Shown piece after piece: positions 1 to 64,000 of a DNA stretch of 64,000 nt. Position 1 is the first letter of the stretch. Each line of letters opens with the position of its first letter. Where the stretch lies: NCBI RefSeq assembly GCF_026571515.1, contig NW_026857798.1, positions 1 to 64,000 of the forward strand, written 5' to 3'. The notes beneath the pieces are model-generated. The model did not search any database. It was not told where the DNA came from and saw only the letters and a program-made list of their open reading frames with translations. The position numbers and the translations under genes are program-made. The stretch is from Ruditapes philippinarum. Lineage: Eukaryota.

Positions 1-1310
1 TCGTGGGATTTCGAAGGAACTTCACAGGAGTGTTATAACCATCCCTAGTTGTGCATATCGCTGGTACATTCCGCTTCGCTGCACGAAATGGCCGCCGGAA
101 CTTTCAATAGAAAAATCATGTCCAATTTTCATAGGTCAAACTGCTGGCGGGATTTCGACCAAACTTCACAGGAGTGATCGTACCATACCTAGCTAGTTGT
201 GGGAGACATTTGTTGTGGTGACAAAAGCCCTTTTAGTTCGAAGTTTAAGTAAACATGATTTGACAAAATACATTTATATCTCAGTCACACACAAAGACAG
301 ATGTTTAATCATACAATATTATATTTGTCTCCACTATAACTATGCAGTCACTAATACTTTTAAACTATACAGTATTTTTATGTTTCTACTGTTTTTTTAA
401 ACAAGAAGCATTGGTTACTGACTTTTATTAATGTAATCTGAATAAATATAAGTGTGACAAATTCTAAAAGTACAAAATCTTGGAAACAGGACAAGTATGT
501 ATCATAAAATGTAAACAGTGAGTTTAAAGAAGTAACAAAAGTTGTTGTTTTTTAGCTTGTCTGTTTTGAAAAGACAACAAAGGAAAAAAAACGAACTATT
601 GCGATAGCTGCATAATGTTGTCAACCTGTCATCAAGGTTCAATTGATAGACTTGGCATCAATTAGAAAGGCATTATTCTTAAAACAACATATTTGGAAAT
701 ATGCCCTTGTCAAAATTGCTAATTTAAAAATATGTAAAATATCAACATGCAAATTCAATACTTGATTGACATGACAATACACAGTTGCATGAATAGGGTC
801 ATTCTGAAAGCAAAATATTTAGGAGGAATATCCTTTTTATCATAGAATATTAATACAAATTGATCATTGATAATCATTGCCCTTATCAGACATGGGGCAT
901 TATCCATGAAAGCAAAATATTTAAGATTTATATAACTTTTTAACATCAACTATTTATAAACAACGGTCGTTGATAATCATTGCCCTTATCAGATATGGGG
1001 CATTAGCCATGAAAGCAATATTTTTAGGATTTATGTCCCTTCTTAACATAGAATATTTATAAACATTAGTCATTGGTAATCATTGTCAATTCTCAGTGTT
1101 ACCCTAGTAGTTTCCTTGTTACACACAAAAACATTTATAAGAATACAAGAAAAGGATGCATTTATTCTCATAACAAAAGGATTTACCTAACAAAAGTTCT
1201 GACATGAAAATATCTTGCTAAATTTTTCATCATACTTTCACTTTAAGAAGAATAAATGATGAATTTAATAAATGCTGACATTGTTTAATTAAATAAGTCT
1301 CTGTTCAAGT

Positions 1311-2165
1311 CTATTGCAGGTTAAATATCTGAAGAAAGTTAATGCACCGTCCATTTGCAGCATCACAACTGGCATAGAGCTTCTTTGTAATTCCACACCA
1401 ACATACTGCCGATGATTTAGTCAGTTTGTGTATCAAAACCTGTCCTTCAGAGCAGTCTCCTGATTTCTCTTCTATTACATTTCTCCCATGGTCACTCACA
1501 AAGACAGTACCATCATCTGACAGTGACATTCCCATAGGGTGACTCATATCACCATAACTATCCATCACATCACCCTGCCAGTTTAATCTTGATATTGTCT
1601 TCATGTCCCAGTCAGATACATAGATTGAACTTTTGTTACATGTAATATACCAGGGTAATTGAAAAATATTTTTTCCATCAATTGTTTTCAAGATAGTGCC
1701 GTTCATATCAAGAATTTGAAATTTTGCAGGATAACAAAATGACACAATAAGTTTACCTTGGAAGCAGCTAATACCATTACACTCTCCATCGACCTTCAGT
1801 GTGTGCTTCTTGATAAGTTTGTTTGATGAGATTGATATAAACTGCATTGCTTGTTTGTAAGGAAGTGTGACAGCAACTTCAGTATTGGTTACTTGTGTGA
1901 TATCCCATGGTATACCATCTAGTTGTAGTTGATCAGACACAGATTGACTGTTGGTATCCACCATCTTTACAGCATTGTTATTGAAGTCAGTGATGATTAG
2001 AAGTTCAGGAGTCAGCAGAGTCATTCCTGTGATCTTGCATGATGTGTTATCTTGTGATGTATTTACACAGATAACTCCCTCATGTGAAATTTCTCTAGAC
2101 CTTAATTGTACAGATTGACATTCTGTTTTTAAAGATTTTTGTGTCATGTTTTCTGGGACTGCCAT
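1311..2165 (-). CDS. TRIM-like paralog A: NHL/beta-propeller only (B-boxes and coiled coil deleted in frame)
   Basis: 284-aa open ORF. MAVP start is joined directly to TQKSLKTEC...HEGVICV; the rest aligns by eye with the C-terminal half of the 583/584-aa paralogs (ITGMTLLTP, PWDIT, SSIYVSD, GMSLSDDGTVFV). Confidence 0.8.
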   Translation of the reverse strand: MAVPENMTQKSLKTECQSVQLRSREISHEGVICVNTSQDNTSCKITGMTLLTPELLIITDFNNNAVKMVDTNSQSVSDQLQLDGIPWDITQVTNTEVAVTLPYKQAMQFISISSNKLIKKHTLKVDGECNGISCFQGKLIVSFCYPAKFQILDMNGTILKTIDGKNIFQLPWYITCNKSSIYVSDWDMKTISRLNWQGDVMDSYGDMSHPMGMSLSDDGTVFVSDHGRNVIEEKSGDCSEGQVLIHKLTKSSAVCWCGITKKLYASCDAANGRCINFLQIFNLQ

Positions 2166-2315
2166 GTTTTACCTAAAATGTATAATATTTTTCAAATGTT
2201 CTTTAGTGAATACATAAAACTCGATATTAACAGATGACTTATTTCTATGATTTTTTTGTAGTTCATGAAAATATTCAAGCAATTATGATTTGTTCATTTC
2301 ATACTTCTGACTTCT

Positions 2316-2900
2316 TGCCCCCAGACTTTGCGAAGAAGAAAATGGTGGGGAGATAGAGATAGTCTTGTTCCGTCCGTCCGTAACACTTTCGTGTCGGGTA
2401 CATAACTAAGTCATTTATTAAAAAAAATGAAATAACTTGGCACAGATGTTTCTTATAATAAGACGATGTGTCATCCACATCGTGTCCGGTCCACAACTTA
2501 TTTATCCACGAAGGGATTTCCAAAATACATGACACAAATGTACACAATAAAAAGACAATATGTAATGCGCACCAACCATTCGCTTTCCTTCAAGGTCAAG
2601 GTCACACTTGGAGGTCAAAGTTTAACGTTGTTACAAGATATATTTTATGTCGAGTCCAAATTACTTGGCACAAATGTTTACAATAATAAGACGATGTGTC
2701 GTGCAAAACACGCAAACCCCTACCTGTATGTAATAGAGTATATTTTATTTCTGGTTCATACCTTTTTCATCCATGAAGGGATTTTGACAATATGTTTACA
2801 ATAATAAGACGACATGTCATGCGCAACACCCAGACACTTCCTCAAAGGTCAAAGGCACACTTGGATGTCAAAGCTTAAAATAGGCTGTTACAGGGTATGA
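2316..2900. repeat. Degenerate tandem-repeat element upstream of paralog A
   Basis: (GTCC)n near 2370; recurring acaataataagacgatgtgtc and aaggtcaaggtcacacttgga. Confidence 0.55.
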
Positions 2901-4254
2901 TGCAAAATCTGGCCAAAGCAAAAAATGTCATTGGTGAATCGCCGGCATACATTGGTCAGTGAAAAAGTTACGGACTTGACACAAAGTATACCCTGTAACA
3001 TTGATTTTTTATTTGTCACATTTGTGGCTTTGAAATAGTGATAACAACTATACAAATGTATATTTGTTGACACATACACAGAAGCTAATGACTTTACTGT
3101 GACTTTCATATGCAGATCTAAATGTTGCACTAAAAGGGGGAGGTTGGTAACACTGTTACAAATTCTTGTTTTAATTGTGATGACAGTTGTTTGTATGATA
3201 TGCAATTTTATAATGCATTTATTCCGCCACTTCTTGGTATAGATTTGTCTTTGTTTGTCCATCTATCATGCTAGTTGTCCTGCTGGTTTGCTGTCTAAAT
3301 CAGTGGAAAGTAGGGGCATCGGCATCGTATGTTTATATTCATTAAATAAAGTTACTGTTTTGTTAAATATTTCGAGATTGTTTAAATATTTGTATTACTG
3401 ACACAGTACATGCTTGTTATTGAAATATATTGTGCAATCCAATGAGATGTTCTATTCATAATTAGTCCTCTACTGGTTAAACCGGAGTAGACTTTGCCTT
3501 TTGTCCTTTTGTCAGTCCTAACTGTCTTTCTGCCAAAACTTGATCCTCTGAAAACCCTTAAAGAACATGTATGTTAATGAAACTTTGCATTTGGATAGAT
3601 GGCAGTATAGAGATTGTGCATGCATGTCTTTTTGTCTTCATATATTGCAAAAACTTGTTGCTAGACAACATACAGACTGATAATTTGGGAAATATAACAA
3701 GTCAAAACGTGGATTGATGGCTTTATGGATATTATGTAGTCATTTCTTTTTCTTTCTATTTATATTTTCTGTTTGCTATGACAAAAGTTGACATAAAATG
3801 AGATGTAATGATATGGCGATTAACTGATACATTGAGATGCAGTGTCAGGCAATACGTATCGCAATATTTTTTTTTTAACATTTGTCACCATTTAATCAAA
3901 ATATATTTTTACGCATTTTGACTTTTTCAAGCCTGTTAATATGTCAAAAACTTTATGAACTGCGGCTGCATTTCTTAATCTAGAAAAACAATACTACGGA
4001 AACCAATTGAGGCCGTTTTGAGTTAAATGTTAGAACTTAGATCTTAGAACTTAGCTCTTAGAACCTAGAGGTTCCGGAAAGGCGGGTACACGCCATATTA
4101 ACTTCAAGCTCTTCAATGTTTAATTAGCTTTTGTATGTGTTCTACTGTTTTTAGGACTGTTGAATGTCCGTCGTCTGTTACCCGTCCTCATTTAGTTGTC
4201 ACATTTTTGCCGTAATTGTCACCAAACTCATGTTGTTTGTACCAAACATTGCTC

Positions 4255-4940
4255 TGAAGACCATAGCAGATGAAAAACTAGGTCACAAGAGAAAAGATAG
4301 TAAATTCTTAACACTCTTAAGGTCAAAATAACCTAGAAATCAGACAGAAAGTAAAGTGTTTTGATGATTTCTTATTCAAGTCACATGGGGTCAAAAACCA
4401 GGTAATACATTCAAAATATGGAAAAACCTTGTTAGCAACTCTAGCGGTAACATTTTCAGCCTAACTGTCCTAGAGAAATTGGTCAGAAAGGTTGTTGGAT
4501 TTCTGGTTTAAGTTTGAATTAAGGTCATTTGGGTTCAATACTAGGTCACAAAGCACAAATACGAAAAACGTTTTATCTCTCTGGAGGTTGTTTCGGTCCA
4601 AATATACTGGGAGATCAGAAAGGTTGTTTGAATGATTTTAACTCTATTTCGAAGAAAGGTCATCTGGTGTCAAAAACTAGGTCAAACAGTCTAGATATGG
4701 ACAAATCTTGTCACTCTAGAGGATACATTTTAAGCCCAAATATATTGACATTTATTTGAAAGCTTGTGAAGAAGATTTCCAAGTCAGGTTTGTATATAGG
4801 TTAGAAAATAGGCCACACAGCCCAAATATAATATAACCTTATTAATACTCTAGAGGTAATATTAAGTATCTTACCATCCTAGAAATTGGCCAGAAAGGGT
4901 TCTTTTATGATTTCTGGCTGAAGTTTGAATATGGGTTACA
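4255..4940. repeat. Degenerate tandem array (aaaactaggtcac family, ~135-bp period)
   Basis: Recurring aaaactaggtca...cactctagagg...agaaaggttgttt; same family as 25095-26060. Confidence 0.6.
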
Positions 4941-6367
4941 GTTGCATAGCCCAAATTTTGGGAAAATCAGATCACAATATTTTCAGCAATTTTCTATCAC
5001 AAAATTTTCAGCAATTTTCTATCACAATATTTTCAGCAGTTTTCTTTATTTCCCAAAATTGCTAATGGACAGTTTCACAAATTGAAGATGGACCAGAGTT
5101 TATTTTAGATGTTTAGTCAGTTTTGGGCCACTAAAAATCTACTGCAAACAGTATTTTATTAATATTATTAAACTTATAACTGTACACATGATTCTTCAAA
5201 GAAAATTTTGCATTATTTTAATATTTAGAAATGAACAATAGACAATACTTTTTAGGTATCTGGAGCACGCGAAAACATAATTATGTAAAGAGGAATAATT
5301 TACACAATATTATAGCATTTGCTCAATTTTTGCAAATATGGATATGTTTAAAAGGCATGTGAAATGATATAGTCCAGAAGCCTCTCTATATCAAAATTTA
5401 TCAGAGGCTCGCATAATATAATTTTATTCAACTCGTGCAATAAATTCAGTATAGAACTTACACTCATTCAATATCCTCTATGTATTTAGCATCCTTTTTT
5501 AAAGCATGATATAGTCATGATGTTGTTGTCTTTGCAATACAGAGTTTTTTTTTGTAGACAGTAAGATATTTTATAAAATTATTGTACCTTGAAATATTAA
5601 TCCTCAAATTGTTTTACAAGCTTCAGATTGTCCTGTTGACTTTGATACTGATATTTACACTGATAATATATTGCAAAGTTTAAAGTTTAATCTGAAAGAT
5701 ATCAGTAAATTATTTTAAGTACATGTTTACAATTTGTTTAATGTTTGAGGATTTAGCAAACATGCTGTGTTTTAAACTACAGTGGCACAGAGATGACATA
5801 TATTCGTTTTCATTTATCTTGTGCGTATGAGATACAATGCGGTGCGCACGAGTTACTTAGTTGTGCTCACGAGTTACTAAAAGTCAAATGTACCAGTTAC
5901 TAAGTCTAGCGCAGTTGTTTCCACTCTTTATCTTTTGAACCGATAGAAAGAAATTAAAATTATTTTGCAGAAGTGTTACTTATAATGTGTTTCGGCCCGG
6001 GCTTCCTGAGATCAAAATTGGTCCCGTCCAGAGCATTACTTGATTTATATGGACTTGTATTGGAAAACAAATTTATGTTCCATTTTGTGAAACTACAATG
6101 TCAAGATATTTAGCATGTAACATTGCCCTATTGACTTTAATAAACTGGCTCATGATTCAATATTGGCCCACCCTTAGAGTCACTTTATTTATAAAGAGGA
6201 AAAACACACCTTGGACCTGTGTTAAACTTTGATTGCTACAGCTAAGATAATTGGCATGTAACATCACTTTGTGGATCACAAAATTACTCGCATTAATCAC
6301 GCCCCTTGAATCAATATTGGACCCATCCTGGGAGTCATTTAGATATATTTTGTGTAGGAAAACACAT

Positions 6368-7216
6368 TTTTGGCCGGGTTGCACTGGTGCAAACCCGGGT
6401 TATAGTAAGGTGAATGTTGGGCGGCGGGCGGCCGGGCGGGCGGGGAAAAATTTTCGTAACAGTTTTCTCAGCAACTACTTATTACAGCCATTTGATACTT
6501 GGTATACAATATCAACACATGGTCCCATACTGTGGGATTCGATTTCAGGTCTGTCGCTCATCTACTTCCTGTTTGCTGACTTAGTAAAATTTTCTACAGT
6601 AATAGTCAATAGTAGGAAATTTTCGTAACAGTTTTCTCAGCAACTGCTAATTATAGCCTTTTGATATTTGGTGTACAGCATCAACACATGGTCCCATACT
6701 GTGGGATTCAATTTCAGGTCTGTCGCTCATCTACTTCCTGTTTGCTGACTTAGTTAAATTTTCAACATTAATGGTCAATAGTAAGAAATTTTCGTAACAG
6801 TTTTCTCAGCAACTACTTATCACAGCCTTTTGATATTTGGTATACAGCATCAGCACATGGTATCATATCGTGGGATTTGATTTCAGGTCTGTCGCTCATC
6901 CACTTCCTGTTTGCCGATTTAGTTAAATTTTGACATAATTAATGATCAATAGATAGTAGGAAATTTTCTTAACAGTTTTCTCAACAACTTCTTACCACAG
7001 CCTCTTGATATGTGGTTCAAAGCATTGACATGACTGTGGTCCCATATTGTGGGATTCCATTTCAGGTCTGATGCTCATTATTTTCAGGTTTACCAATTAA
7101 CTAAGTTAAATTTTCAACATCAATGGTCAAACAGTGGTAGAAAATTTAAGTAACATCACAGCCTTATGATATTTTGTACACATATGCAACCCGGCCTTTT
7201 CTGTCTTTGACCCATT
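6368..7216. mobile_element. HINE-like element family B, about four and a half ~170-bp units
   Basis: IR ggccgggttgca/tgcaacccggcc; palindrome gggttgcactggtgcaaaccc; (GGCG)n; units ttttcgtaacagttttctcagcaactac at ~6451, 6620, 6789, 6964. Confidence 0.85.
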
Positions 7217-9443
7217 TTTTTATTTTGTTGGGACTACAATGCCTAGAGTTTAGATATTCGAAATGTTGCATTGCCTTTTTTGGCCTCTACAAGACAGGTA
7301 GTAATTATGTCCCTGAATTGGATTAATGTTGATATAATCTTATATGATAAAACACATTTCAGTCCTATTTTGTGAAACTACAATCCCAAGAACTAAGATA
7401 CCTAGCAAAATGTTGCCTTTAACTAAAAAAAAGGTATTCACTTCAAACTTGATATTTATGATGTACCAAGGGCTGAGGTTAGTCTTTTCAGTATATTTGC
7501 AGAATTATTACCCTTTTGATGTTGATTTTACAGAACCGTATGGCACTGAGAAAAGTGGATCGCTCTGTCCACGGACAGATCTTAAAATTACCAAGTCATG
7601 AAGTTTTTGAATTTCATGAATTTGTACGATCAAAATATACGTATATTTAAGTTCTTTTTTAAAATAGGTGTAATACAATAATTATGCTGTTGCCTTTATA
7701 AGAGTGTAATTTTTCTAGACATTTAAGAAATTAAATAAAAATAGTGTACCTTGAAAAATAAGTCCTTAGTTTTTCTCGCAGGTTTCAAATGCAAATACTT
7801 TGTTGTTGATGCTGGATTTGTGGACTTTGATATTGGTATTAACATCCCTGATTACGACAACTATTACATTGTACAGTTTAAAGTTTAAACATTAACGATT
7901 ATCAATTATTTATATAGGTAATAAAATGCCTATTGTGCGAGAGTCTATGAAATGTAGGTGTTGTGTTTTTGAATTAGTATTTTAACTATTTAGATTATAA
8001 ATAAATTCTTTAATGTTTTTTTTTTTGTTGTTGTTGTTTAAACTTGATTTCACTAAGTAGGAGGATCATAATATAAATTGTATTGAGAAAATGATATAAA
8101 AGCGGTTTCAAATCATTCAATTACAGCATTGACAACAGAATGATTTAGACCTCCCGACTTGTATTTTCAACATTGTTTTCAGCTTTACATTGTTACGGTT
8201 TTTGGTGGAATAATTGTAAGACTTACATTAAAAAATTGAATGTTAATCAATATTTTATCAATTACAATCACTTTTGGGTACACACATGGAGGTAGGAAAG
8301 TGGCTTATCAGTAATACTGGTCAGTCTTTCAAGTCATCACTGAAGCATGTAAAAATCTAAGACATGGTCTAGAGATGAAAACGCATAAATGATCAAATAG
8401 TTCAGATTAATTGGTTGTGTATGTGTGATCTCAAAAGTGATTGAGATTGATAAAATACAGTACAACCTCTTGAAGACAAAGATGTAAGTTGTTGTTGAGA
8501 GATGCTGCCCGAGAAAAGGTATATTAAGTGTTCAGTCTTATTTTAGAAAAATTTAAATACTGTTATTGTAAAATGGTATTTGCTTTGAAGAGGAAAACTG
8601 TGAACAGGTTGCACTGTATTTAGAGATATACATTTAAGTCCTATAACGATCAACAGATTTCAGCAAAATATATACTGGGAGAGCATAAGTGTTGCACACA
8701 CATCCCTTGTTGTAAAATGTTTTTTGTTTGTTTTTTTTTGTCTGAAGAGGTATAGAGATACAGTCTAACCTGTGCAGGAATAATCCTATAGGGATACTAA
8801 ACAGTTGGCTTTTAAAATAAATGGTCTTCATTTTGATGTGACTTTGTTCTGCTTAAACTAAATATAGGTTCATACAGAGATGATCTTTAACACAATTTTG
8901 ACTGTATATTCTTAACTTGCACATTTCTCAAGAGATACCAGCTGGACCTTTTCAGAACTACAGTATAACTCAAACACTGATTGCCCACACTCTCGAACTA
9001 GATCTTATGGTACCTTCGGCAGAAATCCTGCATTTTTGGCTATTATACTAATGACTGAAAATATAAGTAAACATGATATAAAAAAAAAATGTATTTGGGG
9101 GATTCAAAATGCTCATCAAACATAATAATTATACCCCAAAACAAAAGGCCACTTTAACACTATCTCCATTAATGGCCTTTGTTGACAAGTTTGACTGCAT
9201 ATTGAAAATCACTCTTTTTTGTATAAGACAAAGTGGCAGTAAAATTTGTGGGCTGACATGTTCAAGAACCTCATATTGCTATATGAATAAAACCTGTTGG
9301 ACAAAAGTCAGACAGGTAAATCTTACATAATTGCGTATGGAGACACGTCTGAATATGTGTGCAGTGTATATTTCACTTTCATCATGGTCATGATGACAAT
9401 AATGACCTGATACTGATAACAGTTTAAAAGTATGTATCGGGTG

Positions 9444-9545
9444 CGTCTGTGACCCAATGGTTTGGGTTGTTAACTTCAAACCAATTGCCCCTGACGGCTT
9501 TTGGTTCGAATCCCAGTAGAGACTTTGAGGAAGCTATCCAGCGAG
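9444..9545 (+). mobile_element. tRNA-derived SINE head fragment
   Basis: Degenerate A box tgacccaatgg and B box ggttcgaatccc; a related fragment lies at ~12882-12945. Confidence 0.5.
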
Positions 9546-10685
9546 TTTCCAGCTAGTTGTCCGGACTACTCCTCTTATACCGCACATATAATTTCAATGA
9601 AACTTTACAGGATTGATCGATAGCTCAATTTCTTATGCATTTTACACGAGTTTTCGAGTTACAGGAGTTTTGGCTGAGCTTTGGTCCTTAAATTTGCCAT
9701 GTATATGATTTTTGTGTTGCCTGTTACACAGTAGCTGCAACATGCAATTGGCTGTCATAAGGCGACTCATGTGATCACTAATCGCTCTTGTTTATCATAT
9801 AGTATATTGTCTCCACTATACCTTCATAGTCACTGATACTTTAAACCCATATACATATAGTATTCTTAAATTATGATTCAACTTATTGATTTTTAACAAA
9901 CAACAAGCAGCTTTTTCTAACTTTTATTGATGTAATCTGTTTATAGTAATAGTACAAAATCTTGTGAACAGGGCAGGTATTATAATATAAAATGTAAACA
10001 GTGCATTTGATGATTACAGAGAAAGGTACTTTTAAAATAAGAGATGGATGTTTTTACTACAGTCAAATTAATAATGTAAACAACCGAAAGTTGTCATTTC
10101 AGCTTGCCTTTTTTTTGTGAAGAAAATTCAAGCTATTTAGATTGTTAAATTGTAGTCGTTGTTGCAATCAAGGCATAGTTGATAGATTGCACATTATTAG
10201 AAGGGCAATTAATTCCTTAAAGCTATATTTTTAGTTATTCCTCATTTTTACCTTTGTCAAAATAGCTTATTAAGTAGAATGATTTCAAAACTGTGAATAA
10301 TAACAACATGAAACTTAAAAACTTGATTGTAATTACAATGCACAGTTGTATAACAAGAGACATTATCGATGAGAACATTTATTTAGGAATTATGTCCATT
10401 GGTTATTGATGGCTGTTGCCTTGAACACGCGTTAAAATGCTGGAGGTGCTTATGATATTCCATGTATTACAAGCAAGACTCTTAGTAGTTTCCTAGTTTC
10501 TCACCAAACCTTATATAAGAATACAACAAAGGGATTGCTTAAATCATTCATCCTTAGCACAGAAGAAAACATGTGTCTTGCTATTTTTTCAAAAGAATGG
10601 GTGATGCAAGTTTTTTTTACTATTTAAGATATATTTTATATTGTTTACATCGTTTAATTTAATTTAACTAAGTCTATGTTCAGAT

Positions 10686-12390
10686 CTATGACAGGTTATA
10701 GATGAGAACGTAGATGCCATGTGTTTTACCCCAAGCATAACAGCTATAATACAGCTTCTTTGTTTTTCCACACCAACACACAGCCCTTGGTCTAATCAGA
10801 TCCTTCAGCACCACCTTTCCTGAAGAACAGTCTCATGATATATCTTCTATAACATTTCTCTCCTGACAACACACAAACACAGTACCATCATCTGACAGTG
10901 ACATTCCACTAGGCATTCTTATACAATTATAACTACCTACCATATCACCTTGCCAATTTAATCTTGTCACTGTCTTCATGCTACAGTCAGATACATAGAT
11001 AGAACTTCTGTTACATATGATAAAGCATGGATCTTTGAAAATATTTTTTCTATCAATAGTTGTTAGTACAGTGCCATTCACATCAAGGATTTGAAGTTTT
11101 GTAGGATTAAGAAATGACACAATAAGTTTACCTTGATAATAGCTTATACCATTACAGTTTCCATCAACCTTCACAGTGTGCTTCTTTATAAGTTTGTTTG
11201 AGAAGATTGATATAAACTGTATTGTTTGTAAGTAAGGTAGTATGACAGCAAGTTCAGTACTGGCTACTGTGGTGATATCCCATGGTCTTTCATCTAGTTG
11301 TAGTTGATCAGACTCAGATTAACTGCTGATATCAACCATTTTTACAGCATTGTTATAGCAGTCAATGATGTTCAGGAGTCAGCAGAGTCATTCCTGTTAT
11401 ACAGCATTCCCTTTTATCTTTTGATGTTTTCACACAGATATCTCCCTCATGTGAAGATTGTCTAGACTTTATTTGTACAGGTTGACAGTCTTTTATTTAA
11501 AGTGTGTCAATGTACCCAGTGACTTCTCTGTTTTAAACACATTTATTATTACATCATTTGATTGAAAGTTGTGCTCTTTGATATTGAATGATGACAGTAT
11601 TAATAGGTTTCCCTCCATATCATTGATTACTTTCTTTGCAAGTTTTAAATCAATGAAGAGTTTGTCAGCTTGTTTTGTTGTGTTGAGTTGTTTGATTTTG
11701 TCTGATGATTTTTTCAAATATTTGGTTATATCTTTACATATTTCTTCTACTGCTTTCAGATGTTTGTTGTTGTTTTTTTTGTTCTATGACTTTAGATGCA
11801 TTTTCAACCTGTCTCTCAAGTTCATCTAGTCTTTGGTTGATTTCTTGGCGGAACTTTTTAATGTCAACTAATGCCTCTTTGAGAAAATCGTTTAAAATCT
11901 GTTGGCATTTGTCAGAAGTGTTATTTCTTGCCTTGAAGATAACTTGATACTCTTTGCTGTCTATTATATCACCAGAAATGTCTGGTATATAGTTGACATT
12001 GCAGGAAGTAGCTTGATGTTCAAGGGTAACACAAACACTGCAGAGAAATTCTGTATGATCATTACAGTAGAACTTGATCATTTCTTTTGGATGTTTACGA
12101 CACGGCAAGGTCAAGTCATCTGACAGGCCTGTGTGAATGGATGTTGAGGGTTGCTGCAAAACTTTAGGCATACTTGTTGCATCGAGAAGCGTATGCTGTT
12201 TGGAAAGCCTATTTATCTGATGGGCTTTAAAGCATGTATGGCAAATGTGTTCTTTACAGTCAGTGCAGTAACCATGGGCAGGGAGTCTAGTTCCTTCCTC
12301 GTCACAGTAAACTTGAAGATCTTCATCCGATGCCATGGATGTTGTTGATGATGAAAATTGTTTTTATGCTTTCTTTCTTGAGACTGCCAT
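10686..12390 (-). pseudogene. TRIM-like paralog B, pseudogene (B-box/coiled coil/NHL)
   Basis: Starts MAVSRKKA then TAA at codon 9. Other lesions: 9-bp loss of QPC in B-box 1, a deletion in the coiled coil, frameshifts near 11770, 11500 and 11370, and TGA at 10833-10835. ORF-track pieces 11734-12336, 11493-11717 and 10833-11174 all match the intact paralogs; ancestral TAG at 10686-10688. Confidence 0.9.
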
Positions 12391-14670
12391 ATTTTACCTA
12401 AAATGTTTTATAAATGTTACTCTGTATTGCATGTTTGTAAAATGTCCTTTAGTGAATACATAAAACTAAAGATTCAAAGATGATTTGAAACAAAGGCAAA
12501 GTATAATTAATTTCTATTATGACCTTTTTTGTGGTTAAAAGTTATGCTGGAAAAATATTCAAGCAATTATACATTTTTCATTTCATATTTTTGTCTTTAT
12601 AGGTGGGCCTCAATACAACATTTGTAACATAATTTTTATTTTGCCTTCCTTCGGAGGAGAGGTGTTATATTGCTTTCAGTCCATTGGTTGGTCGGTCAGT
12701 CTGTCGATCCATAAACCAAACCTTTTCCAGTCAATAACATTAGAACACCTTGGCCTTTGAACTCAAACATTTTATGGAGATTGGTCATGACCAGCAGATG
12801 TTTTTGAGGTCACTAGGTTAAAGGTCAATATCATATTGACGTCGACTTTTATTTACTTGGCTTTAAATTTGAATATGTATGGTGTCTGTGGCTGAGTGGT
12901 AAATGTTGTTGACTTCAAACGACTTGCCAATCATCATTGTAGTTTAGGCATGCTAAAACATCTAATAAACTTTGATCGAGCTCAGGCCATTTGTACCTAT
13001 CGAGTAGTACAACAACTGTACCTTAGTGACCACCCCTTATTTCTCGGATCATCATTTGTGATCATGCAGTTTGAAAAGCCAAATAAATCCAGTAAAGGTA
13101 TTCTTAGATAAATGATTTATAAAATTTGCTTTGGTTGATATTAAACTTCAATACATGTGTGATGCACATTTAAAGTCCAAAGTAGTAATAAATAACAAAT
13201 TGTCATTAGGTAGACATACATATTTCACAAACATTTCTTGTATATCATTCAGTGCGATTTGTGATAATTTTGTTTATGCTTATTTTTATGAAAATTTTAA
13301 AAATGCATTTAAAAGAATTATATTATTGTGAAGTGAGCAAAGAAAATACTCCTATTAACACATTACAAACAGCGCGTGCAATACATGTCAATTAATAAAA
13401 ACAGGTCAAAATAAGCAAAAATAGTCCTTATTGCGTTATATATTAGTAAGACAGAAGAGATATCGTGATACATACTGCAACATCAATCCTTAATACCACA
13501 CAACATGTTAATTATTAATTGAATCTTACATATTATTATGACTTGTTGCCATATATTTTTGTCAGATAATTCTTTACGGCAATGTGTCCATTTACTTAAT
13601 TACTACTAAACATGAGCGAAACAAAATAGTTTTCTTTAAATGTTGTTAAGTTTACTGTTTGTGCTTTGAAATAAATATCTTTTAGTTAGATTATATGTTT
13701 TTCTTTGTACACTATCATTTTGTTATTGTGACCACTATAAATCAATTTTATTTCAATTTGAATAAAGTCGTAACCCAACGCAAATGAAAATTACTATGTA
13801 CTGTGGTATATTTTGTCAGAGTGATAACGTACCACAACATCGCTTATACACAGTATTGTAATATGTTACTTCAGTCATAGAAATTGCAGACGGTGTAGTT
13901 GATCATCATATATTTTATATAAAAAAATCATGAAATATAACCCTTCCGACCAACAACTTAAAAACTTTTTGAAAAAAAATGGAAAAAGACTTATTGAATT
14001 TGAAATCTGAAGAATTTTGAAACAAATTGGTTGAACATTTATTTGGAGCTTTGCATTATGGCCCTACTGGCCTTTGATGACTTTTAGTAAAAGTCACAAT
14101 GACCCGACCATTAATTGGCTGGTCATATGGGGTAGGGCATACATCTTTTATATATCTTGTCATTTTGATATCGCTAAATTTGATAATGGACAGTTCAAGA
14201 AATGAAAAGTGAACTGGAAGTTATTGGTTCATAAAAATCTAGCGCAAACAGTATTTTATGTAAGTTAAACTTATAACTGTACACATTATGATTAAGAGTA
14301 TTTTAAACATAATTGTAATATTTAGATATGAAGAATGAACAATATGTCCTTATTTCATTTTATAGTATCCTCAAAAATAATTAAAAAGTGAAACCAAATA
14401 ATACTTCAAAATTTTGTTAATTTAGATTAATATTGAAATTTTAAACGTGTACTGATCATATAAAGTGAAATCATAAAGGGGAAACTCCCAGAATGGAAAG
14501 GAATTAATGTAAGTGCTTTGCTTGTTTTCCAATCTATATACATATATGTTGTGATGTAAAATGATACATGCTTGTAAATTTGCTAAATACAATATGTTTA
14601 AACTAAAGTATCCACCTATGCAAAACATATGAACGGAATAACAAATTATACAATGATATAATGTGTACAA

Positions 14671-15161
14671 TTTTTGGCCAAGTTGCACAGGTGCAAACCT
14701 TATTTATAGTAAGGGTGAATGTCGGGCAGCAGGCGGGCAGGGAAGCATTTTCGTAAGAGTTTTCTCAGTAACTACTTTTCACAGCCTCATGAATTTTGGC
14801 ATACATCATTGACACGTGATCCCATTTACATTTGGATTCTATTTCAGGTCTGTCGCTCATCCACTTCCTGTTTTTCGACTTAATTATATTTTTCAACATT
14901 AATGGTCAATAGTAGGAAACTGTCGTAACAGTTTTTTCAGTTAACTACTTATCACAGCCTTTTGATATTTGGCATACAGCATTAACGTGTGATCTGATTT
15001 GTGGGATTTGATTTCACGTCTGTCACTCACCCTCTTTCTGTTTACTGTGCTAGTTAATTTTCCACATTTTTGGTCAATGGTAAAGTTTTTTCGTAACATT
15101 AGCCTCATGAATGATATTTGGTATAAAAACACAACCTGCCTTTTCTGTCTTTGACCCATTG
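14671..15161. mobile_element. HINE-like element family B, two units
   Basis: Same termini (tttttggcca...; ttttctgtctttgacccatt) and unit as 6368-7216. Confidence 0.8.
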
Positions 15162-15261
15162 TTAGCTCCTATTTTCAAAGAAAAAAGTTGAGTAACTTCA
15201 TGACCCTCTCGTCAGCATTAACATTGACATAGACATTAGTTAACCTTTAAGTTAAGGTCCA

Positions 15262-16030
15262 TTTTTTGACGGTTTGCACAGCTGCAAACCCGGGTTATAG
15301 TACGGTTAATGTCGGATGGGCGGCGGGCGGGCGGGGAGAACAGTTTTCTCAGCAACTCCTTATCACAGCCTCTTAATATTTGGCATACAGTATTGACATG
15401 TGGTCCCAAACTGTAGGATCTGTTTCAGATCTTTCACTCATTCACTTCCTGTTTAACGACTTAGTTAAATTTTCGACATTAATCGTCAATGGTAGTAAAT
15501 TTTCGCAACAGTTTTCTCAGCAACTACTTATCACAGCTTCTTAATATTTGGCATACAACATTGACAAGTAGTCCCACACTGTGGGATTTAATTTCAGACT
15601 GTTTGTTGCTCATCCAGTTCCTGTTTACCGACTTAGATAAATTTTCGGCATTAATGATCATTGGTATTTGGCATACAGCATCGACACGTAGTCGCATACC
15701 GTTGTATTTAATTTCAGGTCTGTCGCTCATCCACTTCCTGTTTACTTACTTTATAGTTAAATTTTGGACATTAATTATCAATGGAAGAACAGTTTCGTAA
15801 CAGTTTTCTCAGCAACTACTTATCACAGCCTTTTGATATTTGGCATACTGCATTGACATGTAAACCCATACCGTGAGATTCGATTTCAGGTCTGTTGCTT
15901 ATCCACTTCCTGTTTACCGACTCAGTTAAATTTCCGACATTAAAGGTCCGTGGTAATTTTTGTAGCATCACAGCATCATGATATTTGGTATTCAAATGCA
16001 ACCCGGTATTTTCTGTCTTTGACCCATTGT
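15262..16030. mobile_element. HINE-like element family B, about four units
   Basis: Same termini and unit as 6368-7216. Confidence 0.8.
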
Positions 16031-16454
16031 CTCAGAAATACAATGGCTTATTATTCATTTCAAACTTGGTGTACTTTTTATTGTCATGAAAAAACACCAT
16101 AACTTTTCAAAAGGGCAGATAATCCTAATTTGTTTTTATAAGTAAAAATGTATTTACTTTAAACTTGCGATTCTTGTAGACTATCAAGGGCAGGTAAGTC
16201 TGCTAATCACATTTGCAGAATTATATTCTTTCTTTTCTATGCTGATTTTATTGAACTATATATATATTATAAAGCAGCACTCTTTCTCATTAACCAGATA
16301 GAAAAATCCGTAAATGTTACTAAAAATAGCCGAACTTCTTTTCATATTCCTACGCACCAACAGAAGGGGAGTAATACAGCATAACTTTATAATATAAACA
16401 GATAGGTGTTACTTCCCTTGTCATGATAGAAAGAACGACAATCAAATAAGATGA

Positions 16455-17085
16455 AACTAGAACTGTGTCTAAAGGACACGGATGCCCCCACTGACAACAT
16501 ATATGTGATATATATAGTGAAAAAAATCAACAAAGGGCCATAATTCTGTTAAATTTGGTTGCAGAAAAAATTCCTTCCTTTACTTCCGTCTACACATTAA
16601 GGTTGTTCATCCCTGCAAGTTTAAGCAAAATCTGCCATCCGGTTTAAGAGGAGTTGCGTTCACAAAATTTCTATATGGTATATAGTGAAAAAAATCTACA
16701 AAGGGCCATAATTCTCTTAAATTTGGTCGCGGCAAAAATTCCTTTTTTAACTACCATTTACACATAAAAGTTGTTCATCCCTGGAAGTTTAAGCAAAATC
16801 TGCCATCCGGTTTAAGAGGAGTTGCGTTCACAAAATTTCTATATAGAATTTAGTGAAAAAATCAACAAAGGGCCATAATTCTCTTAAATATGGCCGCAGC
16901 AAAAATTCGTTCCTTTACTGCCATCTACACATTAAGGTTGTTCATCCCTGAAAGTTTAGGCGAAATCTGCCATCCGGTTTAAGAGGAATTGCGTTCACAA
17001 GATTTCGGGACGTACGGACGGACTGCCTGCCGGACGGAAGGACAAGTGCAACGCTATATGCAGCCCACTTTGTGGGGGCATAAAA
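16455..17085 (+). mobile_element. HINE-like element family A, three ~168-bp units
   Basis: aactagaactgtgtctaaaggacac hairpin end; subterminal IR atgccccc/gggggcat; units starting near 16513, 16681 and 16849; (GACG)n; terminal palindrome cccactttgtggg; A-run. Confidence 0.85.
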
Positions 17086-17519
17086 AGTAAATTTTCGTGT
17101 TGGTGACACGAAATGGAGGAAAGGGCAAAATAGTTGATAAATACATCCACTTGGTACCTATGCTATGTATAAGGTACAACTATTCAATGATGGGAAATTT
17201 TTGACTCTTGCAAAACATGAAGTGGTAAAAGGTCTTTCTGATTTAATGACGTTCACTTGTGACCTGTACAGCCAATTTATTATTCCAAAAAAGGCAATTC
17301 AAGTGCAAACATCCAGCCTGAATCTTCATATATTGATAGCTTGTTTGAAACTCAATCCTGGACACTCTTAACAGCTCAGAACTCTGACATTTCTCTCCCT
17401 GAAAAAAGTGATTTACCTTACCAAATTTCAAGAACAACTTATCTTACTACTGGTAAAACAGGATCTAAATTGCCAAATATTTCCCAAAAACTTCAAGGTA
17501 ACAGGTTTGGACCTCCTCT

Positions 17520-18650
17520 TGAAATTGAAGATATGAAAATCAACAAACAAGACGAAAAACAATATCACATCAAAGACTCCTTGAAGCGTACCTTGTTGGT
17601 TAAAATAAAAATCGCCAAATCCATGAAAACCCTGATAATGAGCTCAATTTGTACCTATGTCAGTTTATTGTCAGAAGAATGGAGATGAATATTAATCTAT
17701 CTCACTATGAAGTATGATCAACAGTTTTGAAAGATATCTGAAAAGGCACCATTATGATATAAGTTTAGTTAATGGGTATGAATTTGGTAAGCTTCCTGAA
17801 GTATTAAAGTGTAATCAAAAAGACTTAAAAAAACAAGACCGTGGCAGTAAACCAAAAGCAGCTGGCACAATCAATGATGACGAAATAGAGCTTCTGTACA
17901 CCTCAAGACAGTTGGGTACTTCTGCCCCTACTGCACTAATCAACACTCTATGACTGAACAACACTCTACATTTTTGAATGAGAGGTGGTGGCATTGAACA
18001 CAGATAGCTATGTTGGCGTGATATTACCCTTTGCTTTGACAGTTATCTTGGTAGGCAAGTCAATATTTTATTTATTGTCCGAAAGTCATATAAATACATA
18101 TTTTAATAGATAAATATTCGCTATAAGTAGGAATATATTTATGTATCATAAAAGAATAGAAAAAGTTTGATAAATACTTTAAATATTCGCTATTGACCAA
18201 CATATATACACATCCAAGAATGTATGCTACAAATTGAAGTCTACAAAAATATGGTGACAAAAGTCTTTCAACTATGAAGAACAATGAAAGTCCTTTATAT
18301 CTATATATAGTGACAAATGATGAAAATCCTACATACAATGAAAGATGGTTTCTTTCAAAACCAATAGGAGTTAACAAATTAAACCGAGTATTAAAACGTA
18401 TGGCAGAAAAGGCAAACCTACGTGATCTCCAATTCAAGCGCCTCTCAAACACAAGTGTCAGAAAACACTTGTGTCAGAAACTTCTGGACAGCATTGTACG
18501 CGATACCCATGCTGTACATGTCACTGGACACAAATCCACAATCTTTTAACAATTACAGGATACTTTTCAACAGGCAACAGCATTCTATGTCTAGGATTCT
18601 ATCTATCACTCGGCCAGACAAGGAGAACATCACTAGACCCAATGAAATTC
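17520..18650 (+). mobile_element. Decayed Crypton-type tyrosine recombinase (DUF3504/ZMYM-QRICH1-KCTD1-related)
   Basis: Fragments SFERYLK..., LKKQDRGSKPKAA, LGTSAPTALINTL, HF*MRGG.EHR, WF.SKPIGVNKL...MAEKA, SNTSVRK, VTGHK and PQSFNNY occur in the order expected for CryptonA-like recombinases; many stops and frameshifts. Confidence 0.8.
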
Positions 18651-21179
18651 CTCATGTACAACAGATTTCGCAAACATGTAGTCACAGACACTTTGAGTAT
18701 AGACTCCGCACTTTTCCGCCCCTGAATATAAAAAAACTAAAAGTATTATCTATGACAAGACTAACTTTTAAATTTTTGCTTATACATGTATTAGTATGAA
18801 ACGGTTAAGTGTCTAACACGTGAACAAGTTTGAATAGAATTTCATAAAGTTAAAAAAAGTCAGTTCATTCCTGAAGATACCAAGCTTCGAAATGTAAACA
18901 TAACTGACCTACATATATTTCAAGTATTTATGTTATCGCATGCCATTTATTTTTGGTATAAATCAGTCGATGCATATATTATTTTAATAAATAAATGCAT
19001 GTTATTATCCGATCGTACCTTTCTTCCAAGCTTTGCACATTTAATTACATTTTCCTAACCGTGTCACATGTTTCTTTACGAATTAATGACGACTGGAATG
19101 TTTCCCGAAAATTACAGCGGAAAACTTGCTTGGAAAAAGGAATTCAATCGCAACTACTCGGCCCTTTCCGTCAGTCTTCTTGATTTGGTTTTTTACTGAT
19201 TAGGGGAAGTAACCGCTGCGGGGATTTTGGTTCTCGGCGTAAATGAAAGCGCAAAACAGTGCCGAAACTCATTCCAGTCGTCTCACATCAAAGGAATATA
19301 GATATACCAAAAATTCGAAGACTCAAAACAAAAGAGAGTAGCAAAGTAAGCAAGGAATCAAGATTCAGAACCGAAATCTGGAAAATTGTCTCCATTCATG
19401 CCAATTTAGGAGACACCTGTATATCGTGAAGGTAGTCCATTACCTCAGCAGGTTCTTACACCAAGAAATGCTGATTATATTGCCAGAGAGCTTAAACAGG
19501 CAAAAATAGTGCAGAAGATAAACCGAGAAGAAAGCGTGAAAAGACACCAAAAGGTGATCTCATTGATAAAGATAAAAACTTGTTGAAAATATAAAGCAGG
19601 AAGGATACAAGTTCCCCAACACCAGGAATATCTTCCCCACAGTATCAGAAGCTAGCAGGTAATGAACAAGACAATGAAATTTCCGACATTGAAGTTTGAT
19701 GGGTTAATTATGCTTGTCATTATGTTAAGTGTACATCAGTGTTTAAGGGATAATTTTTTATAGTTGTATGTCTACTTCTTTGCGTTGGAAAAAGATAAAA
19801 GATAAATAATTTTCAATGTTTCACTGATTAAATTTTTATTTCTCATTTTTTAAGAGCATTCAGTCATTGAGCTAAATATAAGATTATATCTGTGATTCAG
19901 TGAATAAATTACTTTAGTAATGATATTGCATGTACATGTTATTTATTTTAGATTTTTTTATTATTGTAAACATTAAAGTCTCATATATACAAAGTCATGT
20001 TTTTTTAATTATTATATCCCTAAAACATAACATGGAAGAGGGGATACTGGAATGAATGTGTCATGTCTGTCAATGAGACATGTCCACTTTATAAATCCTG
20101 TAAGACTGATTTTTTTTTTCAAACTTTGCTGGTATGTAAAACTCAGTAAGGCAGTAGTCAACACTCTTGTAGCAACTATGCAGGCTTAAAGTCATCCTTT
20201 ATTAAGGTCATGATTCGAACATTTTGTGTCTGCCCTAAAATATGAACTTTTCAACAAAATGATGAATTTCACTTCTTAATACCCTAGCTGTGTCATGGAG
20301 GTCATGTTGGGGGTATCAATTTGGCAATCCTTTGTCATGTCCAGTTCAGTTTTAGTTTTATTGTTATGTTTGTATTAGTATTATTTTTGTTGTTTTACGT
20401 TAATACGTCTTCCTTTTAAGAAAAAAACCTAGCTATCATGATGGATTGGTTGTTGCCGTGAATTTTTAGCTTTTCTTGCTTCGAAGAAAAAGTCCAGCTA
20501 TTATGATCACTTTGGAGATGTCGTTGTTGTCATGCAACAACTTTAATGTAGCCCATTGTTCAAACAATTTTTAAGGTAGCAATATGAAATTTGGATTGCC
20601 TGCTTATCATGACAAGGCACAGTAGTTTGACAAGGGGCGTAAGGGGATTTTAGAAATATTCCCTGTATGTGCATCCTTTTTGTCTCGGAACAGAAGTCCA
20701 AAAGACACTTCAGCGATTTTCTTTAAACATCATACGCATAGCTACTCTTTAAAGTGAATACACTAGCAAAGCATAATTATTGGTACAAGTAAGTGAAAGT
20801 ACATAAAACAATAATTCTATCTTGCCTACTGTTAGAGTTATTTGCCTTATCAGATTTACTTTAAAAGGTTTGTACAGAGCAAAACTCCTAAAGTACTTGA
20901 GAGTTTTTCTTCAATCAAGATACATTGACAAAGCATTTTGAAAGAATGTGCAATTTGCAAGAACAATAACTCTACCTAACTACTTTAAAAGTTATTCCCC
21001 TTTTATTAGATTTACTTGAAACCTTTTCATTGCTTTGTTCATTTCCCACTTACTCAAAAATCTTTAGTTAGCATTTTTAATATTTTCTCCCAACACATAA
21101 ACGGAGGAAAGTACAACCTTTATGTAACTTCTTTATATAGAGGTTATAAAACATGGCTCTTGTTATAATAAATTTCAAA

Positions 21180-22485
21180 CGAACAATAGCCAACGTCCAA
21201 GAGGGGGCATCGCTTGACTTTTTAACTTTTTTTGAAAGCAAACAAATAAACGGTTAAAAGAAATCTTTAAAAAGAAAATTAGAGGAAAAAAGTGTTTCCA
21301 TTTTTTATTTTATTAGGTCTATCTAGTCACACTTGTTGTTTTGTCCAAGTATGATTCCTTTCCATTAATAAATGACATAGTTAAGAAAATAGGCCTATAG
21401 TCAAAATTCAATCATCTGACGGTCAAGGTCATTTAAAGGTCAATGTCATATCTACACTATTCCTCATGTCTGTTTAGTCACAAGTGTTGTTTTGTCTTCT
21501 TATGACTCAAATGCGTACACATAGAACAAAATTATAACAACTTTGCCAAAATTCATTACTTTGACTTGCCTGTCGTTGTCATTTAAAGGTAAAGGTCAGT
21601 TCAACATTAAATATTAAAATAATCCATTGGTTAATTTTAAAGTTACAGCCAATTGTAGTGATAATCAGTGAAAACAAAAATAAGTTGATGGTCAAGGTCA
21701 TACATGAAACAATGTCAATTTGAGTTCCATAAATAACCTGCCCAAAATGGTGTGTATTGATACGAAATCAATCCATTTATAAATAACAAAGTTACAGCCA
21801 GTTACAAAAACAAGAGATTTTCATTACTTTGACCTTAACAGACCAGTTCAATTAAAGGTGTAGGTCACATCTAAATTATTCAATAGGTTTGTTTTATCTT
21901 ATTAAAAATCAAATCTGTACATAAATAACAAAATTATGGCAATTTAACCAAAATCCAATAATTTGACTGTCAAGGGTCAATGGCATGTAAAGCTCAAGGT
22001 GGTCAGTTCAACCTTTTAAAAGGTCTTTTCAAAAAGGTTATTTTGTCAAAATATGAAGTTAATCCATTTATTTGTCAATTATAGCAAAAATCAGCGAATA
22101 TTCAATTTAACCGTCAAGGCAATTTGAGTTTGATATATACTGAAACAAAAAAGAAACTTTCTCCAAGTTTGAATGTAGATATGTTAGTACAGTTTTTCAA
22201 TCCTTTTGAAACTCGATTTTTACGTTGAATAAACATATCGGGCTGACCGATTTTGCGAACAAAACGAGTTTTACAAGCTACTACATGTATATAAGTGTGT
22301 ACATCTAAGTGGTACCCTTGAACAACTGGCACATACTTTGCGAAAGTTTTTTTTTGGTTCAGTATATATGAAGGTCTTATCCTAATTAAAGAGTGTTCTG
22401 TTATAATATGAAGTCAATCCATTCAATAATAACAAAGTAATAGCCAGTTACAGCAGAAAAAAAATGAAAATTTCAATAATATGAA
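21180..22485. repeat. Degenerate tandem-repeat element (tcaaggtca family), opposite orientation to 24673-33097
   Basis: Recurrent ggtcaaggtca, aatccatt..taataacaaagttacagcca units. Confidence 0.6.
22132..22369. mobile_element. Possible MITE
   Basis: atatatactgaaacaaaaaagaaacttt / aaagtttttttttggttcagtatatat inverted arms. Confidence 0.55.
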
Positions 22486-22491
22486 TTAATG

Positions 22492-22617
22492 TGTGGTATT
22501 TTGGACAGTGGAAACATAGCCTAACACACAAATGTAACACTGGCTACTTCGTGAGTGGAGCAACAAATATCACATGCATGCAAGATGGCACTTGGGATGA
22601 GGACCAATCCAAGTGTG
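22492..22617 (+). pseudogene. Sushi/CCP domain exon relic 1
   Basis: CGILDSGNIA, then after a frameshift HKCNTGYFVSGATNITCMQDGTWDEDQSKC, followed by a phase-1 donor G|gtaaac. Confidence 0.75.
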
Positions 22618-23154
22618 GTAAACATTTTATATACATTATTTAACTATTTGACAAATTTCTGATCCGAATATTTTAAATAGTTAAAATGTATCTCAAACGG
22701 GAGCAGTGGCCAAGGTGTCTGCCTCTCAACCCAGGGATCGTTGGTTTTTCTTTATCAGTGTTACAACTGTTTCCTCATACAACAGCAGTGATGCAGTCAA
22801 GTTGAGAATGGTTCAAAATATCTTCACTCTTCATCACAACATCGCTAAAACTAAATATATTTTATGCATTCATTTGTTGTTCAATTAGTGCAAGGATATG
22901 CTAGGTGATAACATTGCATAATTAACAGATAAACTTAGATAGTTTAATTTATATATATATTGTTTTAAACAGAATGCCATTTCATTAAATTTGTTGCTTT
23001 GAATCTGTACAATGTATCAGTAAACATGTTTTCTAGACAAGAAAACTTTTGAACAACTCATTAATACATATATATGTTTAATACCGTAGTAACATTAAAG
23101 AGAAACAGTTTGCAATATAATTTTTACGTTTAATACAATTGTACTGTTATTCAG

Positions 23155-24663
23155 TATGCAATCCTCCAAATGCCCAGAGGAATGGTAATTTAAGGGTATC
23201 AGCTGATGGCATGTCTCTGAAGTACATGTATTTCTGTGATGAAGGTTATAAAAAAAGTTTGGGGGGTATATAGGAGTCACCCGTTGGTCGGTCAGTCGGT
23301 CGGTCCAGACGTCCGTTTCATTTTCCTTGTCCGGAGCATAACTTGAAGTCTTATGGTTGGAATTCAATATATCTACAAACAATAGTCGAGCACATTGAGA
23401 GGAAGTGCAGTGCATAAGAACCATAACTCTCACTTGAATAATTAAAGAGTTATTGCCCTTTGTTGCTTTTCTTTGTCCGGGGCATAACTTGAAAGCAACT
23501 GGTTGGAATTCAAAATAACTTCATACAATTGTCAAACATAATAAGGGGAAGTGCAGTGCACAAGAACCATAACTCTATCTTAAGTAATTACAGAGTTATT
23601 GCCCTTTGTTACTTTTCCATTGATTTTTTTTGTCCTGACCATAACTTGAAGACTAATGATTTGAATTCAATATAACTACATACAATGGTCAAGCACATTG
23701 AGAGGAAGTGCAGTGCATAAGAACCATAACTCTAACTTGAATAATTACAGAGTTATTGCCCTTTGTTACTTGCCCTTGTCCAGGGCATAACTTGAAAAAC
23801 AACTGCTTGGAATTCAAAACAATTTCATACAATTGTCAAACAAAATCAGGGGAAGTGCATTGCACAAGAGCCATAACTCTATCTAAAGTAATTACAGACT
23901 TATTGCCCTTTGTTACTTTTCCATTGCTTTCTTTTGTCCGGACCATAACTTGAAGACAAATGGTTAGAATTCAATATAACTTCATACAATGGTCAAGCAC
24001 ATTCAGAGAAATGCAGTGTACAAGAACCGTATTTCCATCTTGACTTAGTATTACAGAGTTATTGCCCTTTGTTACTTTTCCTTGTCCAGAGCATAACTTG
24101 AAAACTACTGTTTTGAATTCAATACAACTTCATACAGTTCTCAAAGACATTAAAAGGAAGTGCAGTGCACAAGAGCCATAACTCCATTTTGACAAAAAAC
24201 AGAGTTACTGCCCTTTTATACTTTTCCTTGTCAGGAGCATAACTTAAAACGTACTGGTTGGCACTCAAAACAACTTCATACAATGGTCAAGCACAATACG
24301 AGGAAGTGCAGTGCACAAGAACTATAGCTCTATCTTCAGTATTTATAGAGTTATTGCCCTTTGTTCCTTTTCATTGTCTTTCTGGACTTATTACAGAGTA
24401 ATTCAATTAAACTTCATCAATGGCCAACCACATTGAAAGGAAATACAACATATATGAACCACAACTATCTTTAATTGCCCACAACCATAACTCTATATTT
24501 CAATTCTTTTATAAGGTATTCTGTTACTAGTAACATCCTCTTTTCCGAAGCAGTCTTGTGGGGGTATTAATCACATTCAGTGATAGTTCTAGTTTAGATG
24601 AGACAGGCGTGAATACCTGCCACAATGATAGCACTGGATGGCAATATTCCCACCCAAAATGTG
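23155..24663 (+). pseudogene. Sushi/CCP domain exon relic 2, split by a tandem-repeat element
   Basis: Phase-1 acceptor ttattcag|TA, then CNPPNAQRNGNLRVSADGMSLKYMYFCDEGY (23157-23249), an insertion, then LDETGVNTCHNDSTGWQYSHPKC (24594-24662). Confidence 0.75.
23250..24594. mobile_element. HINE-like element with ~140-160 bp tandem array
   Basis: ggggggtatatagg end followed by a (GTCG/GTCC) microsatellite; repeated gcataacttgaa...ggaagtgcagtgcacaagaaccataactc...gagttattgcccttt units; other end gggggtattaatcac...gtgatagttctagtt. Confidence 0.8.
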
Positions 24664-25542
24664 ATGTTGATAGTTTTTAGCTCGACTTTTTTTTAAGAAA
24701 ATAGAGGTATTGTTACAGTCATGTTGAACGGTTGCCATTTCAGTCTGCAAACTTTTATCTTGATCACATTAAACTCAAATTACATTGCCTCTTTTATGAC
24801 ATTGACCGTTAAGGTTAAATTATTAAATGTTCACTAATTTTTGCTATTATTGACTGTAACTTGGTATTTGATAAATGGATAATCTTCATACTTTGACAAA
24901 ACAGGATTTTTGACAAGAGCAACTAAGCGGTGGAATTGACCTAGATTATGAGCTTTAAATGCCCTTGACCTTTAAGGTCAAATTATTAAAATTTGGAAAT
25001 ATGACAAAACATGACTTCTACTAAACCAACAAATTGGTGACCTTGACCTTAAATTGACCTTGATAGTCTTGGTCAGATTAATGAATTATCTTGTTTTAAG
25101 CTCACCTGAACTAGCTCGGGGTGAGCTTTTAGAATCGTTGAATGTCCGTTATATGTTGTCCGTCCATCATTAATTGTGAACACTCTTGTGGTCACAATTT
25201 TGCCTCCATCATCATCAAATTTTGTCAGAATGCTGTGAAGGTAATTGCTCGGATGAGTTCGAACATGGGTCATCTAGGATTAAAATCAAGGTCACAAGAT
25301 CTAAAAATTGGAAAAAACTTGTGAACACTGAAGTGGCTACTGTTTTGATCAAAATATTCTGGAAATTAGTCTGAAAGTTTGTTTTGATGATTAATTTTGT
25401 AGGTCAAGTTTGAAGATGGATCACCTTTGGTGGTTAAAAAACTAGGTCCCACCGACCAAATATGGAAAAACCTTGTTAACACTAGTAAGATGTCTTTTTT
25501 TAACTCAATTCTCATCAAACTTGGTCAGGATACTAGTATAGG

Positions 25543-25729
25543 CACGGATTTACATTAAATGGAAAAGCTATATAGTAATTTGTAAAGTACGTATCCGTTG
25601 CGATGGGGCATTTAAGCTTAGTGCCGGTAAACTATCGATCGATGTACCTTTATCGGGTGCACGACAAGGTATTTAAGCATTTATATAGGGTTAACTAGGT
25701 GTGTGCGATCCCTGCAATATAAATCCGTG
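25543..25729. mobile_element. 187-bp MITE, P-element-like ends
   Basis: TIR cacggattta(c/t)att; 7-bp TSD GTATAGG at 25536-25542 and 25730-25736. Confidence 0.8.
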
Positions 25730-27052
25730 GTATAGGTAATAGCTCAGATGAGTTTGAACATGGGTCATTTCGGATGAAAAATTAGGTCACAGGAGCTAAC
25801 AAAAGAAAAAAAACTTGTTCACACTCTAGTAGTAAAAAATTCTTGAAATTGGTCTGAAAGTTTGTTTCAATGATTTCTAGGTCAAATTTGAATATGGGTT
25901 ACCGTTGGTCAAAAACTAGGTCACACTGCACAAACATGTAGAAACCTTGTTAACACACTAGTGGTCATATGCTTGACTCATCAAACAAGCCTTTCTAGGT
26001 AATTGCTCAAACGAGTACAAACATGCGTTATCTCGCATTACAAACGAGGTCACAGAAGCTATAAGTAAGTAAGTAAGTAAGTAAATATTTTATTAAAGTG
26101 AGATGTGCAAACATAAATAATGATGACATTATACAGTTACATAAAGGCATGCACCCGGCCCATCGGGCCTATAAGTCACATAATACTTGTCAAAACAATA
26201 AACATGAGAACAATAAGCGAATCAATGGTCATGAGTATAGTAAATATACTGTATACAACAGTACAAGTTAGAGATTTTATTCATTTATGTATAATAATTA
26301 TAGGATTTAATACCAATTATTAATGTAACATTATGTTTACAGTGAAAGCATACTTTTGACGTACATATCTAGATACTTAGAATTACTTAGTATTACTTGA
26401 GATCAGTACATTATACAATAATATAAAAATGTACATCATTTAAGAACCCGTTAACGTCATTCTGGTATTACTGTCTAGCAAAATGTGATTCAATCAAGAA
26501 CCATACATCGCCGATATACGATCTCATGTAATAACCAGCCTTATACGAAAAACAAATCTAGCAAGGCCGGGACATGGAATCGAGCAAGTGTGTATTGTAT
26601 TACTTGTTTTATAAGTGAAGTTCTTAAACGAAACGAAAATTCAATTTCTACACTAGGAAAGTAAACAATATTCAAATATGTTAAATATGTGATTAACGTA
26701 ACTTCATTCTAGTAGACTAGTAGTCATTACCAGCATGTAAGTGTGTAATATAAAAGTGGTGTTACACATAATTATACTGCACAATATTACAACGTGCTTA
26801 TATCAATGAAAAAGTAATAATAAGATTCTGAGTAACAGATATACTTTAACAATATCAACTGTATCAAGTACTGGTTGACGAAAACGGCTAATGAAAACAT
26901 GCAAATTGTAAACTACATCTGTGATACGCATTACACATAAATTGAACATTTATTAAAGTATGCTTTAACGATAAAATAGTTTCATATCTCATCATAGTAC
27001 GAATAGTGTCAAATATGAGCGGATCAAACATTTATTTAAATAAATGTTTACT

Positions 27053-30000
27053 TTATCTTTGGAACAAATTGCTTCTACGTTTCAAATATGCGGCTACCAA
27101 GTACTTTGCTAATCTTCTTGGGTGATGTTTTACAATGTTTACAAATTTATCACAGTCTCTCATATCTACATATTGGTCACTTAAAAGGATTTCACTGAGA
27201 TAATTATGTCGAGTGTCTTGATATAAAGAACAATTCATTACAAAATGCAGTTCATCTTCAACGGAACCAGTATTACACAATTTGCAAAGTCTCTGTTCTG
27301 GTGTTTCACCAACATACCGCCCGGTTTCTACACGGAGTGGTAGGATACCGCACCGCAATTGTGCGAGAAGAGAGCGCTCTTTTCGTGGTAAGTTAAGATC
27401 CAAATAAGATTCTTTACCAAAATCACTTTTAAATTGTATGTAAGTTCGCAGTTTTGCAACTTGGGTTACTTTTGTAGCCCAGTCAGTTTTGTGGTGTTCA
27501 ATAATAGAATGTTTAGCTGTTGCTAAATTAATTGGTTGGCGGTTTATAAAGTTATCATTCATTCCAATTTTCGACATAATATCTTTCACTTCGCTACACC
27601 AGTTATTTTGACAATGGCTATAGTCCACATTGAAGACTTGTTTTGTTATTCTAGTGTCATCGAGCGATACGAGCCTATTCCACATTCGTAACATGTTTAA
27701 CCATCGCCTGTAGTTGGTGGGAACCCATCCAATGTCACCAGTAATTGCAAGTATAGGTGCAAATCTGTGGACACCAAGATAGTACCTGATCGCACGATGC
27801 TGCACATTGTCCATAACTTGGTATTTTCTGTAACCCCACACGCTCGAACAGTAATCCATAATTGGCACAACGCATGAATCAAATAGTTTTTCAAATGTAT
27901 TAAAACCAAAGTGCTTTAGGTCTCGAACCTTTGCAATGATTTTGCCAAGGGCCCTTCCAGCGCTTTTTGCGAGAATGTCGGCATTTGATGAGAAGTCACC
28001 CTTGCAATGGAAAGTTACACCAAGATATTTGTAACTATCTACAAGCTCTAACACGTTTTCACCAATCCTGAATGAAAAGTCTGTGCATGCAGCGCGGCCT
28101 CGGCGGAAGTGAACACACTTAGATTTTTCAGTGTTAATGAGTACGCGCCAACGTCTACACCAATCACGTAACGTGTCTAAAATACGTTGTAGATCTTCCT
28201 CTGTCTTAGCTATACAAACGATATCATCTGCATACAACAGCATTGAAACCTTTTTACCATTAAGTTCAAAACCAAGGTCAAGGTCATTCACTTCTTTTAC
28301 AAGGTCATTGGCAAATATTGAGAATAGCGTCGGCGACGCCGTATCACCCTGTTTTACGCCGGTAAGACACGTGAACCAGTCCGTTAGCATGTTATTTAAG
28401 CGTACACTAGCAGTGGAATGTTTGTAAATGCTCTTTATTGATGTATATATTTTACCGTCAATGCCGTTTAGCAACAATTTGTATAACAACATGTCGATAT
28501 CGATGAAATCAAAGCATTTACGTAGATCAATAAACGCTGTAAATACCGTTGTATTGTTACGTATGATGCCGTTAAGTGAGAACACATGGTCTTCGCATGA
28601 TCGATTACGCCTAAACCCGTTTTGCTCGTCTTCAAGGATTTCGTACTCGTCTAAATACCTAGTCAAACGCTTATTAATAAATCCAGTGTAGAGCTTGCTC
28701 ACGCATGAAAGTAGACTTACATCCGGTAGTGTAAGGGGACACGTGGATCTGACAAGGGGTCCTTCAGAATAGGGCAAATGATCGACTTTCTCCAAATTGA
28801 GGGTATAATGCCAGTGTCAAACATTAATTGAAACAGTTCTCTCAATGTTGCTATAATAACGGGGCATTTAAGTACAAAGTATGGAATGTCGTCATAGCCG
28901 CAGGCAGAACGTGATTTAGCTTTCATTACTAGGTCACTTATCTCCGTTAACGTGATATTGCCGTTAAGCGTTACGTTTGAGGTATACAAAGGGTCATTGA
29001 TATTGTTTTCTAATAGTAATTTATGCACCTTTGCCCGTCTATAATGCTCATTATCGAATTCGCTATTATCTGTTCCGTTGTATAAACTCTCAAAGTCACG
29101 CTTCCATTTTTCAAGAACTTCGTTTTCATTTCGCACAACGTTACCATTTTCGTCTATAATTTCACACGGGATAGATTTATCACTACGTGGACCCAGCTTG
29201 TTTATCTTATCCCAGAATTCGTTGGGATTATTTGTCGATATAGTTTCTATTTCAATCGATTTTTCTTTCCTGTACGCCCGTTCTGCTTGCCGCAACGATT
29301 TATCGAAACTGTCCCTTGCATGTATGTATTCACGCCTCAACGCTGTTTTGACTCGATGGTTATTACAACATTTTAGAAACTCACGTTCCCGCTGACGTAA
29401 CCGTTGCCACTGTTCTGATAAAGTGTCATTCCAGTACGGCTTTCTAGTTTTGTGACGTTTATTAGTTGACCGAGATTCATATTTTGGCAATTTTCTGTTC
29501 ATTTCGCCGGTTATGGCTTCACAAAGGTTACTATAAATTGCGTCCATATCACACTGCGTTTCTCGGCAACTTTCAATATTTGAAATACAGTCTATAATTG
29601 CTAGTCTCGCGATATCACTATCCATAAAGTCGTCTGGAACAGTTCTCACCTTGTACCGTTGTCGCCTGATCTCCTGACCCGCAGACGTTTGTTGACCCAT
29701 ATTGTGCGAATGCACCGTGTTAAATTCCGTTATAATTGCCGAGTGATCAGGTTATCTTGATCTTTCATCCAATAGCTCGTGTAATCCGCAATTATCTACA
29801 ACTGTTTGCATTGATAAAACCATAAATGAGATACACTGCGTGAATTGGTCGTGTGGAACACATATATAGTCAACTACCGCTCTACCCTTACGAGAAATCG
29901 AGGTCCAATTGTTATCATGGTACTGATCCGAACATCGACCGTTTAAGACACAAAATTTCGCATCGTTCAAAAATTCAATCAAATCGCGTCCATGTTGGTT

Positions 30001-30558
30001 GACTGATTTGTCCAAGACGTGCCTAGGTGGGATACTGTCAAAATTTCCGATAATATCCGATAATGAACCGATTCGTGCGTTGAAATCTGCTGCTAGGAAT
30101 ATACCGTCACTTTCACTATTAATATATATTTGAGATAATAAGTGAGCGTAAAAACTTTGGGCATCACGACCACGAGTAGAGTTTTCTGGTGGCAAATAAC
30201 ACGAAAATACTATAAAATCGTAGTCTGTATTTTTGTGAACAAATTTTACGCCGAGTATTCCGTCAAGCGATTTTTCTATAACAGAAATTTCATATTCCTC
30301 ATAAAGCCATGATTTAACCAAAAGGCCTACACCTCCCGACGGCTTTGGTGCATTGACATGTATATCTTGTCTATTGTGCCCAATCCACGTGTAACCTGGC
30401 ACGAGTAATACATCATTTCCACCTAGATGCGTTTCACATAATGAAATTATATCGCTATTCAAACCATTCACTAAATTAATCCGCAATTCATTATTGTCAG
30501 TAGTCCAGCCACACACATTGAGATGGGCAAGACTTATAGACTTGGGTCGGGGTGCATC
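27053..30558 (-). pseudogene. LINE ORF2 (APE endonuclease - reverse transcriptase - CCHC), disrupted
   Basis: Endonuclease motifs HLNVCG, LCETH, YLPP, ADFNAR, VDYI, PDHS; RT motifs QNGFR, FIDLRKCFD, GVKQG, YADD. In-frame TAA at 29752-29754 (SR*PDHS) and a 1-bp frameshift near 28724 (HYR/DVSLLS). Confidence 0.93.
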
Positions 30559-31665
30559 CTAGTGACCAGCTTCCGGTGCCTGGCCTCTGTTGAACTGTGA
30601 TGGTTCCTGCGAGTCTTGTTGAGTCGGGGTTGCCTGTTGTTGAACACGCTGTTTTATGCGACCGCTAGCGTCTATGCGCAACGAACGTCCTTCCGGTAAA
30701 TTTCGCAGGACTGCACGTGCGTTCAACTCTATGATTCGCTCAATTCTCGATTTGCTGCTGCGAACCTGTAAATTTTTATACTGTGTTATGAATCTTAATT
30801 GTGGTTTATGTCTTAGGAACAGTACCTTTTGTTCCAATGAACCCACGCTGAATTTCAAAATTGGCGGTTTGTCATGAAATTTTGCCGGCAGACGGATGGC
30901 GTCGGTAACGGTGACTTGGGACTTAACCTCTTCTCCCAGCGAATTAACGAGTTCTTGAGCTTTCTGAATTAAGTTTTCATTGACCGTGACCTGAATACCA
31001 CTGGCCGTGAGAGTGCGATTTGGGTCATGCAAAGGATTACCATGATAAACGGTGGGTGGGTCAGATAATCCGCCACTGTTCAATAAATTTGATCCTTGTT
31101 GCCCAAGGGTATCTAATCTAGATTGCATGTGCTTAATTGTTGTCAATACACCATCTACGCGGCGAGTTTCTTGAGCGATGTTTTCAGTCAGCTCTCGTTT
31201 TAATGTTTGCATTTTGGAGTTGATAGTTGAGGTCAGCTCTATTTTCAAATTGTCCAATTTAGTTTCAAATAAAGCCACCATAGAGTCCTGGCCCTCTTTT
31301 ATCTTAGTCACAGTATTAACTAAAAATGCTAATTGTTCTTTTTCTGTCATGATAGATTGTTGAGAAATGCTACCTGGGGTCGAAGTATTGGCTCCCGCCA
31401 TATTTATACCGTCGGCGCCCTTCGATGATTTGCTGCTAGGAGTTTGTCTTCTGGTTTCCATAGAATCGAACACTGTATCCTCACACTCACTGTATTCCAA
31501 ATTACTTTCAATACAACTGTCATATAAAACACTATTTGCTGCGCCGAGAACTTCGCTTGTCAATAGTCCGCCATATTTGAACTGTTTTGTTGACCTGTTA
31601 TCACTATCAGAGTCACTGCTTTTCTTGCGTTTTTGTCTATCCCTGTGCTTTTTTCCACGACCCAT
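30559..31665 (-). CDS. LINE ORF1 protein (basic N-terminus, coiled coil, RRM/CTD-like region, Q-rich tail)
   Basis: Uninterrupted 368-aa ORF directly upstream of the endonuclease. KPPILKF...K..FL..K..L resembles LINE ORF1 C-terminal domains. Confidence 0.8.
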   Translation of the reverse strand: MGRGKKHRDRQKRKKSSDSDSDNRSTKQFKYGGLLTSEVLGAANSVLYDSCIESNLEYSECEDTVFDSMETRRQTPSSKSSKGADGINMAGANTSTPGSISQQSIMTEKEQLAFLVNTVTKIKEGQDSMVALFETKLDNLKIELTSTINSKMQTLKRELTENIAQETRRVDGVLTTIKHMQSRLDTLGQQGSNLLNSGGLSDPPTVYHGNPLHDPNRTLTASGIQVTVNENLIQKAQELVNSLGEEVKSQVTVTDAIRLPAKFHDKPPILKFSVGSLEQKVLFLRHKPQLRFITQYKNLQVRSSKSRIERIIELNARAVLRNLPEGRSLRIDASGRIKQRVQQQATPTQQDSQEPSQFNRGQAPEAGH

Positions 31666-33809
31666 GTATGATACCCAACTCTAACAACATTTAAATAACG
31701 ATTGTAACATAAATCCAGGTCTGAATGTCATTGGAAATGTTTTAAATCCAGTTTTTCTTTAGCGGGTGTTTATCGAGACCTCACCGCCATTGCTCGCTTA
31801 CGTCATATATAAATATTCTATTCTATATTCTATAAATAGAAAAATTTTGTTTACACTCTAGTTTTAATCTAAATATACTGGAAATTGGTATGAAAGTTTG
31901 TTTTGATGATTTCTAAGTGAAGATCGAATATGGGTCACTTGGCGTCTAAAACTAGGTAACACCTCCCAAAAGGGGAAAAAAACCTTGTTAACACTCTAGT
32001 GGTCACATGCATATATGTTTGACTAAATTGTCATCAAACTGACTTGAACGTTGGGCCAGAAATGTTATATCAGATGCCGAATTTTATTGTGATATCAACT
32101 GACCTGCTTTTGATATTAATGATATATATTGTTTGATCTAGTTTCTCGTGCTTTTTTTAAATACAAACGGCGAAATTTGGACTTGGACCAGTGGTGTAAC
32201 TTCTGATTCAGAATCGACTTATGATATCGGCTGACCTACGTTTGATACTTTTTAATATCACTTGACCTATTTTTTTTGACGTACAGACCTGAAATTTGGA
32301 CCAAGGGTGTAATTTCAGAGGCTGATTATAATTTTGATATTATATAACCTACTTTTGATATTTATGGAATCATTTGACCTACTCTCTGGTTTTTTGACAA
32401 ACAGATTTGAAATTTGCACTAGGAATGAAATTTTTGATGCTGAATTGATTTTTGATATCAACTGACCTACTTCTGATACTTTTGATATCTCTTTTCCTAC
32501 AATGAATTGATGGATCAGGTGGGCGATCTAGGGTCATCTTGGCCCTCTTGTTTGTATATAACTGGCTTAATGAATTACCTTCATATTAAGACACAACATC
32601 TTTTTGGTCAGAACCTCGTGTATTTCAACCTCAAATTGACCTTAACTCATGTGAGACATGACCTTTAAGGTCAAATTATAATCTTATTTTCACTGATTAT
32701 AACACTATAATTGGCTGTAACTTTGTAACTTATCAATGGATTATTTTCAAACTTGGACAAAACAAACTTTTTGATGATATTCTGAAAGGTTGAACTTACC
32801 CTGAGCTTGAGGTCAAATATTGAATTTTGGTTCAGTTGTCATAATTTTTTATGTTTGGACTTGATTTATATGTGGACAAAACAACACTTGAGACCAAACA
32901 GACATGTGGAATAATTTAGATATAACTTTGACCTTAAATGACATTAACTGTCAAATGATTGAATTTTGATTAAATCTTTTTTAAACTATGTCATTTATTT
33001 TTGGAAATGACTATACTTGGAAAAAACAACAAGTGTGACTAGACAGACCTATAAACGAGTGTCAGGGGTATTCGGCACTTGTGACAATTTCTATAGTTAT
33101 TTTTAATTCTGACAGGGCAAAACATTAAAAACAGTTATCATGGAAAAGTCATTATATGTTTACACCGTAAGGATATCGGATTAATATTTTACGTAATATC
33201 CAAGTGGTGTACAATTTGCTTTTGAGATGCTTGTGCCTGTTATAATAAGAAGACAATATTTGATCTCTGGGAGATTTATTCTTTTTCAGTCAAATAAGTA
33301 TGTGTCAAATACAATACAAAACACAAAACATCATTCATAAAGAAATCATACAAGTAATGTATGTGTATCTGAAACTATCTATATTATAATGGATTTCATA
33401 ATTTTATTTACCGAATTTATTAAGATATTTCTAAATCTAAAAAACAATATAGATTGATACCAAGATGAAGTAATATCTCTTCATTATTTCATTATTATTC
33501 TTACAAATTATTTAAAGTGGGGAATGGTATAGATTACATATAAAGTACTCACAAGGCACATGAAAAGTACCGAAAATCTTTACTTGAGATAATTTTTTTG
33601 TTAAAGAACAATATTACTAATTTAATTTACTAACTAATTGTAATTATAAACTTGATACAAAATCCAACAATTATAAAGAACACACTTATTTGACAATTTT
33701 GAATTTGAAAAGTATTTACAAACACATATTTAATAAATACAAAAGAATGATTAAAAAAGAGAGAAATAAGAATCCCTAAAGAAAGCCCCAAAAGTCAATT
33801 ATTACTTAA

Positions 33810-34156
33810 AGATACACTATGCTTATCTTTGATTAAACTATTTTTATCACAATAATTTATTAAAATCTATGTAATTCTTGATGAATATGTCGAATTTGAA
33901 TAAAAGAATGAATAAATTATGTATTGGAAGCTGCGTTTCCTATAGGTCAAGTAAAATTGGTCTTTTCTTTAAAAAACTGCCAGTTTTTTAATGAAATATA
34001 TATTCATACTGTAACCACCTATAGTGTTTAGAATTTTAAAGACAATATTATATATCTACTTTGTGTGCATTTAAAACATGTTTATTTTATATTTACAAAG
34101 AGATTGAGTAGCTATTATATATATTTTCATATATGAAATTTGAGCATAGTACATCT
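33810..34156. mobile_element. Possible Kolobok-like MITE
   Basis: ttaa|agatacactatgct ... agcatagtacatct|ttct imperfect TIR. Confidence 0.45.
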
Positions 34157-35769
34157 TTCTGAAAAAATACTATAAATCTTCATATTGTAATTTAATTACT
34201 AAACTTAATATTTCTTAATATGTAAAAATGTTACATTTCATTATTCAACCTAATATGAAATAAATTACAATGTTTGTTAAAAAAATATTACAAATTTAAT
34301 AACAGAACAATGGTAAATAGATAAATTTGTAAGGTTTGTAAAAATGACACCATTTCTACATACCCGAAATAACACCCGATTACATATGCAAAGTTATAAA
34401 AAAAACATAAAATACTCGTAATTTCTTAACAAAATTTATTATGATTGATACATCTTTATAAAATTTTGGTTCCAGCAGTTTCGTATTGCACTATAGAACC
34501 TGCCATATATGCTCAGTTACAATCAAAATTCTATAAGAAACAATTTAGCATGTAGGGGCATCAGGGATCTTCTATCAGTCAGTCCTAAAAAATGTTATAT
34601 TACTGTAACAGTATCCAACAGCTTAAAGATTACATGTTATATATTTTTTGTTTTATGTGACAGGAGCAAATAAATTACATATTCTGTATTTTCAGTCTAT
34701 GAAAAAACTTTTCATTCACTTCACCACCACAGCAAGAGGCTGTTATGAACTTTTATTGAAGTCATCTGAATATAAAGGTAACCGTGTTTTATGGTAGCAA
34801 AACATGCATTATAACAAAAATATGTTTTGTTAAAACTTTGAGTGTAGGGTATATGACAACAGTTTTGTTATGATAAAGTCCTTATGTGAAATGAAAGATA
34901 GAAGGTTTGGCACGAAGTGTCACATTGAAGGTTCCATGATAACCGCCGTATGAACACATCTGCGGATGTTTCTAAATTCAAAATTTTACTATTTCACGTT
35001 TAAATGTTGAATTCTGCTTAAGCCGGTGCTAGGGGGCGTGGACGGTAACTTGCACTTTCCAGTACCGTCCATGAACAGGCTCAATCAAACCGAGCCTGCA
35101 ACATTTTCAATTTTGCCGTGTTGGGCTTTCTTTAGGGATTCTGTATTTATCTATTTTTTGCTTAATAGTATTGAATGTTATACTTGTCTATCATGCACAT
35201 AAATAAGAACGAAATGTTCCGTGTAGGTTTTATTCCATGTATCTATAGTCATCTTGTTTTAGTCTTCTTGTTTCCCAGCAACCAATTTATCATCATAGAG
35301 CACAAGGATTGCTCATGCCTTTTATCCTATCGCCATTAGATATTTTATAATATGTCAAAAAAGACATCGGAAGATATTGCGATAGTCACCATTAGTCATT
35401 CCATCCTTTGGTGTCCCATTTTTTTTTCTGGAGCATAACTTGAACAAGTTGAAAAGTATTTGAGATATCAGCTTGAAACTTCACCAGTAGATAGATTGCA
35501 TGACAAAAGATGCAAACCTTGAGAATTATATTTTCCTTTTCATAATTTTTTGAGTAATTGCCCTTTGTTATTCTTATTTTTCTTGCTACTTTTTTGTCCA
35601 GACCATAGGTCAAAAAGAACATTTTCTATTTGAAATTATAACTTAAACACTTGAGAGATTTCATTGAAACAGAGTGCAATTTGCAATTTTTTATGCAATG
35701 TTTTGTAGTTTGCATAACGTTGACCTTAAGAACTGTTCAAATTGTTTTGTATAATATTTGTGTTCAAGA

Positions 35770-35884
35770 CTATGACAGTTCATAGAGGAGAAGAAAATTT
35801 TGATCTATAAATTAACAGATATAATTCAATTTTGTTTTTACACAACAACATACAACCTTTGGTCTAGTCTTTGGTCTAATCAGA
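35770..35884 (-). pseudogene. Relic of the last ~38 codons of a further TRIM-like paralog
   Basis: ctatgacagttcataga...taacagatataattca...caacatacaacctttggtct...aatcaga matches the 3' end of paralog B (ctatgacaggttataga...taacagctataataca...caacacacagcccttggtctaatcaga). Confidence 0.7.
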
Positions 35885-35957
35885 CCAGTTTTAGAAGAAT
35901 GAATGATGAATTTAAAAACTTTTGACATTGTTTAATCAACTAAGTCTCTGTTTAAGT

Positions 35958-37712
35958 CTATGATAGGTTATAAATGTAAAGGAAGTTTTGATTTTTATTA
36001 TCAAAAGCATAGCAGCTATAATACAGCTTCTTTGTTTTTCCACACCAACATACAGCCCTTGGTGTCTTCAGATCCTGCAGCACCACCTTTCCTGTAGAGC
36101 AGTCTCCTGATATCTCTTCTATAACATTTCTCCTCCAGTCACACACAAAGACAGTACCATCATCTGACAGTGACATTCCTGTAGGGTAACCCATAGCACT
36201 ATAACTACCTATCACTTCACCTTGCCAGTTTAATCTTGTTACTGTCTTCATGTGACAGTCAGATACATAGATAGAAATTCTGTTACATGTGATATACCAT
36301 GGATCTTTGAAAATATTTTTTCCATCCATTGTTGTCAGTATAGTGCCATTCATATCAAGGATCTGAAGTTTTGCAGGAAATCGTAATGACACAACAAGTT
36401 TACCTTGGTAACAGTTTATACCATAACATTTCCCACCAACCTTCACAGTGTGCTTCATTTTAAGTTGTTTGTTTGATGAGATTGATATAAATTGTACTGT
36501 TTGTTTGTGAGGAAGTGTGACAGCAAGTTCAGTACTGGCTACTGTGGTGATATCCCATGGTTTATCATCTAGTTGTAGTTTATTAGACACAGATTGACTG
36601 CTGGTATCCACCATCTTTACATCTTCGTTATTATAGTCAGTGATGATAAGAAGATCAGGAGTCAGCAGAGTCATTCCTGTTATATAGCAAATGTAGTTAT
36701 CTTTTGATGTCTCCACACAGATTTCTCCCTCATGTGAAGATTGCCTAGACTTTATTTGTGCAGATTGAGATTCTTTATTTAAAGTTTTCTGTGTCAATGT
36801 TCCTAGTGACTTCTCTGTTTTAATCAAATTTAATATTACATCATTTGATTGAAAGTTGTGCTCTTTGATATCAAATGATGACAGTTTTAGTAGTGTTTCA
36901 TCCATATCCTTGATTGTCTCCTGTGAAAGTTTTAAATCAATGAAGAGTTTGTCAGCTTGTTTTGTTGTGTTGAGTTGTTTGATTTTGTCTGATGATATCT
37001 TTAGAGATTTGGTAACTTCCTCACATGTTGTTTCTACTGCTTTCAGATGTTTTTTGTTTTCTTGTTCTATGACTTTAGCTGCATCTTCAGCCTGTCTCTC
37101 CAGTTCATCTAGTCTTTGGTTGATTTCTTGCCGAAACTTTTTAATGTCAACTAATGCATCTTTAAGAGAGCTGTTTGATTTGTGTGTCATGTCCTTGACA
37201 TCTTTTAATATCTGTTGAAATTTGTCAGAAGTGGTATTTACTGCATTCAAGATAACTTGATATTCTTTGCTGTCTATTATATCACCAGAAATGTCTGGTA
37301 TATAGTTGACTTTGCAGGAAGTAGCTTGATGTTCAAGTGTAACACAAACACTGCAGAGAAATTCTGTATGATCATTACAGTAAAACTTGATCATTTCTTT
37401 TGGATGTTTAGGACACGGCATAGTCAAATCATCAGACAGAACTGTTTGAATGGATGTTGAGGGTTGCTGCAAAACTTTAGGCATACTTGTTGCATCAAGA
37501 CGTGTGTGCTTTTTGGTAAACTTGTTTATCTTATGTGCTTTAAAGCATATCATGCAAAGATGTTCCTTGCAGTCAGTACAGTAACCATGGGCAGGGAGTC
37601 TAGTTCCTTCCTCGTCACAAGGCTGGCAGTAAACTTGAAGATCTTCATCTGATGACATGGATGTTGTTGATGACGAAAACTGTTTTGATGCTTTCTTTCC
37701 TGGGACTGTCAT
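35958..37712 (-). CDS. TRIM-like paralog C, intact: B-box1, B-box2, coiled coil, NHL-type beta-propeller; no RING in this ORF
   Basis: 584-aa ORF. B-box 1 CQPC...CTDCKEHLCMICFKAH...H; B-box 2 CPKH...FYCNDHTEFLCSVCVTLEH; helical heptad region; ~40-aa repeats of the P-x-G/D-I...V-x-D-x-x-N type. Confidence 0.9.
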   Translation of the reverse strand: MTVPGKKASKQFSSSTTSMSSDEDLQVYCQPCDEEGTRLPAHGYCTDCKEHLCMICFKAHKINKFTKKHTRLDATSMPKVLQQPSTSIQTVLSDDLTMPCPKHPKEMIKFYCNDHTEFLCSVCVTLEHQATSCKVNYIPDISGDIIDSKEYQVILNAVNTTSDKFQQILKDVKDMTHKSNSSLKDALVDIKKFRQEINQRLDELERQAEDAAKVIEQENKKHLKAVETTCEEVTKSLKISSDKIKQLNTTKQADKLFIDLKLSQETIKDMDETLLKLSSFDIKEHNFQSNDVILNLIKTEKSLGTLTQKTLNKESQSAQIKSRQSSHEGEICVETSKDNYICYITGMTLLTPDLLIITDYNNEDVKMVDTSSQSVSNKLQLDDKPWDITTVASTELAVTLPHKQTVQFISISSNKQLKMKHTVKVGGKCYGINCYQGKLVVSLRFPAKLQILDMNGTILTTMDGKNIFKDPWYITCNRISIYVSDCHMKTVTRLNWQGEVIGSYSAMGYPTGMSLSDDGTVFVCDWRRNVIEEISGDCSTGKVVLQDLKTPRAVCWCGKTKKLYYSCYAFDNKNQNFLYIYNLS

Positions 37713-37833
37713 GTTTAACCTAAAATGTAATATGATAGATTACTATGTATTGCATGTTTGTCAAATACATAAAACTTGAGATTCATAGATGAATTGAAAC
37801 AATGGCAAAGTCTTGCTAATTTCTTCTATGACC

Positions 37834-38302
37834 TTTTTATGCCCCCACAAAGTGGGGAGCATATAGCGTTGCACTTGTCAGTCCGTCCATACCTCTGTCC
37901 GTCCGTACGTCGGTCCGTCCTGAAATCTGGTGAACACAACTCCTCTTAAACCGGATGGCAGATTTTGCTTAAACTTCCAGGGATGAACAACCTTAATGTG
38001 TAGATGATAGTTAAGGAAGGATTTTTTGCTGCGACCAAATTTAACAGAATTATGGCCCTTTGTTGATTTTTTCACTATATACTATGTAGAAATTTTGTGA
38101 ACGCAACTCCTCTTAAACCGGATGGCAGATTTTGCTTAAACTTCCAGGGATGAACAACCTTAATGTGTAGATGATAGTAAAGTAAGGAATTTTTGCTGCG
38201 ACCAAATTTAACACAATTATGGCCCTTTGTTGATTTTTTCACTATATACCATATATATGTTGTCGGTGGGGGCATCCGTGTCCTTTGGACACAGTTCTAG
38301 TT
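37834..38302 (-). mobile_element. HINE-like element family A, two units, ~120 bp upstream of the paralog C ATG
   Basis: Reverse complement of 16455-17085 with one unit fewer; empty site gaccttttttgtggttaaaag at 12521-12541. Confidence 0.88.
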
Positions 38303-38586
38303 TGTGGTTAAAAGTTATGTTTGGAAAATATTCAAGCATTTATACATTGTTCATTTCATATTTTTGATTTGTTTAAATCATGATGAAAGTTGATTTACGG
38401 TTATGTAATTTTTAAGAGTTTTTATGCCCTAACTTCTTGTGGGGATATAGATTTTCTTTTACAAGGGTACAATTTGTCAGACATTTGCCTGAAGTTCAGG
38501 TTTTTTTATACTCCTGAAAGTACTCTTTTTGCATTATTAAACCAATTAAAATAATGCTACATTCAGTATTTTCAGGTTTTCTGATA

Positions 38587-39106
38587 TTTATGCCCCCACA
38601 ATGTGGGAGCATATAGCGTTGCACTTGTCCGTCTGTCTGTCCGTCCGTCTGTACGTCCCGAAATCTTGTGAACGAAACTCCTCTTAAACCCGATGGCAGA
38701 TTTTGCTTAAACTTACAGGGATGAACAACCTTAATGTGTAGATGGTAGTAAAGGAAGGAATTTTTGCTGCCACCAAATTTAACAGAATTATGGCCCTTTG
38801 TTGATTTTTTCACTATATACTATGTAGAAATTTTGTGAACGCAACTCCTCTTAAACCGGATGGCAGAGTTTGCTTAAACTTCCAGGGATGAACAACCTTA
38901 ATGTGTAGATGGCAGTGAAGGAAGGAATTTTTGCTGCAACCAAATTTAACAGAATTATGGCCCTTTGTTGATTTTTTCACTATATACTATGTAGAAATTT
39001 TGTGAATGCAACTCCTCTTAAATCGGATGGCAGATTTTGCTTAAACTTCAAGGGATGAACAACCTTAATGTGTAGATGGTAGTAAAGTAAGGAATTTTTG
39101 CTGCGA
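38587..39106 (-). mobile_element. HINE-like element family A, truncated (about 2.7 units)
   Basis: Same terminus (tttatgcccccacaatgtgggagc), microsatellite and units; lacks the hairpin end. Confidence 0.85.
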
Positions 39107-40150
39107 TATCAGTGTCATTGACTTCCGGTATCATTATAGATTATCTTAGTGATATCCGGATGTTGATTTTGTTAGTAATTATAACCTTAAAACTTACGAG
39201 TACAACTCGAATGATTAACATTTTTTTTGAAAATATTTTGATCTGCTCTGAACCTGAATGTTAAATCCTTAAATTTACATTTTAATTTATACTTATACTG
39301 CTTATAATGTACATGATTTTTTTTTACATTCATTTTTATTTGTTTGTTAAATTTTATATAATAATGCAAAAAATTGTTGGTGTATAAAAAAAGTGTAAAA
39401 TATTGGGCCTAAACATGACATGCAAATAAAGAAATCATTAATGCTTGCATAGTGTACAACAAAAAGTCATTGTTCATAACATTTTTACCGGCAACTTACT
39501 TATGTCACATGTCAACTTGTATGTCTGTGAATGATTGCTCAGTTTAGTGATTTAATCTTGAAATCCTTTAAACAAATTAATTGGTAGTTCCAAAATAAAG
39601 ACTACAACTTGAATTTTTTGTTTGACTTTTAAGTCAAATGTAAAGAAGTTTTAATATTTTACCATATAATTCAGGTCATTATATTTATTCTAGAATTCAA
39701 CTTACTTTAAATAATCGAGATTACATTAACTGAACTTTCTCTAATTCATTATACAGACTTATCTTACAGCGTCTGTACATACAAACATGTATATAAAGAA
39801 TCACTAAAATCTTTTTTTTTAAACTTTAATTCAATTTCTTTTGCAAATTTCTCAGCACCAATTGCGCTTTGTAACACCGCACTTTGGGGTCAAACGCACT
39901 TTGGGGTCCGACCCCAAAGTGCGTTAAACTTCGCACCGCACTTTGGGGTCAAACGCACTTTGGGATCAAAATCGAAAAATTGACCCCAAAGTGCGTTAAT
40001 ATGCTACATATCAACGCACTTTGGGTTCAAGAGGTCTAAAGGTGTCATCTGAGTTCTGCTTAAATACTGAGTACTGACTTATTTTCTATCTGCGACATTG
40101 GAATATTTGAGTTGGAGTTCAAGATGGCGGTCAATACTTTATGATGCTAA

Positions 40151-40797
40151 GGGGGCAGGGGACATATTCGTACTTTGGCCCCGGTGAAATTTATTGATAA
40201 TACAGACATGGTGTTTTGAAGGTGTTGAAAATTGTTTATATTTCTTTGTTGATGTAATTCTTTGTAATTTGTATGTAGGAAATGAGCTAAATTTATATGT
40301 TTGTGTGCGAAACTTAGCCTTCGGTAGCTTTGTATGCATTTTTGACTCTTCAAAAGGAGGCTGAAAAACTGTAAATTTCAGATTGTCATCTGCTACAGAA
40401 CGAGTAAGAAACTTTGATAAAATTTTGCAAAAAATCTAAACGTATGACAGACACTTTGTTTAGCATTTTCATACTTTATGATCATTTTACTATAGAAAAT
40501 TTCTATAATTAAAGACATTAGGCGGATTCTTAAGTGTTATGCGTCTTCATGAAGATTGGGCATATTCCTTTATTTTCAGCCTGATTTTGGATGGGTGGGG
40601 GTAATATTATTTGCTCTCAGATTGTACTATATGGAGCAATGGATGCATTTAGTTATTTTTTTCAATGTTTGTCATATATCCTTGAATACTGCCAAGCAGT
40701 AAGTTTTTCACATGTTTATAAAATCAAAAAAAAATTGGTAATGTGTTTAACGGCCTCACGGAACTAAAAATTGCTCATTTTTAGGTCCCCTGCCCCC
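40151..40797. mobile_element. Kolobok-like MITE nested in the TGT element
   Basis: TIR gggggcaggggac/gtcccctgccccc flanked by ctaa and ttaa. Confidence 0.7.
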
Positions 40798-40865
40798 TTA
40801 AGTGATAAAAGTTTCATTAATGTTACCACTTGAAATATCTAAAAGTTGTGTTCATATAACAAAAT

Positions 40866-41930
40866 TACGGTGGCATAAAAGTGACAGTTGCATTTTTTTT
40901 GTTTTTAGTTCTGTATACATATTTTATTTTAGTTTTGCATACATATTTTTTCAGTTTTGCATTCATATTTTATTTTTGTTTTTCGTACATATGTTATTTT
41001 TGTTTTTCATACATATTTTAGCCAATCAAAACAGCCTTCAAATCTCAGCCCGTAGTTGAGTATAAAACTAGCAGAGTGGTTAGGTCACATTTCGGCCCAT
41101 TTTTGGAATCGGCCCAGTCGTTTTCGGCCGGGCAAGTCTGGTTTCGGCAGACCCTTTTCGGCCCATTTTTTATATTATATGTATTTTATTTAATTATTGT
41201 TTTTTATTATTATATACTGTTATATTAGTGTCTATTTGGAAAGGGCTGTTGATTGGTGATCAGTTATTATTCCATGAATATGCACCACTCAACCATACCC
41301 ATACCATACTTAGGTCAATTCCTTAGCACATTCAGATAATGTACAGAACTTTATGCCAGGTGTGCCGGCTTAAGGTCGGGGTCACAGCTACAGGTCAAAG
41401 GATAAAGACTTGGGTTTCATGTCCGCTCCTTATCTCCGAAACCCTATGAAGGAATTTAAGGCACCTTGTGACAATGTTAACCACAGCGAGACCATATGCA
41501 GAACCTTTCTTTGGGTTACCGCGGATACTAAAAAATGAAAATGTTGGTATTTGCAAATGGCATTTGCAAATGGGGTACTGTAATTTACAGATGGCAAGTG
41601 TTTGAAAATGGTGTTTAACAAATGGTGTAATTATCCAAACCTCTACTTTGCAAATGGCGTCATGTAAAAATATGTACGAAAAAACAAAAATAAAATATGT
41701 ACAAAAAAACTAAAATAAAATATGTATGCTAACTACAAAAGAATATGTATGCAAAACTAAAATAAAATATGTATGCAAACTAAAAAAAGAATATGTTTGC
41801 AAAACTAAAAAAAAGTATGTATTCAAAACTACATGTAAAAAAATATCTACGGCAATCAAACAAAAATATGTACGAAAAACAAAAAAAAAAAGTATAAAAA
41901 AAATACAAATGTCACTTTTATGCCACCGTT
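40866..41930. mobile_element. IS3EU-like non-autonomous element nested in the TGT element
   Basis: TIR tacggtggcataaaagtgaca/tgtcacttttatgccaccgtt; 6-bp TSD CAAAAT at 40860-40865 and 41931-41936; inverted subterminal ~23-bp arrays (gcaaaactaaaataaaatatgtat). Confidence 0.82.
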
Positions 41931-44900
41931 CAAAATACTCTAGTACAGAAATTGTGTATTCCTAGAATTAAAAGATGCTGCGAAAAGTATCCCGTTCTGT
42001 CGGTCATTTACTTGATAACTTTTGGTGCCATATTGAGCCCCATTTTAAATATGTTGGAAATGAAAAAAATGCAAAAGAGCAAACATGAATTTTATAATGT
42101 TAAAATAATGGTATCTGAGAAATGTAAGATGCTTGTTACCTGAATAAAGTAGCGATAACTGTGATATTATTCGTCATAAAAGAAACGAACACTGTAGTAT
42201 TTTACTTCCATATAAAACACTAATTCACTATAACTGTACTCATCATTGCCAAAAAGCAACAGATGAAAAAGATGGTTCAGGTAAATGGCCAATGTGTATT
42301 TTTTGGATAATAAAGAAGAACATCAAAATAAAAAAAGCTTTTAAGAAAAACAAATAAAAGCATAATGTGCCTTTAAAACGTTATTCTTAACCCTCGGGGG
42401 ATCAATACCCCACAATCCCTTCTATACCCCCAAAGAGAATTTTACATTATTCTGAAGCTCCGCTCTTAATGTGCGACTACTTAAATAATTGATATTTTTA
42501 GTACTGCCTGTACGGACTACGTGTACTACTTAAAGCCGCATCTTCACCTAGTCAAGTTTCTTATATGTCACATTTAGCTAAATAAATGGCTCTTTCAACA
42601 TACTATCAGGCACATTTTTTACTGAAATGTCTTACTAAGATTTCCCAGAATTTATACCTTTGTCTATGCTAAGACTATCATATTTCTTATAAATGTGTAA
42701 ATAATAAACGGGAAAATAATGCATTTAGCTAAAAACAATGGAGTTAATGAAAGGTGTACATTATTTTAAAATAAAAGGAAAGTTTGAGAAAAAATATTTT
42801 AAGCTTAATAATTGATACAAATTCTTTATTTGGTGATTTATTTGGTGAAAGTTCTTCACTTACTAATCAAGATCATTTAAATCCCTATTGATTCTACTAT
42901 AATTCAGGGCACATGTTTGTGTCTATTTTATGCCTTGATTTTTATGTTTACCATTGGCTTTGACTACAATATATTATTTAAAACATAATGAACTTTAATT
43001 TTCTATGACCCTAAAGTGCGGTCGTTTGCCTGATGTTAAAAAATGCATATGTACCAGTTTAACGCACTTTGGGGTCGAAATTGGACCCCAAAGTGCGTAA
43101 CGCACTATGGGGTCGGACCCCAAAGTACGTAACGCACTTTGGGGTCGGACCCCAAAGTGCGTTTGACCCCAAAGTGCGGTGTTACAGCGCTTGTTTAACA
43201 TGGATTTTTCTTTTATTTTGTTAAATCACAACCGAGCAATAATGTATTATTTTTACGTTTATTTTATTTTTTTTGTGGTATTATATACAATTTTTCTTGT
43301 TTTCTTGTTATGCCTTGGTATCCATACACACATATATACCTCAAAAGTGTGCACGTAAATCACGTGCATTAAGTACTGGTTGGTTTATTTTGTAGTTTTA
43401 ATATATGTGCCATATGTGTAATTTATCTCTTTTATTTTTATATAGTATGACTTATCTGTACTTTTTGGCTGTACAAGTCACATGTGTGAAGAAGTGCTAT
43501 TTTGCTGACGTCATATTCCATCTGAAAATGATCGTATTGCTCGAATGTTTTAATATCTGACAAGTAATATTAGAAACTTTTTCAATTTCTGATTTGGCAA
43601 CTTCATTTATGCATTTCATATAAAGTACCGATTGATACTGTACATGTACCTGTTTTCACATTAATACTATTCTTTAGAAAGATTTGATTCTATGCAGACA
43701 TTTTGTTTGTAGTTGTGAATCCTTTTTAACGAGAGTGATGATATTACGGACTTGCCAATGTCATCTGTAAAGCTGTACAGCTTTGCCAGCCTGCTTTTTC
43801 CTCGATTTTTGACCAGCCTCTTTACTTTATCTTGCCACTTTATTTTTAGCATTTTGTTTTCAAAATCATCCCTAAAACTAGCAATGAGCTGATCAAAATC
43901 TTCCTAGCAACGCTAAATATCTTAAATGGAATTGCTCAGATCTTTCGATCTGGACTAAACAATCCATCTTGTTTGTTTGTTATTTTTTTTAAAATAAATT
44001 TAACCTTTTAGATGAAATTTTTTAACCATAAGTCAAACTGAGACAAACAATTTATTTAGTACAAATGCTTCTATCTCATTTGCCGGCTGAATATAGAATC
44101 AATTCAATTTTTGCTTAATACATTTGGATATTTTCAATGTCGAGATATACTATAAGTTTGCATAGTAGAGTATATAAAATCTGGGATCAAGTTGTATTAC
44201 AGTTGTTATTTTGGTCCAAGATTTGAACATTGAATATTTGTTAGAAACCCTGAATTTAAAATCAAATTGACTATTTAAATACTGGAAGCAATTTTTATGT
44301 TCTTATCTCAACTTACTTCACATATTGTATGTTACCAAAAAGTTGTCCTAGTTTTAATAAATCAATGTTTTTTTATGTCAGTTCTTTAACTATATAAACA
44401 AATTCAGCTCATTTGTAAAAAATACATGTTTTTATACGTATCTATATATTTTTATTATATTGTATTGCTATATTAAATATAATATCATATTACAGAGTTG
44501 GTCATCTTTGTTTAAAATTAATTATATTAAAAGCCATGTTACACAATTGTTCCTAGTCCTCAAAACATGTATGAAAAGATTGCAATACCCTACAACAGTA
44601 CAAAAGCTTAAGTTTTCAAAAGTTTCTATCAGTAACCAATTTAACAAGAGCACTGCAGGCGATGGAAATGCTTGTCTTTGAAAAAAGGAGCATGAATCTA
44701 AAAATATAGCATACATAGTTTCATATCAATACCTTTAAAATTGTTAACGAACTACATTAAAATGTTTTCATGACGACAATGACAACGACACAGTGATCAT
44801 AAGTCTTCGAAACGGGCGAGCTCAACCCCCCCCCCTTATTCATGCATTTTTGCCTGGGGGTGTTTTATGATGAATATATGAGAACACAGTTATATGCTTC

Positions 44901-44959
44901 AAATGTGAAATGTCAAAATCAATACACTGTGGACAGGCACTCTTAAGCATTTGAGCAGA

Positions 44960-45582
44960 CAAGTTTAATGTAGTTAAAACCCCTGTGACCTTGATATAGA
45001 CACAGTCACCTAAAAATTAATAGGGGTCATCTTCTAGTCATAACCAACCTCAAAAGCAAATATGAAGACTGTTGACCAAATTATTCTTCAGCAATTGAAC
45101 AGAGAAGCTTTCTGAACTAAAGGCCCCTGTGACCTTGACATTTTGACCCAGTGACTTCAAAATCGATAGTCGTCATGATCAACCTCGATGCCAAACATGT
45201 AAACTGTTGGTCAAAGGAGTCTTTAGTTATTTGGCTGAATAACTTTTTTGAAATCAAGGCCTCTGTGACCTTAGACCAAATTACCTAAAACTCGAAAGGG
45301 GTCACCTTATGGCCATGCCAAATATGACCTGTGGGTTAAAGGATTATTAAGTTATTAAGGCCGACAACCTTTTTTTAGTCAAGGCCCCTGTGACCTTTGA
45401 CCTAGTGACCTCAAAATCGATAGGGTCATCTACCAAAAATGACCAATCTCAATACTTAATATAAGACTGTGGATCAAAGGAATCTTAAGTTATTGGACGG
45501 ACAAGGAAAAACCGACAGACGGCCAGGCGGCTGGATGGCCGGACAGACATGCTGATTCCAGTATTTGTTGTGCGGGGTATAA
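44960..45582 (+). repeat. Tandem-repeat (HINE-like) element, ggcccctgtgaccttgac units
   Basis: About four ~130-bp units, then a (GACG/GGCC)-type microsatellite and gcggggtataat terminus. Confidence 0.65.
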
Positions 45583-46010
45583 TTGTAACATTTAAAAAAA
45601 TGAAAAAAACTTTCTATATTTTATTTAACAAGTACCTTAAAATATGCTAGAGCTGCTGAGTTATCTTTTGTAATCATCAAATGCATTGTTTATATTTTAT
45701 GATACAATACCTGTCCTGCTCCAAAGATTTTGTACGATAAATCGCTTTAACACAACACTCAAATAATTCCGATTATATCAATAAAAAAATTTTGTTAGTT
45801 TTTTTTGTAATGGTTATTTTCCTCTTTTTTTTGTTTATAAAATTCAAAACATTAATGCTTATGCATAGAATATATTGTAATATACATTTAAAGAGGACCA
45901 AAAGATTTCTTTAAGGATTCAACAAAGATGATCAAGATAATAATTCTATTGTATCTGACCGATGTTGTAAAATATTATTAATGCCAGATCTATTTTAAAT
46001 ATAAATTTAA

Positions 46011-47200
46011 AACAAGAGCAACATTGTCGCAAAATACGGACGTCACAAAAGCTTTTGACACAGATGTTTTGATTATAGATGCACATAAGAGATATGCTCT
46101 GGGATATTTTATCATCTTCGTAACACTTGTGCCAAGCTACATTTAAATCCCCCAATGAATGTAGAAGTTCGGCTCCGCAAATTTTTTCATGATTCTAAGT
46201 GTGACGTTAAACTTTGATCAATTGACCTGGTTAATACACGTGCCACTGCTTATTATAGAAGTGAACATTTCTATGATTTCTATGATGCTTCATTTAAATC
46301 CCACAATGCGCTGAGGAGATATGCCCTGGACAAAATTTATATATCTTATCACTTTAAGTGACCTTGACCTTGCATAAATTAACTTAAATTACATGTTTCA
46401 CACCAGTAGTTATGACCATTTGTGTTTCAATCCCACAATAAATGATAACTTTATGGTCCAAATACACATTCTCATATTTTCATCTGAACTTTGACCCTAT
46501 GTGTGACCTTGACCTTGGCTGATGGGTCCTAAATTTTGCTTGCGACAATTTGCCTTACAATGGTGAATATTTGTCCAAGTTATATTAAACTTCTTCTATG
46601 TATGTATAAGTTCTGCTCCGCAGAAGTGTTTTTCAATGACTTCTAAGTATGACCTTGACCTTTGACCTAGTTTATGCGCATGACAATGCTACTCATTGTG
46701 GTGAATATATGTATGAAGTTTCATTTGAATCTCTCTATATGTGGAGGAGATATGCTCTGGACAAAATCTCTATATTTTATCATCTTTAATGACCTTGACT
46801 ATTAACTTTAGTGACCTCAACCTCGCATATATTAACCTGAATCACATGTTTAACACCAGTTGTCATGATACTGACCATTTGTGTTTCAATCTCTCAATAA
46901 ATGATGACTAAATGGTCCGAATATATATTTTCATATTTTTATTTTAACTAATATGTCACCTTGGCCCTGATCACAGGTACCTAAATGTTGTGACACGTGG
47001 TCTCAAAATGGTCAACATTTGTGCCAAGTTATATTGAAACAAGTTTTTTCAAATGATCTATAAGTGTGACCTTGCCCTTTAACCTAGAGACCTGGTCCAT
47101 GTGCGCGACACAGCTTCTCATAGTGGTGAACATATCTGTGAAGTTTCATTAAAATTCCTCCATGCGTGTAGGAGATATGCTCCGGACAAAATTTTGACAC
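46011..47200 (+). repeat. Degenerate tandem-repeat element with ~420-bp higher-order period
   Basis: aaacaagagc start; ggagatatgc..tggacaaaat recurs at ~46315, 46746, 47171. Confidence 0.6.
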
Positions 47201-48138
47201 ATTCTGTGTTAGACCAAAAAGGTGTGATTTTTAATATACCGTCAAACCTGTCAACAAAGGCCACCAAGGGAAGACTGTAAAAGTGGTATTTGTTCACAGT
47301 GGCCTTTTGTTCAGGGGACAATAACATTTTGTTTGATGAGTAAATTTGTTTAAATCATGTTTTCTAAAATTTTAATTATTAAAAAATACAATACTTCTGC
47401 CGATGGAACTAGTTCGAGAGTTTGATCAATCAAGAGTTTGAGTGAAAAAAAGTTATACGGCGTGGCTGGTATCTTTTGAGAAACGTACAAGTTAAGAGTA
47501 TACAGTCAAACTTGTGTTAAAGATCACCTCTGAATGAAGACCCGTTTTAAACAACCTTTTTGTATAAGCAGGTAACCTCGAAATGAAGAGTCCACTTGTC
47601 TGTAAAAACCAATTGTTTGGTCTCTCAATCTATGTTCACAGATATGACTTTATCTCTATATACAGTGCAACCTGAGCAAAGTTGACCTCTTCAAAGCAAA
47701 TACCATTTTACAAACTCTAAACTAAGACTGAAGAGGGTGTTGCTCAGCAGAGGTTGTACTGTATTTTACAAATCTCAATCACTTCTGAGATAACACACTC
47801 ACCCTACTTATTATGCACATAATCATATATGAGTTTTTATTTCTAGATCATATCTAGTCTAGTGATGACTTTAAAGACTGACCAGTATTACTGATAAGTC
47901 AATTTGCTCCCTCTATATGTGATCTTAAAATTGATAGTAGTTGATAAATATTGATCAAACTTCAACTTCTTTATGTAAGTCTTATTAAGTTTTCCAATTA
48001 AGTCCACCAATTAAATACCATCATAAAACCACCATAACAATGTGAAGCTGGAAAAAATGTTTAAAATACAAGTTGGGAAGGAAAGTCTTAATCATTCTGT
48101 TTTCAATGCTGTAACTCAATGATTTAAACCACTTATAT

Positions 48139-49210
48139 ACAAGAAAAGCATTGATGCAAAGCATAAAAGGGCGTCCAAGCAAGAAATGCAGCAAGTGAAG
48201 ATGAACTAGAATACATCTGATAACCAGATATTCTTATAAACTTTTCAGTGGTTAATTGGTTTTAACCAGTATTGTATATCATTTATGAAATGGCGGACGA
48301 AAGACATTGTTCATCATGAACTTTGGTAGGTATGCTAGAGATTTGAATATTAAATGTTTTTCCATAGGAACTTTAATTCTATCAATATTAACGTTAATAT
48401 CCAAAATATACAGGTCTATAATATCCAAAATATACCCTCATATGGTTTAAGTTTATTTATTCTATATAGGGGGGATTATTGGATATTATCATTAATACTG
48501 GTTATTTGATAGAATTTCAAGTTCATGTGGTCTTTTCTTTGAAACATACAAAATAATAGTCTGTAATGAACAAAGTCTGTTAATTGATTTATTTGGGAGG
48601 TCAATCTAGTGTTTTAATGAATAACTTCAAAAACCTCGTCTGACCTATCAGAGTGTTTACATTCCTATCAATACAAATCATGTTAAAATTGCAGACGAAA
48701 AATGATAATCCTATGATATAACAATTCGAAAAAAATGCCTACTGAAAGAGTGCAATTGATTGTTTTAACATTTCCTGCAAAATTCTCCAGTTCGTGATTT
48801 AATAACATAGAGCGACACAAATGACCGTGTCGGTAAACTTAAACTACTTTTATAAATAAATTTTCGGACTTTCACAATGTTATGGTCATTGCATCATTCT
48901 GTTTATAGGTATAGTAATAACAAACACAATAACCCACTGTGCAGCTGTGTACTACAAAATGATTTATAAAAATACCGAAGAGCGCGATTAATTGACGGAT
49001 GAGATAATATCATTTGAATATGTTTACATTGCGAAATTATCCAGTTCGCTATTTATTGTACATATTGCAACATTTCATTTTCAAACATCTCATACCAATC
49101 GGAATGTTCGACTATTATGGTCGACTAAGAAGCCTGAGAAGTTGCATTTGCCTTTTCACAAAAACTTATTTCATTCAATAAGGGGCGTCGCGCTTCAGCG
49201 CCGACGCCAA
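48139..49210 (+). mobile_element. ~1.07-kb Helentron-like insertion
   Basis: Absent from the paralogous site at ~8085-8115; 3' hairpin ggcgtcgcgcttcagcgccgacgcc; aagggcgtc near the 5' end. Confidence 0.65.
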
Positions 49211-50412
49211 TCATTTCTCAATACAGTTTATAATTGTCCTACTTAACTAGGTCAACATAAAGTTTAAACATTTACACACCGATAAACTAGCGGAGATAAC
49301 ATTTTCAATTTTTAGCATGGTTTAAATTTCAAAATCGGGATTTTATTTAAATTCTGACCAATTAACATACTGATTGACAATCACAAAACAAAAATACACA
49401 CTAAATTAGCTAAATGAACAATTGATATCTATTCAGTTTAAGCTTGTAACTTTGTGTTGTAACACAAGGAAGTAAATATCAATTTTAAATTCCATGTATC
49501 CAATAAATAAAAAAACCAGCAAAATATTTACATTAGAAACCTGTGAAACAATTTGAGGATTACAATTTCAAGGTACAATATGTTTTTTAATAAATATCTT
49601 AATGTCTACAAAAATGACTCTCTTATTAGGGAAACAAGTGATTATTTATTTCATTTTTAAGAAAGTTAAATATACACATATTTTGATACACAAAGTCATG
49701 GTATTGAAAAACTTCTGGACAGAGCACTCCGCTTTTCTCATTGCTGTATTATAAATATAACTTAGAAAAGAAAGGATATTATTATGCAAATGTGATTAGC
49801 AGAATTACTTGTCCTTAATAGTCTACAAGAATTTCAATTTTAAATTGATAACATTTTTTGTTATAAAATAATTTTAGGATGATCTGCCCTTTTGAAAATT
49901 AATGGTGTCCTTTCATGACAATAAACAAGTACACCAAGTTTGAAGTGAATAATAACTTATTATATTTGCTTAAAAAAATAGACCTTTACAAAAAGGTTTA
50001 CCGATCTCCACCTCAATCTTAATGCTGACAAGAGGGTTATGACAAAAACTCCACTTTTTTCTTTGAAAAGAGAAACTAACAATGTGCACGTTCTAACAAT
50101 GTATATTTTGTTTTTCTGTACATATGTTTTGTATGGGTGGATACTTTAAAATTAGATATGGTATTGTTCATTCTTCATTTTTAAAAATTAAAATTATGTA
50201 TGTATTACTCTTTAAAGCATCACGTGTGTGTACATTTATAACTTTAACCTTAATAAAAATACTGTTTGCACTAGATCTTTATTAGCCCCTAACCTTCTGA
50301 ACTCACGGTCCACTGTCTTGAACAGTCCACTATCAATTTTGTTAATAGATACTGAACATGACTAGTTACAAGTCTGAGGCCATAGAGCCACTGGGTTGTG
50401 AAGTTATTATTC

Positions 50413-51293
50413 AACAAGAGCTGTCACAGGAGACAGCGAAGCTCGACTAATAAAATACTGGACGCAGTAAGGAGGACAGAACTATGAAAGAAACATCAAT
50501 TATTTATAATTATGTATTAAGTTATAGTAAAAAAATAACATTTGTTAACATTAATTCCAAGATCAAGGGGAATAATTCTAGAAATAGTCATGCTAGAGTT
50601 ATGGACCTTGTCACACAGCATTTGTGTAATGATAAGAAATATATATTTGAAGTTTGAAGTAGATACCTATAAAAGTAAAGAAGTTATAATATTTCTTAAA
50701 GAAAATCCTAAGTTCAAAGAGAGATAAATCTGTAAATATTGCTTCAAGAGTTATGAACATTGTCATATAAAATGTAATTGATGATAAGGAATAAGTATTT
50801 GAAGTTTGAGGTAGATACCTTTAAAAATAAAAATGTTATAATAAAAATAACATTTTTCTATTAAAAAAATCTAAGTTTATGGGGAGATAATTCTTGCAAT
50901 ATTGGTGCTAGAGTTATAAACCTTGTCACATAAGATGGGGATGATGATAACGTAAATATATTTGAAGTATGAGGTTGATCCCTTAAGAAATAAAGAAGTA
51001 ACAGTAAAAAATAGTATTTTTTAAGGAAAATTCTAAGTTCAAGGGGAGATAAATCTGAAAATATTGGTGCTAGAGTTATGAACCTTGTCACATAAGATGT
51101 GGTTGATGATAAGGAAGATATATTTGAAGTTTGAAGTTGATACCTTAAGGAATGACAAAGTTATAGTGAAAAATATTTTACTGCACCAAAACTTTAATCT
51201 AAAATCTGGACGCGGACGTGGACGCCGACGTGAACGCCGACGCCGGGACGAGTAGTACAGCTCCCCATGTGCTTCGTATAGTTGAGCTAAAAA
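50413..51293 (+). mobile_element. HINE-like element with ~155-165 bp tandem array
   Basis: aacaagagctgtcacaggagacagc hairpin end; four gctagagttatgaaccttgtcaca units; (GACGCC)n; gagctaaaaa terminus. Confidence 0.8.
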
Positions 51294-52396
51294 CCCATTG
51301 GACCTTGACCTTTGACCCTGCGAACCAAAAATCAAAAGAGGTCATTTTCTGTCCAAGACAAATGTTTCTATTAAGTATGATCGTCAAGGTCTCATTGGTT
51401 GTTACTGATCAAAAACTGTTTTGACATTCAAGGTAATAACTAATAATCAATAGAACATCCTACATGAATGCAAAATATGTTTCTGATAACTAACATGTAC
51501 TCAGAGTCAGTTAAATAAACCAGTTTTTTTTAATAATCTCGAATTATTTTACAGAAAAACCCAGTATTATCAGAAGATAAACGTTGAACGCTAACGCCCC
51601 ATCCCTATCCCCCAATCTACAAGTACTGGTGGCATTAAAGCTTTTAATAATTACATATCATGACATCAACTTTCATCACATTTAAAACAAGTCAAAAATA
51701 TGAAATGAAAAATATATACCGGTATATATACTGTATCTTCATAGTTCACAGTACTTAACGCTTTGAAACAAGAATGAACTCTCTGTACAAAAAATGTCAT
51801 ATGTACAAAAAATGTCATAATCTATAACATTTACATTCTTTTGCTGTATGACAAAAGGTAACAAAAACATATTAAATCAAAATCAGATTTAATGATCAAA
51901 ACAAAGATCATAGGTCGGCAGTTCTGAAAACAATATATCATCATTTAAATCGCAACATATGGTGTTACACCTTATTTTTCATGTTTCAGTAAAAATTACT
52001 AACTGATTTATTGCTGAATTTCAAATTTAAATTAAAGCTATCTTTACTTTGAAACTCACAAGAAAATGTTAAATGTTTCATATGTATGTTCACATTTTAA
52101 TGGACTACTGTCACGGTGGCTTTTTGCAGAAATAAGTAAAAAGTTGTTTTATGCTAAAGATTACAGATTAAAAATATTTTGCGCAAAAACTTTAATGTTT
52201 AGGTGAATGACTAAATGATGTGAAATAACTGATGCTGAGTATAATTGCTTGAATATTTTTCCAACCAAATTTTATCCACAAAAAGGTCATATGAGAAATC
52301 AACTAGACTTTGCCATTATTTCAAATCATCTTTAAATCTCTAGTATGACAAATTACAATATGACAAACATGCAATACATAGTTATCTATTATAATA

Positions 52397-52414
52397 CATT
52401 TTAGGTAAAATATG
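52397..52414 (+). promoter_or_regulatory. Probable 3' splice acceptor 7 nt before the ATG, conserved in all five TRIM-like copies
   Basis: cattttag|gtaaaatATG here; cattttag|gtaaaacATG (A), gtaaaatATG (B), gttaaacATG (C), gtgaaacATG (E). Confidence 0.55.
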
Positions 52415-54163
52415 GCAGTCCCAGGAAAGAAAGCATCAAAACAATTTTCATCATCAACAACATCCATGGCATCAGATGAAGATCTTCAAATTCATTGCCA
52501 GCCTTGTGACGAGGAAGGAACTAGACATTCTGCTCATGGTTACTGTACTGACTGCAAGGAACACCTTTGCAAGACATGTTTTAAAGCACATAAGATAAAC
52601 AAGTTTACCAAAAAGCATACACTTCTGAATGCAACAAGTATGCCTAAAGTTTTGCAACAGCCCTCAACATCTATTCACACATGCCTGATAGATGATTTGA
52701 TCTCACTATGTCATAAACATCCAAAAGAAATTATCAAGTTCTACTGCAATGATCATACAGAATTTCTCTGTGGTGTTTGTGTTACCCTTGAGCATCAAGC
52801 TACTTTCTGCAAAGTCAACTATATACCAGAAATTTCTATTGATATAATAGACAGCAAAGAATATCAAGTTATCATGAATGCAGTAAAGACCACTTCTGAC
52901 AAATTTCAACAGATATTAAAAGATGTCAAGAACATGACATACAAATCAAACAGCTCTCTCAAAGATGCATTAGTTGACATTAAAAAGTTTCGACAAGAAA
53001 TCAACCAAAGACTAGATGAACTGGAGAGACAGGCTGAAGATGCAGCTAAAGTCATAGAACAAGAAAACAACACACATCTAAAATCAGTAGAAACAACATG
53101 TGAAGAAGTTACCAAATCTCTGAAGGTATCATCAGACAAAATCAAACAACTCAACGAAACAAAACAAGCTGACAAACTTGTAATTGATTTAAAACTTGCA
53201 GAGAAAGCAATCAAAGATATGGAAGGAAAACTACAAACACTGTCATCATTCAATATTAAAGAGCACAACTTTAAATCAAATGATGTTATATTAAATTTGG
53301 TTAAAACAGAGAAGTCACTGGGTACATTGATAAAGAAAATTTTAAATACAGAATGTCAACCTGTACAAATAAAGTCTAGACAACCTTCACATGAGGGAGA
53401 AATCTGTGTGAAGACATCAAAAGATGAATCAAGCTGCTATATAACAGGAATGATTCTGGTGACTCCTGATCTTCTTATCATCACTGACTGCAATAACAAA
53501 GCTGTAAAGATGGTGGGCACCAGCAGTCAATCTGTGTCTGATCAACTACAACTAGATGATGAACCAGAGGATATCACTAGAGTAACCAGTACTGAACTTG
53601 CTGTCACAATTCCTTCAAAACAAACAATACAATATATATCAATCTCATCAAACAAACTCATAAATAGGCATGCAGTGAAGGTTGGTGGAGAATGTCATGG
53701 CATAAGCTGTTACCAAGGTAAATTTGTTGTGTTATTCCTTTATCCTACAAAACTTCAGATCCTTGATATGAATGGCACTATACTGACAACAATTGATGGA
53801 AAAAATATTTTCGAAGATGCATGGCATATCACATGTAACAGAAGTTCTATCTATGTATCTGACGATGCCATGAAGACGATAACAGAATTAAACTGGCAGA
53901 GTGAAGCAATTGCTATTTATTGTGGTATGAGTTTCCCTACAGGAATGTCACTGTCAGATGATGGTACTGTCTTTGTGTGTGACAATGGAAACTGTGTTAT
54001 AAAAGAGATGTCAGGAGACTGTTCTACAGGAAAGGTGGTGTTGCAGGATCTGGATGGACCATGGGCTGTATGTTGGTGTGGAGAAACAAAGAAGCTGTAT
54101 TATAGCTGCAATGCTTTGGATGAGAAATATAGCAACTTCCTTCAAATCCATAACCTGTCATAG
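52412..54163 (+). CDS. TRIM-like paralog D, intact: B-box1, B-box2, coiled coil, NHL-type beta-propeller; no RING in this ORF
   Basis: 583-aa ORF collinear with paralog C along its whole length, with the same Cys/His ligands. Confidence 0.9.
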   Translation: MAVPGKKASKQFSSSTTSMASDEDLQIHCQPCDEEGTRHSAHGYCTDCKEHLCKTCFKAHKINKFTKKHTLLNATSMPKVLQQPSTSIHTCLIDDLISLCHKHPKEIIKFYCNDHTEFLCGVCVTLEHQATFCKVNYIPEISIDIIDSKEYQVIMNAVKTTSDKFQQILKDVKNMTYKSNSSLKDALVDIKKFRQEINQRLDELERQAEDAAKVIEQENNTHLKSVETTCEEVTKSLKVSSDKIKQLNETKQADKLVIDLKLAEKAIKDMEGKLQTLSSFNIKEHNFKSNDVILNLVKTEKSLGTLIKKILNTECQPVQIKSRQPSHEGEICVKTSKDESSCYITGMILVTPDLLIITDCNNKAVKMVGTSSQSVSDQLQLDDEPEDITRVTSTELAVTIPSKQTIQYISISSNKLINRHAVKVGGECHGISCYQGKFVVLFLYPTKLQILDMNGTILTTIDGKNIFEDAWHITCNRSSIYVSDDAMKTITELNWQSEAIAIYCGMSFPTGMSLSDDGTVFVCDNGNCVIKEMSGDCSTGKVVLQDLDGPWAVCWCGETKKLYYSCNALDEKYSNFLQIHNLS

Positions 54164-55982
54164 ACTTAAACAGAGACTTAGTTGATTTAACAATGTCAAC
54201 AGTTCTTAAATTTATCATTCATTCTTCTAACACTGGTCTTAAAGTGAAAGCATGATGAAAACTTAGCAAGACACTTTCATGCTAGATTTTTTTTTATTTA
54301 ATTTCTATATGTTTAGTCGAATCTTTGAAAACTTAGCAAGATACTTTTATGTCAGAACTTTTTTTTCATCTTTAAATGTTTAGTAAAATCTTATGTTATG
54401 AAGAAGAATGATTTGTGGCTTTCTTATAAATGGTTTGGTGAGAAACTAGGAAACTTCTAGGGTAATGCTGAGAATACACTGAATAACAAAGGAACCTCAT
54501 GCTCATGTAGTGATAAATTTTGTCTGATAAAGGATAATGACCAATATCTATACGTTATATTCTAAGTTAAGAAGGGACATAACTCCTAAAAATATTGCCT
54601 TCAGGATAATGCCCCCTGTTTGATAAGGGCAATGATTATCAATGACCGATGTTTATAAATACTTTATGTTAAAAAGGGTCATAACTCCTTAAAATATTTC
54701 TTTCTGGATAAGATTTATGTTGATTTTTTTATAGCCTTTAAATCATTCTAACTTAATAAGCAACTTTGACAAAAGTTAAAAAGGGGAATAACTGCCAAAA
54801 TGTAGCTTTGAGTATAAAATCTTTCTTATAATGCCTAGTCTATTAACTGTATATTGATGACAAGTTGACAACATTGTGCATCGATCACAATACTTCTCTT
54901 TTTTTCAAAACAGACACACTAAAATGACAACTTTGTATCCATTTATAAACTGACTGTAATAGGTTGCATCTATTATAACATTTAAAACTAAGATTAAAAA
55001 TTTTCTTTATTTTTATTTTACATAACAATATGATTCATCTGGTGAGTTTTCTTTTCTTTTGTTATTATCAAATGCACTTAATATTTTATGTTACCTGTCC
55101 TGTTTCTACTAATATTGTGTACTATAAGCATTTGTAACATTTTAAAATTATTCAGATTGCATCAATAAATGTCAGTATAAACTGCTTATTGTTGTAAAAA
55201 ATAAGTTGATACATGGTATATGATATATGGAAGAGATACTAGGAGGCTGCTCTACAAAAAAGTGATGTTGCAGATATGTCATGTTTTCCCTGATCTTAAT
55301 GTTTATTTTATATTTTGAAGAAGCTGTAGACATTTAAGTGGTAAAAATTAAGCAAAATTTGGTCATTTCTATAAATTGACAAGACTTAGGCAGAATGGTA
55401 GCTGTAAAATATTGCCCCAGACTCCAGTGTTTTTATATTTTTCTGGTCCTTCAGGATCATTGATGCCAGCATTATTAAGTGTTAAGAATTGAGTACGGCT
55501 CAAGCCGGTGCTAGGGGGCGTGAGAAATATTGCACTTATTCATCCTTCATGTACAGACTCAATCAAACCGAGTCTGCAATTCTTTTAATTTTGTTGTGAT
55601 TAATGATTCCGAGGGATCACTTTGTTTCCAGATTTTAACCCATTTTCAAATAATGCCAAAAGTGTATGATAAATAATAAATTTAGTTTAATTTGAAAACA
55701 TTTAAACATTCATGATCCTGACTATAAAATAAAATATAAAATATAAATACATGCTTTTAAACTGATACGAGTACATTTTCTCCTCATGACCATGTTGAAA
55801 GTGAAATATACATTGTATAAATAATCAGACATGCCTCAATACATTGTATAATAGATCTACCTATCTGACTTTTGTCCAACAGGTTTTATTAAGATAGCAA
55901 TATGAGGTTCATGAACAAGTGCCTGTTTGTGTTCTACAAAAAAATGTGATTTTCAATATACAGTCAAACTTGTCACCAAAGA

Positions 55983-56565
55983 TCAACAACGGGTGAAAAA
56001 TGTCCATCGGTAAAAATGTTGTGAGCAACTTCCGTTCCTCGTTGTGAGCACCCATCTTTGACGTGTGACACGATAAACAAGGTGACTTTTTCATAATTTT
56101 TGAAATATTCATAAACGAGGTTATGGTGCTCACAACGAGGATTAAAGCAAAAAAGAGTATATCTTCGTTTCTACGAAGACTTTCAGATAATAACTTACGC
56201 TGAAGACTTGTGGGCATCTGTTTTAGGTTAGAATGCACAAAACGTCACCAGAATCGACGTTTTCAATGTTAAATTAGGTCCAAAGAGAAGTTGTCTCCAG
56301 TTTTCCAGCTACCCCGAGTGACTGCGTCGCACGGTATTTCCATCAAATTGTCCACCAACAGGCAATATCTTTACATGCGCATACTCGGAAAACACATCGC
56401 TAGCTAACTGCATTCCGATATTTTTACATAAATGTCTGTAATCTTCAAAAATTATGAAAAACTCACCTTGTTTATCGTGTCTTTCGTCATAGATGGGTGC
56501 TCACAACGAGGAACGGAAGTTGCTCACAACATTTTTACCGATGGACATTTTTCACTCGTTGTGAG
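55983..56565. mobile_element. MITE with ~120-bp terminal inverted repeats
   Basis: gtgaaaaatgtccatcggtaaaaatgttgtgagcaacttccgttcctcgttgtgagcacccatct is mirrored near-perfectly at 56490-56560. Confidence 0.85.
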
Positions 56566-57986
56566 TTAAACGGGCGTGAATATTTTTATTTAATTACTCA
56601 ATGCCTACAAAAATGACTCTATTATAAAGGCAACAACATTATGACATTATTTTGCATTTTTAACAAAAAGGAAGTTAAATATACATATATTTTGATATAC
56701 AAAGTCATGGTATTGAAAAACTTCTGGACTGGGTTGTTTTGCATGCCTTTTAATTATATTTATGTTTGTAATAAGACCTTTTCGTGGACAGAGCCCTCCA
56801 CTTTTCTCATTGCTTTTTAATAAAGTTCAATAAAATCACAAATCACACAATTGAAAAGAAAGGATATTATTCTGCAAATGTGATTAGCAAACTTACCTGC
56901 CGTTGATAGTCTACAAGAGCTTTAAATTGAATACATGTACTTTTTTAGGTTTAAAATAATTTTAGGATTATCTACCCTTTTTAAGTGGTATCCTTTTATG
57001 ACAAGAAACGAATGCCAGCCAATTATCATGTGACCAGGTTATTGTGACTTTGACCTTTGACTTATGACCTAGTGACCATTATATCAATAGGGTTTATCTA
57101 CTGGCCATAAATTGTCACTAGGTTATTGTGACCTTAAAGCCGTATACCTCCAGAACAGCCAAAAAATTTCAAGAAATTAAACTTCATAATCTTGAAAAAT
57201 TGTATAATTGTAGATTTTAAGAAAAGTAAAACTATTAAGACTCAATACACATAAAACATGTTTGCCCTACAACCCCTATGCCCGGCCAATTAGTGATCAG
57301 GTCATTGTGACTTTGACTATTGACCTAGTGACCCCAAAATCGATACAGTTTATCTCCTGACTAGTCACTAGGGTATTGTGACCTTAAAGCCTTATTCTTC
57401 CAGATGAGCCAAAATATTTCAAGAAAATTAAACTTTAGAAATTGTACTTAGATTTTAAGAAAAGTAAAAAAATTAACATTAAAGTAATAATTTACATTTT
57501 GTGTGCTATTAATCATTGATGTTGCAGTATTTATGACCATATCTCTACTGAGTTACTTATGCAATAAGGACTATTTTTGCTTATTTCAACCACTTTTTTG
57601 TTAATTTGCATGGATTGCATGTGCTGTTTTCAATGTGTAAAGTATATTCCATGCTCACTTCAAAATATTTTACTTTTAAATGTGTTTTTATAATTTTCAA
57701 AAAATAAGCATGATCTGAAGGCATGCTGCTTTAAAGGTTGTGTGACAAAATTATCACAAATCGTACTGAATAATATATACAAGAAAAATGTTTGTGCAAC
57801 ATGTAATATGCCTCCCTTAATAAAAATTTAATGTACTCCTTTGCAATTTTAAATGTGCATCATAAACTGTGAGTTCAATATCAACAAATGACGCTTTAAT
57901 CAACCATTTATTTAAGAATATCTTTTCTGGTTTTACTGTGACTTTTCAAACTGCATGATCACACAATGATGATCCCAGAAATAGGT

Positions 57987-58201
57987 TTTGTTTGTTTGTT
58001 TCATTTTACGCCTTTTCCCAACAGTATTTCAGTCTTATAGGCAGGTAGTTTCCTAACCTCGTTCCTGGAGAGTTACACCAGTACTAGACTACCTTCCTCC
58101 GCGCTAAACTACCAAAGCATCTCCCGGGGATCGAACCCACGCCAGAGAGGTAACTGGATCAGACGTCATCGACTCTAACCACTTGACCACGGAGGCGGTT
58201 T
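57987..58201 (-). mobile_element. tRNA-derived SINE
   Basis: A box tggtcaagtgg, B box ggttcgatcc, (AAAC)n tail; 11-bp TSD CAGAAATAGGT at 57976-57986 and 58202-58212; empty paralogous site near 13030-13050. Confidence 0.85.
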
Positions 58202-59229
58202 CAGAAATAGGTGCCATGGTAGGTACAGTTGTTGTACTGGCAAAGACAGGACAGATATATCAGCAGTTTGATAGACGAAGGTCCCATGGCTTGTAAAGTT
58301 ATAAGTGGTACACCAAGGGTCCATTGATTGTCATGAATATCACCAATTTAACATAACGGCAGCGTAACAGTTGACAGTGGAGTGTTTTTGCCAGGGTACT
58401 TGTTTTACAAACAATATATGTTAACTGTTAAACTGTTGTTGTAAACTTCATATTGTAAAATATTAATTAAGCCTATTCTGGACTTCTGAAGTAACATAGA
58501 TTACAAGGTATAGACCACTACACCACAATACACCATCTCTGTTCGATATTCTAATCTTTTATCTTATTATTTTGATGTAATTTATTATAAAGTTTATGTT
58601 TAAAATGTTTTTATTGCTCTGGTTTCATAAAGTAAGGATGCAGTAATTAACTTACAGTTAATTGAGTAATGTATAATGCTATTTGCTTCTTGGCTAACTT
58701 AATATTGTACTTTGTATGATATTTAACTATAATATCTCTTTGATATCTTGTATATTTGATATCATTGATATCAAAAGGTTAACAATTTTTGTTTGACTAT
58801 TGTTTCAGATTGATACAGTCTTATATGGTATTGTACAGTTTTACACAGTGGTATACAGACCTGTGTGTAGATATTTGTATATATATATGTCTTTGAGTGG
58901 ACCCACTGGTAAAATAAAGCAGTGAATACATAAACCATATGAAGCATTGGTTTTATGTAAACCCGCAATCTGCTAGATATTATAACCCTGAAATAATGCA
59001 AGGAAAAGCACCTGAGGTCTTCCTCAACCAGTAAAGCTTTAACGTCGCCATATGACCTATACTAGATACTAGATATCATAACATCAACAATCATCACCAA
59101 TAAAACAAAGCAAATTCGTTGAATTTATATCCCCGCCGATTACTGGTTATTACTAACACAACAACTGAAGACATAAGGCTTTATTTATATATATTTATCA
59201 TGGTGTTAACAGTACTATTCTTTGTACAT

Positions 59230-60812
59230 GAAAAATATTCAGGGCAATAACAGAGCCATAACTCTTTGTTAAATAGTTATATTTGGACATGCCAATGAGA
59301 TGTTAATTGTCTTTTTGTATCGATGGTTTCCATACAGTTTTGTTGAAAATCAATACAGAGGTTGCAAAGAAATAACAATATTGCTCTATATGCATACTAC
59401 ATAAATCAAGGGCCATATCTCTGTAATGAAGGGTCTGGTCAGAACAAGGCAGCAGATTATGCACATCTCCTTATAGTATTAATGGTTCCCATAAAGTTTA
59501 ATTGAATTCCAGCCAGTAGTTGCAGAGAAGTAGCAGGGAAACAATTATTGCTCTATATGCATACTGCATAACTACTCAAGGGCCATAACTCTGAGTTAAA
59601 GTGTCTGATTTGAACAAGGAGAAAATATGCGCATTCCCTCTTGGTATTGAAGGTTCCCATAAAGTTTCGTTGAGTTCCAGCCAGTACTTGCAGAGATGTA
59701 GCGCGGAAATGAGTTTTACTCTATAAGCATAATCATTATATGAATAACTTATTCAGGGCTATAAGACTGAGTTAAAAGGTCTGACTGGAACAAACCGACG
59801 TGTGCACATCTCCTCTTGATATTGATGATTCTCATTAAGTTTCGTTGAATTCCAGCCAAAAGTTGCAGAGAAGAAGCGTGGAAACGATTATTGCTCTATA
59901 TACATACTGCATAACTAATCAAGGACCATAATTCTGAGTTGACCGGAACAAGCCACCGATATGCGGATCTCCCCTTGGTATTGAAGGTTCCCATAAAGTT
60001 TCGTTGAATTCCAGACAGTTGTTGCAGAGAAGTAGCGCAGAAACGATTATTGTTCTATATGTTTACTGCATAACTAATCAAGGGCCATAACTCTGAGTTA
60101 AAGTGTCTGACCGGAACAAGACGATAATGTGCGCATCTCCTCATGGTATTGAAGGTTCTCAATTCCAGCCAGAGGTAACAGAGAAGTAGCGCGGAAACGA
60201 TTTTTGCTCTTTACACATAATGCATAACTAATCAAGGGCCATAACTCAGAGTTAAAGTGTCTGACCGGAACAAGGCGTCGATATGCGCATCTACTCTTGG
60301 TATTGAAGGTTCAAATAGAGTTTCGTTGAATTCCAGCCAGTAGTTGCAGAGAGGTAGCGCGGAAACGATTTTGCTCTATACGCATTTTAATGCATAACTA
60401 TTCAAGGGCCATAACTCTGAGTTAAAGAGTCTGACTGGAACAAGCCGGCAATATGCACACCTCCTATTGATATTGATGATTCCCATAAAGTGTTGTTGAA
60501 TTCCAGCCAGTTGTTGCAGAGAACTAGGGAGGAAACGAAATATTCGGACGGACGGACGGAAGGACGGACGTTCTCACAGGACAATCATTATGTGGTTACT
60601 CTATTGTTCTTTATATTGTTCTTTTAGCAACATAAAAGAAAATAGCCATATAAAAGCATTACGGAATAATTGGCATCAAAGAGAAAGAACAGTTACCTTT
60701 TCTCCCTCTAGCTCCCTCATAATTACTGTCCTGTGAGTGCCGACAGACGGACGGACGGAAAGCGCTAAAACAATATACCCCCCCCCCCAATTCCATCGAT
60801 GGGGGATAACAA
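59230..60812 (+). mobile_element. HINE-like element with about eight ~155-175 bp units, upstream of paralog E
   Basis: aatcaagggccataactctgagttaaag units at ~59404, 59575, 59750, 59917, 60077, 60231, 60401; (GACG)n; cccc...gggggataacaa terminus. 5' boundary uncertain. Confidence 0.8.
60573..60737. mobile_element. 165-bp MITE inside the (GACG)n microsatellite
   Basis: Imperfect ~20-bp TIR ctcacaggacaatcattatg / cataattactgtcctgtgag. Confidence 0.7.
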
Positions 60813-60995
60813 GTCAAATATAAGAAATGAACAATGTACATGTACTTTTACATTTTCCCCAACATAACTTTTAACCACAAAAAAGTCATGAAAACAAGTA
60901 ACCAGACTTTACTTTTGTTTCAAATCATCTATGAATCTCAAGTTTCATGTATTCACTAAAGGACATTGAAAACATTCATTACATTGTAATCTATA

Positions 60996-61203
60996 GATAT
61001 TATCCAGAACTCAGCAAACATGGGTTTTTCCAATTAATCCATCCGTTGGTACAAACAAACTTTTACCGTTATAGCTTCAAAGTACACTACCTTTCACAAT
61101 AGCTTAGTCAGCTAACTTTCGAAGCTGTAACTGTAAAAATTGGTTTCTACCTATGGATTAGCTAGGGAAAAGTCATTTTTTCTTAATTCAGAAAATAGTC
61201 TTT
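60996..61203. mobile_element. Degenerate palindromic MITE ~25 bp upstream of the paralog E start
   Basis: Arms such as ttttaccgttatagcttcaaag / ctttcgaagctgtaactgtaaaa; absent at the same site in paralogs C and D. Confidence 0.65.
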
Positions 61204-61225
61204 TATAATACATTTTAGGTGAAAC

Positions 61226-62701
61226 ATGGCAGTCCCAGGAAAGAAAGCATCAAAACAAGTTTTATCATCAACAACATCCAGGTCAGATGAATTGACCTTG
61301 CCGTGTCGTAAACATTCAAAAGAAATGACAAAGTTCTACTGCAATGACCATAAAGAACTTCTCTGCAGGGTTTGTGTTACCCTTGAACATCAAGCTACTT
61401 CCTGTAATGTCAACTATATACCAGACATTTCTGGTGATATATTAGAGAGCAAAGAATATCAAGTAATCTTGAATGTAGTAAAGACCACTTCTGACAAATT
61501 TCAGCCGATATTAAAAGATGTCAAGGACATGAAACACAAATCAAACAGTTCTCTCAAAGATGCATTAGTTGACATTAAAAAGTTTCGGCAAGAAATCAAC
61601 AAAAGACTAGATGTACTTGAGAGACAGGCTGAAGATGCAGCTAAAGTCATAAAAAAAGAAAACAAAAAACATCTGAAAGCAGTAGAAGAAATATGTGAAG
61701 ATATAACCAAATCTTTGAAGAAATCATCTAATAACATCAAACAACTTAACAGAAAGAAACATGCTGATAATCTATTCATTGATTTAAAACTTGCTAAGAA
61801 AACAATCAAAGATATGGAGGGAAAACTATTAAAACTGTCACAATTCTATATCAAAGAGCACAACTTTCAATCAAATGATGTAATATTAAATTTGATTAAA
61901 ACAGAAAAGTCACTGGGTATATTGACAATGAAAACTTTAAATACAGAATGTCAATCTGTACAAATAAAGTCTAGAAAATCTTCACATGAGGGAGAAATCT
62001 GTGTGAAGACATCAAAAGATAAAATAACATGCAGGATAACAGGAATTACTCTGCTGACTCCTGATCTTCTTATCATCACAGACTACTTTAACAATGCTGT
62101 CAAGATGGTGGATACCAGCAGTCAATCTGTGTCTGATCAACTACAACTAGATGGTGGACCATGGGATATCACAAGATTAACCAGTACTGAACTTGCTGTC
62201 ACAATTCCTTTAAAACAAACAATACAATTTATATCAATCTCATCAAACAAACTCATAAAGAAACACACTATGAAGGTTGGTGGAGAATGTCTTGGTATGA
62301 GCTGTTACCAAGGTAAACTTGTTGTGTCACTACGTTCTCCTGCAAAACTTCAGATCCTTGATACGAATGGCATTATGCTGACAACAATTGATGGAAAAAA
62401 TATTTTCAAATATCCATATAATATCACATGTAACAGAAGTTCAATCTATGTCTCTGACTGTGACATGAAGGCAATAACAAAATTAAACTGGCAAGGTTTA
62501 GTGATAGGTTGTTATAGTGGTATGAGTTATCATACAGGAATGTCACTGTCAGATGATGGCACTGTCTTTGTGTGTGATAATGGAAGCTGTGTTATAGAAG
62601 AGATATCAGGAGACCATTGTACAGGAAAGGTGGTGCTGCAGGATCTGAAGAGACCATTAGCTGTTTGTTGGTGTGGAAAAAACAAAGAAACTGTATTATA
62701 G
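61226..62701 (+). CDS. TRIM-like paralog E: B-box1 deleted, C-terminal frameshift (possibly a young pseudogene)
   Basis: 491-aa ORF. SSTTS is joined to RSDELTLPCRKH (B-box 2). An extra A in ggaaaaaac near 62680 (ggaaaaac in paralog C) shifts the frame; the ancestral end CYALGEKYGNFLHICYLS* is still readable to TAG 62757-62759. Confidence 0.8.
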   Translation: MAVPGKKASKQVLSSTTSRSDELTLPCRKHSKEMTKFYCNDHKELLCRVCVTLEHQATSCNVNYIPDISGDILESKEYQVILNVVKTTSDKFQPILKDVKDMKHKSNSSLKDALVDIKKFRQEINKRLDVLERQAEDAAKVIKKENKKHLKAVEEICEDITKSLKKSSNNIKQLNRKKHADNLFIDLKLAKKTIKDMEGKLLKLSQFYIKEHNFQSNDVILNLIKTEKSLGILTMKTLNTECQSVQIKSRKSSHEGEICVKTSKDKITCRITGITLLTPDLLIITDYFNNAVKMVDTSSQSVSDQLQLDGGPWDITRLTSTELAVTIPLKQTIQFISISSNKLIKKHTMKVGGECLGMSCYQGKLVVSLRSPAKLQILDTNGIMLTTIDGKNIFKYPYNITCNRSSIYVSDCDMKAITKLNWQGLVIGCYSGMSYHTGMSLSDDGTVFVCDNGSCVIEEISGDHCTGKVVLQDLKRPLAVCWCGKNKETVL

Positions 62702-64000
62702 TTGTTATGCTTTGGGTGAAAAATATGGCAATTTCCTTCACATCTGTTACCTGTCGTAGACATGAAAAGAGACTTATTAGATTAAACAATGTCAACAGTT
62801 CTTAAATTCATCATTCATTATTCTAAAACTGGCCTTAAAGTGAAAGCATGATGAAAACTTTGCAAGACACTTTTATGCTAGATTTTTTTAAATTTTTAAA
62901 TGTGTAGTAATATCTTTGGAAACTTAGCAAGATACCTTTTTGATCTTTAAATGTTTAGTAGAATCTTATGTCAAATTTTGAGGATGAATGATTTAATCTA
63001 TTCTTTTGTTGCATAAATCTAATATATCAACACTTAATGTAACCTCTATAGGACTGCACCTCTTTGCAACAACCTTGTCACCTTTGTCTCCATTCCAAAA
63101 GGGTGTTGCTCAACAGGGGTTATACAGTATTTTATGAATCTTTATCAATTTGGAGATCACAGATTCACCCAATTACGCATCCTTTATGAACTATTTTATC
63201 CTTAATGCATTTTCATCACTAGATCATGTATAAGATTTTACATGCTCAAATGATGACTTAAAAGACTGACCAGAGTTACTGATAAGCACATTTCTTCCCT
63301 CTATATGTGATCCTAAAAATGATTGTAGATGATAAAATATTGATAAAACTTCAACTTCTTAGTGTAAATCTTTTTAAGCCTTACAATTATTTCAACAAAA
63401 TCCATGATAAAACCATATCAATGTATTGCTGAAAACAACGTCATTCTCTTTATAATGCTGTGAATAATTTAAAACCACTTTTATATCATTTTTCTACAGA
63501 CAGTTTATGATCGTCTTATATACTAAGTCAACACAACGTTTGCCGATAAACTAGGGGAGATATCAACTTTTAGCACGGTTTGAAAAAACAACTTTCAAAA
63601 TTTCAACAGTCAAGGCTTTTTTATAATTCTGAAAAGTTAATTCTGTAAAACGCAACACCTTCTTGCACACTATGGACTTTATCAGCAATATAAGTAATAG
63701 AAAGAGCATCGAAACGCGAGGCTATCTGATTTGTACGAGAAGTGGTAGCACCCGAGTATTAATCAGATTGCAGAGTGTTTTGATGTTCTTTCTCTTTCGT
63801 ATTATAGTCAAACATGAAAACATGTTCCCTGTTGCCACAATATGAACCCCGGAAAAAAGTAATCAATGGACGAGCATCTGAATGTGATATTCTATCGCTT
63901 TCCCTTTCCCTGTCGTCACAATAAGAAAACCCCAAGCAAAAATGAGCCAATCAATGGACATGCTCTGGAGTGCGGGTAACTAATACCTGCATTCCAGTTT

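Follow-up and report, generated by a model that had tools for sequence, protein, structure and literature searches.

The 64-kb window analyzed here, a contiguous stretch of the Ruditapes philippinarum genome, contains five tandem copies (A-E) of an intronless gene with a B-box/B-box/coiled-coil/NHL domain order. The copies were identified using tblastn and self-comparison, which detected no copy fragments beyond these five in the window. Only two of the five, C and D, are intact and full-length, and they share 79% identity. Copy D (52412..54163, + strand) is an intact single-exon coding sequence of 583 amino acids, as indicated by its open reading frame, by Pfam matches above the cut-off (zf-B_box and NHL) and by structural modeling, and copy C (35958..37712, - strand) encodes 584 amino acids. 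A probable splice acceptor of a 5' UTR intron, predicted from the sequence, is located seven bases upstream of the ATG of D (52403..52404, + strand), and its TTTTAG context is common to all five copies, upstream of each.

The other three copies are reduced or broken, and both birth and death of copies are evident in the family. Copy E (61226..62701, + strand, with homology extending to about 62756) is devoid of B-box 1 and carries a frameshift in blade 6, caused by one additional A in the A-run at codon 557; an error of assembly could account for this extra base. The junction of its B-box-1 deletion (61226-61300, + strand) recurs in a contig of run X1, and therefore the deletion is not peculiar to this assembly. 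Copy B (10686..12390, - strand) is a pseudogene with two in-frame stops, three frameshifting indels (4, 4 and 8 bases) and in-frame deletions of 9 and 30 bases. Copy A (1311..2165, - strand) is an open gene of 284 amino acids encoding a propeller alone; it has kept the acceptor and start and lost both B-boxes and the coiled coil by in-frame deletion. Propeller-only or scaffold-truncated forms recur in the relatives P0013, P0036 and P0038 (326 aa), which are missing the first ~260 residues. Such proteins might act as decoys or bind as monomers, or their gene models may be incomplete.

The surroundings of the copies include repeats of several kinds. A non-LTR retrotransposon is positioned between copies B and C (27053-31680, - strand) and comprises a 373-aa ORF1-like frame with no Pfam match, an endonuclease (PF03372) and a reverse transcriptase (PF00078), with its ORF2 broken by one stop and one frameshift. 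A tandem repeat of 167-168 bp is present in inverted orientation at 16454-17087 and 37833-39106, one of the two lying directly upstream of copy C. Other arrays with units of 146-170 bp were found at 6448-7078, 23321-24378, 50519-51175 and 59379-60538, the final pair being situated close upstream of D and E, respectively. D encodes Gly at codon 369 (53516-53518), a position held by Asp in at least 90% of relatives. The alternative letter is found at this base in 32 of 32 reads of run X21 and in the entire contig depth of runs X1 and X2. The Gly may be an uncommon allele or reflect a mistake in the assembly, or else the reads may stem from paralogs.

The two B-boxes of D (codons 29-70 and 99-129; 52496..52798, + strand) correspond to PF22586 (below cut-off) and PF00643. 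The latter scored above the cut-off in C, D and E, with two B-box stretches in C and D, and the NHL family PF01436 did so in C and D. Just 27 residues precede B-box 1, and no RING domain was found in C, D and E using Pfam, in 29 scanned relatives, or among the domains precomputed for 96 longer matches. TIR, Death or other N-terminal effector domains were likewise absent from these 29 relatives and 96 longer matches. A profile search matched the B-box/coiled coil of TRIM28 (E 8e-14). The architecture is that of a RING-less TRIM-NHL-like protein and is neither that of a canonical TRIM ligase nor that of a finTRIM. Two relatives, P0255 and P0256, are ~1060-1090 aa long, with a score for P0255 that points to two propellers. 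They could be genuine tandem-domain proteins, or gene models may have been fused in error.

In the full-length model, the B-boxes are followed by a 98-residue helix (149-246) and then by two shorter helices. The initial annotation reported a coiled-coil run identical in C and D and gave its length as 38 residues; the run is real, with two silent differences, but extends over 42 residues (D 178-219; 52943..53068, + strand). When two copies of residues 95-315 were modeled together, an antiparallel dimer was predicted with a score of 0.63, compared to 0.00 for the best of three controls, with at least 96% of contacts shared between runs and a pLDDT of 84. Seventeen of 29 eukaryote homodimers and none of 30 single chains attain the mark that this score passes. 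The best contacts (194-201, 197-201 and 190-209) place the predicted two-fold center in the middle of the C/D-identical stretch. The prediction supports the constant oligomerization scaffold envisaged in the initial annotation, with the reservation that the pass may be owed to likeness to solved TRIM coiled coils.

The C-terminal part of D (codons 325-583; 53384..54160, + strand) was modeled with AlphaFold2 as a six-bladed NHL β-propeller with 24 strands, velcro closure and a mean pLDDT of 94.6. Foldseek retrieved the NHL domains of Brat, Mei-P26, Thin and TRIM2 as top matches (TM 0.77-0.82, 12-17% identity), with Brat as the best one (0.82), and profile searches matched Thin, Brat, TRIM71 and TRIM2. 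In NHL propellers, the b-c and d-a loops make up the top face, which in Brat is an electropositive RNA site according to the available excerpt of PMC4015489. From the DSSP string alone, without coordinates, the propeller positions of D were classed as top-loop (68), bottom-loop (42) and strand (149); the entropy profile had been viewed before this classing, and the limits were set by DSSP and left untuned.

Hypervariable positions were mapped in all six blades of D, all on the + strand. In blade 1, they occupy the d-a loop (codons 340, 341 and 343; 53429..53440) and the b-c loop (codons 360, 361 and 363; 53489..53500), and in blade 2 the d-a loop (383-384) and b-c loop (402) within 53558..53617. 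Blade 3 (53690..53743) has codons 427 and 429 and the b-c loop 443-444, blade 4 (53816..53869, with paralog reads ending at 53863) has 469, 471 and the b-c loop 485-486, and blade 5 (53933..53989, with paralog reads ending at 53983) has 508, 510 and the b-c loop 525-526. Blade 6 (54056..54130) contributes codons 549 and 551 and the b-c loop 567-573. The variable loops listed in the initial annotation are real, but the list overlooked the b-c loop of blade 1 (360-363) and the long b-c loop of blade 6 (567-573). Its assignment of KNIF to a strand core was not upheld, as DSSP puts this motif in the d-a loop before blade 4, and therefore each top loop varies only in part.

For comparison with other members of the family, we collected 82 close relatives, namely 45 proteins named as R. 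philippinarum, 14 from Mercenaria mercenaria, 21 metagenome records, and copies C and E from the window. An alignment (A1) was built from D, C and 73 of the 80 other matches, with six short-coverage sequences and the distant P0082 excluded; some of its rows may be alleles or haplotigs. A broader profile search returned 1249 representatives at E values up to 1e-30, some of them perhaps without a propeller since the profile contains the B-boxes, and six of ten representatives checked carry names, coming from Ruditapes, Mercenaria, Mactra and Mya. Additional DNA copies were also sought in metagenomes, where one distant locus (22% identity) turned up among 258 pattern matches; it was not used.

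Among the 73 relatives, 29 propeller positions are hypervariable (at least 2.5 bits). Twenty-five of them fall within the 68 top-loop positions and none within the 42 bottom-loop positions (Fisher p 9e-7), and the remaining four (429, 471, 510 and 551) are the starts of strand a, which by topology are on the top face. Thus, the variable residues lie on one face of the propeller, as judged from loop topology, to an extent beyond chance. In each blade, they recur around the proline before strand a and immediately after strand b. The first 325 residues (75 rows) have five positions at 2.5 bits and none at 3 bits, whereas the propeller has 17 at 3 bits. The median pairwise identity is 14% at the 29 sites versus 73% in the rest of the propeller, and 74 of the 75 rows have distinct 29-residue strings. 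The motif sets quoted as variable in the initial annotation are all present in the codon alignment of the five copies, and GMSLSDDGTVFV was indeed found in all five, so that its observation of hypervariable loops is confirmed.

The same propeller positions are variable in three separate expansions. Taken alone, the 14 Mercenaria proteins vary at 20 sites, of which 17 belong to top loops and none to bottom loops, and 12 of the 14 group apart from the C + D clade (SH-aLRT 86 and 87) in a quick tree of modest support, with 4 of 72 branches strongly supported. In a distant family that is 33% identical to D, represented by 14 of its 41 cluster members, variation affects 21 of the 28 sites that were mapped, compared to 3 of 42 bottom sites (p 1e-10). 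The close pair P0007/P0088 has 36 propeller differences, including 24 in top loops or strand-a starts and two in bottom loops.

Selection on the five copies was analyzed using our own GY94-type code rather than codeml, with naive empirical Bayes site assignment and broken codons treated as missing data. The top loops gave an omega of 1.63 (p 0.001 versus 1), compared to 0.43 for bottom loops and 0.56 for strands (top versus bottom, p 2e-11), and the scaffold (codons 94-306) gave 0.47 with no positive class. Models permitting positive selection were preferred in the five copies by both the M1a/M2a (p 4.5e-9) and M7/M8 (p 2e-9) comparisons, the latter identifying 15 sites with a posterior above 0.5 (12 in top loops, three in strands and none in bottom loops). 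At the 20 sites defined in Mercenaria, omega was 4.5 in the five copies (LRT 57, p 4e-14) and stayed between 3.0 and 4.5 across all six variants of the sequence set and multi-base option. The harshest variants were not significant. When pseudogene B was left out and multi-base changes were allowed, the M1a/M2a comparison gave p 0.18 and the whole top-loop class p 0.28, and when the synonymous rate was freed on the 20 codons alone, p ranged from 0.10 to 0.86.

A reading with no diversifying selection would hold that the top loops are free of constraint, the family being redundant and in decay, and that their divergence is inflated by gene conversion in patches or by multi-base mutation acting locally. 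It draws on the loss of significance in some model variants and on the state of the cluster, where three of the five copies are deleted, truncated or dead. In addition, the synonymous rate is raised ~1.9-fold at the codons adjoining variable sites (p 0.02), and the third positions of variable codons are also elevated (0.39-0.41), for which reason patchy conversion or multi-base change appears to contribute. However, positions 1 and 2 of the 20 codons diverge at 0.49 (0.42-0.56), well above four-fold sites overall (0.14, 0.09-0.19), four-fold sites within three codons of variable sites (0.16, 0.08-0.25) and flanks (0.18-0.20). Silent differences in codon pairs for the same residue number 9 of 55 at variable sites versus 229 of 1668 elsewhere. 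The LRT maxima in simulations were 6.4 (42 neutral runs) and 41.4 (42 runs with a doubled rate at those codons), both below the observed value. Moreover, the bottom loops are equally exposed yet conserved, and the recurrence of the same variable positions in three expansions likewise speaks against this reading, which we regard as improbable. With a local rate shared between variable codons and their neighbors, omega was 1.7-2.6, with p below 0.05 in seven of eight variants and 0.11 in one; a doubled local rate brings the value at the 20 sites to about 2.5. Thus, dN/dS exceeds 1 at the variable sites under most models, and positive selection at the top face is well supported; its size is uncertain, and other processes add to the divergence.

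The scaffold and the propeller carry different tree signals. Informative sites favor the grouping C + D in the scaffold (11 of 15) and D + E in the propeller (16 of 29), and support for C + D falls to 8 of 29 sites in the propeller (Fisher p 0.009). Clustering of the informative sites among copies B-E was not significant in a permutation/adjacency test (47 sites, p 0.08). In the distant 33%-identity family, neighboring sites show greater compatibility than they do after shuffling (13 rows, p 0.0045), and a 251-residue fragment clustered with D has 11 differences from it, seven of them within 525-538, including the entire b-c loop 525-528. The diversity has likely arisen by point substitution under selection combined with short loop exchanges between paralogs. 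A special mutator with a single-base bias, as in diversity-generating retroelements, was considered and rejected, as there is no dominant change class at the variable codons; A/G changes make up 0.31 of the changes there and 0.32 elsewhere.

The 29 sites are rich in Asp (11%), Tyr (11%), Asn (10%), Arg (7.5%), Lys (7%) and Trp (6%). Aromatic residues (Tyr, Trp and Phe) account for 19.5% of the variable sites versus 3% of the bottom loops. Taken as a residue count rather than a surface potential, the net charge of the 29 sites ranges from -6 to +5 with a median of -1; it is below zero in 44 of 75 rows, and D stands at -6. This composition resembles that of antibody CDRs. It would fit varied protein or glycan ligands better than a single mode of RNA binding.

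The initial annotation had drawn an analogy to RNA-binding NHL domains, and the family might accordingly be a Brat-like repertoire in which each copy reads a different viral or cellular RNA sequence through its top face. Structurally, the propeller is closest to domains that bind RNA, namely the NHL domains of Brat, Mei-P26 and TRIM71. In Brat, RNA is bound by the top face (PMC4015489, available excerpt), and the aromatic enrichment of the variable sites would suit such a role. However, the Brat face is electropositive in that same account, and the analogy fits poorly with the median charge of the clam sites, again as a residue count. Brat-like RNA binding is doubtful because the variable face is rich in Tyr, Trp, Asp and Asn and not uniformly basic, and we consider an RNA-reading repertoire quite unlikely.

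Signs of expression were sought in sequencing runs. Run X2, which is only guessed to be RNA, contains a contig that passes into different sequence at the acceptor predicted for D; eight of ten upstream bins are without cover in this run, and four pieces of 129-275 bases match D with zero differences. The pattern suggests spliced transcripts of D or close copies. Raw RNA run X23 yielded 14 reads, 13 of them of partial fit. Run X21 was rejected as expression evidence, since 89% of its reads run into unlike sequence, loose read ends start or finish with GATC, and non-coding DNA is covered. Half or more of the sampled words of D were not found in any run (best share 0.47 among the 20 runs with matches), which may reflect divergent alleles or absence.

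Taken together, we infer an immune role and consider it fairly probable that the family is a germline repertoire of intracellular pathogen-recognition proteins, which is the most likely mechanism. The variable face, rich in Tyr, Trp, Asp and Asn, would bind foreign protein or glycan epitopes, for example those of capsids or parasite surfaces. As the coiled coil is predicted to be an antiparallel dimer centered on the stretch constant in C and D, each dimer would carry two propellers, and mixed dimers between copies may form because the scaffolds of the copies are near-identical. In TRIM5alpha, dimers are connected through their B-boxes, building up higher-order arrays on targets of repetitive structure. 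By analogy, the clam B-boxes could join dimers into bigger assemblies on such a target, and partner proteins would supply any ubiquitin or signaling output because a RING is missing.

The proteins could instead be substrate adaptors that bring the clam's own or damaged proteins to a ubiquitin ligase under stress, independently of infection. β-Propeller top faces are common substrate sites, and RING-bearing mollusc B-box proteins are present among the look-alike clusters. Slow-changing endogenous clients are, however, unlikely to drive continuing positive selection in several lineages, making such adaptors a very improbable explanation. Conflict within the genome or between cells would predict a signature of selection and turnover identical to that of a pathogen-recognition repertoire, with the propellers recognizing particles of germline transposons or retroelements, or foreign clam cells such as those of transmissible cancers, rather than ordinary pathogens. 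TRIM-NHL proteins are described as active in germ lines in the accessible part of the literature, and the broken LINE inside the cluster is a weak pointer in the same direction. Conversely, nothing observed here ties the family to gonad or elements, and oyster TRIM-like transcripts are tied to parasite and virus disease in the available portions of PMC9892467 and PMC6971885; this explanation seems unlikely to us.

A further-reaching version of the pathogen-recognition repertoire is possible, though we hold it only tentatively. Clams, and probably other marine invertebrates, would then possess a cytosolic antibody-like repertoire of dozens of TRIM-NHL propellers with twelve CDR-like loops each, diversified by selection and loop shuffling and multiplied by combinatorial pairing, which mixed dimers formed through the shared coiled-coil center would allow. 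Such a repertoire would be the NHL counterpart of TRIM5/finTRIM and a main specificity layer of bivalve intracellular immunity.

Bivalve genomes contain many B-box genes labeled 'TRIM-like' or 'uncharacterized', and these recur in oyster disease-resistance studies with no mechanism attached, judging from the accessible parts of the reports. The 29 positions on one propeller face are a likely specificity code for this family. Because these positions are named, the code is testable through ligand screens, for which the propeller is suited as a small, well-folding domain, as well as through the association of loop haplotypes with resistance and through the formation of mixed dimers. A recognition role would recast the NHL domain from a conserved RNA reader to a scaffold for variable recognition.

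B-box families are expanded or abundant in bivalves (PMC8382680 and PMC5549309, available excerpts), and the clam relatives bear automatic names such as 'TRIM2/3/33/71-like' or 'uncharacterized' B-box proteins. In oysters, TRIM-like transcripts, for the most part of the 'TRIM2/3-like' kind, go along with tolerance of or resistance to disease in the excerpts of PMC9892467 and PMC6971885, and they may or may not belong to the clam family; the former source describes the mode of action of TRIM-like proteins in bivalves as still open. The available excerpts of the bivalve B-box reports give no account of a hypervariable propeller face, its selection or its mode of action. Likewise, a hypervariable NHL face in TRIM-like genes of bivalves was not the subject of any paper among the matches listed, in which subscription journals, a frequent outlet for shellfish immunology, are thinly covered. 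Variable propellers of a different type, WD40, are described for amphioxus immune-type proteins in the accessible part of PMC8195603.

The RING-less TRIM-NHL proteins (Brat, Mei-P26, Thin, TRIM2/3 and LIN-41/TRIM71; subfamily C in the excerpt of PMC3503706) likewise combine two B-boxes, a long coiled coil and a C-terminal six-bladed NHL propeller. The RING is absent from Brat as it is from the clam proteins, whereas a canonical TRIM E3 ligase has an N-terminal one. In contrast to the TRIM-NHL proteins, which are encoded by few conserved genes, the clam family is large, tandem and subject to turnover. It also differs in its hypervariable, not uniformly basic top face, its single-exon coding sequence and its 12-17% identity to the best solved propellers. 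In its evolution, it resembles finTRIM and TRIM5alpha, which share with it a clustered expansion, a near-constant N-terminal scaffold, selected loops on the C-terminal binding domain and traces of recombination (PMC2657112, in the portion available). Induction by virus has been shown for finTRIM. The binding domain is B30.2/SPRY in finTRIM and TRIM5alpha and an NHL propeller in the clam proteins, which have no RING. The clam family is of TRIM-NHL build with finTRIM/TRIM5-like evolution.
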